A DNA stretch of 64,000 bases from Acidobacteriota bacterium (GTDB lineage Bacteria > Acidobacteriota > CAIWXX01): positions 256,001 to 320,000 of the forward strand of contig JBFMAF010000036.1 in the NCBI GenBank assembly GCA_040755995.1, given 5' to 3'. The position numbers and the translations under genes are program-made. The notes under the pieces were generated by a model. That model searched no databases and was not told the origin of the DNA. It was given only the letters and a program-made list of their open reading frames with translations. This document shows, one piece after another, positions 1 through 64,000 of the stretch. Within the stretch, counting starts at the first letter, position 1, and each line of letters begins with the position of its first letter.

Positions 1-373
1 CGCGCTCGGATTGATCACCTCACCCAGGGTGGCTCTCCCGTACCTCCTCGTGGGCGGGATGGTCAACGGCTTCATCTACAACACGATTGTGACGATCCTG
101 CAGCTCTCGACACCTTCGGAGATCAGAGGGAGGGTCTTCGGCGTTCTCGGCACAATCGCGAGCGGCCTCATGCCTCTCGCCATGGGGTTGGCCGGCTGGG
201 TGGCAGACCTGACGCACCAGAACATCCCGCTGATCTTCGGAGCCTGCGGCTCGATACAAGTACTCTTGACACTGACCGTCGCATTGAATCGGAAGTTCCG
301 CGGGTTCATTGCGTTCGAACCGATCCGGAACGAGGTTCCGGGCCCCGTCGAGCTCGGAGAAGAGGTCGTCTGA
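1..373 (+). CDS. MFS transporter, C-terminal part (runs off window start)
   Basis: Hydrophobic helices and the motif LQLSTPSEIRGRVFG typical of the MFS C-terminal half; stop overlaps the next ATG (TGATG). Confidence 0.85.
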   Translation, partial: ALGLITSPRVALPYLLVGGMVNGFIYNTIVTILQLSTPSEIRGRVFGVLGTIASGLMPLAMGLAGWVADLTHQNIPLIFGACGSIQVLLTLTVALNRKFRGFIAFEPIRNEVPGPVELGEEVV

Positions 374-1473
374 TGTCCCAGTTTGGCGAGCCGTCGCCCC
401 CATCCCACGCCCGGACGAACCCCGCGCGAACGCCGTTCGTTGCCGCGCCGGCGGCCGACGGGATACCGGAAGAGGTGGGCGCCGCCGTCTCCGGGATTAC
501 GATCGATGACATCAGAGCTGCGGCGCGTCGTCTGGCCGGTGTCGCCTACCGGACGCCGGTCTTGAGATTCCCGGGTCTGGATGATCTGGTGGGAGCTGCC
601 GTCTTTCTCAAGTGCGAGAATTTTCAGCGCTGTGGCGCGTTCAAGTTCCGCGGGGCCTACAATGCGATGAGCCAGCTGAGCCACGAGCAGCGCCGCCGCG
701 GCGCGGTCTCCTTCTCCTCCGGGAATCATGCGCAGGGGGTGGCACTGGCCGGGAAGATCCTCGACATACCGGCAGCGATCGTCATGCCTCACGACGCGCC
801 CGCTGTGAAGGTGGAAGCCACTCGCCGGTACGGCGCCGAAATCATCCGCTATCACCGCTACAGGGGAAACCGCGAAGAGATCGCCGGCCGGCTCGCTGAT
901 GAGCGGGGCATGGCGCTCGTGCCATCCTCCGACCATCCGCACGTGGTTGCCGGCCAGGGCACGGTGGCTCTCGAGCTTCTCGAGGACGTCCCGGATCTGG
1001 ACCTCTTGATCGTGGCCATCGGAGGCGGCGGGTTGATCGCGGGATGCAGCATCGCGGCGCATGCCTTGCGGCCTCAGATGCGCATCATCGGTGTCGAGCC
1101 CGAAACGGCCAACGATTCGTACCTGTCGCTTCAGATGGGAAGACGCGTGTCAACGGCACCTTCGGATTCCATTGCCGACGGCCTTCTGCCGACGGCGCCG
1201 GGGGTGATCCCGTTTTCGGTAATGAAGGAACACCTCGACCGGATAGTCCTCGTGAGCGACGATGAGATCGCGGACGCGGTGCGATACCTGGTGATGCAGA
1301 CGAAGATCGTGGTTGAGCCAAGCGGTGCCGCGCCCATTGCGGCGCTGCTGAGCGGCCGCATCGCGAATGTCGAAGGACGTAGAATCGGCATCGTACTCTC
1401 GGGCGGGAACATTGACGCCGCGAAGCTCGCCGAGATCCTCTCGTGCAGGGTGCCCGCGTCGACTACCGCCTGA
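373..1473 (+). CDS. PLP-dependent Ser/Thr dehydratase family (threo-3-hydroxyaspartate ammonia-lyase/serine racemase-like, no ACT domain)
   Basis: LKCENFQRCGAFKFRGA (PLP Lys), SSGNHAQG, GGGGL, VEPSGA and SGGN motifs. Confidence 0.9.
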   Translation: MSQFGEPSPPSHARTNPARTPFVAAPAADGIPEEVGAAVSGITIDDIRAAARRLAGVAYRTPVLRFPGLDDLVGAAVFLKCENFQRCGAFKFRGAYNAMSQLSHEQRRRGAVSFSSGNHAQGVALAGKILDIPAAIVMPHDAPAVKVEATRRYGAEIIRYHRYRGNREEIAGRLADERGMALVPSSDHPHVVAGQGTVALELLEDVPDLDLLIVAIGGGGLIAGCSIAAHALRPQMRIIGVEPETANDSYLSLQMGRRVSTAPSDSIADGLLPTAPGVIPFSVMKEHLDRIVLVSDDEIADAVRYLVMQTKIVVEPSGAAPIAALLSGRIANVEGRRIGIVLSGGNIDAAKLAEILSCRVPASTTA

Positions 1474-2245
1474 GGCTCGCCAGCAGTCGATGGAAGATCA
1501 GGCGCGTGAGTGGAGTCCGATTGGCGTGCAGGTAGAAATGATCCCCCGGGAACATCCGCACTGAGAACGAAGCCGCCGTGTGCCGGTCCCATGCCTCCAG
1601 AGATTCGCGATCCACCTCGGAGTCCTCCAGTCCGCCGAAGGCCCAGATGGGGCATTCCAGCGTCTGCTCCGCTGCATAGGAGTAAGTCTCGTTCACGGAA
1701 AAATCCGCCCGGATGACGGGCAGGAACAACGACATCACTTCCTGGTTTCCAAGGATTTCCTGCGGAATGCCGTTCAGACGCCGGAGGAAATCCACAAGCT
1801 CCGCATCGGGCAGTGCGTGCACTGGGGGCCTGCGGGGCGGGAGCTGTGGAGCTCGACGCCCGGAGACGAACAGCTGAATCGGCTGAGGATCGCTCCGACG
1901 GTGGAGCAGCCGAGCGAGCTCGAAGGCGACCAGCGCGCCAAGACTGTGACCGAAGAAGGCGAAAGGGAGGCCCAGACATGGAAGGATCGACTCGCGAAGG
2001 GGCTCGATCACCTCGCACATGGACGCGACGGCCGGCTCCCTCCACCGGTTCTCCCTACCCGGCAGTTGTATCGCGACGACCTCTATCTCCTGCGGCGCCC
2101 CTTCAGCCCACTGTCGAAAGACCGAGGCGGCCCCTCCCGCGTACGGGAAGCAGAACAGGCGCAACCTGGCCTGGAGGTTGCGCCTGGGGAAAACCAGCCA
2201 CGTTTGTTCGGACTCGGACTCGGGCGTCTTGCTCATCGGAGCCAT
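1463..2245 (-). CDS. Type II thioesterase (GrsT/RifR-like); start may be 2236
   Basis: RLFCFPYAGG, QLPGRENR, FFGHSLG (GxSxG) and FPGDHFYL motifs. Confidence 0.92.
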   Translation of the reverse strand: MAPMSKTPESESEQTWLVFPRRNLQARLRLFCFPYAGGAASVFRQWAEGAPQEIEVVAIQLPGRENRWREPAVASMCEVIEPLRESILPCLGLPFAFFGHSLGALVAFELARLLHRRSDPQPIQLFVSGRRAPQLPPRRPPVHALPDAELVDFLRRLNGIPQEILGNQEVMSLFLPVIRADFSVNETYSYAAEQTLECPIWAFGGLEDSEVDRESLEAWDRHTAASFSVRMFPGDHFYLHANRTPLTRLIFHRLLASLRR

Positions 2246-2247
2246 AG

Positions 2248-2454
2248 ATAGAGCTGAGCAACAACGATGTCAAGTACCGGACAGGCAAGGTCACACTGTC
2301 GCGTGCCGCGGAGATCGCCGAGATGGATATCGAGTCGCTGAAGGAGAAGCTGGAGGAGAACGCCATTTCGATCCCGGTCACAGAAAGCCCTGACGATATC
2401 AGACTCGGCGCAACGGCGCTTGGCCGGGCCCGAGGCGAGAGTGAGGCGCATTGA
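2248..2454 (+). pseudogene. 5'-truncated UPF0175-like antitoxin remnant
   Basis: My translation: ...YRTGKVTLSRAAEIAEMDIESLKEKLEENAISIP...; an in-frame TAG at 2245-2247 directly precedes it and there is no start codon before the motif. Confidence 0.6.
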
Positions 2455-2560
2455 CACCGACGTCCTCTCGGCCCTCGCGAATATCCAGCACCCGGAGCTG
2501 CTCGATGTTATACAGATGATCAAAGATCTGCAGGCCAAGGATCGCATGGTTTTCACGTAG
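2441..2560 (+). pseudogene. Internally deleted PIN-domain toxin remnant
   Basis: 39 aa: VRRIDTDVLSALANIQHPELLDVIQMIKDLQAKDRMVFT*; PIN-like N-terminal DTD motif; overlaps the antitoxin remnant by 14 nt. Confidence 0.5.
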
Positions 2561-2644
2561 GGAACTGTCGACGCGATCCTTGGGGAACGGTGAGCGGAGC
2601 TTTAGAGAACGCCGGTGGAACGCTCGCCGGCGATGCCCGCGGGC

Positions 2645-3550
2645 TCACGCGGTCCGCGACATCGTGAGGGTGACGCCGAGGGTGACAAGGGCAAGGGCGA
2701 GAAAGACCGGCGTCGTGAACGGATCGCCGTCCAGGAGCACGCCGAGAAGCACCGCCACGACCGGGTTGACGTAGGCGTAGCTCGCCACGCGGTGCGTCGG
2801 CTGGTGCTCGAGAAGCCATGCATAGGCTGTGAAGGCCAGGCACGAGCCGAAGAGCGCAAGATAGATCACGATCGCCCACGTCCGATTCGATACCTGCGCG
2901 ATCGAGCCCACCGTGTACTCACCCAGCGCTGCCCCGAGGACCAGCAGAATCAAGCCGCCTGCGATCATCTCTATGCCCGCCCCGAGGAAGATCGACCGTG
3001 GCATCGCCTTTCTCTTGGTATAGAGTCCGGCGGCGACCCAGGCGATGGAGGCCAGCGGGAGCGCCAGGGCCCACGGCGAACCCCGCTCCGATGAACCATG
3101 AATCGACGGCCACAACAGCAGGCACACACCGCAGAAGCCGATGAGTATTCCGGCGATCTGACGGACCGACAGCGACTTGCCCGCCAGCAGATAGTCGCCC
3201 AACGCGAACCAGAACGGCGAGGCGGCAACTATCAACGCGGTGGTGCTCGAGTTGACCGTCCGCTCAGCATATGCCACCACTCCCGTGCCCCCCACCAGCA
3301 TCACCGCGCCGGCGATCGCAGCAGTCTTGATCTCATCCGCAGTCGGGCGCAACCGCCGCTGAAAGAAACACCAGACCCCGAGGTTCACCAATCCGGCCAC
3401 CAGGAACCGAAGCGCCAGCAGCGCGGACGGCGAGAAGTCCCGCACCCCCATGCGGATCGCCAGATACGTCGATCCCCACACTACATACACAGCCAGAAAC
3501 GCCAGAACCGTCATCGCGAGCGTCTTCTTGTGACTGTCCATGGCCTTCAT
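2645..3550 (-). CDS. EamA/DMT family transporter (YedA-like)
   Basis: VYVVWGSTYLAIR, SYAYVNPVVAVLLG; about 10 TM segments. Confidence 0.92.
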   Translation of the reverse strand: MKAMDSHKKTLAMTVLAFLAVYVVWGSTYLAIRMGVRDFSPSALLALRFLVAGLVNLGVWCFFQRRLRPTADEIKTAAIAGAVMLVGGTGVVAYAERTVNSSTTALIVAASPFWFALGDYLLAGKSLSVRQIAGILIGFCGVCLLLWPSIHGSSERGSPWALALPLASIAWVAAGLYTKRKAMPRSIFLGAGIEMIAGGLILLVLGAALGEYTVGSIAQVSNRTWAIVIYLALFGSCLAFTAYAWLLEHQPTHRVASYAYVNPVVAVLLGVLLDGDPFTTPVFLALALVTLGVTLTMSRTA

Positions 3551-3552
3551 CC

Positions 3553-4065
3553 CTATCTCCCCGCGCCCACTCCCCGCCCTGTCCTCCGCGCCCGAGCGCT
3601 CCGCACCGCCTCCGCCTTAGGATACGTCTTCTCAAAGACCGTCCCCAATACCACCGTCGTCCTCGATGTCACGGGCTCACGCGTGTCTTTGATGTGGTCG
3701 AGCAGCCGAGAGAGATCCTCGACACTCCCGGCGCAGACCTTCAACACGAAGCAGTCCTCACCCGCCACGCTGTGCAGCTCCAGCACCCGCCGGTCCGCCG
3801 CCAGCCCCCGTATCCTCGACACCTCGCCCGGAACAACCTGCTGCCCATATCGAAGCGTGACAAACGCGGTGATCGGCAGCCCGAGCACCTTCCGGTCCAC
3901 ATCCGCGTGAAACCCGCGAAAAACGCCGGCACGCCGGAGCTTCTGCATCCGCGCCTGAAGCGCAGGGCGCGACAGCGACACCTCCCTCGCCAGATCCACC
4001 TGCGAGATCCGCGCGTCCTCCAGAAGGCATTTGACAATCTGTAAATCCAAATCATCTAATTGCAT
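3553..4065 (-). CDS. Lrp/AsnC family transcriptional regulator
   Basis: MQLDDLDLQIVKCLLEDARISQVDLAREVSLS HTH; VAGEDCFVLKV effector domain; start re-called at ATG 4065. Confidence 0.9.
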   Translation of the reverse strand: MQLDDLDLQIVKCLLEDARISQVDLAREVSLSRPALQARMQKLRRAGVFRGFHADVDRKVLGLPITAFVTLRYGQQVVPGEVSRIRGLAADRRVLELHSVAGEDCFVLKVCAGSVEDLSRLLDHIKDTREPVTSRTTVVLGTVFEKTYPKAEAVRSARARRTGRGVGAGR

Positions 4066-4071
4066 ACATTT

Positions 4072-4101
4072 AGTATAGCCAATAGGCCATATGGTTGTCA
4101 A
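4072..4101 (-). promoter_or_regulatory. sigma70-type promoter, probably giving a leaderless Lrp transcript
   Basis: Minus strand TTGACA-N18-TATACT ending 6 nt before the ATG at 4065. Confidence 0.6.
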
Positions 4102-4249
4102 CAGAAAAGGAGAGGCTTGACCGAAGTTGTCATCTTGCAGTGCCACCGCCCCCAAACCCCGCCACTCGTGCCGTGCGGAGACCTGCGATGCGTCACACCG
4201 GGAGCCGCGAATAGGCACCCTTGCCGCAGCCCGGTCTACCGCCACCCGT

Positions 4250-4284
4250 CAACTGGCAACTGACAACCCACAACTGTCAGCTGC
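4250..4284. repeat. 5 degenerate tandem heptamers (CAACTGN)
   Basis: caactgg caactga caaccca caactgt cagctgc, abutting the Hsp70-like stop codon. Confidence 0.7.
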
Positions 4285-6002
4285 TACTGCAGTCGGACTA
4301 CGGGTTCCTCCACCATCAAGTGTTTGCGCACCTTGAGGTCGAAGACGCTCGCCGTGAGCCAGCGGTCCTCATTCACCGCGAACTCGATCTCCAGACGCGC
4401 CGCGCGCTCGCGCGGGTGGTGAGGCGGTTCGAGGTAGCCCATGGTCGGGTTGGCCTCGTTGAGCGGCACGATCACAGTCTTCTGCTTCTGCTCGCCTCCG
4501 ACCGTGTGCAACCTGCCGGACTGGTCCCAGACGAACCGCCTGTGGTCGTCGTGCGCCCGGCCCATCTCACAGATGACCAGCTTGTAGATCCTCTCGGGCT
4601 CGCCCAGCGGGCATGTGGGCGTGACGTGCCGTCTCCAGACGGGCTCCGCCGTGGGGATACGTGTTCCCTGCGGGACGATGATCTGGTACTCGGGTTCGTG
4701 AGTCTTCCGGTCGTAGGTCACGAAGGCGTAGTCATGCAGGATAACGTCGGTCGGCTCGATCGCCCCCGCGGCGAAGATGCAGCCGCCGAACGCCACGGCT
4801 TCGAAAGGCTGCCACGCCCTCATGCGGTCGCGGCCGAATCGCGCCGCGATGCGCGAATAGACCTCCGGCAGCAAGGTCGACCCGCCTACCATGATGACAT
4901 CCTCGACATCCTCGCTCTTGACGCCCTGCGCGGCGGCCTGTTCGATGACCCGGTCGACAACCGTGTCGATCGCGCGATAGAGGCCGTTGCGCGTGAGCAG
5001 CTCGGTCAGATCCTCGCGCGTGAAGTCGACCTCGGCGCGCGCATCGCACGCTGCGTCGAGTCTTCTCATGTCCTCCGGTGGGATCACGAGGAACCGCTCC
5101 TGCGGCCGCGTGTAGAGCGATTCCTTCACGCGGCATGCCTCGCGCGTCAGCGCCTGGTACCACCATTCCATCCGAGACGCCTGCGAGCCGGGGGCCCCCG
5201 GCGCGATCGCGTTCCGCAGATCGTATCCGAGCTTGTTGCAGAAGCCCTCGACGAGCCACGCGTCCACCAGGTTCCCGCCCATGGGGATGCCCTCTTTGGC
5301 GATGACACGGCAGGAGCCGGAGCTGAGCGAGTCCCGGTCCAGCTCGATGACGGCGGCGTCGAACGTGCCTCCTCCGAAGTTGATCGCCAGCACGGTCGAA
5401 GGATCGCCCCGCCCGACGCCGTAGCCGAGGGCGGCCGCCACCGGCTCGTCCAGAGTGCGGAATCGGCGAATGCCGAGCCGCTCGGCGATCGCCTTGAGCT
5501 CTGCGCGGTACGGCTCGTAGCTGTCTACAGGCGTAGTAAATACGACTTCCCGCGGGCGCTCCTTCGTCGCCGCCGTCACGGCCGCCAGGAGCTCGCGCAT
5601 GAAGGCGGCTGCGGTCTGGCGCGTGGTGACGGGGCGGCGGCGGGCGCGCGCGAGCACCCGAAGGCTCTCGCGCCCGAGGTACGGTTTGAATACAGGCACG
5701 AATCCCGTGGCGGACCTCGACACCCAGTGGTCGATGGCCGGCTGTCCGATGATCGCCTGCTTGCCGATGAAGAAGCGCTTCAGCAGAAGCGGGTGCGAGC
5801 CGAGGCGGTCGCGGAAGCGTCTGGCCGGCGGGAAGAGGACGCACGAGGGCACGAGGCTGGGGATCTGTAGCTGCGAGGAGCTCTCGGGCAGCCTGCGGCA
5901 GATCTCGGGAAGGCTGACCATCTCGGGTTCGTCCGTCACGTCGTTCCAGCGGGCGACGAGCGAGTTGGTTGTCCCGAGGTCGATTGCCCAGAACTTCGAC
6001 AC
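4284..6002 (-). CDS. Hsp70-family (DnaK-like, non-canonical) protein
   Basis: AIDLGTTNS, LDEPVAAALGYG, INFGGGTFD and VGGSTLLP ATPase motifs; divergent C-terminal domain. Confidence 0.85.
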   Translation of the reverse strand: MSKFWAIDLGTTNSLVARWNDVTDEPEMVSLPEICRRLPESSSQLQIPSLVPSCVLFPPARRFRDRLGSHPLLLKRFFIGKQAIIGQPAIDHWVSRSATGFVPVFKPYLGRESLRVLARARRRPVTTRQTAAAFMRELLAAVTAATKERPREVVFTTPVDSYEPYRAELKAIAERLGIRRFRTLDEPVAAALGYGVGRGDPSTVLAINFGGGTFDAAVIELDRDSLSSGSCRVIAKEGIPMGGNLVDAWLVEGFCNKLGYDLRNAIAPGAPGSQASRMEWWYQALTREACRVKESLYTRPQERFLVIPPEDMRRLDAACDARAEVDFTREDLTELLTRNGLYRAIDTVVDRVIEQAAAQGVKSEDVEDVIMVGGSTLLPEVYSRIAARFGRDRMRAWQPFEAVAFGGCIFAAGAIEPTDVILHDYAFVTYDRKTHEPEYQIIVPQGTRIPTAEPVWRRHVTPTCPLGEPERIYKLVICEMGRAHDDHRRFVWDQSGRLHTVGGEQKQKTVIVPLNEANPTMGYLEPPHHPRERAARLEIEFAVNEDRWLTASVFDLKVRKHLMVEEPVVRLQ

Positions 6003-6229
6003 TATCGACTCCTACGGCGAGCGAGCGTGACGCCGTGCCGTGCCTTGGCTGTACATCGCCTCAAAGTAAGCCACCGAAGCGGCCTCTTGTCAAATCGCCC
6101 GGATGGGGTGAGAATCCGGTGTCATGCAGCCCAGTAGAGGTGGGTGCCGGCCGCGGGCGGCAGGCGGATAGACAGGCGATGCCGGAAGTCGAAGCAGCCC
6201 GATCGCAAAACGAGAATCGGACCCTGGCG

Positions 6230-7996
6230 ATGAGGGGGCGCGTGATCGGAGGGAGCCTCTTCGTGTTTGCCCTGTTTGTCCGGATCATCTACCTCGTTCA
6301 ACTCCGTGCCTCGCCTCTCTTCGACTCTCCGATCATGGACCCGCTCTATCACCACGAGTGGGCCATGAAGCTGGCCGGTGGGGATTGGCTCGGTCATGCG
6401 GCGTTCTTTCGCGCTCCTCTGTATCCCTACCTGCTGGGGCTGCTCTACGCCCTATTCGGCCAGAGCTTCCTGATTCCACGACTGCTGCAGTTCGTGATGG
6501 GCGCGGCGAGCTGTGTGCTGGTCTGGAAGATAGGCTCCAGGATCTTCAACCCGCAAGTTGGAGTGATCTCCGGCCTTGTGGCGTGTCTCTACGGGCCGTC
6601 CATCTACTTCGAAGGCGAGCTTCTGCTGGAGCCGTTCGCCACGCTGCTGAGCCTTTCGAGCGTCTTGCTTCTCATCGACAGGCGCTACCTCTGGGCAGGC
6701 ATCGTGCTTGGCCTCTCAGCGATCACTCGCCCGAACGTGCTCCTGTTCGCCGCACTTGTACCCCTGCTGGCGTATTTCTTCGAATCGAGCCGTGTTGCGA
6801 AGAGGAGGACTCCTGCGTGGCATATGTTGCTGCCCTGGGTGGGAGTAGTCCTGATCGTGGCACCGGTCACGATCAGGAACTGGGTGCTGAGCAAGGACCT
6901 GGTTCTTGTCGCGTGGCAAGGAGGCGTCAATTTCCATATCGGCAACAACCCGCGTTCCGACTGCATGACGGCAGTGGTGCCCGGCACGAGCGCGTCCTGG
7001 TGGGGAGGCTACTACGACACGATCAGGATAGCGGAAACGGAGACAGGGAGAAGGCTCAAGCCGTCGGAGGTCTCGGACTTCTGGTTCGGGAAATCGCTCG
7101 ATTTCATCCGAAAAGACCCCATTCTCTGGTTGAAGCTGATGTTGAAGAAGACCTGGCTCTTCTGGCAAGGGTGGGAGATATCGAACAACCAGGACATCTA
7201 CTACTTCTCGTCAAAGTACTCACACTTGCTCGGGATGCTGATCTGGGGTAGAGGCATCGGTTTCCCCTTCGGACTGGTCTCTCCGCTGGCGCTCTGTGGG
7301 CTCATCGTCGCCCTCGGAGAATGGCGGAGGCACGCGTTCACAATCGGGTTCATTCTTCTTTACGCATTCTCATTCATCCTCTTCTTTGTCTGCTCGAGAT
7401 TCCGCATGCCGGTTATTCCCTTGCTCATCATCTATGCAGCTTTCTTCTGCACATGGCTGTGGGAGAGGAGGCATGAGAGGGTGCTCCTTCTTTGGGTCCC
7501 GGGTCTGCTTCTGCTGGCCCTGCTTTTGAACTGGAACTTCGCTCATCATCATGGAACCGACTACGCCAACTCGGACTATATTGTCGGCAGCGGCTGCATG
7601 AAGAAGGGCAGGTATGCCGAGGCGCTGGAGTATCTGCAGAAGGCCGTCGAGGAGAACCCGAAGCTGGCCGAGGCGTACCTCAACATCGGGAATATCCACG
7701 TTCGCCTGGGACAAGATGAGAAGGCATTTGATGCGTACAGGAGCGCCGTCCGATCGGATGCGAGATTCGGCAGAGCCTATTTCAATACCGGTTCGCTGCA
7801 CCTCAAGCGCCGGGAGTACGAGGAGGCGGTCAAGAGCTACCTCGATGCGATTCGACTCGAACCCACATACGAACCATCCTATCGCCATGCCAGTCTGGCC
7901 TACGCTGGCATGGGCGATACGGACAGAGCAGCGGCGATGTCACGCCTGGCGGATGAAATCCACCGGCGAGAGCTCAGCGCGCTCCAGCCCTATTGA
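6230..7996 (+). CDS. GT-C (PMT/ArnT-like) membrane glycosyltransferase with C-terminal TPRs
   Basis: SPIMDPLYHHEWA, FFRAPLYPYLLG, ITRPN, GGVNFHIGNNP, SRFRMP; TPR helices at the C-terminus. Start is uncertain (6179 or 6230). Confidence 0.8.
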   Translation: MRGRVIGGSLFVFALFVRIIYLVQLRASPLFDSPIMDPLYHHEWAMKLAGGDWLGHAAFFRAPLYPYLLGLLYALFGQSFLIPRLLQFVMGAASCVLVWKIGSRIFNPQVGVISGLVACLYGPSIYFEGELLLEPFATLLSLSSVLLLIDRRYLWAGIVLGLSAITRPNVLLFAALVPLLAYFFESSRVAKRRTPAWHMLLPWVGVVLIVAPVTIRNWVLSKDLVLVAWQGGVNFHIGNNPRSDCMTAVVPGTSASWWGGYYDTIRIAETETGRRLKPSEVSDFWFGKSLDFIRKDPILWLKLMLKKTWLFWQGWEISNNQDIYYFSSKYSHLLGMLIWGRGIGFPFGLVSPLALCGLIVALGEWRRHAFTIGFILLYAFSFILFFVCSRFRMPVIPLLIIYAAFFCTWLWERRHERVLLLWVPGLLLLALLLNWNFAHHHGTDYANSDYIVGSGCMKKGRYAEALEYLQKAVEENPKLAEAYLNIGNIHVRLGQDEKAFDAYRSAVRSDARFGRAYFNTGSLHLKRREYEEAVKSYLDAIRLEPTYEPSYRHASLAYAGMGDTDRAAAMSRLADEIHRRELSALQPY

Positions 7997-8182
7997 CGGC
8001 GAAGCGGGCAAGGCCCGGAGGAAGGGCGGCACAAGCGGGCGCCCATCAGTCAGCGCCAGTATCGCCCCCTCCGGCGCTCCTCGATCCGTAGCCGCGGATA
8101 GGTGGTCCACGTCCGTGAACAGATGGAACGCGGCGGCACGCCATTGACTCGGCCTCGCAGCAACGGATAGAGTCGCCCGGCC

Positions 8183-8497
8183 ATGAAGGCGCTGAAGATC
8201 GTTCTGCTTCTGGGCGGCGGCTGGATTGCCTGCCTGATCACGGGGTTCGTGCTCACTGGGATTTGCGCAGGTGTTACCGAGCGCTGGGGAGCCGCCAGAA
8301 CCGGAACGGCGATGATGTGGTTTCTCCTCGCCGATGCTGCTTTGTTCGCGATCAGCGCGATCCTCGTCTACGTCTTCCTGGGGCGGTGGCTGGCTCCCGG
8401 GAGCGGCCGTGTGCTCTTTGTCGTTGGATACGCGGCAGGCCTCGCTGTCATTTGGCTCCTCGTCGCCTTCATGAGCGCCGTCGCGCTCAACCGCTGA
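8183..8497 (+). CDS. Small 3-TM membrane protein of unknown function
   Basis: 104 aa, three hydrophobic segments; fills the gap between confident genes. Confidence 0.65.
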   Translation: MKALKIVLLLGGGWIACLITGFVLTGICAGVTERWGAARTGTAMMWFLLADAALFAISAILVYVFLGRWLAPGSGRVLFVVGYAAGLAVIWLLVAFMSAVALNR

Positions 8498-8531
8498 AAC
8501 GCAAGCGCGACTTGCGCGCGCGTGTCTTCCG

Positions 8532-8903
8532 TCACGAAGGCTCGACGTTCACGCGGTCTCCGTGGCTCTTCGGACATGAAATCACGATGAAGATCGTGTC
8601 GGCGCCAGACTCGTTGCGGAACTGGTGAGGCAGACCGGGCGGGACCTCGACGCCCTCCCCCTTCTTCAGCCGGACCTGCTCGTCGCCGATCACCATCGCG
8701 GCCTCACCATCGAGGATGTAGAAGAACTGCCGGGACATGCTGTGATAGTGCTTCACCTCGCGCCTGCCCGGCGGCACGCGCTCCTGAATCACGCTGAGCT
8801 CGTCCCTCTTCAGAAGGTGCCATCCCTCGCAGTCCCCGCCCCACACGTAGTGTTCCGCGCTCGATATCGATACGGGGGCCGCGTGTGCCGAACCGTCCAG
8901 CAT
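8532..8903 (-). CDS. Cupin domain protein
   Basis: HYH...QFFYILDGE and VPPGLPHQFRN cupin motifs; AGGAGG RBS upstream. Confidence 0.9.
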   Translation of the reverse strand: MLDGSAHAAPVSISSAEHYVWGGDCEGWHLLKRDELSVIQERVPPGRREVKHYHSMSRQFFYILDGEAAMVIGDEQVRLKKGEGVEVPPGLPHQFRNESGADTIFIVISCPKSHGDRVNVEPS

Positions 8904-8906
8904 AGA

Positions 8907-10286
8907 TCATCCTCCTTGGGGCTCCTTCTCCACTCTGTCCGCGACGCTCAACGCCCCAGCGGGCGCGTCGCCGGCGACGCTCAGCGCGCCGGATGTCGCG
9001 GCCTGCTCGGCCATCGAGACCCAACCGCGCTCGACCGATCCCAGCCGGGCCTGGATCGCCGCGACCGCCTGGCGCGCGGCAGCACGCACGCGGGGCGGAC
9101 TTCCCTTCTCGATCTCCATCAGCTCCGTCACATCCGCCGCCACCCCGCGCTCCCCCAGCGACTCGATCGCCGCGAGCCTCACGGCCGTCTCGTTGTCGCG
9201 GAGGACCTCCAGGAGCGTCTCGTGTGCCCGTGGGTCATCGAACCGTCCGATTGCCCGCGCCGCGGCGGCCCGAAGCGCGGCTCCACGGCGGCTCCTGGTG
9301 ATCTCACAAAGCACCGGGACGCTGGCCGAGTCGCGCCACTCCGCGAGGGCTGCGACAGCCGCTATTGTGACATCGTCCTGCGCGCTGTCGAGTGTGGCGC
9401 GGATGAAGGTGAGTGTCCTGTCGCCGCCCAGTGCCTTCAGCGCGCGAACGGCCTGGATCGCATGGGGCGTGGGAGCCGCCATCGCGGCGGCGGCGAGCCG
9501 CGGAATCCCGCGCTCACCGAGGGCCCCGGCAGCCGGCACGGCAATCGACCAGTCATCTTCGGATGCGGCTCTCTCCAGCGCCGTCTCGATTGACGGGGAC
9601 CGGTCCATGCGCAGAAGCAACTCCAGATTCCGGCGCCGAACTGTCGGATTGGAGTCGCCAAGCATGTTGTCGATGAGAAGCTGCTCGACGCCCTGCCAGC
9701 GCCCGAGCCTTTCGCTGAGCTCGGCGGCAGTCTGGAGCATCGCGATCAGATCGCCGGGCTCCGGAACGAGATCCGAGACATCCCGGTGCAGAGCGCCGCC
9801 GGTGATCTCCCAACCCTCGATGCCCACGAGCTGTCTCATCAGTTCGCGCGTCCTCATGTCCAGCAGGCTTATGACTGCGCCTTCGGAGTCACCGGAGATG
9901 AGGACCATGTCGTCGAATTCGCGATCCCCGGTCTGGGTGTCGTCGCCGGCGAAGACTCTCCTGTGGCCCGAGCCCCCGCCCTCGCGTGTGGCCTGGATCG
10001 CGTGCGGAATCCCGTTCGGCGGGCTGACCGTGAGGATTGTCCGCGCAACGTTGCCCTCCCAGGTCGGATGGGTGGCAAGTCCAACGCTGACACTCTGTCC
10101 TCGGACCGTCCCCGACATCTTGGGCCACCTTGTGCCATGCAGCCAGTCGGTGCCGCCGAGGATGACCAGGCCGAGGCTCCTCGCCTCCTCATCCAGCGGG
10201 CGCGCAGCCGGCCTCCTCAGGATGTTGTATGCCGCGAGAAACGCAGCGGCTACGGAAGCCAAAATGATGATGGAGGTGTCCAGCAT
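8907..10286 (-). CDS. Membrane-anchored HEAT-repeat protein (paralog 1)
   Basis: N-terminal TM helix; repeats such as AVRLAAIESLGERG; collinear with 11162..12580. Confidence 0.8.
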   Translation of the reverse strand: MLDTSIIILASVAAAFLAAYNILRRPAARPLDEEARSLGLVILGGTDWLHGTRWPKMSGTVRGQSVSVGLATHPTWEGNVARTILTVSPPNGIPHAIQATREGGGSGHRRVFAGDDTQTGDREFDDMVLISGDSEGAVISLLDMRTRELMRQLVGIEGWEITGGALHRDVSDLVPEPGDLIAMLQTAAELSERLGRWQGVEQLLIDNMLGDSNPTVRRRNLELLLRMDRSPSIETALERAASEDDWSIAVPAAGALGERGIPRLAAAAMAAPTPHAIQAVRALKALGGDRTLTFIRATLDSAQDDVTIAAVAALAEWRDSASVPVLCEITRSRRGAALRAAAARAIGRFDDPRAHETLLEVLRDNETAVRLAAIESLGERGVAADVTELMEIEKGSPPRVRAAARQAVAAIQARLGSVERGWVSMAEQAATSGALSVAGDAPAGALSVADRVEKEPQGG

Positions 10287-10448
10287 CTCGAAATCGCTCT
10301 GGCCCGATGATAGCACAGAAGCGGACATCACCCATGCATCTTGCCTCTTGCCTCGGCCATTCTGGAATCCTTGCGCCGGCTCGACGCGACCCGTCGCCTG
10401 TGACACAATAGCGCAGATATGGCCGGACGCACGGAAAGGAGCGGCGCC

Positions 10449-11090
10449 ATGCTGAGCTTCGCCGAGGAGATACTGCTGCTCGCGCTGGATAGTGAGACGG
10501 GCGAGATCAAAGAGCTTCCGTCATTCTCGCTGGACGGGGCATTGGCAAGCGCCGTGCTCCTGGAGCTCGCGTTCATGAACCGGGTGGACTACGACCAGAC
10601 GAGCCTGCGCGTCATCGACACCACCTCGACCGGCAACCTCGTCCTCGACGGCACGCTCCGCGCGCTCGACCGCCGTGGCAGCGAATGGCCCATCTCGGAC
10701 GCACTCTACTTCCTCTCGGAGCAGGCACTGGCCATACGCGAGCGGATCCTCGGACGCCTCGTGGCCTCGGGCGTTGTGAAGATGGTCGACAAGAAGGTCT
10801 TCTGGGTCTTCGGACGAACCCAGGTCCCATCGCACGACGGGCGCGAAACGAAGGAGATAGGAACACGACTGCGAGACTTGATACTCTCGGACACGATCCC
10901 GGATCCGCGCGACGCGGTGCTCGTGTCTCTCGTCGATGCCTGCGCAATGTGGGACGAGGTCTTCTCGCCCGCAGAGCTCGATCAGGTCCGCGCCAGGATC
11001 CAGACTCTCGCCCGAATGGAGCTGATGGGACGAACGCTCCGGTCGCTCCTCGTCCGCCTGAACGGCGCCGGGTTGATGCGGCGGGGCTGA
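10449..11090 (+). CDS. GPP34 (Golgi phosphoprotein 3-like) family protein
   Basis: MLSFAEEILLLALD, LASAVLLELAFMNRV, IPDPRDAVLVSLVDAC; AAAGGA RBS. Confidence 0.85.
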   Translation: MLSFAEEILLLALDSETGEIKELPSFSLDGALASAVLLELAFMNRVDYDQTSLRVIDTTSTGNLVLDGTLRALDRRGSEWPISDALYFLSEQALAIRERILGRLVASGVVKMVDKKVFWVFGRTQVPSHDGRETKEIGTRLRDLILSDTIPDPRDAVLVSLVDACAMWDEVFSPAELDQVRARIQTLARMELMGRTLRSLLVRLNGAGLMRRG

Positions 11091-11161
11091 ATCGCACGGG
11101 GCCGGACTCCGGAGCCGAAACACCCCGGCGATGTGCGAGCGTGGGCGCATGCCTTGCGCCC

Positions 11162-12580
11162 CTACGAGCCAAGACCCCGCGTTTCGCGGCGCCGCGCCTT
11201 CTCCAGGCGAGGCCCCGGGGCGTCCAGGCTCAGGGATCCTTCCGGCGCCGCGGTGTCTACGCTCAAGGCGCCCTCTGTCGCCGTCTCCTCCGTCATCGAC
11301 ATCCAGCCCCGCTCCACACGCCCCAGCCGCCCCTGGATAGAGGCCACGGCCTGACGAGCCCACGCGCGCTGGCGCGACGAGCCGCTTTTCTCGATATCGA
11401 GCAGGTCGGCGACTTCCTCCGCCGCGCCGCAGCGCGCGAGCGACCGGATCGCCGCCAGCCTCACATCTTCCTCCTCGGCGTGCAGCGCCCCGACGACAGC
11501 GGCACGGGCTTGCTCGCCCTGAAAATGTCCAAGGGCCGTTGCGGCCGCAGCCCGAGTCGCGGTGCTGCGCGGGCCGCTCACGATGTCGCAGAGAGCGGCC
11601 AGGCTTACCTCATGTTTCCGTTCTCCGGCCGCCAGCGCGGCGGCGGTGACCACGCGGTCGCTCCGGTGCTCGAGCGCGTCGTGAACGACGGCCATCGCCT
11701 CATCGCTCCCGATCTCTTTCAAGGCGAGTATGGCCTTGATCGCGAGCTCCTCAGGGGCCGAGATCGTGGCGGCGGCGAGCGCCGGCAGGCCGCGCTCGCC
11801 GAGCGCTTCGGCGGCCGGGACGCTGATCGTCCAGGAGTTGCTCGACGCTGCTTTCACAAGGGCATCCTCGATTGCGGGCGTGCGCTTCAGCCGCACCAGC
11901 ATGTCGAGGTTGCGCCGTCGAACCTGAGGATTCGGTTCGCACTGCAGATTCTCGATCAACTGCTCTGCGACGTTGCCGCCGCGCCCAAGCCGTTGGCTTA
12001 GTGCGACAGCGCGCTCGACGTAGTCCACGATCTGGCTCGAGTCTGTGGCCAGGTCGGTGATGTCCTTCCGGATGCGTTTCCCCCCGATCTCCCAGCCTTC
12101 GCTCCCGATCATCTGCCTCATCAACAGGCGCGTGCCTGAGCTCATGAGGCTCACGATTGCTGCTTCGTTATTACCCGTAATGTTGATGAGGTTGTCGAAG
12201 TCGGCGTCGCACAGTTGCAGATCCTGGCCGGTGAACATCTTCTTCAGTGCAGTATCCAGGCCCTCTCTTTGCACCTGGAGCTGGTAAGGAACCCCGCCGG
12301 GCGGGCTCACGCGCAGCATGAGCCGGGTGCGGTTCCTGTCCCTCCCCAGCCGACTCTTCCGCGGCACAGCCTCGATGACGACTTCCTGGCCATGGAGGAC
12401 GCCGCGAATCTGTGGCAAGCCGTTCATGCGGGGCCACCTGGAGCCGGGCGAAGGAACGAATCCGAGCGACGCGGCCGCCTGCAACAGGACCCGTTCGATC
12501 TGGCGATGCCTCAGATAGCGATAGAGCACGGCGAGCGCCGGGATCCCCAGGCCGATCAATAGTGGGACAAAGCCTTCCAT
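11162..12580 (-). CDS. Membrane-anchored HEAT-repeat protein (paralog 2)
   Basis: N-terminal TM helix; DVRLAAIRSLARCG repeats; collinear with 8907..10286. Confidence 0.8.
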   Translation of the reverse strand: MEGFVPLLIGLGIPALAVLYRYLRHRQIERVLLQAAASLGFVPSPGSRWPRMNGLPQIRGVLHGQEVVIEAVPRKSRLGRDRNRTRLMLRVSPPGGVPYQLQVQREGLDTALKKMFTGQDLQLCDADFDNLINITGNNEAAIVSLMSSGTRLLMRQMIGSEGWEIGGKRIRKDITDLATDSSQIVDYVERAVALSQRLGRGGNVAEQLIENLQCEPNPQVRRRNLDMLVRLKRTPAIEDALVKAASSNSWTISVPAAEALGERGLPALAAATISAPEELAIKAILALKEIGSDEAMAVVHDALEHRSDRVVTAAALAAGERKHEVSLAALCDIVSGPRSTATRAAAATALGHFQGEQARAAVVGALHAEEEDVRLAAIRSLARCGAAEEVADLLDIEKSGSSRQRAWARQAVASIQGRLGRVERGWMSMTEETATEGALSVDTAAPEGSLSLDAPGPRLEKARRRETRGLGS

Positions 12581-12712
12581 CTGGCTACGGCTCCGCGATC
12601 TGCCGCAATCATAGCATACGGATTCGCCCGCACGGGAAGTGGGTCGCGCCCTCACGCCCTCACCCCCCCGCTGGTGCGAATGTGGGGTGGTCGGAGGTAT
12701 GATGGGCGCGAG

Positions 12713-13636
12713 ATGGAAGCGAATGCCCGCGGGTCCAGAGTGCCGCGGCTGCTCGGCCTCGTGATCGGCATCGCGGCGGTATCATCGGGTTCGGTGCTCG
12801 TCCGTTTCGCGCAGGCTGAGGCACCTTCTCTCATCATAGCCGCGGCAAGGCTCGCGCTGGCATCCGCCGTGGTCGTTCCACTGGCGTGGGTTGCGCACAG
12901 GCGCGAGTATCGCGCGCTGGCGCGCTCGGAATGGGCGCTGGGAGCGCTTTCCGGTCTCTTCCTCGCGTTGCACTTCGCGACATGGATCACGTCGCTGGAG
13001 CTCACGACCGTGGCGTCTTCGGTCGTTCTCGTCAGCTCGTCGCCGTTGTTCGTCGCGATCGCTGCGCGGCTGTTCTTGAAAGAGCGGATCCGGCCGGCTG
13101 TGGGCGTAGGGCTGGCAGTGGCGATTGCGGGCGGAGTGGTGGTCGGCGCGAGCGACTCGGGCGGTGTTGCGCGCGATGCCCTTCTCGGCGATGGGCTCGC
13201 GCTGCTCGGCTCGGTTGCCGTCGCGGGATACTGGCTGATAGGGCGGCGGCTCAGAACGAAGCTGTCGGTCGTGCCCTACGTCGCGGTGGCTTACGGCACG
13301 GCTGCGGCCGTACTGCTGGCGATGGCCATGTCAGCCGGGCAGCGTTTCGGCGGGTACAGCCCGCGCATCTATCTCTGGTTCGTACTGCTCGCCCTCCTGC
13401 CGCAGCTCCTCGGCCACTCCTCATTCAACTGGGCACTCGCTCATCTGCCGGCGACCCTGGTTGCCATAGCAACGCTCGGCGAGCCCATTGGCGCATCGAT
13501 TCTCGCGTATGCCGTGCTGAACGAGGTGCCCTCCGCGCTCAAGATCGCTGGTGCCTCGCTTATCCTCGCAGGCATTGTCGTCGCTTCGTGGCCGGGCCGG
13601 CCGGGCAGTGAGTGGAGAGCAGAGAGTGGAGAGTAG
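12713..13636 (+). CDS. DMT/EamA family transporter
   Basis: LALHFATWITSLELTTVASSVVLV, PQLLGHSSFNWAL, LGEPIGA. Confidence 0.9.
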   Translation: MEANARGSRVPRLLGLVIGIAAVSSGSVLVRFAQAEAPSLIIAAARLALASAVVVPLAWVAHRREYRALARSEWALGALSGLFLALHFATWITSLELTTVASSVVLVSSSPLFVAIAARLFLKERIRPAVGVGLAVAIAGGVVVGASDSGGVARDALLGDGLALLGSVAVAGYWLIGRRLRTKLSVVPYVAVAYGTAAAVLLAMAMSAGQRFGGYSPRIYLWFVLLALLPQLLGHSSFNWALAHLPATLVAIATLGEPIGASILAYAVLNEVPSALKIAGASLILAGIVVASWPGRPGSEWRAESGE

Positions 13637-13644
13637 AGAGTAAG
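13610..13644. repeat. 5 degenerate tandem heptamers (GAGTRGA)
   Basis: gagtgga gagcaga gagtgga gagtaga gagtaag, spanning the DMT stop codon. Confidence 0.65.
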
Positions 13645-13863
13645 AGACTTGGGGCCGTGCGAGTTTGAGGACGAGGTCGACGAGGCAATCCCCGGATCGG
13701 TTCGAGGGGATGTAAAGAAGAAAAAGAAACGGTGACCCCCACCTTCGAAGTGTGGTATGCGTTCACCATGACAAGCAGCAACAGGGGGCATTGCTGTGAC
13801 AGGTGGTTTCACCAAATCCAACTTAATGAGAGCCGAGATTAGAGAGCAGAGGAAGGGGGCGCG

Positions 13864-14136
13864 ATGGTAGATCGGTTCCGCAGGTTGAATGCATGGGGAC
13901 AGAGCGCAATCATACTCGTTACGCTCGCGGTAGTGGCCGGCTGCTACATCGGTGGCCGGCGGCTTCTGTCGCAGGCGTCGCAGTTTCCTGCTCCAGACCA
14001 GGACGCGGCCAAGGGTGGGCCGCCGCACTCGGTGGAGATCACGAGCGCGGCCTGGGTGCCAACGTGGTTCGCTGACACCACCACGTTCACCGGAGACGTG
14101 GTGGCCAGGGCCGATCATGGGGCGGAATGTACGTAG
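13864..14136 (+). CDS. Probable N-terminal (signal/TM) segment of the RHS protein, separated by a frameshift
   Basis: GGAAGGGGG RBS, charged N-terminus plus hydrophobic helix; overlaps the RHS ORF by 10 nt in another frame; the RHS ORF itself has no signal peptide. Confidence 0.6.
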   Translation: MVDRFRRLNAWGQSAIILVTLAVVAGCYIGGRRLLSQASQFPAPDQDAAKGGPPHSVEITSAAWVPTWFADTTTFTGDVVARADHGAECT

Positions 14137-17100
14137 TCCACGGGGAGCTGAGGCTCACCCAGGGCGGTCAGCTCATCAGGTCCTGGCTCGAGATTAGGAA
14201 AGCGAGACCGGATCCAAATGGCGAGCTGCGTCTACAGTTCCAGTGGGCATGGGACGGCACCGATGCTCTCGGCCGGCCCGTGGGAGACGGGGCGAAGAAC
14301 TGGACCTTCCGCGCGAAGTTCCGTGGCGCCACTGATACCGAGTCTGGTGTCGTCGGGGTAGACAGACTGCCTCCGACCATATCGATCGAGCAGCCGGAGG
14401 AAGGGCAGATCACCGGGGCGTCGGTGGCTGTGTCTGTGACCTGGAGCGATGCGCTGAGCGGGATCGATGTGAGCACCGCCAGTGCGACGCTTGACGGTTC
14501 GCCGGTCTCGGGGCTCACGATCGATGGGAGCGGCGCGCACGGCACACTCGAAGGTGTCGCCGGCGGTCCGCACACGCTGGGCGCCTCCGTGGCGGACTTC
14601 GCCGGGCACAAGGTCACCGCGACGAGAGATTTCGTGACAGATCGCACGGCGCCGGTACTCACGATCAACCAGCCGGGAGGGCAGATCAGCGGTTCGACAG
14701 TACCAGTCGACATAACCTGGCAGGATTCGCCTGCCGGCATCGACGCCACCACAGGCGTAGTAGAATTGGACGGCTCGCCCACCTCGGGCCTCACCATTGA
14801 CGAGGCAGGCGCGCGCGGAACGCTCGAAGGTGTCACCGGAGGTCCGCACTCGCTGAGCGCGTCGGTACGTGACCAGGTAGGCAACGAGGCATCGGCGTCG
14901 AGCGGCTTCGAAGTGACAACCGGCCAACCTGGTGTTCAGAAGACGAGCATCGTGGGGACGGTCGCCGATTCTACCGGTGCGCAGCTCGCCGGTGTGGAGG
15001 TGTGGAGCCCAGCCGCGAGCCAAGCGGTGACCACGGACGCTGCGGGCCGCTTCCTGATCGAGATGACCTCTGCTGGAACGCACTGGCTCACTTTCGAAAA
15101 GGAGGGCTGGATACCCGTGCAACGCCCGGCGCCCGTGCCCGAGGGCCAGCACTTCAACATCGGCGAAGTGCGAGTGGTTGCCGCTGACCCGCAGATCACG
15201 ACCATCGGCCCAGCAGGTGGCACGGCGACGGACTCAAGCGGTGATGTGGAACTGATCGTGCCGCCCGGCGCACTCCCGGAGGCTGTCGAGATACGCCTGA
15301 CCCACATCCCCACGTCGAAGGAGCTGCCGGGGCCACTGAACGCCTCAGACAACGTTCAGTTTCCGATCAGCTATACATTCTGCGTCTATCTTGAGCCCTA
15401 TGGCACTGCGTTCTCGCAAGCAGTGACCCTTCGGTATCCGAACCGATGGGGCTTCGCTGCCGGCCATCGGATCCCGACGGCCCTCTGGGACCAATCAGCC
15501 AACAAGTGGATACCCGACGGAGGGCACATGATCGTCTCGCAGGACGGTGCGACGATCCAGAGTCAGCTCACCTCGTTCTCGCTGCCAGGTCAACGCAGCA
15601 CATTGGCGCGCACGGCCAGAGGCGTCGAACAACAAGAACCGCCCAAGGGTGTGGCGAGGGACGCCAACGCGGGCAACGGCGGCCCGGGTACCGGAGCGAA
15701 GCCGGGCCAGGCGAAACCGCCTGATCCTTGCCAGTCCAAGGGCTCGATCGTGCGTGTCGCCTCATCGAGCTACTCGAAGAGCGTCTCGCTCCCGGCCACC
15801 ACGTGTCTCGGGTCCAACACCGCGCTGAGCTTCACGTACCGCAGTGAGACCGCCTCGCCGCATGCCCTGGTGAGAACGGCTACCTGGTTTGGTCCCGAAG
15901 CTTCAACCATGCTCAACTGGCGGTACTCTGTATATGTCAATGGTCGGCGCAGTGATGTGATCTTTCAACCGCTGACAGAGAATCAGATCCTGAACTACGT
16001 GTGGGACGGCAGAAACGGACTGGGCGATCTCTCGCCGACGGGGCTTTACACTTACAGGGCCGAAGTCGGTGCGCGGTACGATGGGTACTACACGAACGAA
16101 GAGACGTGGGGCGGGATGCCTACGGGATTGATCTCGGCGAGATCGGGAGAGCCGGTAGAGAAGCGCTTCTTGCTGGAGGACGAGCTGGCGCTGGTCAACG
16201 GAGTCGACAGCCCGTTCGGCTCCGGCTGGCATCTTTCCGGTGTACCACGGCTCTTTCTCCAAAATGACGGCAAGGTCCTCGTGGTTGAAGACGGATCGCC
16301 GGGAACCGTCTACTACCCGTGGATCAACTACGCGCGGATCAGCGAAGGTGCCTCCGTAGCAGGGGTGCGGAACGAGGGCTACCCCGGCCAGGGAGACAAG
16401 CGGAACATGATCGGCTACCACGGAACCGGGGCGAAGTTCGCAGGCGTGCCCGAGGAGATCGACTATCGGGATTCGTTCATGTTCAACTCGAGCAGCGGAC
16501 CTTATGACTGGGTGGTGCTGGACCTCGGAGAGGAGCGGGAGATCGACACGATCGGACTCTCGTTCAAGGTGGCGTTGACACCGAACGCGATTGTAAGCGC
16601 CCCGATCATCCGGATATACACTTCGCTCGACAATCAGAACTGGTCGCTCTGGTCCGAGGCATTCGAGGAGACGCTGGAAAACGCGATGCCCAGGAAGCTG
16701 AGCTCACCGTACCTGGCAACGCACGCCTCTCCGGAGACAGCGCGCTACGTCAAGTACGAGGTGCAGCCGCCATTTGAGAGAGGCGTCAGCGCGCAGACAC
16801 TCATCTACCGGCTGTATGCCTTCGGAGCATCCGACCGCTACGGGACGGGGGAGAACGGCCAGGAAGAGGACTACCCACGGCTGCGCCGGCTGCAGGCGGG
16901 AGGCTGGGAGCAGACCGAGCGCGACGGGACTGCATGGGTCTACGATCAGGCAGGGCTGCTCCAGTCAATCGCCGATTCCCACGGCAACACCACCATCTAC
17001 GGTTGGACCGACGGATTGCTGACACGCATTACCGATCCCGCGGGCGGGTTCACGACACTGGACTATGCGAGCGGGAAGCTGTCGGCCGTCACTGACGCAG

Positions 17101-20099
17101 CCGGACGCACGACCACCTTCGGCATCAATGGCTCGGGCGACCTCACCTCAGTCCAGCTCCCGGACGGATCCGTCACCCACTTCGCGTACGACGGCCGTCA
17201 TCTGATCCAGTCGGTGACAGACCCCAGAGAAAGCGTCACCTCCTATGTGTGGCACCAGGCGTATCCAAGGTTGCTGGAGATTCACAAGCCCGGTGGGTCC
17301 GAGGTTCAGCTCGACCCAGCCTACTTCCACAATCTGATAAACGGCATGAGCGGCACCGAACAGAGCCCGGCACCGCCCGTGCCCGTGGTGCCTTCAGAAA
17401 GTGTGCTCACCGACGAGCTTGGGCGCCAGACCAGCTACAAGTGGCAGATCTACGAGAACGAGACCTCGGGCAACACGGTCTACCTGGAGACAGTGCGCGA
17501 CGCGGCAGGCCGCGAGACGAAGCGATACCTGCATCCGCGGATGGAATCGCAGGAACTCTTGCGAATCGAGCCGGACGGCTCGCGAATGCGCAACACGTAT
17601 GACGCCGATGAGGGACGCTACGCGCTGATGGTCAGAGACCTCAGCGAGCCCACCTGTGGCTCGTGGTGCCCGCAGTACGACTACCAGATCAAGGCGGAGT
17701 ACACGTACGAGCCGGTCTTCAAGCAGGTGGCCACTTCCACCGACATGGGTCAACACACCACCAGCTACGCATACAATTCATACGGCGATCTTGTCTCCAC
17801 CACTGACCCGCTCGGGCACGCAACCACGATGACCTACGACTCGAAGGGGCGGCTTGAGACTGTCACCGATGCCGCGGGGGCGGTGACGCGCTATGAGCAT
17901 GATTCTCGCGGTAACCGGACGAAGACGATCGACCCGCTCGGTCGCGAGACGGCGATGTGGTATGACGCTGCGGGTAACATGACATCGCTGATAGATCCTG
18001 CCGGGAAGATGACTCGCTGGGAATACGATCAGGTCGGTCGAGTCACGAAGGTGATCGATCCTGCGGGAGGCCGGACGAGCTACGTCTACGAGCCGAGTTG
18101 CTGCAGCGGCTGCGGCGGCGGAGGTAGCAGCGGCCTGCTCAAGTCGATCACCGATCCTGCCGGGCACACAACGACCTTCGAGTACGATCCTGCCGGGCGC
18201 ATGACCGCCGTGGTGAATCCCCTCGGGACTCGCAAGGAGTATACGTATGATCTCGCCGGGAGGCTCGTGAAGTTCAAGAACGGGCGCGGTCAGGAGATCT
18301 CGTATCAGTATGACGTCTCCAACAACCTCCTGAAGAAGACCCTTCCCGACGAAGGGGACGTGGACTATGCTTATAATGTGAATAATCAGCTGACTCAGGT
18401 GACTGATGCCGACTCCATTCTGCGCTACGAATACGCGACCCAGACGGGCGGGTGGCTCCTCAAGGGACAGAAGAGCAGGGAGTGGTTTGGAGTCAAAGGC
18501 GACCCGCGGTATGAGAAGCAGAGTTCCGGCTCGATCGTCTACGAGTATCGCGGAGATGAGAGCGGACACCGTTGGGAATTCCTGGGGAATGTCTTCATGC
18601 GCGCGGATCTTCCAGACGGAAGAGTCACCAACTGGGGAATCGACATGAAATGGAATGGGGGCCATCAGTTGGCGAACCTCATGGCCCACAGTGGGAACGC
18701 AGCCGGGAGCGCTTTCACATACGACCCCGCCGGTCGCCGCACACAGATGGCCATTCAGATGTTCGGTGGCGGGACGTGGGCTGAGACGAACTACCAGTAC
18801 GACCTCGCGGGGCAGTTACTGCAACTCTCGCACGGAACGCGCGGAGGCCCGACACTCCGCACCTACTCGTACTCTTACGATCAAGCTGGGAACCGCACGT
18901 CCATGGTCGACAACCAGGGCGCCCACGGATACGGCTACGATGACAAGTACCAGTTGTCGACGGCCACGCATCCGATCGATCCGGCCGAGAGCTTCCAGTA
19001 CGATCCTGTCGGAAATCGCACCTCTTCTCACATTTCTCCGAGCTACACGTACAACGCGGCGAACCAGCTTCTGGAGGATGCGGAATTCACGTATTCGTAC
19101 GATCTCGATGGAAACTGCGTTGGCAAGTTGAACAAGCTCACAGGCGAGCGGCACGAATACATCTTCGACTCCGAGAACCGGATGACCGGTTACAGGAAGT
19201 ACGACATCCAGGGACCTGTCACGACCGCGGACTACTCTTACGACGCCGTTGGCCGCCGCATTGCGAAAAGCGTCAACGGTGTGCTGACGCGCTTCCTCTA
19301 CCACGAGGAGGATGTCTGGATGCAGCTCCGCGCCGACGGCTGGCCCGAGCGCTACTACTTCCATGGGCCCGGAATAGACGAGCCGCTCTGGACATGGCAA
19401 GGGGAGTTCACCGACAGCCATTTCTACATGCCCGACGCGCTCGGTACCATCCGCGACATGCGCAACTACACCTGGACCGGCAACCCCATCGTCGCCAGCT
19501 TCACCTACGACTCCTTCGGCCAGATCACTTCATCCACTCCACCTCCAGGCGCCCCCGACATCTACCGCTATACCGGCCGCGAGTGGGATCCTGAGAGCGG
19601 GTTGTACGCGTTCCGCAGTAGATTCTACGATCCACATACGGGCAGGTTCCTCGCTGAGGACCCGTTCGGATTCATGGCGGATGAGAATTTCTACCGATAT
19701 GTTACCAACAACCCGGTGACGTTCAACGATCCATTTGGACTCGCCGGAACGGTGGCCGCTGGAGCGACCATTGGATCTGCCTGTGGACCATGGGGCACGG
19801 CGATAGGTTCGGCCATCGGTCTCATAGCTGGGATCATTATCGGGGAGGAAATCGCTGAGCACTGCAAGCCCCGCGAGGAATGCCCCAAGAAGAAGGGCGA
19901 CAAGTGGATGTGTGAGGGCCCAGCCAAGTACGAGCTAATTGGACAAAACAAATCGGTGGTATGGGGTGGCTGGATAGTTGCGTATGGAAACAGCGAAACA
20001 GCGGCAAGGTATAACTGGATTAGGGCGGCCCAGGCTGCCGCCCCCAGGGGCACTACAGCAAGACACGTCTATCCAAGGAAATGCACGAAGATCAGGTGA
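14127..20099 (+). CDS. Teneurin-like RHS/YD-repeat polymorphic toxin (2 Ig-like repeats, carboxypeptidase-regulatory-like domain, discoidin-like insert, YD shell, RHS core, C-terminal extension)
   Basis: Many YD repeats; core YRYTGREWDPESGLYAFRSRFYDPHTGRFLAEDP...NNPVTFNDPFGL; 118-aa tail after DPFGL. Confidence 0.92.
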   Translation: MYVVHGELRLTQGGQLIRSWLEIRKARPDPNGELRLQFQWAWDGTDALGRPVGDGAKNWTFRAKFRGATDTESGVVGVDRLPPTISIEQPEEGQITGASVAVSVTWSDALSGIDVSTASATLDGSPVSGLTIDGSGAHGTLEGVAGGPHTLGASVADFAGHKVTATRDFVTDRTAPVLTINQPGGQISGSTVPVDITWQDSPAGIDATTGVVELDGSPTSGLTIDEAGARGTLEGVTGGPHSLSASVRDQVGNEASASSGFEVTTGQPGVQKTSIVGTVADSTGAQLAGVEVWSPAASQAVTTDAAGRFLIEMTSAGTHWLTFEKEGWIPVQRPAPVPEGQHFNIGEVRVVAADPQITTIGPAGGTATDSSGDVELIVPPGALPEAVEIRLTHIPTSKELPGPLNASDNVQFPISYTFCVYLEPYGTAFSQAVTLRYPNRWGFAAGHRIPTALWDQSANKWIPDGGHMIVSQDGATIQSQLTSFSLPGQRSTLARTARGVEQQEPPKGVARDANAGNGGPGTGAKPGQAKPPDPCQSKGSIVRVASSSYSKSVSLPATTCLGSNTALSFTYRSETASPHALVRTATWFGPEASTMLNWRYSVYVNGRRSDVIFQPLTENQILNYVWDGRNGLGDLSPTGLYTYRAEVGARYDGYYTNEETWGGMPTGLISARSGEPVEKRFLLEDELALVNGVDSPFGSGWHLSGVPRLFLQNDGKVLVVEDGSPGTVYYPWINYARISEGASVAGVRNEGYPGQGDKRNMIGYHGTGAKFAGVPEEIDYRDSFMFNSSSGPYDWVVLDLGEEREIDTIGLSFKVALTPNAIVSAPIIRIYTSLDNQNWSLWSEAFEETLENAMPRKLSSPYLATHASPETARYVKYEVQPPFERGVSAQTLIYRLYAFGASDRYGTGENGQEEDYPRLRRLQAGGWEQTERDGTAWVYDQAGLLQSIADSHGNTTIYGWTDGLLTRITDPAGGFTTLDYASGKLSAVTDAAGRTTTFGINGSGDLTSVQLPDGSVTHFAYDGRHLIQSVTDPRESVTSYVWHQAYPRLLEIHKPGGSEVQLDPAYFHNLINGMSGTEQSPAPPVPVVPSESVLTDELGRQTSYKWQIYENETSGNTVYLETVRDAAGRETKRYLHPRMESQELLRIEPDGSRMRNTYDADEGRYALMVRDLSEPTCGSWCPQYDYQIKAEYTYEPVFKQVATSTDMGQHTTSYAYNSYGDLVSTTDPLGHATTMTYDSKGRLETVTDAAGAVTRYEHDSRGNRTKTIDPLGRETAMWYDAAGNMTSLIDPAGKMTRWEYDQVGRVTKVIDPAGGRTSYVYEPSCCSGCGGGGSSGLLKSITDPAGHTTTFEYDPAGRMTAVVNPLGTRKEYTYDLAGRLVKFKNGRGQEISYQYDVSNNLLKKTLPDEGDVDYAYNVNNQLTQVTDADSILRYEYATQTGGWLLKGQKSREWFGVKGDPRYEKQSSGSIVYEYRGDESGHRWEFLGNVFMRADLPDGRVTNWGIDMKWNGGHQLANLMAHSGNAAGSAFTYDPAGRRTQMAIQMFGGGTWAETNYQYDLAGQLLQLSHGTRGGPTLRTYSYSYDQAGNRTSMVDNQGAHGYGYDDKYQLSTATHPIDPAESFQYDPVGNRTSSHISPSYTYNAANQLLEDAEFTYSYDLDGNCVGKLNKLTGERHEYIFDSENRMTGYRKYDIQGPVTTADYSYDAVGRRIAKSVNGVLTRFLYHEEDVWMQLRADGWPERYYFHGPGIDEPLWTWQGEFTDSHFYMPDALGTIRDMRNYTWTGNPIVASFTYDSFGQITSSTPPPGAPDIYRYTGREWDPESGLYAFRSRFYDPHTGRFLAEDPFGFMADENFYRYVTNNPVTFNDPFGLAGTVAAGATIGSACGPWGTAIGSAIGLIAGIIIGEEIAEHCKPREECPKKKGDKWMCEGPAKYELIGQNKSVVWGGWIVAYGNSETAARYNWIRAAQAAAPRGTTARHVYPRKCTKIR

Positions 20100-20114
20100 G
20101 GCTGGGGGTGCAGT

Positions 20115-20537
20115 GTGGATATTAGATATCTAAGCGCCGAACTGGACGTTGAATCAAGGAATGACCTTTCGCCTCTTCTGAATGACCTAGGGGAGGATGT
20201 GATCGTTCTCTATCATGGGCCAATCAACGGGATAGACCACGCCTCAGTTAGGATAGCGCATGCATATTGTGCAGGACCAGATGAAACCATCGAAGGCTAT
20301 TGCCGCTTGATTGAGAACCTGTCACCACAGGCCAGGGCGATTTGGGACTCTTGCTTCTTGCGAGTATTCGATATCGGATTTGAATGTGGATCATCGCCAA
20401 GTCGCTATCGGTTCGAACTGAGATCTTCAACTGTGAATGGTGTCGCAGCAATTGGCGCCAGCATTGCCTTTTCTCTGTATCCCGAAGTAGTCGAAGATAC
20501 GCCGGTGGACGCGAAGGAACAGCCACTCATGGGATAG
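20115..20537 (+). CDS. Candidate immunity protein for the RHS toxin
   Basis: 140 aa, 15 nt after the toxin stop, same strand; visibly more AT-rich, like the toxin tip. Confidence 0.65.
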   Translation: MDIRYLSAELDVESRNDLSPLLNDLGEDVIVLYHGPINGIDHASVRIAHAYCAGPDETIEGYCRLIENLSPQARAIWDSCFLRVFDIGFECGSSPSRYRFELRSSTVNGVAAIGASIAFSLYPEVVEDTPVDAKEQPLMG

Positions 20538-20618
20538 GGTGGTCGACAGAGAGCGCCAGGTCTTCAGTTTTCACTTTTCCGTGCATGAGGGCGGCGGCTC
20601 AGGCGCGGCGGCGCTTCT

Positions 20619-20714
20619 CTACCCGACGATTCTTCTGATCTGGCCCTTGGCGATGAGGGCGTCGATGAGCTTGACGGCGGTGTCCTGGTCGTCCTTAGGG
20701 AGCGATTCCATCGT
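20619..20714 (-). pseudogene. 3' remnant of an XRE-family HTH regulator (copy 1)
   Basis: TMESLPKDDQDTAVKLIDALIAKGQIRRIVG*; resembles the C-terminal helix of copy 2. Confidence 0.5.
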
Positions 20715-20742
20715 GCGGACCGTGTCGTTACATTTTACATTT
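20715..20742 (+). repeat. RAYT-associated left-end motif, copy A
   Basis: gcggaccgtgtcgttacattttacattt, 27/28 identical to 21057-21084. Confidence 0.85.
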
Positions 20743-20836
20743 CTCGCCGCTGGCGTGCGTCGCGCTAGACTGGGACCTTGACCCATGAGCGGTGCCGCGT
20801 GTTGATCTTCAACTCTTCGCGCCCGCGGGGACGGGC

Positions 20837-21046
20837 TCAGGCGCGGCGATGCTTGTCGATCTGCGCTTCGACAGAGCGGCGGGTGATGACGCTGTCGATG
20901 AGGAGGATGATGGCCTCGCGATCCTGACGTTCGAGTTTCTCAGCTTCCAGGAATCGCTCATGGAGGCGTAGGTCACTGATAGCGGGGATTGTCTGGGCCT
21001 TCCCTTCATCACGACCCAGAAGCAGAACATCGGCCGAAATGTGCAG
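20837..21046 (-). pseudogene. 3' remnant of an XRE-family HTH regulator (copy 2)
   Basis: LHISADVLLLGRDEGKAQTIPAISDLRLHERFLEAEKLERQDREAIILLIDSVITRRSVEAQIDKHRRA*; begins at the last helix of the XRE HTH, with no start codon. Confidence 0.6.
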
Positions 21047-21056
21047 ACTTCGTCGG

Positions 21057-21950
21057 GCGGACCGTGTCTTTACATTTTACATTTGTCGACGGGCGTGTCG
21101 GTTCCGGATAGAGTTGGAACGTGAGCCGCTCGACCAGGTTGGAATTCAAGGGGGCGGTTTATCATGTCATGTCGAGAGGCGTGGCGCGGATGCCAGTGTT
21201 TCTCGACGATACGGACCGGACCGGTTTTGTGGATAGGGTGGGGGAATTGGTTGGCAGTGACAATCTGGTAGTTCACGCCTTCTGCCTCATGCCCAACCAC
21301 TACCACTTGCTCTGCGAGACGCCGCACGGGGGGCTGGCGAGGCTGCTGCGACATATCAATGGGGACTACGCTCGTGTTTTCAATCGCCGTCACCGTCGCG
21401 TGGGACACCTGTGGCAGGGCAGGTACAAGGCGATACTGGTGGGCGACGGCCCCTACATGCTGGAGTGCTCCAGGTACATTCATCTCAACCCCAACCGGTC
21501 GCGCATGACACGGCCTGCTGAGCGGTACGGGTGGTCGAGCTACCGCAATTACATAGGCGCCGGTGAGCCTTGTGTTCCGTGGGTTGCGACCGGAAGAATC
21601 ATGGCATCGTTCGAAGGCAACCGCCGCCGCTACCGGCGATGGGTCGAGGCCGGCAAGGGCGAGAAGGCGATCAGCCCGTTCGAAAGGGCAGTGGCTGGCT
21701 TGGTGCTGGGAAGCGAAGCTCTTGTTGCTCGCGTCAGGGATTTGTTGGACGGGCGTGGGATTGTCGTTGACGAGCCGTCGCTGAGGCATCTGAGCTCCGC
21801 GCGCGACCGGCCTCTTCCTGGTGAGATCGAGAAGCTTGCGCAGCAGATGTTCTACGAGGAGACACCGCGGCGGCGCCGAACTCTGCTGTACTACGCGCTC
21901 AGGAAGTACTCTGCTCTGGGAGTCTCCGAAGTGGCTCGCCGTTGCGAGCG
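21057..21950 (+). mobile_element. REP-associated tyrosine transposase (RAYT/Y1 HUH), CDS from 21121, 3' end truncated and fused
   Basis: YHVMSRG, FCLMPNHYHLL (HUH), GHLWQGRYKA, YIHLNP, YGWSSY; the ORF runs on into unrelated sequence after about 21950. Confidence 0.88.
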
Positions 21951-22390
21951 CACGCGAGTACGCGAGGAGCCAGGCAGGAAGTACCTGCTAATACTACCCG
22001 CGAAGAAGAGGTGGCCACTCATTCTGCTTCTTGTTCCGTGGCTTGGCATCTGCGGAGTCGGGCTCAGCTTCGGCACCGTTATCTTCGTCAACGGCACAGC
22101 GAGGACAGACCTCTTTCTCATTCTCGGAATTGGTCTCACCTGGATACTATGGGCTCTCGCGGTCACCGGTCTGCTATGGCTCCTATTCGGCGCGGAGGTC
22201 ATCGAACTGAGTGGCTCCGGTCAAACCTATCGGCGTACCACCGGCCCGATAGGACTGGGCCGCGGGCTACGGTTTGACCTAGGTCACGTGGCGAATCTCC
22301 GGATCTCCTACCTACCGCCGGGTCTGTGGGACTCCACTTCCCTCCTGAAACTCATCGGCTTGGCGGGCGGACCGCTGGCCTTCGATTGGG
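21951..22390 (+). pseudogene. Internal fragment of a 2-TM membrane protein fused in frame to the RAYT
   Basis: Abrupt switch to hydrophobic sequence (WPLILLLVPWLGICGVG...WLLFGAEVIEL...GPLAFDW). Confidence 0.5.
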
Positions 22391-22921
22391 CGGCGAGACC
22401 GCGCCATACTCGATCTCATGTGCTCGGCCGGCTTGCGGCTCGGGGAAGTGGCCGCGCTCGATGTGCAGGACCTCGATCTCAGTTCCGGCACCCTGCACGT
22501 GCGCCGTAGCAAAAACGGCAGAGGCAGGGACGTGCCGCTTGGCGAAACCGCTGTGACCAGGCTTCTCGATTATCTCCAACACTCGCGCCCGGGCTTCGTG
22601 CAGAGCCCTGGCTGCGCCGCGCTCTTCCTCTCCGGCGACCAGAGCTGCTTCGCCGGAAACCGCCTCACAACCCATGGCATGCGGTACATCATGCACCGGA
22701 TTGCCCGAAAGGCCGGACTCGATCGCCACATCAACCCCCACCAGGTTCGACACGCCTGCGCCACTCACATGCTGCGCGCCGGCTGCGACCTGCGCCACAT
22801 CCAGCAGCTCCTCGGCCACGCCCACATCGACACAACCGAGATCTACACCCAGGTCGACGTGAACGACCTCGCCGATGTCCTCGCCCGCTCCCACCCCCGC
22901 TGCAAACCGCAGCACTCATAG
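22391..22921 (+). pseudogene. Catalytic half of a XerC/XerD-like tyrosine recombinase (N-terminal domain missing)
   Basis: RDRAILDLMCSAGLRLGEV...SKNGRGRDVPLG...HQVRHACATHML...IQQLLGHAHIDTTEIYT: the R-K-H-R-H-Y set is present. Confidence 0.88.
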
Positions 22922-23064
22922 CAGCGAAAGAAAAAACAGCAAGGGGATGACTCGATGTGGAATTCTGGGCCGAGGCAAGGTAGAATACGGGGGTCGAGCG
23001 CGGCCACACAGTCCTTGGGTGAGCCACGCCGGAGCAAGACGCGCTGTCTATCGGTAGTCCTAGC

Positions 23065-24927
23065 ATGTCCACTTCATCCACGGGGCGGGATCCGGGGCCA
23101 CTGGGGGGCGCCCCGGGTGTGGCGGGGCGCAGCGTGCCGGGCGGTTCCACACAATCCACGCAGGGCCAGCAATTGCCGCTCTCGCAGGTCGAGGGGGGCT
23201 TCGAAGGCGAGGAGACGAGGCCGCTTGCCAGTGGCAGGCACAGCGCCGTCTCGTCGCTGCTGGCGGATCTGGCGAAGACGGCGCGATCGTTCACTCTGTA
23301 CGATCCTCGCAACGATGCCATCCGTCAGTTCCTGGCTTCCTTGAACGAGAGTCTCTCGAGAACGCTCGAGAGCGAGGGCACCGTGCGGATCGACGTTCAG
23401 CCCTTCGAGATGGGCTTCGAAGGGGAGGTTGTGTATCTGAACAAGGATAGAGACCGCAGCCTTGCGTTCCGGCTCTATCGCGACGGTGTCCGGTGCATCA
23501 CAATCCGTCCCGGATTCACTTGGGACGAGCTGCTGGAGCTCCTCCAAATACTCTCCATCCGGTACGTAGGCGTCCATCAGCACGAAGACGATATGGTCAC
23601 TCTGCTCTGGAAGGCTAATTTCCAGCATATGGATGTGGCGGCCGTCGAGGGCTTCACACCGAGCGAGGATGGGACGCCCCAGGACGATAGAGGGTTGGCA
23701 AACGGCAAACCCGCGGGATCGGACGACGTTGACGGAGCCATGCCACAGGAGCTCCTCGCAACGATGGAAGAGGTGCCGCAATTCTCCCGGCCCTACGAAC
23801 CCGTCGCCTGGGTGAGCGTCGCTCCGGAACGACTGCAGGAGATTCGAGGGGAAGCGTCGGACCACACACTCCCGACTTCGTGCAATGCCCTTCTGAAGCA
23901 CACCTGCACGTTTCTGCGCGACCCTGACGCTGCCTGGCGTTTCGCGGAGGTGTCGCACCTGTTCGCGGAGGTCCGCGATTTCCTGCTGGCCGGCGAGCGG
24001 CTTCCTGATCTCGAGAAACTGGTCGACATGTTGGATGGGCTGGCCACAGGTCCGCCTCCACCGTGGGACCCCGGGAGACGCGATGCGGTGCTTCAAGTGT
24101 TGAGCGGATGCCGGGAAAGGCGCGCCATCAAAAGGCTGTTACACACCACGGCGGTGGCTCACCGCGTTGTCCCGCCCGAGCTGGTCCGGTTGGTGGGGCG
24201 TCTTTGCAGTGATCCGGTGGAGGTGGTGATGGAGACGCTGGTGGAGGAGCGGAGTCCGGCGGCCCGCGCGCTCGCCAGGCAGCTGCTGGAACACTTCGGG
24301 CGGAATCGAGTGGAGGAGCTGCGTGCGCGCTTCGCGAAGCTGCCCGGAAGCATGGCCAGTGACCTCCTTCGGGTCCTCGCGCACATCGACCTGGACAACT
24401 CCGCGATGTTCATCGCCCGGCAGTCCTGGCACACCGACCCCGGTGTTCAAGACGAGGCGCTGTGGCACCTGGAGAACATTCCCTATTCGGGCCCCCTCGG
24501 CAGGCACCTCTTCGAGGCCGCCTGCAGGCTCGATCCGTCACGGCGTGTTCGGGTTTTCAAGCTGATCTTGCAGAGCAAAGACCCGCGTTTTGTCGATCGA
24601 ATGGCCCGGCACATCGAGCAGCAGGGGGACGTGATTTCTCCGCAGGATGCTGAGGAGCTCGGGAGGGTGATGGGGCGGCTCGGAGGCACATCTCGGGTCC
24701 CGCTCTGGAAGGCGTGGCTCACCCCGGCCGGCTGGATACGCAAGATCTTGCGAGGCCCGATGGCGTGCCAGATCGCCGCGGCCGGGGCGCTCAGCGAGAT
24801 TCGCAGTGAGGAGGTGCGGGCGATTCTGGAGGAAGCGGCGGCCTGTGCGAAGGGTAGCCCGGTCTTGGAATGGATCGAGCGCTCGATAGAGAGGTGGGAG
24901 GCCGGCGCAGGGAGGAAATCGAAGTGA
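23065..24927 (+). CDS. Helical/HEAT-like repeat protein coupled to an HD-domain protein
   Basis: 620 aa; LAFRLYRDGVRCITIRPG...DDMVTLLWKANF N-terminal region; GTGA overlap with the next gene. Confidence 0.7.
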   Translation: MSTSSTGRDPGPLGGAPGVAGRSVPGGSTQSTQGQQLPLSQVEGGFEGEETRPLASGRHSAVSSLLADLAKTARSFTLYDPRNDAIRQFLASLNESLSRTLESEGTVRIDVQPFEMGFEGEVVYLNKDRDRSLAFRLYRDGVRCITIRPGFTWDELLELLQILSIRYVGVHQHEDDMVTLLWKANFQHMDVAAVEGFTPSEDGTPQDDRGLANGKPAGSDDVDGAMPQELLATMEEVPQFSRPYEPVAWVSVAPERLQEIRGEASDHTLPTSCNALLKHTCTFLRDPDAAWRFAEVSHLFAEVRDFLLAGERLPDLEKLVDMLDGLATGPPPPWDPGRRDAVLQVLSGCRERRAIKRLLHTTAVAHRVVPPELVRLVGRLCSDPVEVVMETLVEERSPAARALARQLLEHFGRNRVEELRARFAKLPGSMASDLLRVLAHIDLDNSAMFIARQSWHTDPGVQDEALWHLENIPYSGPLGRHLFEAACRLDPSRRVRVFKLILQSKDPRFVDRMARHIEQQGDVISPQDAEELGRVMGRLGGTSRVPLWKAWLTPAGWIRKILRGPMACQIAAAGALSEIRSEEVRAILEEAAACAKGSPVLEWIERSIERWEAGAGRKSK

Positions 24928-26387
24928 GCACGATCTCGACTGGGGTCGCGGGCCTCGAGCAGGCTCTGGCTCGCGCCGCACTCTCGGATGACCGGGAGCT
25001 GGCGGCGAAGGTGCGCGAGGATGGCAGACGGTTCGTGTTTCTATTGGGCGGGCTCATGCGCATGAGCCGGCTTTACGATCCAGAGAATTCTGCCTACATC
25101 TCCCCGTCCAACGACGCCGCCGCGGCCTTGGCTGGACTTGTCGAGCTTCTCGGCGCGGTCCACATAGTGTGCGTCGAGGACCAGATCTACATCAACGACA
25201 TCCGCCTGCGCGTGGCCGCGTCGGAGCAGGCGGTGGCCGACAGTTTCATTGCGAGTCTTGCGGCGCACAAGGTTGGAGGGCTGTCGCTTCACCGCGGGCT
25301 GCGCCCAGACCAGGTGAAGCACCTGGCCATGACCCTGGCGCGTCCCCAGGCAACCTCGGTTCACCCCCTTCAGAGTATCCGCTCTCACCTGGCCTCGCTC
25401 ACCTCTGTCGAGGTGACGGGAGAATACCGTTTCAGGGTCGCGGGCGAAGGGGAGAAGAAGAAGAGGGACATGGGCGCGGCGCTCGGGCAATGCGACGCAG
25501 TCATAAAGGAGGCACTGAAGAACCTGGGTGCAGATCGCATGCCCAACCCTTTGCCTGTCAGACGCTCGGTGATCGAACTGCTCGAAGCCATCCGCGCAGA
25601 CCCGAACGAAGCCCTGGCTTCTTTGCGGCGCAGGCAGGCGGGAATCGCCGGCCAGCAGCATCTGGTTGCGGTCTCCAGCCAGGCAATGCTTCTCGGCCAG
25701 GCACTCGGGCTGTCTGATGCCGACTTGAGCGATCTTGGAGTGGCCGCGATGCTGCACGACGTCGGCGCGATCACTTGCCCCGACCGGACAGGCCACGCGG
25801 CGGCCGGCGCGCGAATCCTCCTGCGGCAGCGCGGCTTCCACGAGGCAAAGGTCCGCCGCCTCCTGCTAGTCCTGGAACATCATCTCCCTTATGTTCAGTC
25901 CGGAGAAAGGGGCGTCGCGCGGGACGACATTCCGTCGCTCTTCGCCCGCATAGTACATATTGTTGACGACTACGACGTCCTCACGGCCTCGCTCCCCGGC
26001 AAGGTCCCCGCGATGGTGCCTGCCAGGGCTCTCGGCCTCATGTGGGCGGCGCATACGTACGACCCGGACCTCCTAGCCCTGTTCGTTCAGCTGATGGGTC
26101 GCTTGCCTCCGGGCTCTCTCCTCGAGCTTTCGGACGGCAGGTGGGCGGTCAGCGTTTCGGGCGGACGGGACCGCGAGCGATTCACGTGGCCCGTCGTCCG
26201 AATCGTACGCTGCGCGGACGGAACGCCGCCCACGGTGCCCGAAACGATCGACCTGTATGAGTCGCGGGCAAGCCTCCGGCCCAAACGCCTGCTGGATCCG
26301 ACAGCCCGCGAGCAGCGGGATCTCCAGGGCTTGGTCGAGGGTGCACTGAAGCCTCGGCCCGCGCCCGATTCAAGCCCTCCCGCGTGA
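24924..26387 (+). CDS. HD-GYP-like phosphohydrolase (GYP motif not evident)
   Basis: MLHDVG, HAAAGARIL, EHH, ARIVHIVDDYD, GRLPPGSLLELSDG. Confidence 0.8.
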   Translation: MSTISTGVAGLEQALARAALSDDRELAAKVREDGRRFVFLLGGLMRMSRLYDPENSAYISPSNDAAAALAGLVELLGAVHIVCVEDQIYINDIRLRVAASEQAVADSFIASLAAHKVGGLSLHRGLRPDQVKHLAMTLARPQATSVHPLQSIRSHLASLTSVEVTGEYRFRVAGEGEKKKRDMGAALGQCDAVIKEALKNLGADRMPNPLPVRRSVIELLEAIRADPNEALASLRRRQAGIAGQQHLVAVSSQAMLLGQALGLSDADLSDLGVAAMLHDVGAITCPDRTGHAAAGARILLRQRGFHEAKVRRLLLVLEHHLPYVQSGERGVARDDIPSLFARIVHIVDDYDVLTASLPGKVPAMVPARALGLMWAAHTYDPDLLALFVQLMGRLPPGSLLELSDGRWAVSVSGGRDRERFTWPVVRIVRCADGTPPTVPETIDLYESRASLRPKRLLDPTAREQRDLQGLVEGALKPRPAPDSSPPA

Positions 26388-26696
26388 GCCGCGCAGAATC
26401 TCGCCGGAGCCAGCCCACGGAATCCGCGGCCCGGATCACAGGAGACATTTCAAGAGATCTCGCCAGCGTGGGGGCGCCGGAGGAAGAACGACTGCTTCGG
26501 ACGCTTGAGGAGTCGTGGGACTATCTGCATTCTTACAGGAACGTTGGCCGGCACCGTCGAGTCGTGATGCTGCCACAGCGGCGTTGCTCGACGAAGGGAG
26601 GTCACCCTCCATCATCGCCCGCAGAACCTTCTCCAAGGCTCTCGCGTACTTAAGGGCGAGTGACCGTGACGGACCGAGAGAAATGAAAGGAACACC

Positions 26697-28034
26697 ATGA
26701 GACCGCGAGATTCACTCTGCCTTGCGTTGTTGACGGCGTGCCTCGCCGCGCTTTCTCTGCCCACGTGCGTCATCGGGCAGGATTCGGCCACACCCGCGCC
26801 CGCCGCCATCTCGCATTTCGATCCAGTGGCCGCGACGAATGCGTATCTGGCAACCGTGCCGCCCGACAAACGGGCTCGTTCCGACGCGTATTTCGAAGGC
26901 GGATACTGGCTGCAGTTGTGGGATTTCCTGCTGGGAGCTGGCGTAGCGCTCATCCTGCTTGCCGGCAGATTCTCAGCTCGGATGCGGGACCTGGCCGAGA
27001 GGCTCACGCGCCGGAAGCCGCTCCAAACGCTTGCTTACTGGATTCAGTATCTGCTCGTCATCACGATCGTTCTCTTTCCGATGACCGTCTACGAGGGGTT
27101 TTTCCGCGAGCACAAGTACGGGCTGGCGACTCAGAACTTCGGCTCGTGGATGGGCGATCAGCTGAAGGGCATCCTCGTCGGGCTTGTTCTCGGCGGTATC
27201 ATTGTCGCCGTCCTTTACGGCGTTGTCAGGAAGCTGCAGCGCACGTGGTGGCTCTGGGGGGCGGTTGTCTCGATAGTGTTTCTCGCTCTTGTGCAGCTGA
27301 TCGCTCCGATCTACATATCGCCGCTCTTCAACAAGTACACCAGGCTCACCGATCCAGCGGTCCGCGACCCAATACTGAGGCTGGCCCATTCCAATGGGAT
27401 CGAAGCAGATGATGTGTATGTCATGGACGCGTCAAGACAGACGACGCGCATCTCCGCCAACGTAAGCGGCTTTCTAGGAACCGAGCGGATTACGCTCAAC
27501 GACAACCTGCTGAATCGCTGCTCGCTCGGCGAGGTCGAAACTGTGATGGCTCACGAAATCGGTCATGCCGTCTTGCACCATGTTTACGGCGGGCTCTTTT
27601 TCTTTTCCGTGATCCTGGCAATCGGTTTTGCCTACCTGCGATGGGCATTCGACTGGGTGGTGAAACGGAAGGGGACGGCCTGGGGTATCAGGGGAATCGG
27701 GGACGTGGCCGGCCTGCCCCTTGTCGTGCTCCTGTTCTCGATCTTCTTCTTCGTCCTGACGCCAATCATCAATACGTACGTGCGGACGATAGAGGCCGAG
27801 GCGGACCTGTTCGCGTTGAATGCGGCCCGCCAACCCGATGCCGAGGCGCTGGTTGACCTGAAGCTCGGGGAGTACAGAAAGCTGGATCCGGGACCGATCG
27901 AGGAGTTCCTTTTCTTCGACCATCCGAGCGGCCGGAGCAGGATCTTCATGGCGATGCGGTGGAAGGCCTTCAACAAGGCGGCCGCAGCACAGGCGGGCGC
28001 GCCCGCCACTTCGCAGAATCAGCGAATGCAGTAG
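26697..28034 (+). CDS. M48 family (STE24-like) membrane metallopeptidase
   Basis: MAHEIGH, EAEADLFA, FFDHPS; signal peptide and multiple TM segments. Confidence 0.92.
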   Translation: MRPRDSLCLALLTACLAALSLPTCVIGQDSATPAPAAISHFDPVAATNAYLATVPPDKRARSDAYFEGGYWLQLWDFLLGAGVALILLAGRFSARMRDLAERLTRRKPLQTLAYWIQYLLVITIVLFPMTVYEGFFREHKYGLATQNFGSWMGDQLKGILVGLVLGGIIVAVLYGVVRKLQRTWWLWGAVVSIVFLALVQLIAPIYISPLFNKYTRLTDPAVRDPILRLAHSNGIEADDVYVMDASRQTTRISANVSGFLGTERITLNDNLLNRCSLGEVETVMAHEIGHAVLHHVYGGLFFFSVILAIGFAYLRWAFDWVVKRKGTAWGIRGIGDVAGLPLVVLLFSIFFFVLTPIINTYVRTIEAEADLFALNAARQPDAEALVDLKLGEYRKLDPGPIEEFLFFDHPSGRSRIFMAMRWKAFNKAAAAQAGAPATSQNQRMQ

Positions 28035-28045
28035 TCAGCTTTGTG

Positions 28046-28096
28046 GAGGGAGGCGCCCAGGAGCGCCGCACCGAGATCCTGGCACGCCTGACGCTC
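28046..28096. repeat. 51-bp imperfect direct repeat, copy 1 (copy 2 at 30358-30408)
   Basis: 46/51 identical by manual alignment; ends at the base adjacent to the phosphoesterase stop codon. Confidence 0.85.
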
Positions 28097-30292
28097 TTAC
28101 GGCTGAGAACTCTGGATGACCCTCGTGTAGGTGACGTTGCCGCTTTCGTCCATGTTCTGCGCGGTGGCGGTGTCACCGTCGATGGTCCACAGGGTCCAGC
28201 GGCCGTTTCCGGTCCGGACGCATCCGGAGGCTCCATCCAGCCACTGGACGATCCCCCCCACGGTGAAGCTGTCGTCGAAGATGTGAACGTGGCCGCAGAT
28301 GTAAGCGTCCACGCCGTGGGCTTGTAGGACCTGCCAGAACCTGTCCCGCTGGCTCTTGTACGTGCCGAGAGAAGCCACGCCGAGCCACGCTGGGCATGTG
28401 AGGATGGCTCCGTCGGCCCCCACGGCGGTGTACTCCGATGCCTTCAGTTCGTCAGGGAACCAGTGTTCGATCCCCAGGAGGTTCGACCTGGTGCCGGAAT
28501 TCTGGGAGACCCATTCGACACCGTCCTCGGAGGTGAGCACCGCGCCCCCGTCCCCCATGACGACAAAAATGTGTGCGCAGGTGACCGCGTTCAAGTTGGA
28601 TGATACACCCGAGACCTGCGGACTCCACCTCAGGGTGTCCTGGGATGTCAGGATGGTCCCCGCATCCCCCACGGCTGCGAAGAGGGGCATCCCACTGGCG
28701 GAGCCGCTGGTGACACCGCCGAGGTCCGCCGTCGTGGGTGAGGCCTGGGCCGTCCACGTCTTGGCATCGTGGGACGTCAGGATCGTCCCGCCGTTACCCA
28801 CCGCAATGTAGTATGTGTGACCGCCCTCCGTGGCGCCTTGCGTGACGGCGTTGAGGTTGTGGTTCGTGCCGGAGGTTTCGGCGGTCCATGTGACGCCGTC
28901 GGGGGAAGTGAGGATCGTGCCATCATTGCCCACGGCAACGTAGAGAGTGCTACCCGAGAAGACACCGTTTAGATGGTGCACCGTGCCGGAGGCGCGCTGC
29001 GTCCAGGTGCTTCCGGTGAGCGGGCAGGTCAAGATCGTGCCGGAGTCGCCCACGGCAACCAGAAGGGAGCCGGCGGCCACTCCCCGCAGCGTGGCGGTGG
29101 TTCCCGAAGTCTGTGCTGTCCAGTTCACGCCGTCCTCTGACGACAGGATCGTGCCGGACGACCCGACGGCCGCCCGGTTGGCGACGGCGTACAGGGTGGA
29201 CTGCGTTCCCGAGTGGCTGGCGGTCCACCGGATCCCATCCGGCGCCCACGCCTCGGGGTGCCCGAAGACGAAGATGTGGCGGACGAGCGCCTGCTGGGCC
29301 GCCGCGAGGTCCGCGTCCAGCCAGTCGATGACCGCGTCGTGCAGGTCGTAGAGATCGTCGTAGGAGGTCTTCGCGTTCGCGTCATAATGACAGGCGTCAA
29401 TGGAGGCCACGTGGGTGTTCTGGTAGGTGAAGGAAAAGGCCGTTCCGAGATAGCCCGGTGGGCCGTTCTGCGGCTGGCCCGGAAACTCCTGGTTGAAGAG
29501 CGAGTAAGGATCAAACGCAGGCGTACAGGAAGCGTCGTTCCCCGATCCCAGGCCGCTGCAAGCGGGGTGCATCTCATGGTTTCCGGGGCTGATTGTGAAG
29601 GGGTACTGAGTGAAGGCGGCCGTTTCGATCAGCGGCTGGATCGCAGCTTTGAACACGCTGTACATCTGCTGGGTGGTGGCCAGGTCGCTGTTCCCGTAGA
29701 AGAGGTCCCCCACGTGGATCGTGAAGGCCGGCCTCTTGGCGATGGCCGCGTTCACGATGTTCTGGAAGGATGGCGTCACATGCTGCGAATCGTCCTCCGC
29801 GGACCCACCCCGGTTGTCCCCCATGTCCGCAAACGTGAAGGGAGCATCGCTGTAATCAGCCGTCGTGAAGGTGTGATCCCTGGACTTGGCTCTTCCAGTC
29901 TTCACCTTGTAGTGGAAAGTCGTGTTCTGTGGCAGGCGGGTGATTTCCACGGAGTGATCCAACGTAGCCGCCCTTTCGGTGCGGGTCTTGGAGTAATGGC
30001 CCTTACTCGTTCCCCACTTGACCGACCCCGCCTTGGCCTTGTCCGTCGTCCACGTCACAGTGACCTTGCTTCCGGAGATCTTGTGGACTTCGGGTCCGTG
30101 CGTGATATGAATTCTGCTTCCGGTTTGGGCTATGAGAGGCAGTCCTGCTATCGATACCAGGACTCCCGCGGCCACGAGCGCCATGGAAAGCCACCTCAAG
30201 CTACGTGATCCACAATTCTGACTGACGGTCGTCCCCCGGTGCACCCTTCGCTCTCTCATGCGTCGCGTGCCTCCCTGAAGCAATGTTATCAC
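28097..30292 (-). CDS. Secreted purple-acid-phosphatase-like metallophosphoesterase with FN3 domain and inserted beta-propeller repeats (start may be 30259 or 30184)
   Basis: DMGD, VGDLFY, PGNHE, FGH and CGHVH motifs; (Y/F)xAVGxxGTILTSxDGxxW repeats. Confidence 0.85.
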   Translation of the reverse strand: MITLLQGGTRRMRERRVHRGTTVSQNCGSRSLRWLSMALVAAGVLVSIAGLPLIAQTGSRIHITHGPEVHKISGSKVTVTWTTDKAKAGSVKWGTSKGHYSKTRTERAATLDHSVEITRLPQNTTFHYKVKTGRAKSRDHTFTTADYSDAPFTFADMGDNRGGSAEDDSQHVTPSFQNIVNAAIAKRPAFTIHVGDLFYGNSDLATTQQMYSVFKAAIQPLIETAAFTQYPFTISPGNHEMHPACSGLGSGNDASCTPAFDPYSLFNQEFPGQPQNGPPGYLGTAFSFTYQNTHVASIDACHYDANAKTSYDDLYDLHDAVIDWLDADLAAAQQALVRHIFVFGHPEAWAPDGIRWTASHSGTQSTLYAVANRAAVGSSGTILSSEDGVNWTAQTSGTTATLRGVAAGSLLVAVGDSGTILTCPLTGSTWTQRASGTVHHLNGVFSGSTLYVAVGNDGTILTSPDGVTWTAETSGTNHNLNAVTQGATEGGHTYYIAVGNGGTILTSHDAKTWTAQASPTTADLGGVTSGSASGMPLFAAVGDAGTILTSQDTLRWSPQVSGVSSNLNAVTCAHIFVVMGDGGAVLTSEDGVEWVSQNSGTRSNLLGIEHWFPDELKASEYTAVGADGAILTCPAWLGVASLGTYKSQRDRFWQVLQAHGVDAYICGHVHIFDDSFTVGGIVQWLDGASGCVRTGNGRWTLWTIDGDTATAQNMDESGNVTYTRVIQSSQP

Positions 30293-30357
30293 GCCTACAC
30301 CGCCGCGGCTACGAGTCTTCAGCGGTTCGGGCCGTAGTCAGTTGACTGCGCGACGTC

Positions 30358-30408
30358 GAGGGAAGCGCCCAGGAGCGCCCTGCCGAGATCCTGGCACGCC
30401 AGACGCTC
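30358..30408. repeat. 51-bp imperfect direct repeat, copy 2
   Basis: gagggaagcgcccaggagcgccctgccgagatcctggcacgccagacgctc versus the copy at 28046. Confidence 0.85.
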
Positions 30409-30841
30409 GCCCGTGTCCCAGAGCACCACGGTGTGGCTCTTGACCAGGCAGGCGACAACCCCAGTGACCCGGTCCCGCGGGAGGAAGCGGCAGCTCACGA
30501 GCAATGGGAAGTCGCCGGCGGCCCGACACTATAGAGGACCCCTCGTCGTTCGTTGCAGAGGTAGGGCCTCCCGCTGGTCCCAGGCTTGCGAGGCGCCCGC
30601 TATTGGTGCTGCTTGCCCGACCGTTGTCGAGCAGATAGACCGAAGCTCCGGGCGCGTAATTGCTGCTTGCCAGGGGTGCGAACCTGCCTACCGATGCCAC
30701 GCACGGCAAGCGGAGGAGCTGGCCGCGACCGTGTAGGCCGGCGGAGCACGCCACGTGGCTGCGACCGCCAGATTGGCCAATTCTCTCACGGATTCCGCTC
30801 TTGAAAGTGTGACGATCACAACAATCGAGAAGGAGTGGCAC

Positions 30842-33019
30842 ATGAGAAAGCGGACGGTTGTTTGCGCGTTGAGCCTGTTGGCCTTGGCGGCTGGCGCCAG
30901 GTACCTCATGGTGAGGGCCGATCCGGGGCGGCATCATCCAGCGGGACACTCACATGGTGGAACCGGGGATATCGCCAAACTTGAGCAGGAATCGAGGGAG
31001 AGGGGCTACGGCGGCATGTTCCTGTGCCGGAAAACGGCAGGGGGCGTAGTTCAGGAGCTTCTCGGCCGCTTCACCTCCGACGCCCGAAGCGGATTCGAAA
31101 ACGCGGTCATCACTTTCGTGAAGGAGCAGAAGAGCCTGTTCGAGATACGCGATATGGATGCGGAATTCGAGAAGAAGTATGTATCTACGGACGGCCAAGG
31201 CATGATGCACCTGCGGATGCGCCAGATGTATAGAGGCCTACCCGTGCTCGACCGTGTCCTGATTGCCCGCGCGGACCGTGATGGATGTCTCAACTGGATA
31301 TGGACCAACTATCGGCCTTCGATCGACATATCCACCAGCCCAGTGGTGTCCCCCGAGAGCGCCGTCGAGAGCATTCGGGCCAGGAACGAGGCGGCGGATT
31401 CCAGAATGGCCCAGACAGACTTGGCGATATACGTCAACGACAGGCAGCGCCCAACACTAGTGCATCGCATATGGATGGGAATTGGGCTGGGTGCCTTCGA
31501 GTACCTGGTCGACGCGACCAACGGGAGGATCCTCGAGAAGACCCCCCTTTTCCGAACCGCGGCGACAAAGGGGACAGGGAGAAACGCACTGGGCCAGACC
31601 ATCACCAATCTGAACATGTGGCAAAGAGAGGACTTCCCTCGCGACGCAGATTGGGACAGCGAGATGATGGCGGCGAGGAAGGGCGCCTTCAACCTCGTCG
31701 ACCTCAGCAAGCCAAGACTTGGCGCCATATACACCATGACATGTTACAGGACGTGGTACAACCCCTGGGATTTCGTACGAAGTGCAAACAATCAGTTCTT
31801 CTCGGCCACCAGGTCCGACTCGCATCCGAGGGGTGTGAGCGTGCACGACTATTTCAGGCGGACGCTGGACTATTTCGACCATGAGCATCTCCGGAACGGG
31901 ATGGATGACCAGGGGCAGAATGTGATCGCGACCGTCGACACGGGTGACGATCCGAGAACGGGTGGTGATGAGAGTGCGAACGCCGCGTGGGAGAGTCGGT
32001 TCGAGAGGTTCTTTTTCGGAGTGTACGGCGGCGATCGTCCGTTTTCCGCCGCGCTGGATGTGGTCGCTCACGAGTACACACATGCTGTCACGGACCATAC
32101 GTCCAATTTGCGATACGAGAATCAGTCGGGAGCCCTGAACGAGTCCATCTCAGACATCTTCGGCACTCTGGTCGAACACGACAAGGATCCGAAGAGATCT
32201 GATTGGTTGATGGGCGAAGACTGCTACCTCTACGGTGATGCGGTGCGTAACATGGCAAACCCAAAGCAGTATGCGCAGCCCGACACCGTCGGGGGCCAGT
32301 ACTATGTTCCACCAACTCCATACCCAAGCGAGGCCAATGACTATGGAGGCGTTCACACTAACTCTGGGATTCCGAACAAGGCGTTCTACCTCATGTGCGT
32401 GGGAGGCACGCATAACGGCATCAAGGTTGCTCCCATCTACAACTACCCAGGGTACGAATGGTTCAGCGAATACATGGCAGGGTACTTTTTCTATGCTCTG
32501 GACTTGAGCCTGGCCCCGAGAGATGACTTCATGGCCGCGCGGAGCAAGATGTTGGCCTACCTCAGCGGCGGATACCCTGGGACGTGGGAGTACTACTCGA
32601 GCGTACAGAACGCCTGGGCAGCGGTCGGCGTCGGAAAGCCTTGGGACCAGTGGGAGCCAAACAACACACGGGCCCAAGCAACGCCACTGCGCAATCATGC
32701 GCAGACCGAAGGATACATCGTTTCGGATTACGATTACGGCGGTACCGACGATGAGGACTTCTTCAAGATCGGCCCGCTGGTCGGAAGCGTAGACATAAAG
32801 GCCACCCTCACCAACTTGCCCAAGGACTACGATCTTGAACTCTTGGACTACTCGGGGAATGTTCTCATACGGTCGGACAATGCGGGCACAGCGGATGAGG
32901 GGCTGGCGTACGGATATCGCGTGTACGGCTACCTGGCCTACTACCTATACCTTCGCGTCTATGGATACGATCACGCGGGGAGCATGGAGAAGTCTTACAC
33001 CCTGACGGCGACTTGGTGA
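30842..33019 (+). CDS. M4 (thermolysin-family) metallopeptidase with propeptide and C-terminal PPC-like domain
   Basis: NAAW, VVAHEYTH, GALNESISD, DYGGVHTNSGIPN; signal peptide; AAGGAG RBS. Confidence 0.93.
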   Translation: MRKRTVVCALSLLALAAGARYLMVRADPGRHHPAGHSHGGTGDIAKLEQESRERGYGGMFLCRKTAGGVVQELLGRFTSDARSGFENAVITFVKEQKSLFEIRDMDAEFEKKYVSTDGQGMMHLRMRQMYRGLPVLDRVLIARADRDGCLNWIWTNYRPSIDISTSPVVSPESAVESIRARNEAADSRMAQTDLAIYVNDRQRPTLVHRIWMGIGLGAFEYLVDATNGRILEKTPLFRTAATKGTGRNALGQTITNLNMWQREDFPRDADWDSEMMAARKGAFNLVDLSKPRLGAIYTMTCYRTWYNPWDFVRSANNQFFSATRSDSHPRGVSVHDYFRRTLDYFDHEHLRNGMDDQGQNVIATVDTGDDPRTGGDESANAAWESRFERFFFGVYGGDRPFSAALDVVAHEYTHAVTDHTSNLRYENQSGALNESISDIFGTLVEHDKDPKRSDWLMGEDCYLYGDAVRNMANPKQYAQPDTVGGQYYVPPTPYPSEANDYGGVHTNSGIPNKAFYLMCVGGTHNGIKVAPIYNYPGYEWFSEYMAGYFFYALDLSLAPRDDFMAARSKMLAYLSGGYPGTWEYYSSVQNAWAAVGVGKPWDQWEPNNTRAQATPLRNHAQTEGYIVSDYDYGGTDDEDFFKIGPLVGSVDIKATLTNLPKDYDLELLDYSGNVLIRSDNAGTADEGLAYGYRVYGYLAYYLYLRVYGYDHAGSMEKSYTLTATW

Positions 33020-33262
33020 CGGAAACGCCGTGGCGCTTGGGAGCCTCCTTAGCCATTTCGAAGGGCTTTGTCTTCTCTGAGATCGTGGGGGGCGCAACTC
33101 GGTATAGCGCGTACGGAGGTTGCGCTCCACTGCGAGCTTCGCGGCTTCGTGTGTCTTGGGTCGATCCGGCGCTCCGCTCAGGCTCGCGGACTCACGTCCC
33201 TCCTGCACCCTCCGTCTTGTGGCTGAACCAACAGACCCGCCGACCCGGCCGACTGCCTCGGA

Positions 33263-33291
33263 TTGACAAACCGCCCCTTACAATCGACAAT
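33263..33291 (+). promoter_or_regulatory. sigma70-type promoter for the ECF sigma gene
   Basis: TTGACA-N17-GACAAT, 9 nt before GTGATG at 33301. Confidence 0.55.
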
Positions 33292-33300
33292 TGCCTGATA

Positions 33301-33900
33301 GTGATGCACGCCGGAGACCACCTTGGGGATGATCTGACCAGGTTGCTGGAACGCTGGGGGAGCGGCGATGAGGCCGCTCGGGAGGAGCTGATGCGTCTCT
33401 TGTATGATCAGCTCAAGACCATGGCACACCGTTGTATGAGGAGCGAGCGCCCCGACCATACGCTCCAACCCACCGAGATCGTTCACGAGGCGTATTTGAG
33501 GCTCTGCGGGGTCCAGGGTCTTCGTTGGGAAAGCCGGGCCCAGTTCTTCGCGTTCGCAGCACAGGTGATGCGCCACATCCTCGTGGACCACGCGCGCAGA
33601 AGGAGAGCCGCGAAGCGATCCTGGGGGGTGGAAAGGCTCAGCGCAGAGATGCTGGCAGAACACGGCCGGGACAAAACCGTGGATGTGCTGGAGTTGGAGC
33701 GGGCACTGGAGCGGCTGGAGAAGATAGATCTCCGGCAGAGCCGTATCGTCGAATTGCGCTACTTTGCAGGTATGACGCTTGAAGAAGTCGCGTCCGTGAT
33801 TGGTGTCTCCAGTTCCACCGTCAAGACAGATTGGGACATGGCCAGGGCCTGGTTGAGGCGTCAGATGCGGCGCCAAGACGGGAATTCCACCGCGCGCTGA
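33301..33900 (+). CDS. ECF-type sigma factor, kinase-associated type
   Basis: HTLQPTEIVHEAYLRL, FFAFAAQVMRHILVDHAR, IVELRYFAGMT, VKTDWDMARAWL. Confidence 0.92.
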   Translation: MMHAGDHLGDDLTRLLERWGSGDEAAREELMRLLYDQLKTMAHRCMRSERPDHTLQPTEIVHEAYLRLCGVQGLRWESRAQFFAFAAQVMRHILVDHARRRRAAKRSWGVERLSAEMLAEHGRDKTVDVLELERALERLEKIDLRQSRIVELRYFAGMTLEEVASVIGVSSSTVKTDWDMARAWLRRQMRRQDGNSTAR

Positions 33901-33942
33901 CGGTCCGGTAGCGCTCACACCCCTCACGCACGCCTCCCAGGA

Positions 33943-33971
33943 TTGACACACACTTGCCACTGACGTATGGT
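33943..33971 (+). promoter_or_regulatory. sigma70-type promoter for the kinase gene
   Basis: TTGACA-N17-TATGGT upstream of AGGGGG and TTG 34005. Confidence 0.55.
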
Positions 33972-34004
33972 CCCGGGCAAACAGACCGGGCAGGGGGACC
34001 GAGT

Positions 34005-37000
34005 TTGACGCCAGAGCGATGGCTGGAGATCCGAGAGTTGTTCAGGGTGGCTGTCGAGCTGCCGCCCGGCAGGCGTGAACAGTACCTGGCGGAGCACTGC
34101 AAGGGCCATCCCGCGTTGCAGCACGAGGTTGACTCCCTTGTCGCGGCACTCCAGGAGGACCCGGACTTCCTTCACCAGCCGGCAGTGGAGCAGCTGTCTT
34201 CCGGCAGTGCCGAGGGGGCCGCAGCGCATCCGGAATTCACCGCAGGCGAGTTGGTTGCCGAGCGATACAAGATTGTTCGCTTCGTCGCCAGAGGAGGGAT
34301 GGGAGAAGTCTACGAGGCGGAGGATACGGAGCTGCGGACAAGGGTCGCGATGAAGACGATCCATTCCGCGGTGGCAGATCCTGTACATGCGATAGCGCGC
34401 CTCCGGCGCGAAGTCAACCTGGCCCGCAAGATCGCTCACCCCAACGTGTGCCGCGTGTTCGACGCCGGAAGACACCGGACTCGGACTACTGACGGTCGCA
34501 CCAAGGACACGGTATTCCTCACAATGGAGTTATTGGAGGGCGAAACCTTGGCACAGCGTATGGCCAGGGACGGACCGCTGCGGTTCGATCTCGCAGTCCG
34601 GATTCTGGCCCAGGTAGCAGAGGCGCTTCATGCGGCGCACACGCTGGGAATCGTACACCGCGACTTGAAGAGCTCAAACGTGATGCTGGTTGGACCGCCG
34701 GGTGGTGACGATGTGCGGGCGTCGGTCACCGATTTCGGCATGGCCAGAGGGATTTCCCCGCTCTTCGAGCACACTGAAACAATCACTGCCTCCGGTCAGA
34801 TAGTCGGAACTCCGGCCTACATGTCGCCGGAGCAGGTCGAGGGTAAGGAGGTGTCGCCTGCGAGCGACATATACTCCTTGGGCGTGGTCATGTACGAGAT
34901 GGCCACGGGGAGGCGGCCATTCGTCGGGGACACACCTCTTTCCACTGCACTGAAGCGGCTGACCCAGGCGCCGCCGTCGCCGCGCGTTCACACGCCCGAT
35001 CTCGACGGTCGCTGGGAGACGGCCATGTTACGGTGCATGCAACGGGACCCCCGAGAGCGCTTCACGACCCCGTTGGAGGTGGTCAGGTTGATGCGCGGCG
35101 AATCTGTGCCGGTCTCGCGCAAGGTGCGTATCCGGAGATGGACGGCTGCTGCTGCGGTGCTGCTGGCGGCCATTCTGGGATCTGTCTCGCTTTGGCTCAT
35201 GACCGCATCGCCCAGGACTCCTCGTCCGAGCGTCGCAGTACTCGGGTTCAGGAATCTGTCGGGACAACAGGACACCCGCTGGCTGTCCAAGGCATTCTCA
35301 GAGATGCTGAACACGGAATTAGGGGCGGGCGAAAAGGTCCGCCTCGTTCCGGACGAGGTTGTGGAACGCAGCAAGACCGAGCTGGGATTGCGGGGGGCCG
35401 ATAGCCTCACCGAGGATGCACTGGCTCGCCTGCGCGCCAACCTGAATGCCGACTTCGTCGTGGTGGGTTCATATGTCGCGTTGGCAAGGGGGGGCAGCAC
35501 GCAGATCCGCCTCGACACTCGGCTTCAAGATACTCGATCAGGCGAGACCATAGCACTGCATTCCGAAACTGGAACCGAAGACGATCTGTTTGGGATTGTT
35601 GCACGCAGTGGAAGGGAGCTGCGCGTGAATCTCGGGGTTCCCGATCCCAGCTCAAGCGAGATCGGCTCCATTCACGCCGCACTTCCCGCCAATATCGAGG
35701 CCGCAAGAATGTACGCGGATGGCCTGGAACTGCTGGAGCGATTCGACGCGCTTGCGGCCCGGGAGAAGCTCGAGAAGGCAGTATCCCTTGACCCGAGGTT
35801 TGCACTTGGGCATGCCGCGCTTTCCGAGGCCTGGAAGACGCTCGGATACGATGCCAGAGCCGCAAGAGAAGCCAAGAACGCCTTCGAGCTCTCTGGCGGA
35901 TTGCCGCGTGAAGACCGGCTGCTGGTGGAGGCACGCCATCGTGAAGCTGCCGGAGAATGGGACCAGGCAATCAAGATCTCCGCCGCGCTCTTCACGTTCT
36001 TCCCCGACAGCATCGAGTACGGCCTGCAATTGGCCGACCTGCAGACAACGAGTGGGGCTGCCGGCGAGGCGATGGCGACGCTCCGGGAAACGAGGGCGCT
36101 GCCTGCCCCAGCGCGGGATGACCCGCGGATTGATCTTGCAGAGGCGAGGGCCGCCGCCTCGGTGGCCGACTACCACAGGCAGCTAGCCCTGGCCACACGC
36201 GCCGGAGAAACCGGGCAGGCCCGCGGCGCCAAACTCCTGGTGGCCAGCGCCAGATTGGCCGAAGCCGATGCCATGTGGAGACTCGGGAGCCGGACCCAGG
36301 CAAGGTCAGCCGCCGAGGCCGCGCGAGCGCTCTACGACGGCGTGGGAGACACCGTCGGGAGCGCCCGATGCTCGCTGATGATAGGCAACATCATCGCCGA
36401 CCAAGGAGATACGGCTGGCGCGTGGAGGGCCTACCAAGACGCGGCAATAATGTTCCGGAACATCGGGAACAAGGCCGGAGAGGCGCGAGCCCTGGCCTCC
36501 ATCGGAGACTTGTGCCGGAGTCTGGGGAACGTCGCCGAGGCGAAGTCCCTGACCCGGCAGGCACTAGCGCTGTTCCAGGAACTCGAGGATCGGAGAGGAG
36601 TGGCCGGGTGTTTGAACACCATCGCGACCGACATCTGGAGTGAAGGCGACCTGGGTGCGGCACTCCGCGTCTACAAGGAATCCCTGGGCTTGGCTCGCGC
36701 CCTGAATGACGGACATAGCGTTTCCACCATGCTGAACAACGAAGCCAGCATCCTGACGGAGATGGGCCGTCTCACGGAGGCAGCTGATAGACTCCAGGAG
36801 GCCCTTGATACATCCACGGCCATCGGCGATCAAGCTGTGATAGTGGGGACGCTGATCAACCTTGGCAACGTGTTATGGAGCAAAGGAGAGCCCGCAAAGG
36901 CCCGTACGATGCTGGAGCAAGCGATTGCAATCTGCCGGAACACTGGCCACAAGACCTTCCTTGTAAGGGCCTTGAGTAACTCAGCCGGATTGCTCCTCGA

Positions 37001-37709
37001 CATGGCCATGACCGATGATGCAGCCGGCTCAGCAGAACAGGCACTGAAGACCGCCACCGAGATTGGCGACAAGTACTGGCAATCCGTAGGGCTGGGACAC
37101 TCAGGCGACATTCTGATGTGCAAAGGCGACCTGGCGGGCGCCGAGCTCAGACACCAGGAGGCACTCCGATTGCGGACCGAGATCGGGGAGAAGTACAAGG
37201 CGGAGGAAAGCCGGTTGGCCCTCGCAGAAATCGCCCTCGAACAGGGTAGACCCAAGGAGGCGGAACTGGCAGCGAGAAGCGCTGTCGCGGAATTCGCCTC
37301 GAGAAAGGTGTTCGAGAGCGAGGTGGCGGCGGCCGGACTCCTCACGAGGGCCCTGGTCGCACAGCGCATGGTCACAGCAGCACGCGCGGTCATGCGCGGG
37401 GTACAGGACCGGGCCATGAGTAGCGAGAACCTCTTCGCGCGACTGATCCTCAGTCCTACGATGGCGCGCCTGTACGCGGCAGAGGGTAACACAGCCGAGG
37501 CGCTGGCGCGTCTGGCGATCGCGATCAAAGAGGCAAAGGCCGCAGGCTTTGCCCGGATTGAACTGGAGGCTCGGCTTGCACAGGCCGAAATCGAGGTGAG
37601 TTCTGGGCACTCCGAAGGGCAGGCCCACCTGGAGGCCCTGGCGCGGGACGCGTCGGCCAGACAATTCAACCTCATCGCCAGCAAGGCCGCGGCGCGCCGC
37701 GGTGAATAG
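34005..37709 (+). CDS. Hanks-type Ser/Thr protein kinase with TM helix, TolB_N-like domain and TPRs
   Basis: MTPERW start, RGGMGEVY, VAMK, HRDLKSSN, DFGMA, GTPAYMSPEQ; long TPR tail. Confidence 0.93.
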   Translation: MTPERWLEIRELFRVAVELPPGRREQYLAEHCKGHPALQHEVDSLVAALQEDPDFLHQPAVEQLSSGSAEGAAAHPEFTAGELVAERYKIVRFVARGGMGEVYEAEDTELRTRVAMKTIHSAVADPVHAIARLRREVNLARKIAHPNVCRVFDAGRHRTRTTDGRTKDTVFLTMELLEGETLAQRMARDGPLRFDLAVRILAQVAEALHAAHTLGIVHRDLKSSNVMLVGPPGGDDVRASVTDFGMARGISPLFEHTETITASGQIVGTPAYMSPEQVEGKEVSPASDIYSLGVVMYEMATGRRPFVGDTPLSTALKRLTQAPPSPRVHTPDLDGRWETAMLRCMQRDPRERFTTPLEVVRLMRGESVPVSRKVRIRRWTAAAAVLLAAILGSVSLWLMTASPRTPRPSVAVLGFRNLSGQQDTRWLSKAFSEMLNTELGAGEKVRLVPDEVVERSKTELGLRGADSLTEDALARLRANLNADFVVVGSYVALARGGSTQIRLDTRLQDTRSGETIALHSETGTEDDLFGIVARSGRELRVNLGVPDPSSSEIGSIHAALPANIEAARMYADGLELLERFDALAAREKLEKAVSLDPRFALGHAALSEAWKTLGYDARAAREAKNAFELSGGLPREDRLLVEARHREAAGEWDQAIKISAALFTFFPDSIEYGLQLADLQTTSGAAGEAMATLRETRALPAPARDDPRIDLAEARAAASVADYHRQLALATRAGETGQARGAKLLVASARLAEADAMWRLGSRTQARSAAEAARALYDGVGDTVGSARCSLMIGNIIADQGDTAGAWRAYQDAAIMFRNIGNKAGEARALASIGDLCRSLGNVAEAKSLTRQALALFQELEDRRGVAGCLNTIATDIWSEGDLGAALRVYKESLGLARALNDGHSVSTMLNNEASILTEMGRLTEAADRLQEALDTSTAIGDQAVIVGTLINLGNVLWSKGEPAKARTMLEQAIAICRNTGHKTFLVRALSNSAGLLLDMAMTDDAAGSAEQALKTATEIGDKYWQSVGLGHSGDILMCKGDLAGAELRHQEALRLRTEIGEKYKAEESRLALAEIALEQGRPKEAELAARSAVAEFASRKVFESEVAAAGLLTRALVAQRMVTAARAVMRGVQDRAMSSENLFARLILSPTMARLYAAEGNTAEALARLAIAIKEAKAAGFARIELEARLAQAEIEVSSGHSEGQAHLEALARDASARQFNLIASKAAARRGE

Positions 37710-37801
37710 GAGGCGCTCCCGGGTCTTCGGTGCGCGACCAGCGCGGGGCGGATGCCAGGCCCCCGTCGCATGCACGCGGTTCTACCCGACAGGGGCCCGG
37801 A

Positions 37802-37924
37802 TTCGTCCCAGCGGTGAATAACTCGGCCGTGTTGCTGCTGGGCATTTGCAGGATGGATGATCCGGCCAGCGCCGCGGAACTGGCACTAAGAACTGCCATA
37901 GGTACCGGCGACGAGTACTGGCAG
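37802..37924 (+). pseudogene. Diverged partial copy of a kinase TPR segment
   Basis: NNSAVLLLGICRMDDPASAAELALRTAIGTGDEYWQ versus SNSAGLLLDMAMTDDAAGSAEQALKTATEIGDKYWQ encoded at about 36975-37082. Confidence 0.65.
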
Positions 37925-38185
37925 GCCGCCGCTGCGGTCCGGCAAAGACTCGCGTCAGCGCGCCGGGCTTGTCCTGCATTCGAGTCGCCTCGCAGCAGCC
38001 CCACGGCATCGTCCGCGTCGACCAATGGAGGTCGTGTTGACCGGTTTTCGACCGATTTGCGCTTATGCATATGGGATGGGATGGCATCAATCTGAGCCCG
38101 GCCCCGATCTGGGTTGTATGCTTGGGGCTTACTTCCTCAGGATCGGGGCTGCAGTGTCAAGTCTACCAAGTATTGGAGGTCGATC

Positions 38186-38372
38186 ATGAAACAACACCAC
38201 ACTCCGTCGAGCAAACCCCCGCGGATCGTCATGACGGCGGTCGCTGCACTGTTTCTCAGTTCCCTCGCTGCGGCTGCGACGCAACCTTTGGCCTCGCTAC
38301 AGATCGATCCGTCTGGCAAGTTCGTATATGTGGTCAGGCCTGGGACTAACTCGGTCTTGGGATACACAGTCA
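38186..38372 (+). pseudogene. N-terminal remnant of a secreted lactonase-like beta-propeller protein
   Basis: GGAGG RBS, signal peptide, one blade (IDPSGKFVYVVRPGTNSVLGYTV), then loss of similarity. Confidence 0.45.
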
Positions 38373-38601
38373 GTACTCGCCTCCCTGAATCATCAATGCG
38401 TTGGGGACCCGCCTGTTCCTCACCAACAACACCGGTTCCATGGTACGAGGTTACACAGTGGATGTTGAGACGGGCGGACTGCTCCCCGGGCCGGTGGTGG
38501 TCACGCCCTGACGGCCTTGCCGCTCCTGGCAGGAGACGGCGCGCGGGCTGTGTGGCAATCGTCGGTTCCCGAAAGCCAAGTCATAGAAGGAGGGTAGTCT
38601 C

Positions 38602-40425
38602 ATGAGAACAGAATGTCTTTTCTACGTTGGTCTTGCGACGATCCTGGCGACCTCCGCGCTGGCGGCAGGCGCCGGCCTCAAGCCGCTTGACGCCGCGCAG
38701 TTGGCGCGGATAGAAACGCTCCAGGCTGAACGCGCGGAGACGGCAGAAGCTTGGGTTTCCGCCAAGCGGCACGAGCTTGGCCTAAACGAGAGCTCTGGCT
38801 TCAGAGCAAGAAATGCGCACACCGATGAGTTCGGCCAGACTCATGTCCGTTTCGATCAATACTACAAAGGAGTCCGTGTCCTGGACGGAGAGATCATAGT
38901 GCACCTGGACGCAGACGGGAGACCGCTCAAGCCTACCTCTGCTCTGTGCGCCGGAATCGATCTCAGCGTGACGCCGACTCTGACCGGAGAAGTAGCAGCG
39001 CGGGTAGCCGAAGACGAGTTGGCGAAAGCAGGCGAGTGCTTCACGGATGGAAACGAGCTGGTCATCTACCCAGTTGTCCAGGTGGCGGTCAAGCCGTCCC
39101 GGTCTGGCGTTCGGAGTGATGACCTACGCGCCAGCGACATGATGCGAATGGTAGGTGGGTACGAGTTGGCCTATCTTGTCGAGACAATCGTGCAGGGCGA
39201 TTCAGGAGCCTTCCACAGGTTTGGCACGCTGGTTGAGGCCCACACCGGCGCAATCTTGAGACAGCAGGACCTGACCGTCAAGCTGTCAAACCACACGGCA
39301 CCACCGTCAGTATCGCTTGGTTCTCTGGACCCATGGCCCGTGACAGGTACGGGCAAATCCCTTTACAGTGGCAAAGTAAGTGTGTCTGCGTGCTTCTATG
39401 GTGCTCCCACTTGGGTCTCTCCCTTCTACTTGCAGGACGTGACCCGCGGGAACACGACCACTGTCGACGCCATGCACCGAGAGGATCGTTGGGTATGGGA
39501 CAAGAACTGCCAGTGCTTCCTGTGGACTCCTGTGTTCGACCCGATTTACAAAGACCCCGACAATACCTGGGGAGACTACGGCTGGTTCTGTCATGGGATG
39601 AACACGCAGTCGGACCGTGGCCAGACGGCCGCTGTCGACGCCCACTACGCGGCGCAGGTCACGTGGGACCTGTTTCAAAACGTCTTTCGACGCAACGGGT
39701 TTTCTGGAAACGGCTCGGGCGTTGTGATCCGTGTGCACTACGGCCAGATGCTCAACGATGCCATGGTGGACCTGAATTCCGGCTTGGTGGCGATAGGCGA
39801 TGGGGATTGCATCCGCACTAGGCCCTGGGCATCCATAGATGTGGTGGGGCACGAGCTGGGACATCTGTTTGAAGACTCATGCGTTGGGCTCTGGTGGGGA
39901 GGTTCCGAGGCACACGCGCTTGCCGAGGCAAATGCCGATATCATCGCGACACTTGCCGAATTTTACGCACGAGGGGCTGGCGGAAAGGGCCAGACGATCC
40001 CTAACGCCGGTGGCAACTGGACACTTGGCGAGCAGATTGTGCTCAATGGCGGCGCCCTGCGCTACATGATCAAACCGAGCCTGGATGGCCAGAGCCCAGA
40101 TGCCTGGAGTCCTGCCCTCGCAAACATCGCAGACCCACATATCAGCGCCGGCCCGATGAATCGGGCCTTTTACTTCATGGCACAGGGGGCATCTGCCGAT
40201 CCCAATTCCCCGGCGTACTCCCCGTATCTTCCGAGGGGCATGGCGGGGATCGGCAATCACAACGCGGCGCGTATCTGGTACCGCGCGATGACGGTATATC
40301 TCACCAAGAACGCCACCTATCTGGACGCACGCGCCGCGTGCATGATGGCGGCGAAGGATCTCTACGGCCGCACCTCCACGGCGGTGGCGGTGCCCAGGGC
40401 CTTCACGGCTGTGAATGTGAACTGA
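38602..40425 (+). CDS. M4 family metallopeptidase (second copy, no C-terminal accessory domain)
   Basis: HVRFDQYYKGVRV propeptide, AAVDAHY, VVGHELGH, ALAEANAD, DPHISAGPMNRAFY; AAGGAGG RBS. Confidence 0.9.
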   Translation: MRTECLFYVGLATILATSALAAGAGLKPLDAAQLARIETLQAERAETAEAWVSAKRHELGLNESSGFRARNAHTDEFGQTHVRFDQYYKGVRVLDGEIIVHLDADGRPLKPTSALCAGIDLSVTPTLTGEVAARVAEDELAKAGECFTDGNELVIYPVVQVAVKPSRSGVRSDDLRASDMMRMVGGYELAYLVETIVQGDSGAFHRFGTLVEAHTGAILRQQDLTVKLSNHTAPPSVSLGSLDPWPVTGTGKSLYSGKVSVSACFYGAPTWVSPFYLQDVTRGNTTTVDAMHREDRWVWDKNCQCFLWTPVFDPIYKDPDNTWGDYGWFCHGMNTQSDRGQTAAVDAHYAAQVTWDLFQNVFRRNGFSGNGSGVVIRVHYGQMLNDAMVDLNSGLVAIGDGDCIRTRPWASIDVVGHELGHLFEDSCVGLWWGGSEAHALAEANADIIATLAEFYARGAGGKGQTIPNAGGNWTLGEQIVLNGGALRYMIKPSLDGQSPDAWSPALANIADPHISAGPMNRAFYFMAQGASADPNSPAYSPYLPRGMAGIGNHNAARIWYRAMTVYLTKNATYLDARAACMMAAKDLYGRTSTAVAVPRAFTAVNVN

Positions 40426-40559
40426 TAGGCAAGTCCCTAACCCGGCAGAGCCGGAACCAAAGAGGGCGACGGTGTTGCCTGGCCTGCGCCTCCGAACCTC
40501 TCAGGAATGCGGGAAGAAAGGCGCACTCACGGCTACACCAGCGGCGCGCGGACGGGGGC

Positions 40560-40863
40560 GCTCAGGGTCGTGGTTTCGGGCCAGAATAGCAACCCCTGGG
40601 ACTTCATCGTGCTGCCGGCCAACGGAAATGTGGAGCCCACGTCCGGCCCGGCATCCGGCGGTACTCGCGTCACGATCCTAGCCCCGGCGGGCACGTCGGG
40701 CACGCAATTCAACGTCCTCTTCGGCTCGACCGTCGCGCGAGAAATCCAGTTCATGCAGCCGAACATCATCACCTGCGACAGCCCTCCGGGCACGGGCACC
40801 GTCGACGTGAAAGTGACGTCGAGCGTCACATCGACAACGGTCGGTACATTCTCCTACCGGTAG
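40560..40863 (+). pseudogene. Orphan IPT/TIG-domain C-terminal fragment
   Basis: VEPTSGPASGGTRVTI...ITCDSPPGTGTVDVKVT...FSY; no convincing start or signal peptide. Confidence 0.55.
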
Positions 40864-41222
40864 CGGTCCCTCCCGGCTGCGGACGCACGCTGCCTCCCCG
40901 GGGCAAGAAGAGCTCGTCGTGGGGGTGCGATGTCATGGGCCCCTTGCCGTGTGAATGATCACGCACTGCCCTGTCGTCCCGCTTCGTCTCAACGGCGATT
41001 CCAGTTGCAGGTATCCTCACTCTCCAGCGTCATAGCGCTCATCGTGCCATTCGCGTCCAGTCTCTGAAAAGCGCCATCGGCTACGGTCACGTCTTCGGCC
41101 TTCAGCCCGGTCACCCGAATCAGTGAATCAGTCCGAGGAATTGACTCTCTGGCTGCCGATCGATACACTGGTCGCCGTCGCCGGTTATCGAACAAGGACC
41201 GGCACAGGAGTGGGCCCATTCA

Positions 41223-43193
41223 ATGACAGCTCCAGGGGAAGCGAAGCTCAAGCATCTGTTCCAGCCTGGACGGATCGGCAGGTTCGTCACAAAGAACCGG
41301 GTCAAGTACGGTGCCTGCTGCGTCTCCAACTACAACACCCGCGACGGGTTCATAACGGAGCGCGAGCTGGCGCGCACGCGCGTAATCGCTCAGACCGGCT
41401 GCGGCATCATCACAAACCAGGGGGCCTATCCCGACCCCGCCGGCGAAGGCAAGGCGTACTTCCGGCAGGTCGCCATCTACGACGACAGGTTTCTCCCGCA
41501 GTTTGAAAAAATCGCAGGCTACATCAAGGAGGCCGGCGCCGTCGGCATTCAACAGATTCTGCACGCCGGGCGTTACGGCGGCATAGACCTGGGCTATTGC
41601 GTGCAACCTTCCGACGTGCCGCAAACCCTGCCGCACTTCAGACCGCCGCGGGTGCTCACGGTCCAGCAGATCCACGACATCGTCGGGCAACATGCCGACG
41701 CGGCCCGGCGCGCTATCCGCGCCGGATTCGACGGCACTGAAGTCACGAGCTTCATGGGATACCTGCTGGCCAACTTCAACTCCCGCTTCACGAACCAGCG
41801 CACCGACGAATACGGCGGCTCGGTCATTAACCGCGGCCGCTTTATGCGCGAGCTGATCGACGCCATCAAGCAGGCGACGCCCGACAACCCGCTCATCATC
41901 CGTCTGAACGGCGACGAGCTGATGCAGCGATGGGGCGGCAGCACCGAAGACGAATGCTACGAGCTCATGCAGCAGGCCGTCGATTGCGGTGTCGACATGA
42001 TCTCCGTCACCGTCGGCTGGCAGGAGGCTCCGGAATCATCTATCGGCCGCGACATTCCACCCGGCTACTGGAATTACCTCTCGGGACGCGCCAAGAAGAT
42101 GTTCCCCAATACCCTGATCGCTTTCGGCAACCGCTTGCCCGACCCGCGCATGGCCGACGACTGCATCCGCGACAACGTTTTCGACTTCTGGGAAGTCTGC
42201 CGCCCGCTGCTGGCCGACCCCGAGCTCATTCACAAGGCTGCCGAAGACCGCCTTGAAGAGGCTCGTCACTGCATCGGCTCCCTCAACTGCCTCTCGCGCC
42301 TCTTCCGCGACCTGCCTTACACCTGCACCATGAACCCGGCTCTGGGGCACGAAGGCGAGCCCGAGTATCAGATCAGGCAGGCAGCGGTTCGAAAGAAGAT
42401 CATGATCATCGGCGCCGGCCCGGCAGGAATGGAGTGCGCCATCACCGCGGCCGGGCGCGGTCACGACGTAACCGTCTTCGACAAGGCCGGCCGCATCGGA
42501 GGAAGCCTCGCAGCCTATATCGACAACGATCTGGCGCGGCCCGAGGATCTCAGATCAGTCATCGCGCACCACGAGGTCATGGCCAGAAAGCTGGGCGTCC
42601 AGATTCGCCTCAATACGGAAGTCGAAGCCAAGTTCATGCGCAGCGTGCTGCACGAGTACGATGTGGCGGTCGTCGCCGCCGGCGCGAAGATGGATCGCGA
42701 TGCGTGGCGAACGGTGGAGGGGCATGAGCTGATCGTGGATATCGCCGAGGTGGCACATCGCCGCGTGCAGCCGGGATCGAGGGTGGTTGTGATCGGTGGT
42801 GGCAAGATCGGCCTGACCGTTGCGGAGTACCTCAAGAAGAACGGGACGCACGTCACCGTTCTCGAACAGTCCAGGCGCATAGCCGGGGATGTCAAGCCCT
42901 CTTTCAAGTGGCGCCACTCGTCGTGGGTGGAGGAGCTGGAGATTCCTTGTCTCACGAGCTCCCGGCCCGCGAAAATCACGCGCGAAGGCGTCAGCGTGAT
43001 CAATGACAAAGGCAAGGAAACGTTCGTGCCGGCAGACATGGTGTTGTTTGCGGCGCCGCGCAGGCCCAACCAGGAGTTGTTCCACGAATTCGAGTGGATG
43101 ATCGACGAGCTTCACGGCATCGGCGATGCGCTCATCCCCCGCGGCCTCGAACAGGCCATTCACGAGGGATACCGGCTGGGCGCGAGGATCTAG
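41223..43193 (+). CDS. NADH:flavin oxidoreductase (old-yellow-enzyme barrel + Fe-S + FAD/NAD domains; FadH-like architecture)
   Basis: QILHAGRY, AGFDG, RTDEYGGS..NRGRF, RPLLADP, IIGAGPAGME, VIGGGKIG. Confidence 0.9.
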   Translation: MTAPGEAKLKHLFQPGRIGRFVTKNRVKYGACCVSNYNTRDGFITERELARTRVIAQTGCGIITNQGAYPDPAGEGKAYFRQVAIYDDRFLPQFEKIAGYIKEAGAVGIQQILHAGRYGGIDLGYCVQPSDVPQTLPHFRPPRVLTVQQIHDIVGQHADAARRAIRAGFDGTEVTSFMGYLLANFNSRFTNQRTDEYGGSVINRGRFMRELIDAIKQATPDNPLIIRLNGDELMQRWGGSTEDECYELMQQAVDCGVDMISVTVGWQEAPESSIGRDIPPGYWNYLSGRAKKMFPNTLIAFGNRLPDPRMADDCIRDNVFDFWEVCRPLLADPELIHKAAEDRLEEARHCIGSLNCLSRLFRDLPYTCTMNPALGHEGEPEYQIRQAAVRKKIMIIGAGPAGMECAITAAGRGHDVTVFDKAGRIGGSLAAYIDNDLARPEDLRSVIAHHEVMARKLGVQIRLNTEVEAKFMRSVLHEYDVAVVAAGAKMDRDAWRTVEGHELIVDIAEVAHRRVQPGSRVVVIGGGKIGLTVAEYLKKNGTHVTVLEQSRRIAGDVKPSFKWRHSSWVEELEIPCLTSSRPAKITREGVSVINDKGKETFVPADMVLFAAPRRPNQELFHEFEWMIDELHGIGDALIPRGLEQAIHEGYRLGARI

Positions 43194-43195
43194 TT

Positions 43196-43609
43196 GTGAA
43201 GAAGATCCTGCAGCCGCCGGGATGGAACCAACCGAAAGGCTACAGCAATGGTGTGTCGGTTCGCGGGGAGTTGGTTTTCGTGGCCGGACAGGTTGGATGG
43301 GATGAGCAGGGACGGTTTCGGACCGACGACCTGGCCGGTCAGGTGGAACAGGCATTGAAGAACGTGGTCGCGGTGCTGGCAGAAGCCGGGGCGCGGCCCG
43401 AGCATATTGTGCGCATGACCTGGTACCTTGGAGACAAGGATGAATACGATAGGGCGCAGAAGGACCTGGGCCGCGCCTTTCGAAGGATCATCGGTGACTA
43501 CGGTATTGCGATGACGGCGGTGCAGGTGGCGGGTTTCGTCGAGCCAGGCGCCAAGGTCGAAATTGAAGTGACGGCCGTTGTTCCCGACATCGATGCCAAG
43601 GGAGAGTGA
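43196..43609 (+). CDS. RidA/YjgF family protein
   Basis: LQPPGWNQPKGYSNG, VFVAGQVG, KVEIEVTAV; start GTG 2 nt after the upstream stop. Confidence 0.9.
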   Translation: MKKILQPPGWNQPKGYSNGVSVRGELVFVAGQVGWDEQGRFRTDDLAGQVEQALKNVVAVLAEAGARPEHIVRMTWYLGDKDEYDRAQKDLGRAFRRIIGDYGIAMTAVQVAGFVEPGAKVEIEVTAVVPDIDAKGE

Positions 43610-44072
43610 GGGCCTCATTTGCCGGAGTCCTGGAATGCAAGCCCGTGATTCAGCGAGCCAGCAGGTGTTCGGCGAGCTCGGCCCGTGGCAGGCGATGCTG
43701 GAACGCAACAGCGAGCTTTTCTCCGGGGTGCAACCCGGCGCCAGGATCGGGATCATGCCGCGCAGCGCACCGGGCTCTGCAGAGCAGCTCATGTTGGTAT
43801 GGCAGGTCGCAGAGGGCGGTATCTCGGCGCGATTCGAGCTATTCGACGGCATTCCTTCGATCAAAGCGGATCTCCTCCTGGCGGCTGACGCAGATGCCAT
43901 GACTGCGATTCGCGACGCTCTGAGCGGAGACATCCTGGCTGCGATGAAGCGACAGATCCGGCGAGGCGGCATTCTGGTTTACGTGCTCCGAACCAAGCGC
44001 CAGCTTCAGGACGCCGGCTACGAAGATCTTCTCGACTCTCTCGGATCAGGCTACCTTGGTGCCTGCCGGTGA
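43578..44072 (+). CDS. Hypothetical protein (start uncertain)
   Basis: Fills the operon gap; GTGA overlap with the next ORF; ends in GACR. Confidence 0.6.
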   Translation: MFPTSMPRESEGLICRSPGMQARDSASQQVFGELGPWQAMLERNSELFSGVQPGARIGIMPRSAPGSAEQLMLVWQVAEGGISARFELFDGIPSIKADLLLAADADAMTAIRDALSGDILAAMKRQIRRGGILVYVLRTKRQLQDAGYEDLLDSLGSGYLGACR

Positions 44073-44269
44073 TCTTCTACAATCCCGCCGGCGCCCCCGA
44101 GCTCGCCTGCGAACAGTGCGGTTGCCGCTGGTTCGATCGCACAAGCAATAACAGGTGCTACGAATGTGGCACCGAGGTACCCGCGGAGTCGATTGCGGAG
44201 TTCGAGCGCGCGCTGAAGGAGTTTTCCGCTCGACGCGAGACACGGCCAAGGACAGATGATAGGCTGTAG
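44069..44269 (+). CDS. Small zinc-ribbon/metal-binding protein
   Basis: CEQCGC...CYECG in 66 aa; translationally coupled to the upstream ORF. Confidence 0.65.
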   Translation: MIFYNPAGAPELACEQCGCRWFDRTSNNRCYECGTEVPAESIAEFERALKEFSARRETRPRTDDRL

Positions 44270-44657
44270 GCTATTAGGCGCGTTAGCGCCTAGTCTTTAC
44301 CAACATGTTGTCAGGTACGAGGCGACGAAGAACTCGTTGCCGTTGACGTCGCCGTCGTCGTGGTCGAACCCGTGGCCGTCGCCGACTACGCCGACGCCGA
44401 CTGAAACGGCTACGTCAACGCCAACGGATACGGGACAGGCTGCGAACGGAGTGAGCCGCTTCTTCCGCGCGAAATCGCGGAAAAAGCATAGACTGTCAGC
44501 TGGCCTGCACAATAGCCTATCAGCCTGGAGACGGGCGGCCTCCGGATGCGGGTTCGTGCGATGCACCGCGCTGTGGACTCGGCAGGAACGCGTGATTCGG
44601 TCGAGCCATACCCAGGCGCGGGTACGCCCCAGGTTCACTTCCGGTGTGTGCTGTCAA

Positions 44658-45155
44658 TCAGCCGAGTTGTTCGATCGCCATTTCCACGATGGCGCGGGTC
44701 ACGAACAGACTACTGACAACATAGAGATCCAGAAGATGTTGCCGAGCCGTTTCGAATGAGAAGATCCGCTCGCGGAACGCACGAACCACAACGCCGAGGG
44801 ACCCGATTGGCGTGAGACCCAGTGTCTCGGCTGCCACCCGAGCTGCCAAGTCGTCGGTGAGAATGAGCGTCAGATGCAGTCTGCTGCACAGGTGCAAGCA
44901 GGCCAGCTCCCCGGCCTGAAGACCTGTGAAGGAATGTGCCAGCACAAACTGATGGATCTCCGGCCCCGCAAGCGGATGGCGTTTCAGATTCCTCATGTCC
45001 AGAAGCAGTTCCGCATGAAGTCGCCCCTCACGCACTGCTTCGTCCCAGACCCCATCGAGTACATGCAGCTCCTCGAAAACCCCAAGAGCGGACAACGAGT
45101 CGATTTCCCAGAGGTGGATCAATGGGCCGGCGTCGACTACCGCTTTGTCGCCCAT
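44658..45155 (-). CDS. PIN-domain toxin (DUF3368-like)
   Basis: VVDAGPLIHL, LQAGELACL, LTDDLAAR, IGSLGVV. Confidence 0.85.
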   Translation of the reverse strand: MGDKAVVDAGPLIHLWEIDSLSALGVFEELHVLDGVWDEAVREGRLHAELLLDMRNLKRHPLAGPEIHQFVLAHSFTGLQAGELACLHLCSRLHLTLILTDDLAARVAAETLGLTPIGSLGVVVRAFRERIFSFETARQHLLDLYVVSSLFVTRAIVEMAIEQLG

Positions 45156-45385
45156 GCGAGGTCGGCTTGCATCGCAGCGTGCTGCCGCTCGGCGAGCTCT
45201 ACCCAGTCAATCCCAACAGCGGACACGGCCTCGTCACGAGTCATCTGGCCTCGGAGGTACTTCCCGAGGATCCGATCTCGCCAAAGGCTGCGGATGCCGC
45301 ACTCGAAGGCAAGAGCTATCACCTCGGCCTCAGACTTGTGTAGTTCCTCGCTCAGTGTCTTGATGTGAGCCAGCGCGTCTTGCAT
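45137..45385 (-). CDS. Cognate antitoxin
   Basis: 82 aa, overlaps the PIN start; KYLRGQMTRDEAV motif. Confidence 0.7.
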   Translation of the reverse strand: MQDALAHIKTLSEELHKSEAEVIALAFECGIRSLWRDRILGKYLRGQMTRDEAVSAVGIDWVELAERQHAAMQADLAWATKR

Positions 45386-45494
45386 CGGACCACTCCGGTT
45401 TCCGAACCCATTATAGCACGCGCAGCGGCGCGCCGTGCTCTCTCCGCGCTCTGGGGGCACCTGTCAGACCCCCAGCTCTCCTCCTGGACCGCAT

Positions 45495-47056
45495 TCACTC
45501 GTAGCGGAGCGCATCCACCGGATTCCGCCGCGCGGCGCGGGCCGCCTGGGCGCCGATCGTGACCACCGCGATTACCAGCGCCAGGGCGCCGGAGAGAGGG
45601 AAGATCCAGAGCTGAATCGGGATCCGATTCGCGAACTGCTGCAACCAGGCCTGCATGGCCACATAGGCTGCAGGCCAGGCCAGGAGATTGGCGAGCACCA
45701 CGCACGCCGTGAAGTCCTTGACGAAGTGCGCGAAGACCCCGCCGACCGTCGCGCCCAGGCTCTTGCGGATGCCGACCTCCTTGGTACTCTGCTCGACCAT
45801 GTACGAGGCAAGTCCGAAGAGGCCGATGCACGAGATGGCCAGTGCGATCAGGCTGAAAGCCCTGAAGAGCAGACCGATCTGATCTTCCCTGCGGTAGAGC
45901 TTGTCAATCGAATCATCCAGGAAGCGGTATTCGAAGGGGAACTCTGGGCTGTATGTCTCCCAGATCCTGCGCAGCAGACCAATGGTGCCCCGGAGATCGT
46001 CCGCCAGCACCCGCATGCAGATGATGCTGCAGTGCTCCGGGCCGTAGACAAGGAACAGCGGCTCGACGGAGTGATGGAGAGAGCGCAGCTGGAAGTCCTT
46101 CAGCACGCCGATAATGGTCCCCTCCCGGTCATCCCAGGTGAACCGCCTGCCAACAGGTTCCCGCATGCCCATCGCCCGCGCGGCGGACTCGTTTATGACG
46201 AAAGCCTGTGTGGCGTCCGTCGGGAACTCCTTCGAGAAGAATCGTGCCTGCGCCATGTGCATCCCGAAGGTCCGGGCGAAATCATCGTCCACAACGCACC
46301 ATCTCATCTGCACACGCTGCTGTGGCTGCCTTCCTTCCCAGCCTGCACTGCTGGTCCCGTTGCGCTCATAGATGGCAAGTTGATCCACGGCCGCCACACT
46401 CAGCACACTCGGTTGCCGCAGCAGTTCCGCCTTGATCGTCTCGTACTTCTCGGCCAATTGACCTCGGGTCTCCACATAGATCAGGTTCTCCTTCGCGAAA
46501 CCGAGCGGCGCGTGGCGCAGGAAATGGATCTGGGAATAGACGATACCGGTCGCGATCATCAGGCCGATGGAAGCGGCAAACTGCAGAACCACCAAGACCC
46601 GACGTTGGCGGGCCGCCGCTGGTCCAAAGCGCCGGACTCCTTTGAGGACAGCGGCAGGCTGGAATGAAGACAGAAGCTGCGCTGGAAAGCCGCCCGCCAC
46701 GGCGCCTGCGGGCAGGCCGATCGCAAGGATCTCCCCACCGTGCTGCCACAGGTCGCCCCAGTCCGACGGCGATGCCTGACCCGAGAGCTCGCGGAACGCC
46801 GGCAGCAGCAGTCTCGCCAGCACAGCCTCCGCCCCCGTGGCCGCCACGGCCATCAGCATGGATTCGAAGAAGATCTGCCCGATCAGATCCACCCGGCGCG
46901 CCCCCAACACTTTGCGCACGCCCACCTCCTTGGCGCGGCGGGCGGCGGTGGCTGTGGTCAGGTTGATGAAGTTGATGCAGGCAATCATCAGAATCGCCGC
47001 CGCGATTGATGAGAGGATGTAGTCTCCCTGCAACACGCCACGAACGCCGTCCGGAC
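45495..47056 (-). pseudogene. 5'-truncated FtsX/MacB-type ABC permease
   Basis: Begins at the first FtsX domain (IACINFINL...RAKEVGVRKVLGA); the N-terminal TM and first periplasmic domain are absent; ends NPVDALRYE. Confidence 0.8.
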
Positions 47057-47057
47057 G

Positions 47058-47158
47058 GCGGACCGTGTCTTCGCATCTTACATTCGTTCCCGCGAGTGTC
47101 GGTTCCGAGGAGAGTTGGTAGATGAGCCGCTCGACCAGGCTGGAGTTCGAGGCGGCGG
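47058..47158 (+). mobile_element. Isolated RAYT left-end remnant (motif + first codons MSRSTRLEFEAA)
   Basis: 81/100 identical and ungapped versus 21057-21156 by manual count; start codon at the same offset. Confidence 0.85.
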
Positions 47159-47183
47159 ACCAGTCGGAAGAATACGAATCCCT

Positions 47184-49229
47184 CTATCGGCTGATCTTCA
47201 TGGTGAGCACCCCGGCCCCCCCGGTGCCCGCCAACAGGGTACTCGGCGCTGAAGGATTGATCGCAAGCGCTCCTATGTACGCGTTCGCCATTCCTGCGCT
47301 TGACATCGCCCTCCAGCTGGCACCTCCATCCTCGCTCACGTACACACCACGACCATAGGTGCCGAGATATACCCTTGTCGGAGCAATCGGGTCAATCGTC
47401 AGCGAGCACGGCGTTGTATAGTCCGGTAGGTCAGGTGTTAGCCTGCTCCAACCGCCTCCTCCGTTCGTGCTCTTGTACACGTCATATGGCCAGACCAATG
47501 CGTAGAGGTTGCTGGGCGTCACAGGGTCGACCGTCAGGGATTCCACCAGTTGGCGCTCCAGGCCGCGCCTGGCGGCCTGCCAGCTACTGCCTCCGTTGGT
47601 ACTCTTAAGGACCCCATCTCCGGTCCCAACGTAGATGGTACCCGACCTTCCTGGGTCGACAGCCAGTGATCTTGCGTACGCATAATGTGGCAATACGACG
47701 CGATGCCAGTGAGAGCCCGAGTCGCTACTCTCGAAGAAGTCGCCCAATAGTACAGCGTAGAGGGTAGATGTCTTCTTCGGGTCGATTGCCAGTGCGTCGA
47801 GGTAGATAGCGTCTACCTGACGGGGCAGTCCCTCATCTGCGGCACTCCAAGTCCCACCTCCATCCGTGCTCTCGAGCACGGCTGGGCCATCCGAGCGCCC
47901 ATTTGTGTATAGGGTAGATGGGATCTGAGGGTTGACCGCGAGTGCCAGGATGCTATGTCCCGAAGGGTCCCCTAGCACCTTCTTCCAGGATCGGCCTCCG
48001 TTCGTGCTCTTGAACAGGCCCGTCATCTGCGTCCCAGCGTATACTATGCCTGGTCTGGCCGGGCTGGTCGCGAAGGTCGTGACCATGGTGTTCGCGATAC
48101 CGCTATTGGAGGAACGCCAGCTCTCGCCTCCATCCGTGCTACTGAACAGACCGGAGTGGGTGGCGCCACAATACACCGCGAGCGGCGTCGCGGGGTCAAC
48201 GGCCAACGCTTGCACTGCCACGGCCAGAGGTCTCATGGTTGGCAGGCCATTGTTCATGTCGCTCCAACTCGCGCCCCTGTTTGTGCTCTTGAAGACTCCG
48301 CGCATCGATCCGGCATAGATGGTAGAGGGGTTCGTTGGGTCGATCGCCAAGTCTACCACGTAGGGGTCTTCCGGAATGCCTCGACTGATAGGGAACCAGT
48401 GGCTGCCACCGTCCACCGTGTAGAAGATCCCCCCCAGGTAACCGGTCTGGGCAGCATAGACTCTAGGGGGTGTGCTCTCCTCAAGCGCAATGGCAGTAAT
48501 GCGGCTATTCTCTGAAATCCACCCATGATTGATGGGCGTCCAAGAACGGCCCTTGTTCGTGCTCGTGCGCACTCCACCAGTAGTTCCGGCATAGATGGTC
48601 TCAGGTTCACTGCGCGTAATAGCCAGAGCGTTCACGATCAAGCCCAACAACCCAGCCTTGCACTCAACCCAACGGTCACCGCCATTGGTGCTCTTGTACA
48701 GTCCTCCCATGCCCCCTGCGTACAAGGTCGTCGGCGTCGCAGGATCAACAACCAAAGCGAGCAGGTCAGTGTTCGTCAGTCCGATGCTAGCCGCGCGCCA
48801 GGTAGCGCCCCCATCTGTGCTCTTGAAGATACCTCCAGCGGTTGCAGCGTAGATCGTCGCCGGTGCTCCAGGATCGATGGCGAGCCGACTAATGACAGTG
48901 TTGTCCAAACCCTTATTTATTGCGCGCCAGGAATTGCCCCCGTTTGTGCTCTTGAAAACGCCACCTCCTTCTTCGTCGCCGGTGTCATAGCCGGTGGCGT
49001 CCACACCGCTCCGTAGGCGGTGGTCAAGCGTAAACTTTCCCTGAATCCCGGTCCCCAGGTAGATAGTAGCAGGGGCGGACGGAACAATCGCAATTGCGCT
49101 CACGCTGCCCCCGAAAGGGCCATGGCTGGTCCATGTCTCTACTCCGCCTGAGGTTGTTGGCTCAGCCGGAACTGCAACGGTGACAATCGATATCAAGAAC
49201 AAGGAGCCAGTTCGTCGCTGTCGCTTCAT
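47184..49229 (-). CDS. Secreted BNR/Asp-box (VPS10/sortilin-like) beta-propeller protein
   Basis: Signal peptide; about 12 repeats of GxFKSTNGGxSW...LAIDP. Confidence 0.88.
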   Translation of the reverse strand: MKRQRRTGSLFLISIVTVAVPAEPTTSGGVETWTSHGPFGGSVSAIAIVPSAPATIYLGTGIQGKFTLDHRLRSGVDATGYDTGDEEGGGVFKSTNGGNSWRAINKGLDNTVISRLAIDPGAPATIYAATAGGIFKSTDGGATWRAASIGLTNTDLLALVVDPATPTTLYAGGMGGLYKSTNGGDRWVECKAGLLGLIVNALAITRSEPETIYAGTTGGVRTSTNKGRSWTPINHGWISENSRITAIALEESTPPRVYAAQTGYLGGIFYTVDGGSHWFPISRGIPEDPYVVDLAIDPTNPSTIYAGSMRGVFKSTNRGASWSDMNNGLPTMRPLAVAVQALAVDPATPLAVYCGATHSGLFSSTDGGESWRSSNSGIANTMVTTFATSPARPGIVYAGTQMTGLFKSTNGGRSWKKVLGDPSGHSILALAVNPQIPSTLYTNGRSDGPAVLESTDGGGTWSAADEGLPRQVDAIYLDALAIDPKKTSTLYAVLLGDFFESSDSGSHWHRVVLPHYAYARSLAVDPGRSGTIYVGTGDGVLKSTNGGSSWQAARRGLERQLVESLTVDPVTPSNLYALVWPYDVYKSTNGGGGWSRLTPDLPDYTTPCSLTIDPIAPTRVYLGTYGRGVYVSEDGGASWRAMSSAGMANAYIGALAINPSAPSTLLAGTGGAGVLTMKISR

Positions 49230-49248
49230 GGTCACGCCTCAGTGTCGA

Positions 49249-49611
49249 TCAGTAGTCATCCGACAGGAGTCCAACAGTCCTGAGCTCCCTCAGGAGCTCC
49301 GGCCTGGCTTCGCGAAGCCTCCTAACGCGCTTTCGCTTGTAGGGCGCTATCTCGGCCACCTGACGAACCAGCATCGCCAGCGACGCGATTCGCTCCTCGG
49401 ATGAGCCTATCAGTTCCTGGAGTCGAAGGACGTTCTTCTCTGAAATATGCGACTGCGTCATGAGTCCCAAGACCTCATCCTCTTGCTCGATCCTCGCAAT
49501 CATCTCCGCGGGGAGTCGCTGACACTTCTTGCATATGTGGCGGACGTGACCCCGGCCAGAGAATTGCTCGTTCGGCCGGGACTTTCTACAGATACGGCAA
49601 TAGTGACTCAT
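49249..49611 (-). CDS. Hypothetical Cys/His-rich (putative Zn-binding) protein
   Basis: MSHYCRICRKSRPNEQFSGRGHVRHICKKC; ATGA overlap with the Mo-subunit stop. Confidence 0.75.
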   Translation of the reverse strand: MSHYCRICRKSRPNEQFSGRGHVRHICKKCQRLPAEMIARIEQEDEVLGLMTQSHISEKNVLRLQELIGSSEERIASLAMLVRQVAEIAPYKRKRVRRLREARPELLRELRTVGLLSDDY

Positions 49612-51986
49612 GTTTCCAGAGCCCCGCGTTCCTTCTCGCGAAGCGCTGCGACAATCTTCTCCGGGGTGATCGGCAGGTCGCGGATGCGGATGCCGATGGC
49701 GTCGCAGATGGCGTTGGCGATGGCGGGGGCGGTCGGGACGAGGCCGGGTTCGCCGACTCCTTTGGCTCCGAAGGGGCCCGCGGGGTCGTTCGTTTCGACG
49801 AAGGCGACATCGATCGGAAAACTCATGTCTCCGGCGGTCGGGAGCTTGTAGTCGGTGAAGCTCGGGTTCAGGATGCGGCCGCGCTCGGTGCGCACCTCCT
49901 CGTAGAGCCCGTAGCCGATCCCCTGCGCCAGCGCTCCGTAGATCTGCCCGCGCAGGGCCTGCGGATGCAGCACGCGCCCGACGTCGTGCACGGCGACGAT
50001 CCGCAGAATACGCACGTCGCCCGTCTCTTCGTCCACTTCGACTTCCACACCTTGCGTTCCGAATGCGTAGGTCGCCGACATGTTGCCGAGGCCCTTCTCC
50101 CAATCGGGGAGCTCCGAAGGCGGGTCGTAGAACGCTTCCACGGTCAGCATGTTTCCTCCAGGACGGAAGTGGATCCCGCGCAGAATCTTCCCGAGCTCGA
50201 TCGGCGCGCGGGGGTCGGAGGCGAGCGGCCCATCCTTGAGGAAGAGCCGGCCATCGGCGAGATCGAGCAGGCCCGGGCGGATCTCGCCGATATCGGAGTG
50301 CCCGCGTAGAGCTCGCCTCAACTCCTCAGCGTACACAGGCGCGGCCAGCTCAAAGAGACGCTCCCGCAGCTTCGCGGCCGCGAGCGCGACGGCCGAGAGC
50401 GCCGTGAACGCGCCGCGGCTCGCGTGCGTCCCCACGTCCCACGGACACGTGGCGGTGTCGGTCTGGTTGACGATGACGTTCTCGGGACGCACACCGACGA
50501 ATTCGGCGACGCCTACCGCGAGCGCTGCGTGGTGGCCCTGCCCCATTTCCACACCGCCCGCGTACACGTATACGTTGCCGAAATCGTCCAGACGCATGAT
50601 CACACCGCTGGCATCCGAGCGGTAGATGCGCCCGGAACCTCCGACGTGCATCAGCGATGCGATCCCGACACCGCGCCGCTTCGACCGGCCCTTCCCCCGC
50701 TTCTCACTCCACCCGAGCCGAGCGGCCGTCTGATCGATGCACTCGGGAAGACCGCACGTTCCGATCTTCAGGCCCATCGGAGTCACATCTCCGGGCCGGT
50801 TGCTGTTGAGACGCCGGATATCGAGCGCATCCATGCCGGCCGCTTCGGCGAGCTCATCCAGGTTGCTCTCGATGGCCCAGGTCACCTCCGGGTTTCCATA
50901 GCCGCGCATGGCCTGGCAGTACGTGTTGTTCGTGTAGACGATCTGCGCTTCGAAGCGCACGGCGGGCACCCGATAGAGCGACGTCGCGGGCAGCATCATC
51001 ACGCCGGGGTACGTCGCTCCCCACGACGTGTAGGCGCCGTTGTCCTGCAGCACGTCGATCTCGCGGAAGGTGAGCCGGCCCGAGCTGTCGCAGCCCTGTT
51101 CGATCGACACGACAGCGCACTGGCGCGGCGACAGATACGCGAACTCCTCCTCGCGCGTGTAGAGGATCTTCACCGGGCGCCCCGTCGCGCGGGCGAGCAG
51201 GATCGCGATGTATTCGTAGGCGTGTGTGTCGAGCCCCGTGCCGAAGCCGCCGCCGAGTGCCGGCACGATGACGCGGCTGTTGCGGCCGGGGAGGCCCATG
51301 TCGGCCAGCGCGCGGTTGAAGTCGCGCTGCGCCAGGAACGGGATCTGCGTCTTCGCCCAGATCGTCAGGTTGCCGCGATCGTCCATCTCGGCGATGCAGC
51401 CGGCCGTGCCCATGCAGCTCTGCTGGATGCGCGGCACCGAAAACTGCCCGGAGACGATGTGCGCCGAGCGTCGCCGGGCCTCCGGCAGGTCGCCCGAGAC
51501 ATGGCGGAACGTGAGCGGCACGCGGTTGTCCGCTCGAGGCTTGCCCGAAGGGTCGGTTTCGTGCACAAGAGGCGCGCCCTCGGCGAGCGCCTCGCGCGGA
51601 TCGAACACACCGGGCAGCGGCTCGTACTCGACGCGAATCGCATCCACAGCCTCGGCCGCAATCTCCGGATCGATCGCCGCCACCGCCGCCACCTCGTCGC
51701 GGAACTGCCGGACCTTGCCCTTCTTGAGCGCGAAGTTGTCGCGAAGGAAGCCGATCCGCACCTCGGGCGTGTTTGACGCCGTCAACACGGCACACACACC
51801 AGGCATGCGCTCGGCGCGCGATGCGTCGACATTCACGATCCGGGCGTGAGCGTGCTCGGAGAATTTGATCTTTCCGTAGAGCATCCGCGGGCGCGTGATG
51901 TCATGGATGTACTCGGCCGCACCGCGTGCCTTGGCGCCGGCATCGGGTCGCGGGATCTCTCTGCCGATGAACCGGTGCTCGCTCAT
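49608..51986 (-). CDS. Xanthine dehydrogenase family molybdopterin-binding large subunit
   Basis: LGGGFG, AMRGYGNP, EMGQG, THASRG, GAKGVGEP; start re-called at MSEHRFIG. Confidence 0.93.
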   Translation of the reverse strand: MSEHRFIGREIPRPDAGAKARGAAEYIHDITRPRMLYGKIKFSEHAHARIVNVDASRAERMPGVCAVLTASNTPEVRIGFLRDNFALKKGKVRQFRDEVAAVAAIDPEIAAEAVDAIRVEYEPLPGVFDPREALAEGAPLVHETDPSGKPRADNRVPLTFRHVSGDLPEARRRSAHIVSGQFSVPRIQQSCMGTAGCIAEMDDRGNLTIWAKTQIPFLAQRDFNRALADMGLPGRNSRVIVPALGGGFGTGLDTHAYEYIAILLARATGRPVKILYTREEEFAYLSPRQCAVVSIEQGCDSSGRLTFREIDVLQDNGAYTSWGATYPGVMMLPATSLYRVPAVRFEAQIVYTNNTYCQAMRGYGNPEVTWAIESNLDELAEAAGMDALDIRRLNSNRPGDVTPMGLKIGTCGLPECIDQTAARLGWSEKRGKGRSKRRGVGIASLMHVGGSGRIYRSDASGVIMRLDDFGNVYVYAGGVEMGQGHHAALAVGVAEFVGVRPENVIVNQTDTATCPWDVGTHASRGAFTALSAVALAAAKLRERLFELAAPVYAEELRRALRGHSDIGEIRPGLLDLADGRLFLKDGPLASDPRAPIELGKILRGIHFRPGGNMLTVEAFYDPPSELPDWEKGLGNMSATYAFGTQGVEVEVDEETGDVRILRIVAVHDVGRVLHPQALRGQIYGALAQGIGYGLYEEVRTERGRILNPSFTDYKLPTAGDMSFPIDVAFVETNDPAGPFGAKGVGEPGLVPTAPAIANAICDAIGIRIRDLPITPEKIVAALREKERGALET

Positions 51987-52459
51987 CTCTCCCCTCTCCG
52001 CAGCCCCGCTGCCGCGTGGACGGCCTCGACGATTTGCACATATCCTGTGCACCGGCAGATGTTCCCGACAAGTGCATCGCGAATATCGGACTCGCTGGGA
52101 GTGGGGTTTCGGTCCAGCAGCGCCTGTACCGACAGGATCATTCCGGGAGAGCAGAACCCGCATTGGATTCCGCCTTGCTCCACGAATGCCTGCTGAACTG
52201 CCGATAGCTCGGTTCCGCGCGGCAGGCCCTCGATCGTCGTGACCTCCCGCCCCTCCGCCTCGAGAGCCGGAAAGAGGCAGGAGTTAACCGGTCGCCCGTC
52301 CACCAGCACGGTACACGCCCCGCACTCACCCTTGCCACAGCCTTCCTTGGTCCCCGTCAAATGAAAGTGGTCACGCAGGACTTCCAGAAGCAGTTTGCTC
52401 CCCTCGACCTCGCCCAATACCGGCGAGCCATTGAGAGTGAATGCGAGGGGATGCTTCAT
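51983..52459 (-). CDS. Xanthine dehydrogenase family 2x[2Fe-2S] small subunit
   Basis: [33 protein letters not shown]. Confidence 0.95.
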
Positions 52460-53316
52460 GGTCTTGCCTGCCCCAGGAGCGTTTCCAGAGCGCGTCTCAC
52501 GAAGACGCCGGTGATGTGTCTCCGGTATTCTTCACCGGCACGCAAGTCGCAAATCGGGGCTACGCTCTCGCGCGCAAGATTCGCCGCGGCCAGGAGGAGA
52601 TCGCGTTTCATCTCTTGCCCGGTCAGCAGGCGTTCGACGGATTCAAGTCGTCGAGGTGTCGGGGCCACCGAACCGACGGCTACGCGCGCTTTCACGCAAG
52701 TGGCTCCATCCAGCTCGAGCAGGACAGCGACGCTCGCGAGCGCGAGGTCCATGGCGACGCGTCTCTTCTTGAAGAAAATCGCACGAGCGTTCGGCGCAGG
52801 TGGGTCTAGGACCACACCCGTGACGAGGTCATGCGGCCCGAGGCGCGTCTGTCGAGGCCCGAGGAAGAATTCTTCGAGCGGGATCTCGTCTTCCTGCCCG
52901 CCCGGGCGACGGACGGCGAGTCGCGCCCCCAGTACCAAGAGCGGCGGGGCGGTGTCGGCGCAGGGGCTCGCCGTGCAGAGATTGCCGCCCACGGTCGCCA
53001 CGTTTCGGATCTGCACCGAGCCCATCGAAGCCATCGCCTGCACCAGGACCGGGAAGCGTGAGGAAAGTGCCGGGTCGCCGATGCAGTCAGCGATCGGTGT
53101 GGCCGAGCCGACTCGGACGAAGCCGTCTGCACGCACGCCGGAGAGCTCCGCGATGCGGCGAAGCGAGACCAGCGCCGCCGGGCTCTCTTTGCGTTCCTTC
53201 ATGCGCACAATCAGGTCGGTGCCGCCGGCCAGATACTTCGCACCTTCTGTGCGCGCCTTCAACTCCTGCGCCTCTTCCACACTACGCGGGCGCAAGAACT
53301 CGAAACGCCCCCTCAT
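52456..53316 (-). CDS. Xanthine dehydrogenase family FAD-binding medium subunit
   Basis: LAGGTDL, QIRNVATVGGNLCTASPCAD, VGSVAPTP. Confidence 0.93.
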   Translation of the reverse strand: MRGRFEFLRPRSVEEAQELKARTEGAKYLAGGTDLIVRMKERKESPAALVSLRRIAELSGVRADGFVRVGSATPIADCIGDPALSSRFPVLVQAMASMGSVQIRNVATVGGNLCTASPCADTAPPLLVLGARLAVRRPGGQEDEIPLEEFFLGPRQTRLGPHDLVTGVVLDPPAPNARAIFFKKRRVAMDLALASVAVLLELDGATCVKARVAVGSVAPTPRRLESVERLLTGQEMKRDLLLAAANLARESVAPICDLRAGEEYRRHITGVFVRRALETLLGQARP

Positions 53317-54527
53317 GCGATAACTCCTTCTTGCCGCAACGCGGCGACTTCACTTTCACGCAGCCCGGCCTCCCGCAGCACCGCATCGGTGTGCTCGCCG
53401 TATGCCGGAGCAAAGGGCAGCTCGCCTCCGCGACTCTCGAGGTGCGGCGTCGAGACCGCCGGCGGCGGCAAACGGACGAGACGGCCGTCGGGGGCCAGTG
53501 TTCGGAGCGCCGCCGCTTTCACGAAGTCCAGATCGGCAACCTTATCAACCGGCGTGATCGGCGCATGCGGTACCGTCGCGGCTCGGAGGACCTCGGCCAC
53601 TTCGGCAAACGAGTGCCGGCTCGTGATCTCCTCGATCGCGCGAAAGATGTCCGCCTTGTGCGCGCGGCGCCCTTCATTCGTCGCGAATTCGCCGCGCCCG
53701 AGCGCCGCGAACATCGGATGGCGCGACAGGCGCTGCCACTGCGCGTCGCTCCCGATCGCAATGTAGATGTATCCGTCGCGCGTACGATAGGCGTTCACCG
53801 GAATGAACTGGCGATGCTCATTGCCGGCGCGGCGAAGCTCGGAGGGCGGGCTTCCCATGTCGAGCATCGGCAGGAAAGTGTGCAGCCACGACACCGCCGC
53901 CTGCGCCATCGATATGTCGATGCGCTTCCCACGGCGGGTGCGATCGCGCTCGGCCAGCGCCAACATCACCTGCAGAAACGCTTCGTCCCCCGCTTTGAGG
54001 TCGATCAGCGGCGGGCCGCACTGGAGCGGCGGGCCGTCGGCGTGGCCGGTGAGGTCCATGTAGCCGCAGAGCGCCTGCAGCATCGGATCGTAGCCGGGAA
54101 CGTCCGGGTAGGCCGAGCCCATCGCCGAAATGCAGCACCAGACGAGCTCAGGGCGAGCCGCCGAGAGCGTCTCGTAGTCTATCCCAAGCTCGGTGTGGCG
54201 CGCGGGCAGCGTGTTCGTGCAAAAGACGTCCGCAGGCAGCTCGCGCACGAGCCGCAGCAGAAGTTGTCGTCCTTCCGGACGTTTCAGATTCAGCGCAATC
54301 GCTTCCTTGCCCACATTCGGCGCGACGTAGTAGCTGTGGCGGTCATCGCCGGCGATCCTACGGCCGACATACCGGTTCGGGTCTCCCTTGGTCTCGCGCC
54401 CTGAAGCCGGTGTCGGCTCGACGCGAATCACGCGGAGGCCCTGATGGACGAGGCGCAGCGTGGCGTAAGACATCGACAGTGCCTGTTCGAGCGCCAGGAC
54501 AAGGGGCACGTTCTTGGAAGCCGGCAC
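53313..54527 (-). CDS. Class III (CaiB/BaiF) CoA-transferase
   Basis: VIRVEP, GDPNR, NVGKEAIALNLK, PGYDPMLQA, PLIDLKAG (catalytic Asp position), PAYGEHT. Confidence 0.9.
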   Translation of the reverse strand: MPASKNVPLVLALEQALSMSYATLRLVHQGLRVIRVEPTPASGRETKGDPNRYVGRRIAGDDRHSYYVAPNVGKEAIALNLKRPEGRQLLLRLVRELPADVFCTNTLPARHTELGIDYETLSAARPELVWCCISAMGSAYPDVPGYDPMLQALCGYMDLTGHADGPPLQCGPPLIDLKAGDEAFLQVMLALAERDRTRRGKRIDISMAQAAVSWLHTFLPMLDMGSPPSELRRAGNEHRQFIPVNAYRTRDGYIYIAIGSDAQWQRLSRHPMFAALGRGEFATNEGRRAHKADIFRAIEEITSRHSFAEVAEVLRAATVPHAPITPVDKVADLDFVKAAALRTLAPDGRLVRLPPPAVSTPHLESRGGELPFAPAYGEHTDAVLREAGLRESEVAALRQEGVIA

Positions 54528-54621
54528 GATTTCACCTAGCCCATCTTGGACGCAGACGATGCAAGCCAGGTCCGTCCACCTCTATGTCCAGCTGATCCGC
54601 GGTGCTGTGGGTGGATCAAGG

Positions 54622-56649
54622 CTACAACCGCACCCGTTCCACGTAGGTGCCCAGCTCGTCCTTGAGCGTTGCACAAACCTCGCCGACGGAGGCATACGCA
54701 GAAACCGCCTCGAGGATCGGTGGCATGACGTTGTCGTGGGCTCGCGCCGCCTCACGCACTCGCCGCAGCAGACTCGCCACCGCCGCTCCGTCTCGCTCGC
54801 GCCTCACCCGTTCGAGCCGTGCGATCTGCCGCCGCGCCTCCTCTTCTCGATACGGGTGCATTTCCACAGGATGCGGCTGCTCCTCCTCGCGGCAACAATT
54901 CAGGCCGACCTTCTTGATGGCCCCACTGCGTATCTGTTTCTCGCGCTCATAGGCGCTGCGATTGACCGCAGCCTGCACGCGGCCGTCGGCGATCGCCGGG
55001 ATGATCCCGCCCTGCGAGCTGATCTCTTCGAGAATCCTCTCGATCAGCGATTCCATCTCGTTTGTCGTGGATTCGACAAACCACGACCCGGCGAGAGGGT
55101 CCACAGTGTCGCAGGCCCCTACCTCGTACATCAGGATCTGCATCGTACGCAGCGACAGACGCGCCGCGTGTTCGCTCGGGATCGTGTAAGCCTCGTCGTA
55201 CGAGCACAGTGCCATCGTCTGCGTGCCGGAAAGGGCGCTGGCGAGGGCGTAGTAGGCGCCGCGCGCGATGTTGTTCTCGGGCTGCTCGATTGTGAGCCCG
55301 GCTCCGCCGCCGCCTGCGATCATGCGAAGCTGCATGGCGCGCGGGTCCTTCGCACCGTAGCGCTCGCGCAGGATCCGCGCGTAGAGCCGCCTTCCGGCGC
55401 GGAACTTCGCCACCTGCTCCCAGAGGTTTCCATGTATGTCGAAGTTGAAGGATAGCCCCCGCGCCACTTCGTCAACCGCGAGCCCTCGCGACATCATGTG
55501 ATCGACATAGGCGAAGGCGATCGCGAGCCCGTAGGCCATCTCTTGCGCCGGCGTCGCACCGGACTCGCGGATGTGGTAGCCGCACACGGACACCGGGTTG
55601 TAGTGAGGGACGTGCTCGGCGCAAAACGCGATCGTGTCGCCAACGAGCCGGACGCTGTCTTCGACCGGGAAGATCCACGTGCCGCGCCCGACGAACTCCT
55701 TGAGGATGTCGTTTTGCGCCGTACCGCGAAGCTGACCGAGCTCGAAGCCGCGCTTCTTCGCCATCGCGAAAAACATCGCCATGATCGGCGCAGCGGCGCC
55801 GTTGATCGTGAGCGAGACGGTGGTGCGGTTGAGGTCGATTCCCTCGAACGCCTCCTCGATGTCGGCGAGCGTGTCCACTGCCATGCCGACCCGGCCGACT
55901 TCGCCCGCGGCCATGGGGTCGTCGGAATCGAGGCCGCATTGAGTCGGAAGATCGAAGGCGACGTTGAGCCCCGTCTGCCCGTGCGCAATCAGGTACAGGA
56001 ATCGTTCGTGCGTTTCCGCGGCCGTCCCGAAGCCGGAGTACTGCCGCATGGTCCAGGGGCGCTGGCGGTACATCAGCGGGTGGATGCCGCGAGTGAAGGG
56101 GTACTCGCCCGGAGCACCGATGCCGTTCCAGCCGCCACTGGCTTCGACATCGCTCGCCGCATAGACGGGCTTTATCTCGATGCCGGACTCCCATCGCACC
56201 TCGCGGGACTCGACACTCGTGCGCACGGCGGCGGCAACGGGCGCCGCGGCCCTGGCGGTTCGCCCTCGGATGAACGTCACGATATCTTCGAATGAAGCTC
56301 CTGTTGGAAAAACTGCGGCGACGCCGAGTTGCATGAGCGCCTCATGATCGCGCGGCGGCACGTTCCCGCCGACGATCAGGGTCGCGCAATCCATGATGCC
56401 TGCCGCGCGCAGCTCTTCCACCACACGCTCGCACAGCGGCACGTGGGCGCCCGAGAGAATCGAGAGGCCCACGACATCGACATCCTCGTCTCGCGCGGCG
56501 CGCGCAATAGCTTCGGGACTCTGGCGCAGCCCGGTGTAGATGACCTCCATGCCCGCGTCCATGAGGGCGCGGCAGATGAGCTTCGCGCCGACATCGTGCC
56601 CGTCCAGGCCGGGCTTGGCCACGAGCACGCGGACCGGCCGCTCGCTCAC
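54622..56649 (-). CDS. AdoCbl-dependent acyl-CoA mutase; N-terminal B12-binding domain fused to the catalytic barrel
   Basis: KPGLDGHDVG (DxHxxG), then PGEYPFTRG, WTMRQYSGF, AFDLPTQ, QNDILKE, GYHIRE, SYDEA. Confidence 0.93.
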   Translation of the reverse strand: MSERPVRVLVAKPGLDGHDVGAKLICRALMDAGMEVIYTGLRQSPEAIARAARDEDVDVVGLSILSGAHVPLCERVVEELRAAGIMDCATLIVGGNVPPRDHEALMQLGVAAVFPTGASFEDIVTFIRGRTARAAAPVAAAVRTSVESREVRWESGIEIKPVYAASDVEASGGWNGIGAPGEYPFTRGIHPLMYRQRPWTMRQYSGFGTAAETHERFLYLIAHGQTGLNVAFDLPTQCGLDSDDPMAAGEVGRVGMAVDTLADIEEAFEGIDLNRTTVSLTINGAAAPIMAMFFAMAKKRGFELGQLRGTAQNDILKEFVGRGTWIFPVEDSVRLVGDTIAFCAEHVPHYNPVSVCGYHIRESGATPAQEMAYGLAIAFAYVDHMMSRGLAVDEVARGLSFNFDIHGNLWEQVAKFRAGRRLYARILRERYGAKDPRAMQLRMIAGGGGAGLTIEQPENNIARGAYYALASALSGTQTMALCSYDEAYTIPSEHAARLSLRTMQILMYEVGACDTVDPLAGSWFVESTTNEMESLIERILEEISSQGGIIPAIADGRVQAAVNRSAYEREKQIRSGAIKKVGLNCCREEEQPHPVEMHPYREEEARRQIARLERVRRERDGAAVASLLRRVREAARAHDNVMPPILEAVSAYASVGEVCATLKDELGTYVERVRL

Positions 56650-57764
56650 GGATACAGCCCTCGCGCTATCGCGCCGCGCAGGATCTCGGATGTTCCTCCG
56701 CCGATGAGCGTGAAGCGCACGTCGCGCAGGTAGCGTTCGACGGGATACTCGCTCGCGAACCCGTAGCTCGCCATGACGCGGGCGGCGCGATCGCAGATGC
56801 GGAGCGCGGCCTCCGAGGCGAAGAGCTTCGCCATGGCTGCTTCATTTTCGTTGGGAAGCTTCTGGTCGCTTCTCCAGGCCGCCCAGTAGGTGAGCCTCCG
56901 CGCGGCTTCAAGATCGACGGTCATCTCGGCCAGGTGCTCCTGCACGGCCTGATGATCCTTGATCGGTTTCCCGAACTGCTTCCGTACGGCTGCGTACGCC
57001 ACGGCCTGTTCATGGGCCGCGGCGGCCACACCGAGTGCGAGCGCGGCGGTCATGACGCGGATCTCGGCCAGCACCTCCCGGAGGTAGGTGCCGCCGGCGT
57101 CCCTTTCGCCGAGGAGGCACGTGGCCGGCGTGTCGTCAAAAGAGACCTCGGAAGTGAGCGACGCGCGCACGCCCATCTTGTCGATGTCCTTGCCGATCGA
57201 CAGCCCGGGCGCCCCGGCTTCGACCAGAAATACCGAAAGGCTCTTCTCGCCCGTCTTCGCGAACACCGTGAACATCTGCGCCGCGCGGGCCGAGGTGACC
57301 CAGGTCTTGCAACCGGTCAAGCAAAAACGCCCATCACGCTCGACCGCGCGCGTCGTCATCGCCATGAGATCGCTGCCGGCGTCGGGCTCCGTCATGCAGA
57401 TGGCGCCGACGATTTCGCCTCTAAGAGCTCCCGGCAGCAGCCGCGCGCGCACCTCATCCTTTGCGAAACGCTGGACGAAAGTCGTCCCCATCAGTGACTG
57501 CAACGCGCAGGCAGCGGCTACAGAGAGGCTCCCGCGCGCGAGCTGCTCGATGGCGAGGACGTACGACACCACGTCGGCGCCGCTCCCATCTGGCTCCGGG
57601 TACCGCATGCCGAAAAGCCCGAGCTCCCCGGCGCGCCGGAAAAGCTCGTTCGGGAAGCGCGGGTTGCGGTCGAGCTCCGCGGCGGCAGGGCGCACCTCGC
57701 GCTCGGCAAAAGCGCGAAACGCCTCCTGAACCGCCCGCAGCTCTGCGGTCAGAGCAAAGTCCAT
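56646..57764 (-). CDS. Acyl-CoA dehydrogenase
   Basis: ICMTEPDAGSD, GCKTWVT, RKQFGKPI, AMAKLFASE, GGGTSEILR. Confidence 0.93.
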   Translation of the reverse strand: MDFALTAELRAVQEAFRAFAEREVRPAAAELDRNPRFPNELFRRAGELGLFGMRYPEPDGSGADVVSYVLAIEQLARGSLSVAAACALQSLMGTTFVQRFAKDEVRARLLPGALRGEIVGAICMTEPDAGSDLMAMTTRAVERDGRFCLTGCKTWVTSARAAQMFTVFAKTGEKSLSVFLVEAGAPGLSIGKDIDKMGVRASLTSEVSFDDTPATCLLGERDAGGTYLREVLAEIRVMTAALALGVAAAAHEQAVAYAAVRKQFGKPIKDHQAVQEHLAEMTVDLEAARRLTYWAAWRSDQKLPNENEAAMAKLFASEAALRICDRAARVMASYGFASEYPVERYLRDVRFTLIGGGTSEILRGAIARGLYP

Positions 57765-57823
57765 ATGTTGCCCATCTTCGCGAGCAGGCCGTTCATCGCA
57801 GGGAATTCCCGGACCACCGGTCC

Positions 57824-57862
57824 AGAGTAAAGCCTCCCGCAGCTTGTGTCAATACTGTTGAC
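57824..57862 (-). promoter_or_regulatory. sigma70 promoter of the acyl-CoA dehydrogenase/mutase operon with overlapping inverted repeat
   Basis: Minus strand TTGACA(57852-47)-N17-TACTCT(57829-24); GTCAA-N5-TTGAC at 57848-57862. Confidence 0.65.
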
Positions 57863-57979
57863 CATGTTGCAGCTTCCGGGTTTCGAGTGGGTGACCACTA
57901 TGGGTTGTTGTCAGGAGACGCGAGTGCCGTTTCCCGGTACTTCTTTCGCTGCAAATAGGGCGCGCGCCGGGTTGCAACA

Positions 57980-58019
57980 GACGCGGAGACGCGGTGAGGG
58001 GGAGACGCGGAGACCCCGA
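57980..58019. repeat. 5 degenerate tandem octamers (GACGCGGA)
   Basis: gacgcgga gacgcggt gaggggga gacgcgga gaccccga. Confidence 0.65.
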
Positions 58020-58029
58020 CGGAGGGCAC

Positions 58030-58243
58030 GCGTTGCATCGCTGCCGACGCGGTAGATCGTTTCAACACCTAGCCCGCCGCGTTGGCGGCCGGCCCCGGCC
58101 GAGTCGCGCAGGTATTCGTGCTTGATCAGCGTGTGCGGCGTCATGTGCTCGAACATCTCGCAGTCCTGGTCCAGGACGCCGCCCGAGGCGTCTATCATCC
58201 CGATGTGGTCGTAGCCGTCGCAGTCGCGCATCGCGCCGGAGCC
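58030..58243 (-). pseudogene. Internal fragment of a hydantoinase B/oxoprolinase family gene
   Basis: GSGAMRDCDGYDHIG...EMFEHMTPHTLIKHEYLRDSAGAGRQRGGLG. Confidence 0.75.
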
Positions 58244-58582
58244 AGGTTGGTCAGACAGGTGTGCATCCCTTCCGGATCCAGCGGCGCATCCCGGATCTTA
58301 TCACGAAGGTTGCAGCGCAGCTCGATGCCGATCTTGCGGGCAACGTCGGGATAGACTGGAATTCCTGTCAAGAAGGAGTGGCCGGCCGTACTCCTGGCTC
58401 AAGTTCCTTCTGTTCTGTCTCCTTCTGTTTCTCGTTCTGGCCACCGCGGCAAACATGTGCCTGGAATACCTGTTCGCCTGAGCTGGATCACAGCACTGCC
58501 GCCGGCGGTTCGTCTGAGAATTCCGACAGCCCGATTCCTACTGCGTCGATTCGGATTCGGGTGGTGGCGGCGGAACATTCTC

Positions 58583-58672
58583 AGGGGCCGGGGCCTGCCG
58601 CGCACGACACCCGGACAGGATCGAGACCGCCAATGTCATCACGATGAACAGCAAGGCCAGACGCTTTTTCAT
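58583..58672 (-). pseudogene. Lipoprotein signal peptide followed by an early stop
   Basis: GGAGG RBS, MKKRLALLFIVMTLAVSILSGC (lipobox), TGA after 29 codons. Confidence 0.5.
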
Positions 58673-58686
58673 TCTTTCCTCCACGA

Positions 58687-59049
58687 TCATTTTGTTAACT
58701 TATGATTCCTTCCCGCCGACCGGGTCAAAGTTACTGCGGCAGCCTGTTCGGATCGATAAGTCTCCAATAGTTTGGGCGGCAAAGCAGTGATGGCGTCAAC
58801 CTCGAACGGCGGATCCGGGTGCATGCCCGCAATCTGATTCAACTGCGTGACTGCCAGGTTGATGCTGCTGCTGATCCTCTCGGAGTTTTCCGGAGTCACC
58901 CCCTGGATTTCGATGATCGTCATCGCCACGCCGATATTGCCCGCCGCATTGAAAACCAGCCGCTGCATCTCGTTTGCCGACGCGTGCTGCGCAAAAAACA
59001 GTAACAGCACCGCCCCAACTGTTGGAATCGACAAAATGCGTCTTTTCAT
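58687..59049 (-). CDS. Secreted hypothetical protein (possibly truncated)
   Basis: GGAGGGAG RBS; signal peptide ending ASA. Confidence 0.6.
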   Translation of the reverse strand: MKRRILSIPTVGAVLLLFFAQHASANEMQRLVFNAAGNIGVAMTIIEIQGVTPENSERISSSINLAVTQLNQIAGMHPDPPFEVDAITALPPKLLETYRSEQAAAVTLTRSAGRNHKLTK

Positions 59050-59089
59050 CCTCCCCTCCGGCGCGGTGATCCTGCACCGCGCAAGAGCT

Positions 59090-60028
59090 TTATTCTTTCA
59101 CAAGCAACACCAGGTCCCGGCCCCATTGCCCGAAATCGGTGACAAGCCAGACCTGAAAGGTGTAGGACCCCGGTTGTGCCGAACCAGGAATCGGGAATTG
59201 AATCTCGTGCGCGTGCAGGCCGTTCCCTTTCTGCAGGGCGTCCTTTCGCGGGTTCGTGAGAAGTGCATTGCCGTCGAAAAGAACCTGCAGGCGCACATTA
59301 ACCGCGGTCTCCTGTGCAGAAGCGAGTCCCGCCACCTGGAACGAGAGTTTGACCGTGACCTTTTCGCCTTTTCGAATCTCCGCGGGCTGTACTTCGGCGG
59401 CGACCAGTTCCACTTTCGGCTCGGACCCGGGTTGCGGAGGCGGCGGCGGGACAACAGGCGGCGGGGCGCCGTCTCCGAACTTCTCGTCGGGTCTGGATTC
59501 CATCGCATCGGCCGTCACTTCGCCCTCCACTGTCGCAACATTGCGCAGCGCCTGCACGATCTTTTCCGGGCGGACGTCGGTGGAGGTCAGCTTGCGGCCG
59601 AAATGGATCTGAATGCGCGTTCCCAGCTCGAAGAGACGCTGCTTCTCCGCATCTTTCCAGTCGTACGCAAACACGCTGCCGCCGCTGTTGACATTGAGCA
59701 CGACGTTGTCCTTGCGCACTTCCACCTCGCGGATGGTAGCGCGCTCTCCGCGGAGCACCGAGGGCGGACCGATCCGGAGCGTCTTGAGATAGAACTCCCG
59801 GTCGTAGTCTCCGTTCCAGACCACCACGAGCGCTTCGGCTACCGGGAAATCGACCTTCGGAACGATGGCCTTTCCTGTGAGATACCGTTTCAGGTTTTCT
59901 TTCTCCGCCTCTGTTGCCAGACCCGCCTGCAGCAGGGAAGAAGACGACAGAACAAGACAGAGAGCAGTCAGGGCGACGCTACACGCGGAAGAACCACGGA
60001 GTCCTTTGTTCGTCATTTCCGACTGCAC
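59090..60028 (-). CDS. Secreted hypothetical protein with Pro-rich linker and Ig-like C-terminal domain
   Basis: Signal peptide, APPPVVPPPPPQP linker, beta-rich tail (PGSYTFQVWL). Confidence 0.7.
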   Translation of the reverse strand: MQSEMTNKGLRGSSACSVALTALCLVLSSSSLLQAGLATEAEKENLKRYLTGKAIVPKVDFPVAEALVVVWNGDYDREFYLKTLRIGPPSVLRGERATIREVEVRKDNVVLNVNSGGSVFAYDWKDAEKQRLFELGTRIQIHFGRKLTSTDVRPEKIVQALRNVATVEGEVTADAMESRPDEKFGDGAPPPVVPPPPPQPGSEPKVELVAAEVQPAEIRKGEKVTVKLSFQVAGLASAQETAVNVRLQVLFDGNALLTNPRKDALQKGNGLHAHEIQFPIPGSAQPGSYTFQVWLVTDFGQWGRDLVLLVKE

Positions 60029-62661
60029 AAGCTGTTTGCCCGGGCCTGAATCTGGGCCTGGGTTCCCGTGGCGATCAGCTTCATGTTGGTGACCCGGGCA
60101 TACTCCTGAGGTGTCATGCCATCGTCATCGCCATCGCCAAATCCCATGACCATGTAGTTCTTGCAGCCCGCATCGTGCAGGAGCAGGCCCCAGGAGACGG
60201 GGTCCGGGGCGGAGACAGTGTTGATGGAGCAGCACTCCCCGGGGGACTGGCCTCCCGGAGGGGTTTCGCCTGTGCCGGTCGGGCCGGGCGCTGCAGGTGC
60301 AGGTGCGGACGGCTGACGCGTCATGGTCTTCTGGACTTGAGTCAGGATGTCGCGGATTTGGGCTGCGGCTTCCCTTCGACGGCGATCGCGCTCAGCGATC
60401 CTGTCCCGTTCGCTTGCCGAGGCGCCTCTGGTCTGCGCGTTTTCGATCTCCGCAATCATGTCCTTCGCCCTGGCGCGTTCGCAGGGGCCGCCCTCGATGC
60501 GGCGCAGCGAGCCGAGAGCCCCGTCGTAGTCATCGGTTTGAATCTGCGCGTAGGCCTGGCTGAGCATCTGTTCGGCAAACGCCTGCTTTTGGGCCAGGTT
60601 CCGCATCCGGGGCAGGTCCTTTGCGATGCGCGGGTCCGCGGGATGCAGGCCGGCGGCCTGTTCCATGAACTGGATGGCGCTTCGGTAATCGCAGGCCGGC
60701 GCATCGGCCAGCGCTTGCGCCGTGCGGATGAGCGCATCGGCCTGGGCCTGCCCGGCGGATGGCGGCGACGCGCCTCCGCCCTGCGACGAACCCCCGACAG
60801 TTGCCCCGCCGACTGCCGCTTCCCAGTCTGCGGCTCCGGCGGCGGGGGACCCGGTCCGATCCGGTGGCGCCTGTTGCAGGGATGCTGCAGCATCGGCGCA
60901 CTTCCGGGCGTTGGCCGCGGCGTTGTTCGCGGGTTCCACGAGCAGTTCGGCGGCGTCCACCCAGGTGGTCGTTTCGGCGATCAGGCCGGCATCCCACTGC
61001 GGTTCCGCGATGCCGCTCAGGCCGGCGGAGACGGACTGCAGAAAGGCGGAAAGGGTGCGGACCCTGTTCGCATGAGCAGCGAGTGGATTCTCCAGCCCGG
61101 CGGCCAGAGAAGCGACGGTCGACGCGTGCGATTGAATCCGCGCGTAGAGGTTTTCGAACTCTTTGCGCAGCCCGGCTGCCTGTTGCGCGTCGGGATGCGT
61201 GGAGAGCAGCTTCAACCCCTCCTGCAGATAGCCGGCGCTCTCGTTCTGGACGGCCCTGATCTCCTGGGCCATGGCCGAAATCTCTGCGATCTTGCCCTCC
61301 CCATCGACAATCGCCTCTTCCAGCGGCTTCAGGGCGGACGAGAGACGATTCGCTTCGGCACGGGCACTCCGCAATTCCTCGGAGAGAAGCGACCCGGAAC
61401 CGGACATTTGATTCAACTGGGCCAGTGCCTGGTTTGCGCGGTTCCATTCACTGTCTGCGATTCTCGCGTTCGACTCCGCCTCGGCGGCGGCCGACTGGAT
61501 GAGAGGCAGAAGCCGGCTGCGCTCCGCCGCGTCGGCGGAGTTCTTCAGGGTCTCGGCAGAACTGCAGGCTTCCAGGGCTTTCTCCCGCGCAAGACCCCGT
61601 GCCGTCGCCACCCGGTTGCACGCGGCCTGGATCTCTGCCGAGGATTGGGCGGCCTGCCGGGGCAGTTGCCCGATTTCCGCTGCCCGGGCGTTGATCCGGG
61701 ATACGGTGTCCTGAAGCGCCCGGGCTCCATGATCCAGGATCGCGATCGTCTGATCCCTTGCAGCCTGACTGCTGCTCATTCCCGATGCCGTCTGCTGCGC
61801 TTTCCCGGCAATCGACGCGGCTCGAGCTGCGGCATCGCGCATCTTCTGAAGGAGGTCGTCGACCGATACGCCGGCCTCCGCCGGGGGCACCGCCGGCGGA
61901 GTCCCGACTGCGGCCAGAAGCTCGCGGCAGCGATCCAGCTTCCACGCGTAGATGTCGCGAAGCTTCTCGAAATCGGCCCGGATGCCGAGCTTCGCGTCCC
62001 AGCTTTGAACAAAACTCCGGCTGATTTGATAGTGCTTGTGCTGCACGCCGCACGACGCGTCCTCAGTGTCCTGCCACGTGTATGGTCCGCTCAGATTCTG
62101 CTGGCCGCCCCCCTTCCATTTCTCCTCCAGGAAATCCCATCTCTTGACCAGGGACTCGCATGCCTTCGGATCTGTTGCCGAGGTGGCTTTGAATTGATCT
62201 TCGAACTTCACGAGCAAGCCCAACCAGGCGATTCTGGACTCCTGCAGATCCATGTACGTTTCCTCGGGCCCGCATTCTTCGCCACCTTCCAGCCGGATGC
62301 GGTGGTGGACCGCCTCGTGCCACAGGCTGACAGGAGCCTCGGAAAGGTTGATCGTCCGTACCACCAGCAGGTGGTTCTTCACCCCTCGCGGTAAGCGCGC
62401 CTCGGAAGGGTAGTACTTGCCTTGCACAAGCAGATCCGGATCCAGCTGGATGTCGAGATCCGCGAAGAGATCGCCCCGCATGTCGGCCCTGGAGCCGGGA
62501 TTCACGGCTTCGTAGAACAGGTAGGCCCGGTATCCGTCCAGAAAGTCCCCGAGGATGATTGCGACGGACGAATTGAGGCTGGTATCCTCGCCGGCCGCGG
62601 GGGATGTCGCGAAGAGCGGAAGCAACAACAGCGCGATCAGGCATGCGGGCTTTCGTTGCAC
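60013..62661 (-). CDS. Secreted protein with HExxH motif, long Ala-rich coiled coil and Cys-containing C-terminus
   Basis: AAGGAG RBS, signal peptide, LWHEAVHH...EETY. Confidence 0.75.
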   Translation of the reverse strand: MQRKPACLIALLLLPLFATSPAAGEDTSLNSSVAIILGDFLDGYRAYLFYEAVNPGSRADMRGDLFADLDIQLDPDLLVQGKYYPSEARLPRGVKNHLLVVRTINLSEAPVSLWHEAVHHRIRLEGGEECGPEETYMDLQESRIAWLGLLVKFEDQFKATSATDPKACESLVKRWDFLEEKWKGGGQQNLSGPYTWQDTEDASCGVQHKHYQISRSFVQSWDAKLGIRADFEKLRDIYAWKLDRCRELLAAVGTPPAVPPAEAGVSVDDLLQKMRDAAARAASIAGKAQQTASGMSSSQAARDQTIAILDHGARALQDTVSRINARAAEIGQLPRQAAQSSAEIQAACNRVATARGLAREKALEACSSAETLKNSADAAERSRLLPLIQSAAAEAESNARIADSEWNRANQALAQLNQMSGSGSLLSEELRSARAEANRLSSALKPLEEAIVDGEGKIAEISAMAQEIRAVQNESAGYLQEGLKLLSTHPDAQQAAGLRKEFENLYARIQSHASTVASLAAGLENPLAAHANRVRTLSAFLQSVSAGLSGIAEPQWDAGLIAETTTWVDAAELLVEPANNAAANARKCADAAASLQQAPPDRTGSPAAGAADWEAAVGGATVGGSSQGGGASPPSAGQAQADALIRTAQALADAPACDYRSAIQFMEQAAGLHPADPRIAKDLPRMRNLAQKQAFAEQMLSQAYAQIQTDDYDGALGSLRRIEGGPCERARAKDMIAEIENAQTRGASASERDRIAERDRRRREAAAQIRDILTQVQKTMTRQPSAPAPAAPGPTGTGETPPGGQSPGECCSINTVSAPDPVSWGLLLHDAGCKNYMVMGFGDGDDDGMTPQEYARVTNMKLIATGTQAQIQARANSLCSRK

Positions 62662-62859
62662 GGCTCCTTTATATACGAATATGGTTCGCTGTCAAGAAAG
62701 AAACGCTGATGAGCCTCAGCGGCCCTGCGGTTGGTGGGTCAGTAGAACGTCCGAACGGCTGTCCATGTCGTATTGCGGACCGAGTCGGTTCGGGAGATAA
62801 TTTGATCGAGACACTCGATTTCAGCTCTCCAGCGAGGGAGAGCCTACACGCTGCACTGG

Positions 62860-63025
62860 CTAGTAGCTCCGGTTCGCACGCAGGCGGGCGGTTTCTTCGG
62901 CGAGCACCTCGCAGGTGTCGGGATCGAGGGCCACGCCGTAGTGGCGGCGGGCGCTTTCGAGCGAAAGGATGCCGTCGCGGACTTCCCTGTCCATCTCCTC
63001 CGAATCAGGATTCCGCCATCCGGAG
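62860..63025 (-). pseudogene. C-terminal fragment of a hydantoinase B/oxoprolinase family gene, fused to an unrelated hydrophobic N-terminus
   Basis: GWRNP...REVRDGILSLESARRHYGVALDPDTCEVLAEETARLR. Confidence 0.65.
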
Positions 63026-63110
63026 ATGATCCCGTCGAGAGCCCCGCTCACCAGGATCGCCAGGGCAAGAACGACGAGCGCAATGAACCGGACCATCGAT
63101 CGCATGCGTG

Positions 63111-63143
63111 TGTGATATCACAATGTAGTTTGACGTCAAACTA
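63111..63143. promoter_or_regulatory. Two adjacent perfect palindromes (candidate operators)
   Basis: TGTGATATCACA (63111-63122) and TAGTTTGACGTCAAACTA (63126-63143). Confidence 0.6.
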
Positions 63144-63302
63144 ACTGGTCGATGTGGTATCATGCGCAACTGTCAAGCAGCTACGGATGCCAAGAACCAA
63201 CGACATCACCACCGGGCGCCCGCAAAGAGGTATCATGGCCCGGCGTCCGACAGGAGGCAGCCCGGAGGTGTGGATCGTGTGCAATGCGCGGATGGGTGAG
63301 TC

Positions 63303-64000
63303 ATGTGGACCCAGGTGGTGATTCTGCTGGTCAGCCTGGCCGTACTGGCCGCCGGCGCTGAGGCGCTCGTGAGGGGGGCGTCACGGCTGGCGCTGAGCCT
63401 CGGCATATCGTCCCTCGTAGTCGGCCTGACGGTCATAGCTTACGGAACCAGTGCCCCAGAGATGCTGGTGAGCGTGCTGGCGGCGCTGCGTGGCAACGCC
63501 GACATCGCCGTGGCCAACGTAGTCGGCAGCAACCTCTTCAACACGCTGCTGATCCTGGGCCTGTGCGCCATCGTACGTCCGCTTCTCGTGACCCCGCGGC
63601 TTCTCAGGCGCGACGTCCCAATCATGATCGGTGCCACCGTGCTGCTGGCGACCGTGGCCGTCGACGGCCGCATAAGCCGGATCGAGGGCCTGTTGCTGGC
63701 CGCCGGCACCGCCGCCTATACGCTTTTCTGCATTCGGACGGCACGCGGGCGGGACCACCATGTTGAGCACGGCGGAGACGACCGTCGGGGCTCCGGCAGC
63801 AATCGGCTCAAGAATTGCGGGCTGGTGGTTGCCGGCCTCGTCATCATGATCCTCGGCGCCCGGTCGCTGGTATCAAGCGCGGTGGCCATCGCGCGAGCCG
63901 TTGGCGTGAGCGACCTCATCATAGGGCTCACGGTAGTCGCGGCGGGCACCTCGCTGCCCGAAGTCGCAACTTCGGTCGTCGCCACCCTGCGCGGCCAGCG
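63303..64000 (+). CDS. Ca2+/Na+ antiporter (YrbG/CaCA family), runs off window end
   Basis: Not in the ORF track; my translation gives GLTVIAYGTSAPE, NVVGSNLFN, GLTVVAAGTSLPE. Confidence 0.92.
   Translation, partial: MWTQVVILLVSLAVLAAGAEALVRGASRLALSLGISSLVVGLTVIAYGTSAPEMLVSVLAALRGNADIAVANVVGSNLFNTLLILGLCAIVRPLLVTPRLLRRDVPIMIGATVLLATVAVDGRISRIEGLLLAAGTAAYTLFCIRTARGRDHHVEHGGDDRRGSGSNRLKNCGLVVAGLVIMILGARSLVSSAVAIARAVGVSDLIIGLTVVAAGTSLPEVATSVVATLRGQ

Follow-up and report, generated by a model that had tools for sequence, protein, structure and literature searches.

The closest described system is the iaa operon of Aromatoleum aromaticum (PMC8360864; IaaCE, PMC8453981), which has in common with the locus reported here an IaaF-type dehydrogenase with a GGG motif, a B12-dependent mutase, a class III CoA-transferase, hydantoinase A/B and a three-subunit molybdenum (Mo) enzyme. 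GGG in place of YEG is the mark of the IaaF subclass, all IaaF-branch enzymes examined in that study sit in iaa operons, and the electron acceptor of the IaaF step was left open (PMC8360864). The predicted iaa clusters of Desulfatiglans anilini, strain NaphS2 and Ferroglobus placidus, as here, include an IaaF-branch dehydrogenase among iaa genes, and strict-anaerobe clusters carry ETF (PMC8360864), which is absent from our unit. The accession of A. aromaticum IaaF is WP_011236983, and those of IaaC/E are Q5P602 and Q5P600.

We analyzed a window of 64,000 nucleotides from the genome of an Acidobacteriota bacterium (contig JBFMAF010000036.1, here C36 of genome G000) together with the rest of the host genome and related loci. 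Compared with the Aromatoleum operon, this locus is headed by IorAB, which carries a GltD-like fusion, its unit lacks the CoA ligase (IaaB), the binding protein and the regulator, its mutase halves are fused with the B12 domain first, the operon is split, and the cluster has no thiolase or hydratase, nor the host a canonical lower pathway. We take IaaIJK to be the Mo enzyme of the A. aromaticum pathway and IaaA/IaaP to be the names of its beta-oxidation genes. For F. placidus, Aklujkar et al. are said to have described in 2014 an entry of tryptophan through indolepyruvate oxidoreductase.

A ten-gene operon in two halves

Using ORF and profile searches, we found six intact genes, all on the minus strand, that make up the downstream unit (Table 1). 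Counting the junction to a small ORF, five of the six junctions are 4-bp GTGA/ATGA overlaps, with a gap of about 94 bp between the mutase and CoA-transferase genes, which bears out the preliminary description of one coupled unit of these families. The small ORF has no Pfam or NCBIfam match (best Atlas score of 0.81) and no counterpart in any of the 80 related loci; it is probably a passenger. Upstream of the dehydrogenase gene, a weak promoter-like site has a perfect -35, three of six positions at -10 and a 17-bp spacer, and we treat it as a lead only because a consensus promoter scan did not list it.

Table 1 Features of the window unit and of the related genes on contig C36 (plain coordinates are window positions).
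Feature	Coordinates	Strand	Remarks
IaaF-type acyl-CoA dehydrogenase, 372 aa	56646..57764	-	GGG motif; predicted decarboxylating (2-aminobenzyl)malonyl-CoA dehydrogenase
B12-dependent acyl-CoA mutase, IaaG/H-type, 675 aa	54622..56649	-	PF02310 + PF01642
Class III CoA-transferase, IaaL-type, 404 aa	53313..54527	-	PF02515
FAD subunit, xanthine-dehydrogenase-family, 286 aa	52456..53316	-	PF00941 + PF03450
2x[2Fe-2S] subunit, 158 aa	51983..52459	-	PF00111 + PF01799
Molybdenum subunit, 792 aa from ATG 51986	49608..51986	-	PF01315, PF02738, PF20256
120-aa ORF	49249..49611	-	ATGA-coupled; family-less
Promoter-like site ahead of dehydrogenase gene	57824..57852	-	read by eye
hyuB internal remnant, 212 bp	58032..58243	-	90% DNA identity to intact hyuB
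Second hyuB remnant, 3' end	62879..62986	-	86% DNA identity
Third hyuB remnant	C36:322655-322837		86% DNA identity
Intact iorA-iorB-hyuA-hyuB unit	G000:C36:328934-336876	same strand	beyond window; annotation + profile search
Intact hyuA-hyuB	C36:328934-332837	same strand	15 kb upstream; two-subunit ATP-dependent lactamase, IaaCE type; phosphate-binding motifs present

The window unit forms the downstream half of an operon of ten genes. About 15 kb of unrelated genes, including an integron-type integrase in two pieces, separate it from the upstream half. Hydantoinase-B sequence had been described just upstream of the unit; it is indeed there, but merely as an internal remnant, and the intact hydantoinase A/B genes, which were suggested to be sought elsewhere in the genome, were found on the same contig. 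The iorA-iorB genes that precede them encode an indolepyruvate oxidoreductase in which IorA is fused to a GltD-like domain. IorA and IorB score slightly below their respective NCBIfam cut-offs, and Ior enzymes also act on other aromatic 2-oxoacids. A CoA ligase gene is absent from both operon halves, with iorAB in its place. This front end, the operon split and the missing canonical lower pathway are not visible in the window alone.

The same-family genome G001 keeps iorAB-hyuAB (71–91% to the host) without the downstream genes, and its Mo gene is reduced to a 143-bp scrap. Both halves in the host have a GC content of 66% versus 63% for the genome; a recent horizontal acquisition of the operon in its entirety is not supported, because the upstream half is present in G001 at this level of identity. 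A flavoenzyme-RidA-small-protein unit in the window (41223-44072) was considered as part of the cluster and rejected, since it occurs in G001 at 87% without the downstream genes and its flavoenzyme is only 37–45% identical to cluster-linked flavoenzymes.

Enzyme assignments within the unit

In alignments, the GGG of the dehydrogenase stands where solved enzymes have YEG. GGG was found in 20 of 150 representatives, several of them from unrelated clades, and the motif by itself is not diagnostic of IaaF. In a quick tree (80 chosen rows, without bootstrap) the dehydrogenase clades with Burkholderiales-type GGG enzymes (SH-aLRT 99), to which it is 51–58% identical and whose termini are similar to the ends read from published iaaF primers. 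Likeness to the A. aromaticum Iaa proteins is drawn from published descriptions, the motif and these primer-derived ends, and the orthology is indirect. The dehydrogenase gene is accompanied by other iaa-type genes, both here and in related loci. A metagenome scan with the published iaaF forward primer returned 32 loci, in none of which a GGG enzyme lay in iaa context; plasmid searches for Iaa relatives gave generic relatives only (best 44% and 35%), and cluster look-ups of relatives found no named cultured member.

The mutase is a single chain with its B12-binding domain first (PF02310 at residues 7-118, PF01642 at 154-667). It retains the motifs RQYSG and KEFVGRG, has IAGGGG for HCQTSG and CSYDEA for NSFDEA, and combines a glycine-rich pocket with retained Tyr/Arg at the substrate positions, presumably of the carboxylate type. 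In IcmF, too, the B12-binding domain is placed ahead of the barrel in one chain, but the window mutase lacks the MeaB G-protein domain, has a linker of about 25 residues and two Pfam domains only, and carries Tyr/Arg where IcmF has Phe/Gln. The IcmF model NF045497 matches it in two stretches with 296 bits versus a cut-off of 1500, and MeaB chaperones are present in the host genome. The preliminary description had named grouping with canonical methylmalonyl-CoA mutase as a point against its reading; in a quick tree (36 chosen rows, without bootstrap, with a long-branch warning) the mutase clade (support 100) is separate from the host's two other mutases, and by its sequence features the enzyme is of neither the canonical methylmalonyl-CoA nor the isobutyryl-CoA type.

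The CoA-transferase scores under every named NCBIfam cut-off, its relatives in the 80 loci are 62–78% identical, and it retains the Asp in GYDPMLQ, which we take to be catalytic. The three remaining genes encode a molybdenum hydroxylase assigned at family level, with cofactor motifs present in the Mo subunit and intact cysteine motifs in the 2Fe-2S subunit. Among proteins of solved structure, the one nearest to the Mo subunit is the alpha subunit of 4-hydroxybenzoyl-CoA reductase (1RM6). None of the three subunits passes the models of this reductase (534 bits versus a cut-off of 995 for the Mo subunit, 119 versus 405 for the FAD subunit with the beta model, and 182 versus 258 for the third). 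The FAD subunit of 4-hydroxybenzoyl-CoA reductase carries an extra FeS insert, and since the window FAD subunit has 286 residues versus a 321-position model, it is without this insert. We predict from sequence that the Mo enzyme hydroxylates indole C2.

Ordinary general enzymes (a methylmalonyl-CoA mutase, a purine hydroxylase, a fatty acyl-CoA dehydrogenase) without a common pathway would match the generic database names that homologues of the window genes carry. Against this, every subunit of the unit scores under canonical equivalog cut-offs, the proteins fall into separate clades with altered active sites, and the gene order is conserved across phyla, so that we consider such an assortment extremely improbable.

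Recurrence of the gene set and the lower pathway

The order iorB-hyuA-hyuB-F-G/H-L-FAD-FeS-Mo recurs in 80 loci from other genomes, with iorB to Mo contiguous in 14 of them. Within these counts, hyuB adjoins F in 22 of 23 loci and the IorA-GltD-like fusion was found in 19 of 24. Because the same set recurs in the same order, it is not a product of chance, and the co-conservation whose lack would have spoken against the preliminary reading is thus present. No AMP-forming ligase motif was found in the 80 loci; HisC-type aminotransferases adjoin nine, a thiolase 20 and a hydratase/dehydrogenase 11, and an ETF-like gene recurs in only four. The best host matches to the cluster-linked thiolase and hydratase/dehydrogenase (38% and 32%) lie on other contigs. 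In other hosts, a module of an NCR-like flavoenzyme and a ferredoxin was found where IaaF is missing; one example, which includes an epimerase-like gene, lies at L012:6875-9724.

The ring-cleavage marker Oah scores over the cut-off in 62 of the 80 carrier genomes, and within the same phylum in all three carriers versus five of 57 non-carrier controls; the gene set tracks this marker of benzoyl-CoA ring cleavage. In the host genome (99.8% complete), Oah, BoxB, AbmA-type and class I benzoyl-CoA reductase gave no match over the cut-off. The genome also encodes five tungsten-family proteins, for which the models used gave no class II reductase assignment in either direction. A host without any ring cleavage was considered, and this reading was softened by a divergent Oah/Dch/Had-like trio, below cut-off, on contig C27. 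The Oah-like protein of this trio has matches in two of 27 genomes searched, including one of 25 cluster carriers, and is not a general partner of the cluster.

These observations bear on whether the genes, although of iaa ancestry, are a relic or a cut-short route in this host, with the operon broken at hyuB, the downstream half poorly expressed or being lost, and nothing beyond 2-aminocinnamate- or anthranilate-type products released. The three hyuB remnants and the broken integrase within the gap, the lack of a canonical lower pathway, the weak promoter-like site, and G001 as an end state would all fit such decay. However, all ten genes are intact with their motifs retained, ten of eleven query segments show no surplus of changes at conserved columns (HyuB is close to the top of the range), and the divergent Oah/Dch/Had-like cluster could act as lower pathway. 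We regard a relic or cut-short route as unlikely.

A proposed route from tryptophan

The unit probably serves an anaerobic pathway of the iaa type, fed via Ior, in which indoleacetyl-CoA derived from tryptophan has its pyrrole ring opened. The reaction steps, which we infer from the observed genes, order, motifs and co-occurrence, would start with an aminotransferase encoded elsewhere that converts tryptophan to indolepyruvate, from which IorAB would form indoleacetyl-CoA and CO2, with the GltD-like flavin/FeS domain probably handing electrons to NAD(P)+. This step would take the place of the Aromatoleum auxin-binding protein and CoA ligase. Next, the Mo enzyme would put a water-derived oxygen on C2, HyuAB with ATP would open the lactam to (2-aminophenyl)succinyl-CoA, the CoA-transferase would shift CoA to the other carboxyl, and the B12 mutase would yield (2-aminobenzyl)malonyl-CoA. 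Oxidation and decarboxylation by the GGG dehydrogenase would give 2-aminocinnamoyl-CoA, which general beta-oxidation enzymes could convert to 2-aminobenzoyl-CoA and acetyl-CoA.

The iorAB front end indicates tryptophan as the entry: IorAB together with HisC-type aminotransferases suggests that the substrate is an aromatic amino acid, among which presumably only tryptophan has a lactam-forming ring. The same evidence argues against a sister pathway acting on a related compound, such as a substituted indoleacetate, another lactam-forming N-heterocycle or an arylsuccinate, as does the confinement of examined IaaF-branch enzymes to iaa operons (PMC8360864). Such a pathway would account for the modest identity to the Burkholderiales-type dehydrogenases, for trees that contain no characterized sequence and for a reductase as the nearest solved structure of the Mo subunit, and we hold it to be improbable. 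The preliminary description had left the choice between an iaa pathway in a different lineage and an analogous route whose substrate is unknown; GGG, the non-canonical mutase, the intact hydantoinase A/B, co-conservation and the tracking of Oah favor the former, and the latter is less likely.

The reactions of the enzymes encoded in the window have most likely been described before. The gene set is a rearranged copy of one common to many uncultured bacteria, which likely opens the indole ring of tryptophan without oxygen, and is a variant of the known iaa pathway. It is found in MAGs that bear the titles Planctomycetota, Myxococcota, Gemmatimonadota, Acidobacteriota and Aminicenantes, under generic gene names such as methylmalonyl-CoA mutase and butyryl-CoA dehydrogenase. 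More tentatively, and with less than even confidence, the iaa genes may at root be a widespread anaerobic tryptophan pathway with two subtypes, present across several phyla of uncultured bacteria from aquatic and sediment habitats. In the first, a self-contained NAD(P)-linked IorA-GltD fusion might start the route and IaaF finish it; in the second, a naphthoyl-CoA-reductase-like flavoenzyme, a ferredoxin and an epimerase-like protein might replace IaaF. The second, if true, would amount to a new redox reaction of an aminoaryl-CoA ester, with a bearing on how the electrons of this step are disposed of without oxygen. The alternative flavoenzyme module offers testable candidates for the step whose acceptor was left open in PMC8360864.

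These findings extend a pathway studied in a few denitrifiers to several phyla, and suggest that its substrate is usually tryptophan from decaying protein rather than plant auxin. For work on the aryl-migrating rearrangement, the single-chain mutase is also a handy object.

Genes of the split operon and the gap between its halves

The gene set of the minus-strand unit was correctly identified at family level in the preliminary description, and the feature is real: it is a variant of a known pathway, the anaerobic indoleacetate (iaa) degradation of Aromatoleum. Six intact ORFs were found in the place claimed for the unit, and the claimed coupling by overlaps was borne out, with 4-bp overlaps at 5 of 6 junctions (counting the one to a small terminal ORF) and a spacing of about 94 bp between the mutase and CoA-transferase genes. 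The small ORF was assigned no family in Pfam, NCBIfam and Atlas searches and was unmatched in the best 80 of 147 related loci, and a weak promoter-like site ahead of the dehydrogenase gene fails a consensus scan. The hydantoinase-B sequence reported just upstream is present, but only as a 212-bp remnant with 90% DNA identity to an intact hyuB 15 kb upstream. A ~45-bp repeat abuts the end of this remnant, with further copies at several genome sites.

Intact hydantoinase genes, hyuA and hyuB, which the description had suggested seeking elsewhere in the genome, lie on the same contig and strand together with iorA and iorB, encoding indolepyruvate oxidoreductase. IorA and IorB score slightly below their NCBIfam cut-offs (614/651 and 163/206), and the fusion of the IorA alpha chain to a GltD-like flavin/FeS domain likely denotes an NAD(P)-linked 2-oxoacid oxidoreductase. 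The gap between the halves holds unrelated genes, a two-piece integron-type integrase (first piece 231/265, score/cut-off) and three hyuB remnants, not collinear, with 86–90% identity to the intact gene. One gap ORF, which we take to be PemK/MazF-like, gave no match in an NCBIfam search at 1e-30. Short hyuB scraps amid unrelated cargo genes occur downstream of hyuB in the host and in the same-family genome G001 alike, which suggests repeated insertion at hyuB, as if this spot takes insertions again and again. BNR-repeat beta-propeller genes are found at both ends of the split region.

Coordinates of features in the host genome (contigs C36, bearing the window, and C27) and in comparison loci (L numbers)
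Feature	Coordinates	Strand	Remark
Dehydrogenase to Mo genes	window 49608-57764	minus	downstream half
Small ORF	window 49249-49611
iorA, iorB, hyuA, hyuB	C36:328934-336876	minus	beyond window
iorA	C36:333424-336876 (L001:13424-16876)	minus	1150 aa, fused to GltD-like domain
Two-piece integrase and presumed PemK/MazF-like ORF	C36:325640-326932 and 322151-322522		in gap
hyuB scraps, host	window 58032-58243 (212-bp remnant), window 62879-62986, C36:322655-322837
hyuB scraps, G001	L174:7061-7176 and 9722-9837
Repeat, ~45 bp	window 57974-58027
BNR-repeat genes	window 47184-49235, C36:338539-340458
Divergent Oah-, Dch-, Had-like genes, XdhC, YqeB, Mo enzyme	C27:52208-60337 (L190:2208-10337)	minus
Flavoenzyme, ferredoxin, epimerase-like module	L012:6875-9724; L137-L166		in iaa-type clusters
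Flavoenzyme, RidA-family gene, small SCP2-like protein	window 41223-44072	plus	flavoenzyme 656 aa

Conservation of the gene set and marks of its enzymes

Scanning with the CoA-transferase yielded 147 confirmed related stretches, of which the best 80 were retained; many of these end early at contig ends. They come from MAGs titled Planctomycetota, Myxococcota, Gemmatimonadota, Acidobacteriota, Aminicenantes and others, and Aromatoleum is absent from them. Matches over more than half of the query were found in these 80 for FAD (74), FeS (69), Mo (63), mutase barrel (51), B12 domain (47), HyuA (36), HyuB (34), dehydrogenase (31) and IorB (22). Co-conservation in other genomes, named earlier as a test, was found: the same set recurs, with the iorB-to-Mo chain unbroken in 14 of the 80 by script and also contiguous in L003 by match listing. 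Within the same 80, hyuB and the dehydrogenase gene are neighbours in 22 of the 23 loci that have both, the GltD-like fusion is seen in 19 of the 24 that have IorA, and an AMP-forming ligase motif appears in none of the 80; other neighbours are thiolase (20), epimerase-like (17), ferredoxin (15), hydratase/dehydrogenase (11), HisC-type aminotransferase (9) and ETF-like (4) genes. Among 301 genomes of the host phylum (host included), orthologues of the mutase and of HyuB occur in 8 each, and both in six. A literature search returned no account of an Ior-fronted iaa operon, such a B12-first fused mutase or the flavoenzyme module described below, which published iaa cluster comparisons may cover.

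The window dehydrogenase has GGG at the position of YEG in solved enzymes, a mark of the IaaF subclass according to PMC8360864. GGG also occurs in 20 of 150 representatives, some of them unrelated. The window enzyme clusters with Burkholderiales-type GGG enzymes (51–58% identity; support 99, quick tree on 80 rows), whose ends resemble those read from published iaaF primers, a suggestive hint of membership and not proof. Five loci (L006, L027, L046, L053 and L056) carry a divergent dehydrogenase ending FGGGCHE, at 37–41% to the window protein and adjoined by ETF-like genes in 4 of the 5, which is perhaps a strict-anaerobe form of IaaF.

The mutase is a single 675-aa chain (B12-binding domain at residues 7–118, barrel at 154–667). 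RQYSG is kept, as in 120 of 120 top homologues, and so is the substrate Arg, while IAGGGG and CSYDEA replace HCQTSG and NSFDEA of methylmalonyl-CoA mutase. With pocket residues, including this Arg, in their presumed roles, the altered pocket may leave room for an aryl group. A grouping with canonical mutases, raised earlier as a counter-indication, was not recovered: the protein's clade excludes the two other mutases of the host, in a quick tree that carries a long-branch warning. Fusion is uncommon: it is seen in 11 of the 120 top homologues (query included, all B12-first) and in one of 47 related loci with both halves. Fused forms are scattered over several places in the tree, as expected if two adjacent genes had fused more than once. 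The nearest solved structure to the Mo enzyme is 4-hydroxybenzoyl-CoA reductase, yet the enzyme scores far below the reductase cut-offs.

Proposed route and possible lower pathway

The route is drawn by analogy with the published iaa route, every step being inferred for these proteins; that route uses IaaIJK as its Mo hydroxylase. IorAB would convert indolepyruvate to indoleacetyl-CoA, an activity demonstrated for other enzymes in bioRxiv 10.64898/2026.01.29.702580. Hydroxylation at C2, ATP-driven opening of the lactam (analogous to IaaCE; PMC8453981), a CoA shift, B12 rearrangement and oxidative decarboxylation to 2-aminocinnamoyl-CoA would follow, the last three by analogy with IaaL, IaaGH and IaaF in PMC8360864. 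An iaa-type route probably works in this host; that the gene set serves a related substrate seems quite improbable.

The ring-cleavage hydrolase Oah (TIGR03200, counted when over cut-off) was found in 62 of the 80 carrier genomes of the best loci (38/50 and 24/30) and in all three carriers from the host phylum, versus 5 of 57 genomes of that phylum lacking the CoA-transferase orthologue, a comparison in which the control comes from one phylum, related genomes are non-independent and MAGs are incomplete. No protein of the host genome, which is 99.84% complete, passes the cut-off for Oah, BoxB or the AbmA-type model, and none of five candidates does so for class I benzoyl-CoA reductase. This absence would fit a route cut short or decaying in this host, as would G001, which retains iorAB-hyuAB at 71–91%, has no CoA-transferase or mutase orthologue and keeps the Mo gene as a 143-bp scrap. 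The host genes, however, are not generally enriched in changes at conserved columns; for HyuB the count is 7, a value that 2 of 31 relatives reach or surpass. We regard a cut-short or decaying route as unlikely. Neither operon half was found with these queries in the further comparison genome G002.

For a working route, the C27 cluster is a possible lower pathway for substituted benzoyl-CoA, judged from its best matches (score/cut-off: Oah 207/464, Dch 132/292, Had 238/339, 4-hydroxybenzoyl-CoA reductase alpha 839/995). Its Oah-like protein was matched in only 2 of 27 genomes searched, and the best host matches to the cluster-type thiolase and hydratase reach 38% and 32%.

Flavoenzyme modules

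A cluster flavoenzyme, with 2-naphthoyl-CoA reductase as its best solved relative, occurs in other carriers. Across the 30 best of 36 matched loci, it is adjoined by ferredoxin in 29, with an epimerase-like gene in 26 and an iaa-type gene within 1.5 kb in 24. Of 26 genomes with the window-type dehydrogenase at their locus, 2 have this flavoenzyme, versus 34 of the 54 others, a split made by genes visible in the fetched locus, with just 15 candidates scored for most genomes. In four module genomes (three titled chromosomes) a second IaaF-like query matches at only 34–37%, and in one of them the window dehydrogenase query had no match at 1e-80. The module, present mostly where window-type IaaF is not seen, is a candidate for a new redox step; some loci combine it with a divergent GGG dehydrogenase, and replacement of IaaF is therefore not strict.

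A separate flavoenzyme unit in the window was rejected as an iaa cluster member because G001 has it without the downstream iaa genes. Its best solved relative is also 2-naphthoyl-CoA reductase, and the unit is 82–87% conserved at two sites in G001.

Follow-up and report, generated by a model that had tools for sequence, protein, structure and literature searches.

A single-chain IaaG-IaaH-type mutase encoded in an interrupted iaa operon of an Acidobacteriota bacterium

Introduction

The closest described counterparts of the mutase studied here are IaaG and IaaH of the Aromatoleum aromaticum iaa cluster, named as a phenylsuccinyl-CoA/benzylmalonyl-CoA mutase in PMC8360864. No IaaGH assay turned up in the literature that could be searched, so the function of this reference is a pathway proposal anchored on its assayed neighbors, IaaF and IaaL. 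The two proteins are referred to here as P0133 (CAI07263) and P0136 (CAI07264), the labels G and H being assigned from their order after iaaF. Solved relatives include the methylmalonyl-CoA mutases (MCM) of P. shermanii (1REQ/4REQ), human (2XIJ), and M. tuberculosis (6OXC), the 2-hydroxyisobutyryl-CoA mutase HcmAB (HCM; 4R3U), and IcmF (4XC6).

The window, a stretch of 64,000 nucleotides from an Acidobacteriota genome that is 99.84% complete, contains an open reading frame (ORF) that is orthologous to IaaG and IaaH joined in one chain and probably encodes an aryl-rearranging AdoCbl mutase of indoleacetate or tryptophan breakdown. Its orthology, motif, fusion, and gene context are established by the comparisons below. 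Earlier publications cover the family, the proposed reaction, and the operon, to which the gene is a modest addition; its variant features are the fusion of G and H, which recurs among relatives, an Ior that takes the place of a CoA ligase, and an interrupted operon.

Results

One ORF carries both the cobalamin-binding and the barrel domain

All the motifs quoted in the initial annotation (RQYSGF, EFVGRGTW, a Gly-rich run, NNIARGAYYAL, and TMALCSYDEA) are present and fall in one ORF on the minus strand. The interval given there, 54622..56200, is too short, leaving out an in-frame N-terminal B12-binding domain and a linker of ~20 residues. The gene is organized as follows:

54622..56649, minus strand: fused IaaG-IaaH-type AdoCbl-dependent acyl-CoA mutase, 675 aa (54% identity to P0133, 65% to P0136)
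56260..56637, minus strand: N-terminal cobalamin-binding domain, residues 5-130, IaaG-like, with DxHxxG at Asp16/His18 (TIGR00640 over 5-130; PF02310)
56200..56259, minus strand: Ala-rich linker, residues 131-150 (pLDDT <50 at 134-145 in the model)
54625..56199, minus strand: substrate-binding TIM-barrel domain, residues 151-675, IaaH-like (PF01642; model compared with 4REQ)

Matches to PF01642 (623 bits) and PF02310 (91 bits), both above cut-off, place the protein among the AdoCbl-dependent acyl-CoA mutases of the MCM superfamily. According to the Pfam scan and motif count, PF02310 spans residues 7-118 and the cobalamin loop reads DGHDVG at 16-21. The predicted model superimposes on 4REQ with an rmsd of 1.5 Å over 525 residues (Z 52.5); a single-sequence fold had a pLDDT of 41 and was not used. 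The linker stands where split relatives have an overlapping stop/start junction: IaaG and IaaH of A. aromaticum are encoded by two overlapping genes, whereas the window encodes a single polypeptide.

The best solved match is HcmAB (476.5 bits, Z 53.4, 44% identity), with which it shares a large-plus-small organization. At the sites of Tyr204 (RQYSGF) and Gly-Arg322 in the window mutase, HCM instead carries Ile (RQIAGF) and Gln-Lys, and the window mutase thus lacks the Ile that marks 2-hydroxyisobutyryl-CoA mutases. Like the window mutase, IcmF is one chain with the B12-binding domain before the barrel (model residues 3-673 align to 24-1093), but identity is ~30% and a MeaB-type G-domain lies between the domains, where the window mutase has only its linker. 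Assignment as an isobutyryl-CoA mutase (ICM) or IcmF is opposed by Tyr204 and Arg322, at sites where we take ICM to have Phe and Gln, by a score of 295.5 of 1500 bits, and by the lack of a G-domain in the Pfam scan. MCM shares the barrel, the DxHxxG domain, and the Tyr/Arg/Gln/His/Glu set at ~36% identity, but its B12 domain is C-terminal rather than N-terminal.

The mutase is orthologous to IaaG plus IaaH

The two published iaaF primer sites bracket a gene whose product (P0122) is letter for letter WP_011236983/CAI07262, the IaaF accession given in PMC8360864; P0133 and P0136 are the products of the next two genes. The window mutase is 65% identical to P0136 over 523 aa and 54% identical to P0133 over 127 aa, with reciprocal best matches (762 bits versus 358 for the next mutase in genome G133; 687 versus 440 in G000). 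A quick tree of 59 rows places the window protein and P0136 together in one clade (SH-aLRT 100, branch length 2.26). Within it, the sequences closest to the window protein (records from Planctomycetota, Myxococcota, Acidobacteriota, Actinomycetota, and others) branch separately from their proteobacterial IaaH neighbors (SH-aLRT 93) and are called the window's clade below. All trees were quick trees; alignment A1, in which small subunits had been combined with large ones and were misaligned, was dropped for A2. Reciprocal best matches and membership of one clade thus identify an IaaGH orthologue, which also shares with A. aromaticum the Gly-rich and ALCSYDEA motifs, the Tyr/Gln/Arg/His/Glu set, and the small-then-large order straight after iaaF. 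A close fused relative, P0003, is 91% identical over the barrel.

The initial annotation had named the Iaa mutase as a comparison and had proposed an aryl-substituted succinyl- or malonyl-CoA mutase. The reciprocal matches, the same rebuilt motifs, and the iaa neighborhood bear this comparison out, and the proposed aryl specificity, a prediction from sequence, gains support from them. The non-standard specificity claimed there stands insofar as the enzyme is distinct from MCM, but it belongs to an already described family and is not unprecedented.

The rebuilt motifs form a family signature

The motifs map as follows:

56029..56046, minus strand: RQYSGF, starting at residue 202, with Tyr204; aligns with the MCM Tyr of RQYAGF
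55675..55698, minus strand: EFVGRGTW with Arg322; aligns with the MCM Arg of EFMVRNTY
55291..55329, minus strand: LRMIAGGGGAGLT, residues 441-453, the signature of the IaaH family, located where barrel strand 7 ends; replaces MCM LRTHSQTSGWSLT
55189..55218, minus strand: TMALCSYDEA around barrel strand 8, with Glu486 (MCM Glu370) kept; replaces MCM SLHTNSLDEA

NNIARGAYYAL starts at residue 459 and TQTMALCSYDEA at residue 476. At the equivalent columns the solved P. shermanii MCM reads SLRTHSQTSGWSLT and TQSLHTNSLDEA, and the host's own MCM, encoded separately on contig C13 beside a MeaB-family gene, reads LRTHCQTSGWS and HTNSFDEA; in the alignment, HCM also retains H-C-Q-T and HTN at the rebuilt positions, unlike the window mutase. 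The earlier contrast with canonical MCM therefore holds. Counted by hand on the 1REQ alignment, with MCM numbers set at chain index +1 (an offset we presume), the swaps are T327M, H328I, S329A, Q330G, T331G, S332G, H364A, T365L, and N366C, while E370 is kept. Contrary to the first description, His is replaced by Ile rather than Gly: Ile444 occupies the His328 site, and Cys482 the Asn366 site. The Gly-rich segment, first placed at about 55298-55332, lies exactly at 55291-55329. The confident predicted model puts it at the end of the seventh barrel strand, which at the level of secondary structure argues against the concern that it might map away from the active site.

Of the 120 clusters with the highest scores, among them that of the window protein, 119 carry the Gly motif and the remaining one is gapped there, which argues against chance or sequencing error; Tyr, Gln, Arg, Tyr-His, and Glu are retained in all 120. 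P0136 carries LRMIAAGGGGGLT, NIVRGAYYAL, and TQTMALCSYDEA, with Ala at the Gln330 position, where the window mutase has Gly. An ordinary or promiscuous MCM with a drifted loop would fit the Tyr and Arg of MCM type and the name methylmalonyl-CoA mutase that databases give to the relatives. However, HxQTSG and HTN are replaced, the score is 588 of 876 bits and hence under the NCBIfam MCM equivalog cut-off, the motif is fixed in 172/174 family sequences, and the host has a separate MCM while the window context is iaa, all of which make this reading exceedingly improbable.

The signature probably makes space for an aromatic ring. Ethylmalonyl-CoA mutase reportedly (Erb et al. 2008) keeps the dicarboxylate contacts and has Gly and Pro at the His328 and Asn366 positions, so that a methyl group can be accommodated on the same carbon of the substrate; this favors a steric role for the swaps. 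The window mutase would differ in accommodating an aryl rather than a methyl substituent, and its remodeling reaches Gln330-Ser332. Alternatively, the Gly/Cys swaps may mostly re-shape the 5'-deoxyadenosyl site for a resonance-stabilized aminobenzylic radical instead of enlarging the acyl pocket. MCM Gln330 and Asn366 (IcmF Gln865 and Asn901), which we take to contact the adenosyl group, are both lost, and hydrogen transfer from 5'-deoxyadenosine back to a benzylic radical would be uphill, judging from bond energies. Glu370, four residues past Asn366, sits at the adenosyl group according to PMC4413051, the sole passage on these MCM residues returned by our literature search; Q865 and N901 are absent from PMC10481361. 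We consider this re-shaping unlikely as the main role of the swaps; it concerns what the motif does and is compatible with the IaaGH explanation.

An interrupted iaa operon surrounds the mutase

The genes and gene fragments flanking the mutase are listed below:

56646..57764, minus strand: IaaF-type decarboxylating acyl-CoA dehydrogenase, GGG in place of YEG (55% to P0122)
53313..54527, minus strand: family III CoA-transferase, IaaL-like (PF02515; 56% to the L082 CoA-transferase)
52456..53316, minus strand: FAD subunit of a xanthine-dehydrogenase-family Mo hydroxylase, IaaI-like (37%)
51983..52459, minus strand: 2Fe-2S subunit, IaaJ-like (47%)
49608..51986, minus strand: molybdopterin subunit, IaaK-like, divergent (42%; best G133 match is the iaa-locus gene)
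58031..58242, minus strand: degenerate 212-bp internal iaaE (hydantoinase B) fragment, 90% to the intact iaaE of the same contig
62879..62986, minus strand: second degenerate iaaE copy, 3' end, 86% identical, inside the block separating iaaE from iaaF

The stop of the iaaF-like gene overlaps the mutase start. Its product and P0122 both read FTLIGGGTSE, and GGG replacing YEG is the IaaF hallmark in PMC8360864. An IaaF-like gene (at least 50% identity) occurs in 50/56 Gly-motif loci versus 0/13 canonical-motif loci. The pattern IGGG[TS], found in 5 of the 13 canonical loci, was considered as a failure of this marker and rejected: the printed matches lie in an unrelated motif, presumably that of aspartyl-tRNA synthetase, and the dehydrogenases there read FEG.

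The IaaL-like gene (56%) and the Mo hydroxylase genes (37-47%) are adjacent. On the same strand of the contig, ~15 kb upstream, lie the intact hydantoinase genes iaaC (57%) and iaaE (70%) together with IorAB. The operon is interrupted between iaaE and iaaF by a 15.2-kb block that contains three degenerate pieces of iaaE along with an integron integrase broken by a stop; the 212-bp fragment lies ~270 bp upstream of iaaF. The order Ior-C-E-F-G-H-L-I-J-K is uninterrupted in seven other loci (L001, L003, L005, L010, L012, L020, and L026). Unlike in A. aromaticum, the CoA-transferase precedes the Mo enzyme, and the complete A. aromaticum-type set (IaaB, IaaA, and IaaM) was not found, IorAB standing upstream instead. 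In searches of the host genome with single queries, none of these had a close counterpart: the best identity was 36-38% for the thiolase IaaA and 36% for the CoA ligase IaaB, and the binding protein IaaM had no hit. The best host match to the ECH/HADH fusion of sister loci was 32%. The NCBIfam IOR alpha and beta scores are below their cut-offs (613.8 of 650.9 and 162.8 of 205.8). Ior in the CoA ligase's place suggests entry from tryptophan. No Rfam match was found in the window or in locus L083, and a TTGACA hexamer upstream of iaaF was rejected as a promoter, its second hexamer matching 3 of 6 positions and failing the scan.

We also considered that an IaaGH orthologue might survive in a decaying pathway that no longer serves indole breakdown. 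The split operon with its broken integrase and iaaE pieces, the failure to find thiolase and ECH/HADH partners in the host, and the scan upstream of iaaF, which no sigma-70-type promoter passed, would agree with decay, as would the presence of an IaaH-type gene in 2/40 relatives searched (69-70%), neither in the host's family. However, the six window genes, Ior, iaaC, and iaaE are all full-length open frames with catalytic residues intact, P0003 is a close fused relative, and the host genome contains 11 matches to the enoyl-CoA hydratase family as well as other thiolases and a Bam cluster. We therefore regard a relic as very improbable. At the head of this Bam-type Fe-S/Hdr/Nuo cluster, on contig C29, stands a BamB-like gene (1150 bits to 4Z3W). 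HGD-D-family genes on C32, C35, and C37 were rejected as class I benzoyl-CoA reductase, all scoring below the Bcr/Bzd cut-offs. Another host mutase, on C28, shows Phe/Gln at the Tyr/Arg sites.

The same chemistry might also act on another arylsuccinyl-CoA in the window's clade, for example one derived from a ring-substituted indole or an Ior-fed aryl-pyruvate. The Mo large subunit is ~80% identical in most proteobacterial loci, whereas it is divergent in the window's clade (~42%), and the 37-47% identity of the window subunits to the reference means that the upstream substrate could differ. Ior rather than the CoA ligase is found in the window's clade (12/25 versus 0/25), and Ior enzymes act on several aryl-pyruvates; the separate branch of the clade and its Gly at the Gln330 position also agree with a different substrate. 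Against it, the hydantoinase pair is IaaCE-like, fitting lactam opening on an oxindole, and the remaining signature residues are identical to those of P0136. A different aryl substrate is thus improbable, and we retain the IaaGH assignment in indoleacetate or tryptophan breakdown.

Discussion

The likely step for the window mutase would be the conversion of 2-(2-aminophenyl)succinyl-CoA to (2-aminobenzyl)malonyl-CoA during indoleacetate or tryptophan breakdown. In the proposed mechanism, His18 of the DxHxxG loop would ligate cobalt, Tyr204 and Arg322 would hold the free carboxylate, and Gln312 and His359 the thioester, as for succinyl-CoA in MCM, while Glu486 would grip the ribose. The 5'-deoxyadenosyl radical would abstract hydrogen from the CH2 beside the carboxylate, and migration of the CoA-thioester would give an aminobenzylic radical that takes the hydrogen back. 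The aryl ring would sit on the carbon corresponding to the methyl of methylmalonyl-CoA, with the Ile-Ala-Gly-Gly-Gly-Gly strand end and Ala-Leu-Cys providing its space.

In the clade's pathway, IorAB would convert indolepyruvate to indoleacetyl-CoA, which the Mo enzyme would oxidize; IaaCE would then open the lactam, IaaL would shift CoA to the other carboxyl, and the mutase rearrangement would be followed by decarboxylation by IaaF and action of a BamB-type reductase on the ring. Tentatively, and with somewhat less than even confidence, these observations can be read jointly as an undescribed tryptophan-to-aminobenzoyl-CoA route run by a clade across many uncultured phyla. In that route, the divergent Mo hydroxylase would receive indoleacetyl-CoA, with no CoA ligase, directly from an IorA that carries a fused flavo-oxidoreductase module of the NAD(P)H type. 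The repeatedly fused mutase would have traded the adenosyl contacts made by Gln and Asn in all solved relatives for passage via a stabilized aminobenzylic radical.

The motifs I-A-[GA]-G-G-G and A-L-C-[SC]-[YF]-D-E-A offer a clean marker separating IaaH-type enzymes from proteins labeled methylmalonyl-CoA mutase, and this marker reveals the iaa pathway in phyla distant from the denitrifying Rhodocyclaceae. If this reading is true, the single-chain protein of the window would lend itself to obtaining the first structural and kinetic data on a B12 acyl-CoA mutase that rearranges aryl groups. The reaction would have to proceed via a benzylic radical and so touches on the question of how radicals are kept productive by B12 enzymes, which an enzyme naturally made as one chain would make easier to test.

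Domain organization and active site of the mutase

The mutase is encoded by a single open frame in the window, and its product carries two domains called by both Pfam and NCBIfam.

54622-56649, (-) strand: mutase ORF, single open frame, 675 aa
Residues 5-130: B12-binding domain
Residues 154-673: acyl-CoA mutase barrel

According to these calls, the interval given for the mutase in the initial annotation covered the barrel and left the N-terminal B12-binding domain outside. The motifs it quoted were all found, starting at residues 202, 318, 441, 459, and 476, and Tyr204 and Arg322, taken as marks of a dicarboxylate-type enzyme, indeed align with conserved residues of methylmalonyl-CoA mutase (MCM) in solved structures. 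In the same alignment, Gln312, Tyr358-His359, and Glu486 also match conserved MCM residues, LRMIAGGGGAGLT occupies the position of MCM LRTHSQTSGWSLT, and TMALCSYDEA that of SLHTNSLDEA. The swaps from MCM to the window protein, counted by hand on the alignment, are H328I, Q330G, T331G, S332G, H364A, T365L, and N366C, with MCM numbers that we take to be the chain index plus one. Gln330 and Asn366 touch the adenosyl group, and ethylmalonyl-CoA mutase has His328 and Asn366 altered to take a bulkier substituent.

An AlphaFold2 model (102-sequence alignment) showed two domains at a mean pLDDT of 91, with a low-confidence linker at residues 134-145. Its barrel matched MCM structure 4REQ with an rmsd of 1.5 Å over 525 residues and 2-hydroxyisobutyryl-CoA mutase with a Z of 53.4. 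Since Met443-Gly446 forms barrel strand 7 in the model (strand 8 being residues 478-480), the glycine-rich segment is predicted to start at the C-terminal end of a strand, on the active-site face, as its proposed role in the pocket implied. The active site of such barrels sits on the face of strand C-terminal ends. Published work places the AdoCbl site at the interface between the two domains (PMC10481361) and describes a contact of MCM Glu370 with the adenosyl group (PMC4413051).

Relationship to the iaa cluster

The mutase gene belongs to a tightly spaced minus-strand run encoding an acyl-CoA dehydrogenase, the mutase, a family III CoA-transferase, and then the FAD, 2Fe-2S, and molybdopterin subunits of a xanthine-dehydrogenase-family enzyme, a set that we take to resemble the iaa cluster of indoleacetate degradation. 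Next after the Mo subunit comes a BNR-repeat beta-propeller protein (47184-49235, (-)), at a place held by a thiolase in sister loci; an ADOP/FtsX-type permease ORF at 45495-47036 (-) matches only the C-terminal two thirds of its profile (272-803 of 803).

In PMC8360864, IaaGH is named phenylsuccinyl-CoA/benzylmalonyl-CoA mutase, acting between IaaL and IaaF; IaaF is shown by assay to oxidatively decarboxylate benzylmalonyl-CoA, GGG replacing YEG is its hallmark, and an accession and cloning primers are given. The published iaaF forward primer, searched in 401 genomes, matched in one, that of Aromatoleum aromaticum (G133), whose iaa locus (L082) holds a 377-aa gene bounded by both primer sites and encoding a protein letter-for-letter identical to WP_011236983/CAI07262, the published IaaF. 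This iaaF gene is followed by genes for a small mutase subunit (P0133, CAI07263, 139 aa) and a large one (P0136, CAI07264, 537 aa), labeled here IaaG and IaaH by their order in the locus. The name IaaB was taken from the database; the remaining letters used for this locus (A, C, E, I, J, K, L, M, and Q) are our own presumptive assignments by order and family.

With P0133 the window protein shares 54% identity, and with P0136, which carries the same rebuilt motifs, 65%. The IaaF-type neighbor is 55% identical to reference IaaF and shares FTLIGGGTSE with it, the IaaL-type CoA-transferase is 56% identical to its A. aromaticum counterpart, and the Mo enzyme subunits reach 37%, 47%, and 42%. The mutases of the host and A. 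aromaticum are reciprocal best hits, as are their molybdopterin subunits, the latter among only three matches listed in G133, where paralogues may be missed. A quick tree built from 59 of the 189 collected large subunits placed the window protein and P0136 in one long-branched clade (SH-aLRT 100), which divides into a proteobacterial group and the group of the window protein. Identity to P0136, shared motifs, and iaa-like neighbors together support the proposal in the initial annotation of a mutase for aryl-type substituted succinyl- or malonyl-CoA, and IaaGH function is quite probable. The protein is a further member of an already described enzyme family.

Distribution of the glycine motif

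The non-standard motifs first noted as a rebuilt pocket are real, and they are a signature of the IaaH family. Among the best 120 clusters of a search scoring 8000 candidates, the window protein included, [LMF][RK]MIAGGGG occurred in 119, and ALC[SC][YFH]DEA and the Tyr/Gln/Arg/Tyr-His set in all 120. A second sample comprised 80 genome loci kept of 178 confirmed, 66 of them with a near-full large subunit: the glycine motif was present in 53 of 54 loci at 58% identity or more, and HTQT/HTNS was retained in 11 of 12 below that value, both misses being alignment gaps. An IaaF-like gene (at least 50%) lay near 50 of 56 glycine-motif loci versus 0 of 13 canonical loci, and two of the six exceptions (L007 and L065) begin at the mutase. 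As kin are not independent, the counts demonstrate linkage rather than a large number of separate events.

Other mutase types were also collected. In a Paradesulfitobacterium ferrireducens record (L064:9911-19952), a mutase on a long branch sister to the IaaH clade keeps Tyr/Arg, has its own rebuilt motifs (MLFFAGTGGST/TVNTKDEG), and adjoins a Mo hydroxylase and two hydantoinase genes that form a pair; its substrate may be a different substituted succinyl-CoA. In loci L063 and L066-L080, mostly Desulfobacteraceae/Deltaproteobacteria records, the large mutase subunit precedes the small one, Tyr/Arg and the HTQT/HTNS motifs are present, and an acyl-CoA dehydrogenase with FEG often follows the pair.

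Subunit fusion and entry into the pathway

In contrast to the two genes of A. aromaticum, the window mutase is a single chain. This state was found in 1 of 58 readable loci (frameshift-ridden L021 left out) and in 10 of the best 120 clusters, with linkers unlike one another; most split pairs join via overlapping stop/start codons. Since the fused state requires four changes on a 29-row quick tree and a single fused clade is rejected (p-AU 0.002), fusion is recurrent and not special to this genome.

Entry genes were counted in flanks of up to 10 kb, with many contigs short. Loci less than 74% identical to P0136 had IorAB in 12 of 25 and a CoA ligase in none, versus a ligase in 22 of 33 and Ior in none of the 33 loci at 74% or more. 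The host carries a fused IorA, then iorB, iaaC, and iaaE (C36:328934-336876), and its IOR scores slightly under the NCBIfam cut-offs. The 1150-aa IorA (L083:15424-18876, (-)) carries a fused GltD/NfnB-like NAD(P)/FAD oxidoreductase with additional 4Fe-4S motifs and may transfer electrons directly to NAD(P)+; the two modules are likewise adjacent ahead of iorB in L001, L003, L005, L009, L010, L012, L013, L015, L020, and L026. Single-query searches of the host genome found no thiolase, ECH/HADH fusion, ligase, or binding protein of the pathway. Indoleacetate production by 2-oxoacid oxidoreductases is the subject of PMC13290082. Searches of an open-access library, in which both original papers on the pathway and their supplementary data were missing, yielded no paper with an IaaGH assay, a fused iaaGH, or an Ior-linked iaa cluster.

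An interrupted operon and its genomic context

A 15.2-kb block (C36:313765-328933; window 57765-64000 and L083:1-10933) separates iaaE from iaaF. Three degenerate pieces of iaaE lie in it (212 bp at 90%, 108 bp at 86%, and 183 bp at 86%), and two of them terminate at or close to the iaaE stop codon, a pattern that looks like repeated insertion at the iaaE 3' end with target duplication, although an assembly artefact is possible. Decay of the pathway would be another reading of such an interruption, but the nine pathway genes in the window or nearby (mutase counted once, IorAB apart) are all full-length frames. Within the block lies an integron-type integrase broken by an in-frame stop (L083:7640-8932, (+)), its two pieces scoring 231 and 220 bits to TIGR02249, each below cut-off; more integrase-like matches occur on C30, C33, C34, C47, and C55. 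Its neighbors are a signal peptidase II, a class V aminotransferase, and a metallo-beta-lactamase-fold protein that best matches SoxH-like proteins, far under all beta-lactamase cut-offs. Directly downstream of the 212-bp iaaE fragment, a ~40-55 bp element (57973-58020) with look-alikes on C10, C24, C33, C36, C42, and C55 (83-93%) is possibly a REP-like repeat. Also inside the block, three ORFs at 58687-62661 (-), which encode 120, 312, and 882 aa and whose N termini look like signal peptides, had no Pfam match.

Of 40 relatives searched, only 2 had an IaaH-type gene, a pattern consistent with lateral gain or frequent loss. The host also has two MeaB-family genes and a separate MCM. Its genome further encodes a BamB-like tungsten reductase (1150 bits to 4Z3W), after which come Fe-S, CCG, HdrA-like, MvhD-like, and Nuo-like genes. 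This eight-gene class II benzoyl-CoA reductase-like cluster, of bamB to bamI type (L108:229-10986, (-), contig C29), lies ~15 kb from a thiolase and a glutaryl-CoA-dehydrogenase-sized acyl-CoA dehydrogenase. On another contig, a large mutase subunit that stands alone (C28:156181-157758, (-)) has Phe/Gln at the Tyr/Arg sites, which we take to be isobutyryl-CoA mutase type; a stand-alone B12-binding subunit is on a different contig (C55:336603-336986, (-)).

Proposed mechanism

In the proposed route, CoA would be left on the acetyl side by lactam opening and then shifted by IaaL to the carboxyl adjoining the aryl carbon. The mutase substrate would then be a succinyl-CoA bearing an aryl group on C2, which would explain the MCM-like carboxylate and thioester contacts. 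The aryl group would sit on the carbon equivalent to the methyl of methylmalonyl-CoA, so that space would be needed there. Thioester migration would generate a benzylic radical, and the product would be (aminobenzyl)malonyl-CoA, to be decarboxylated by IaaF. The mechanistically interesting step would be the return of hydrogen to the stabilized benzylic radical.
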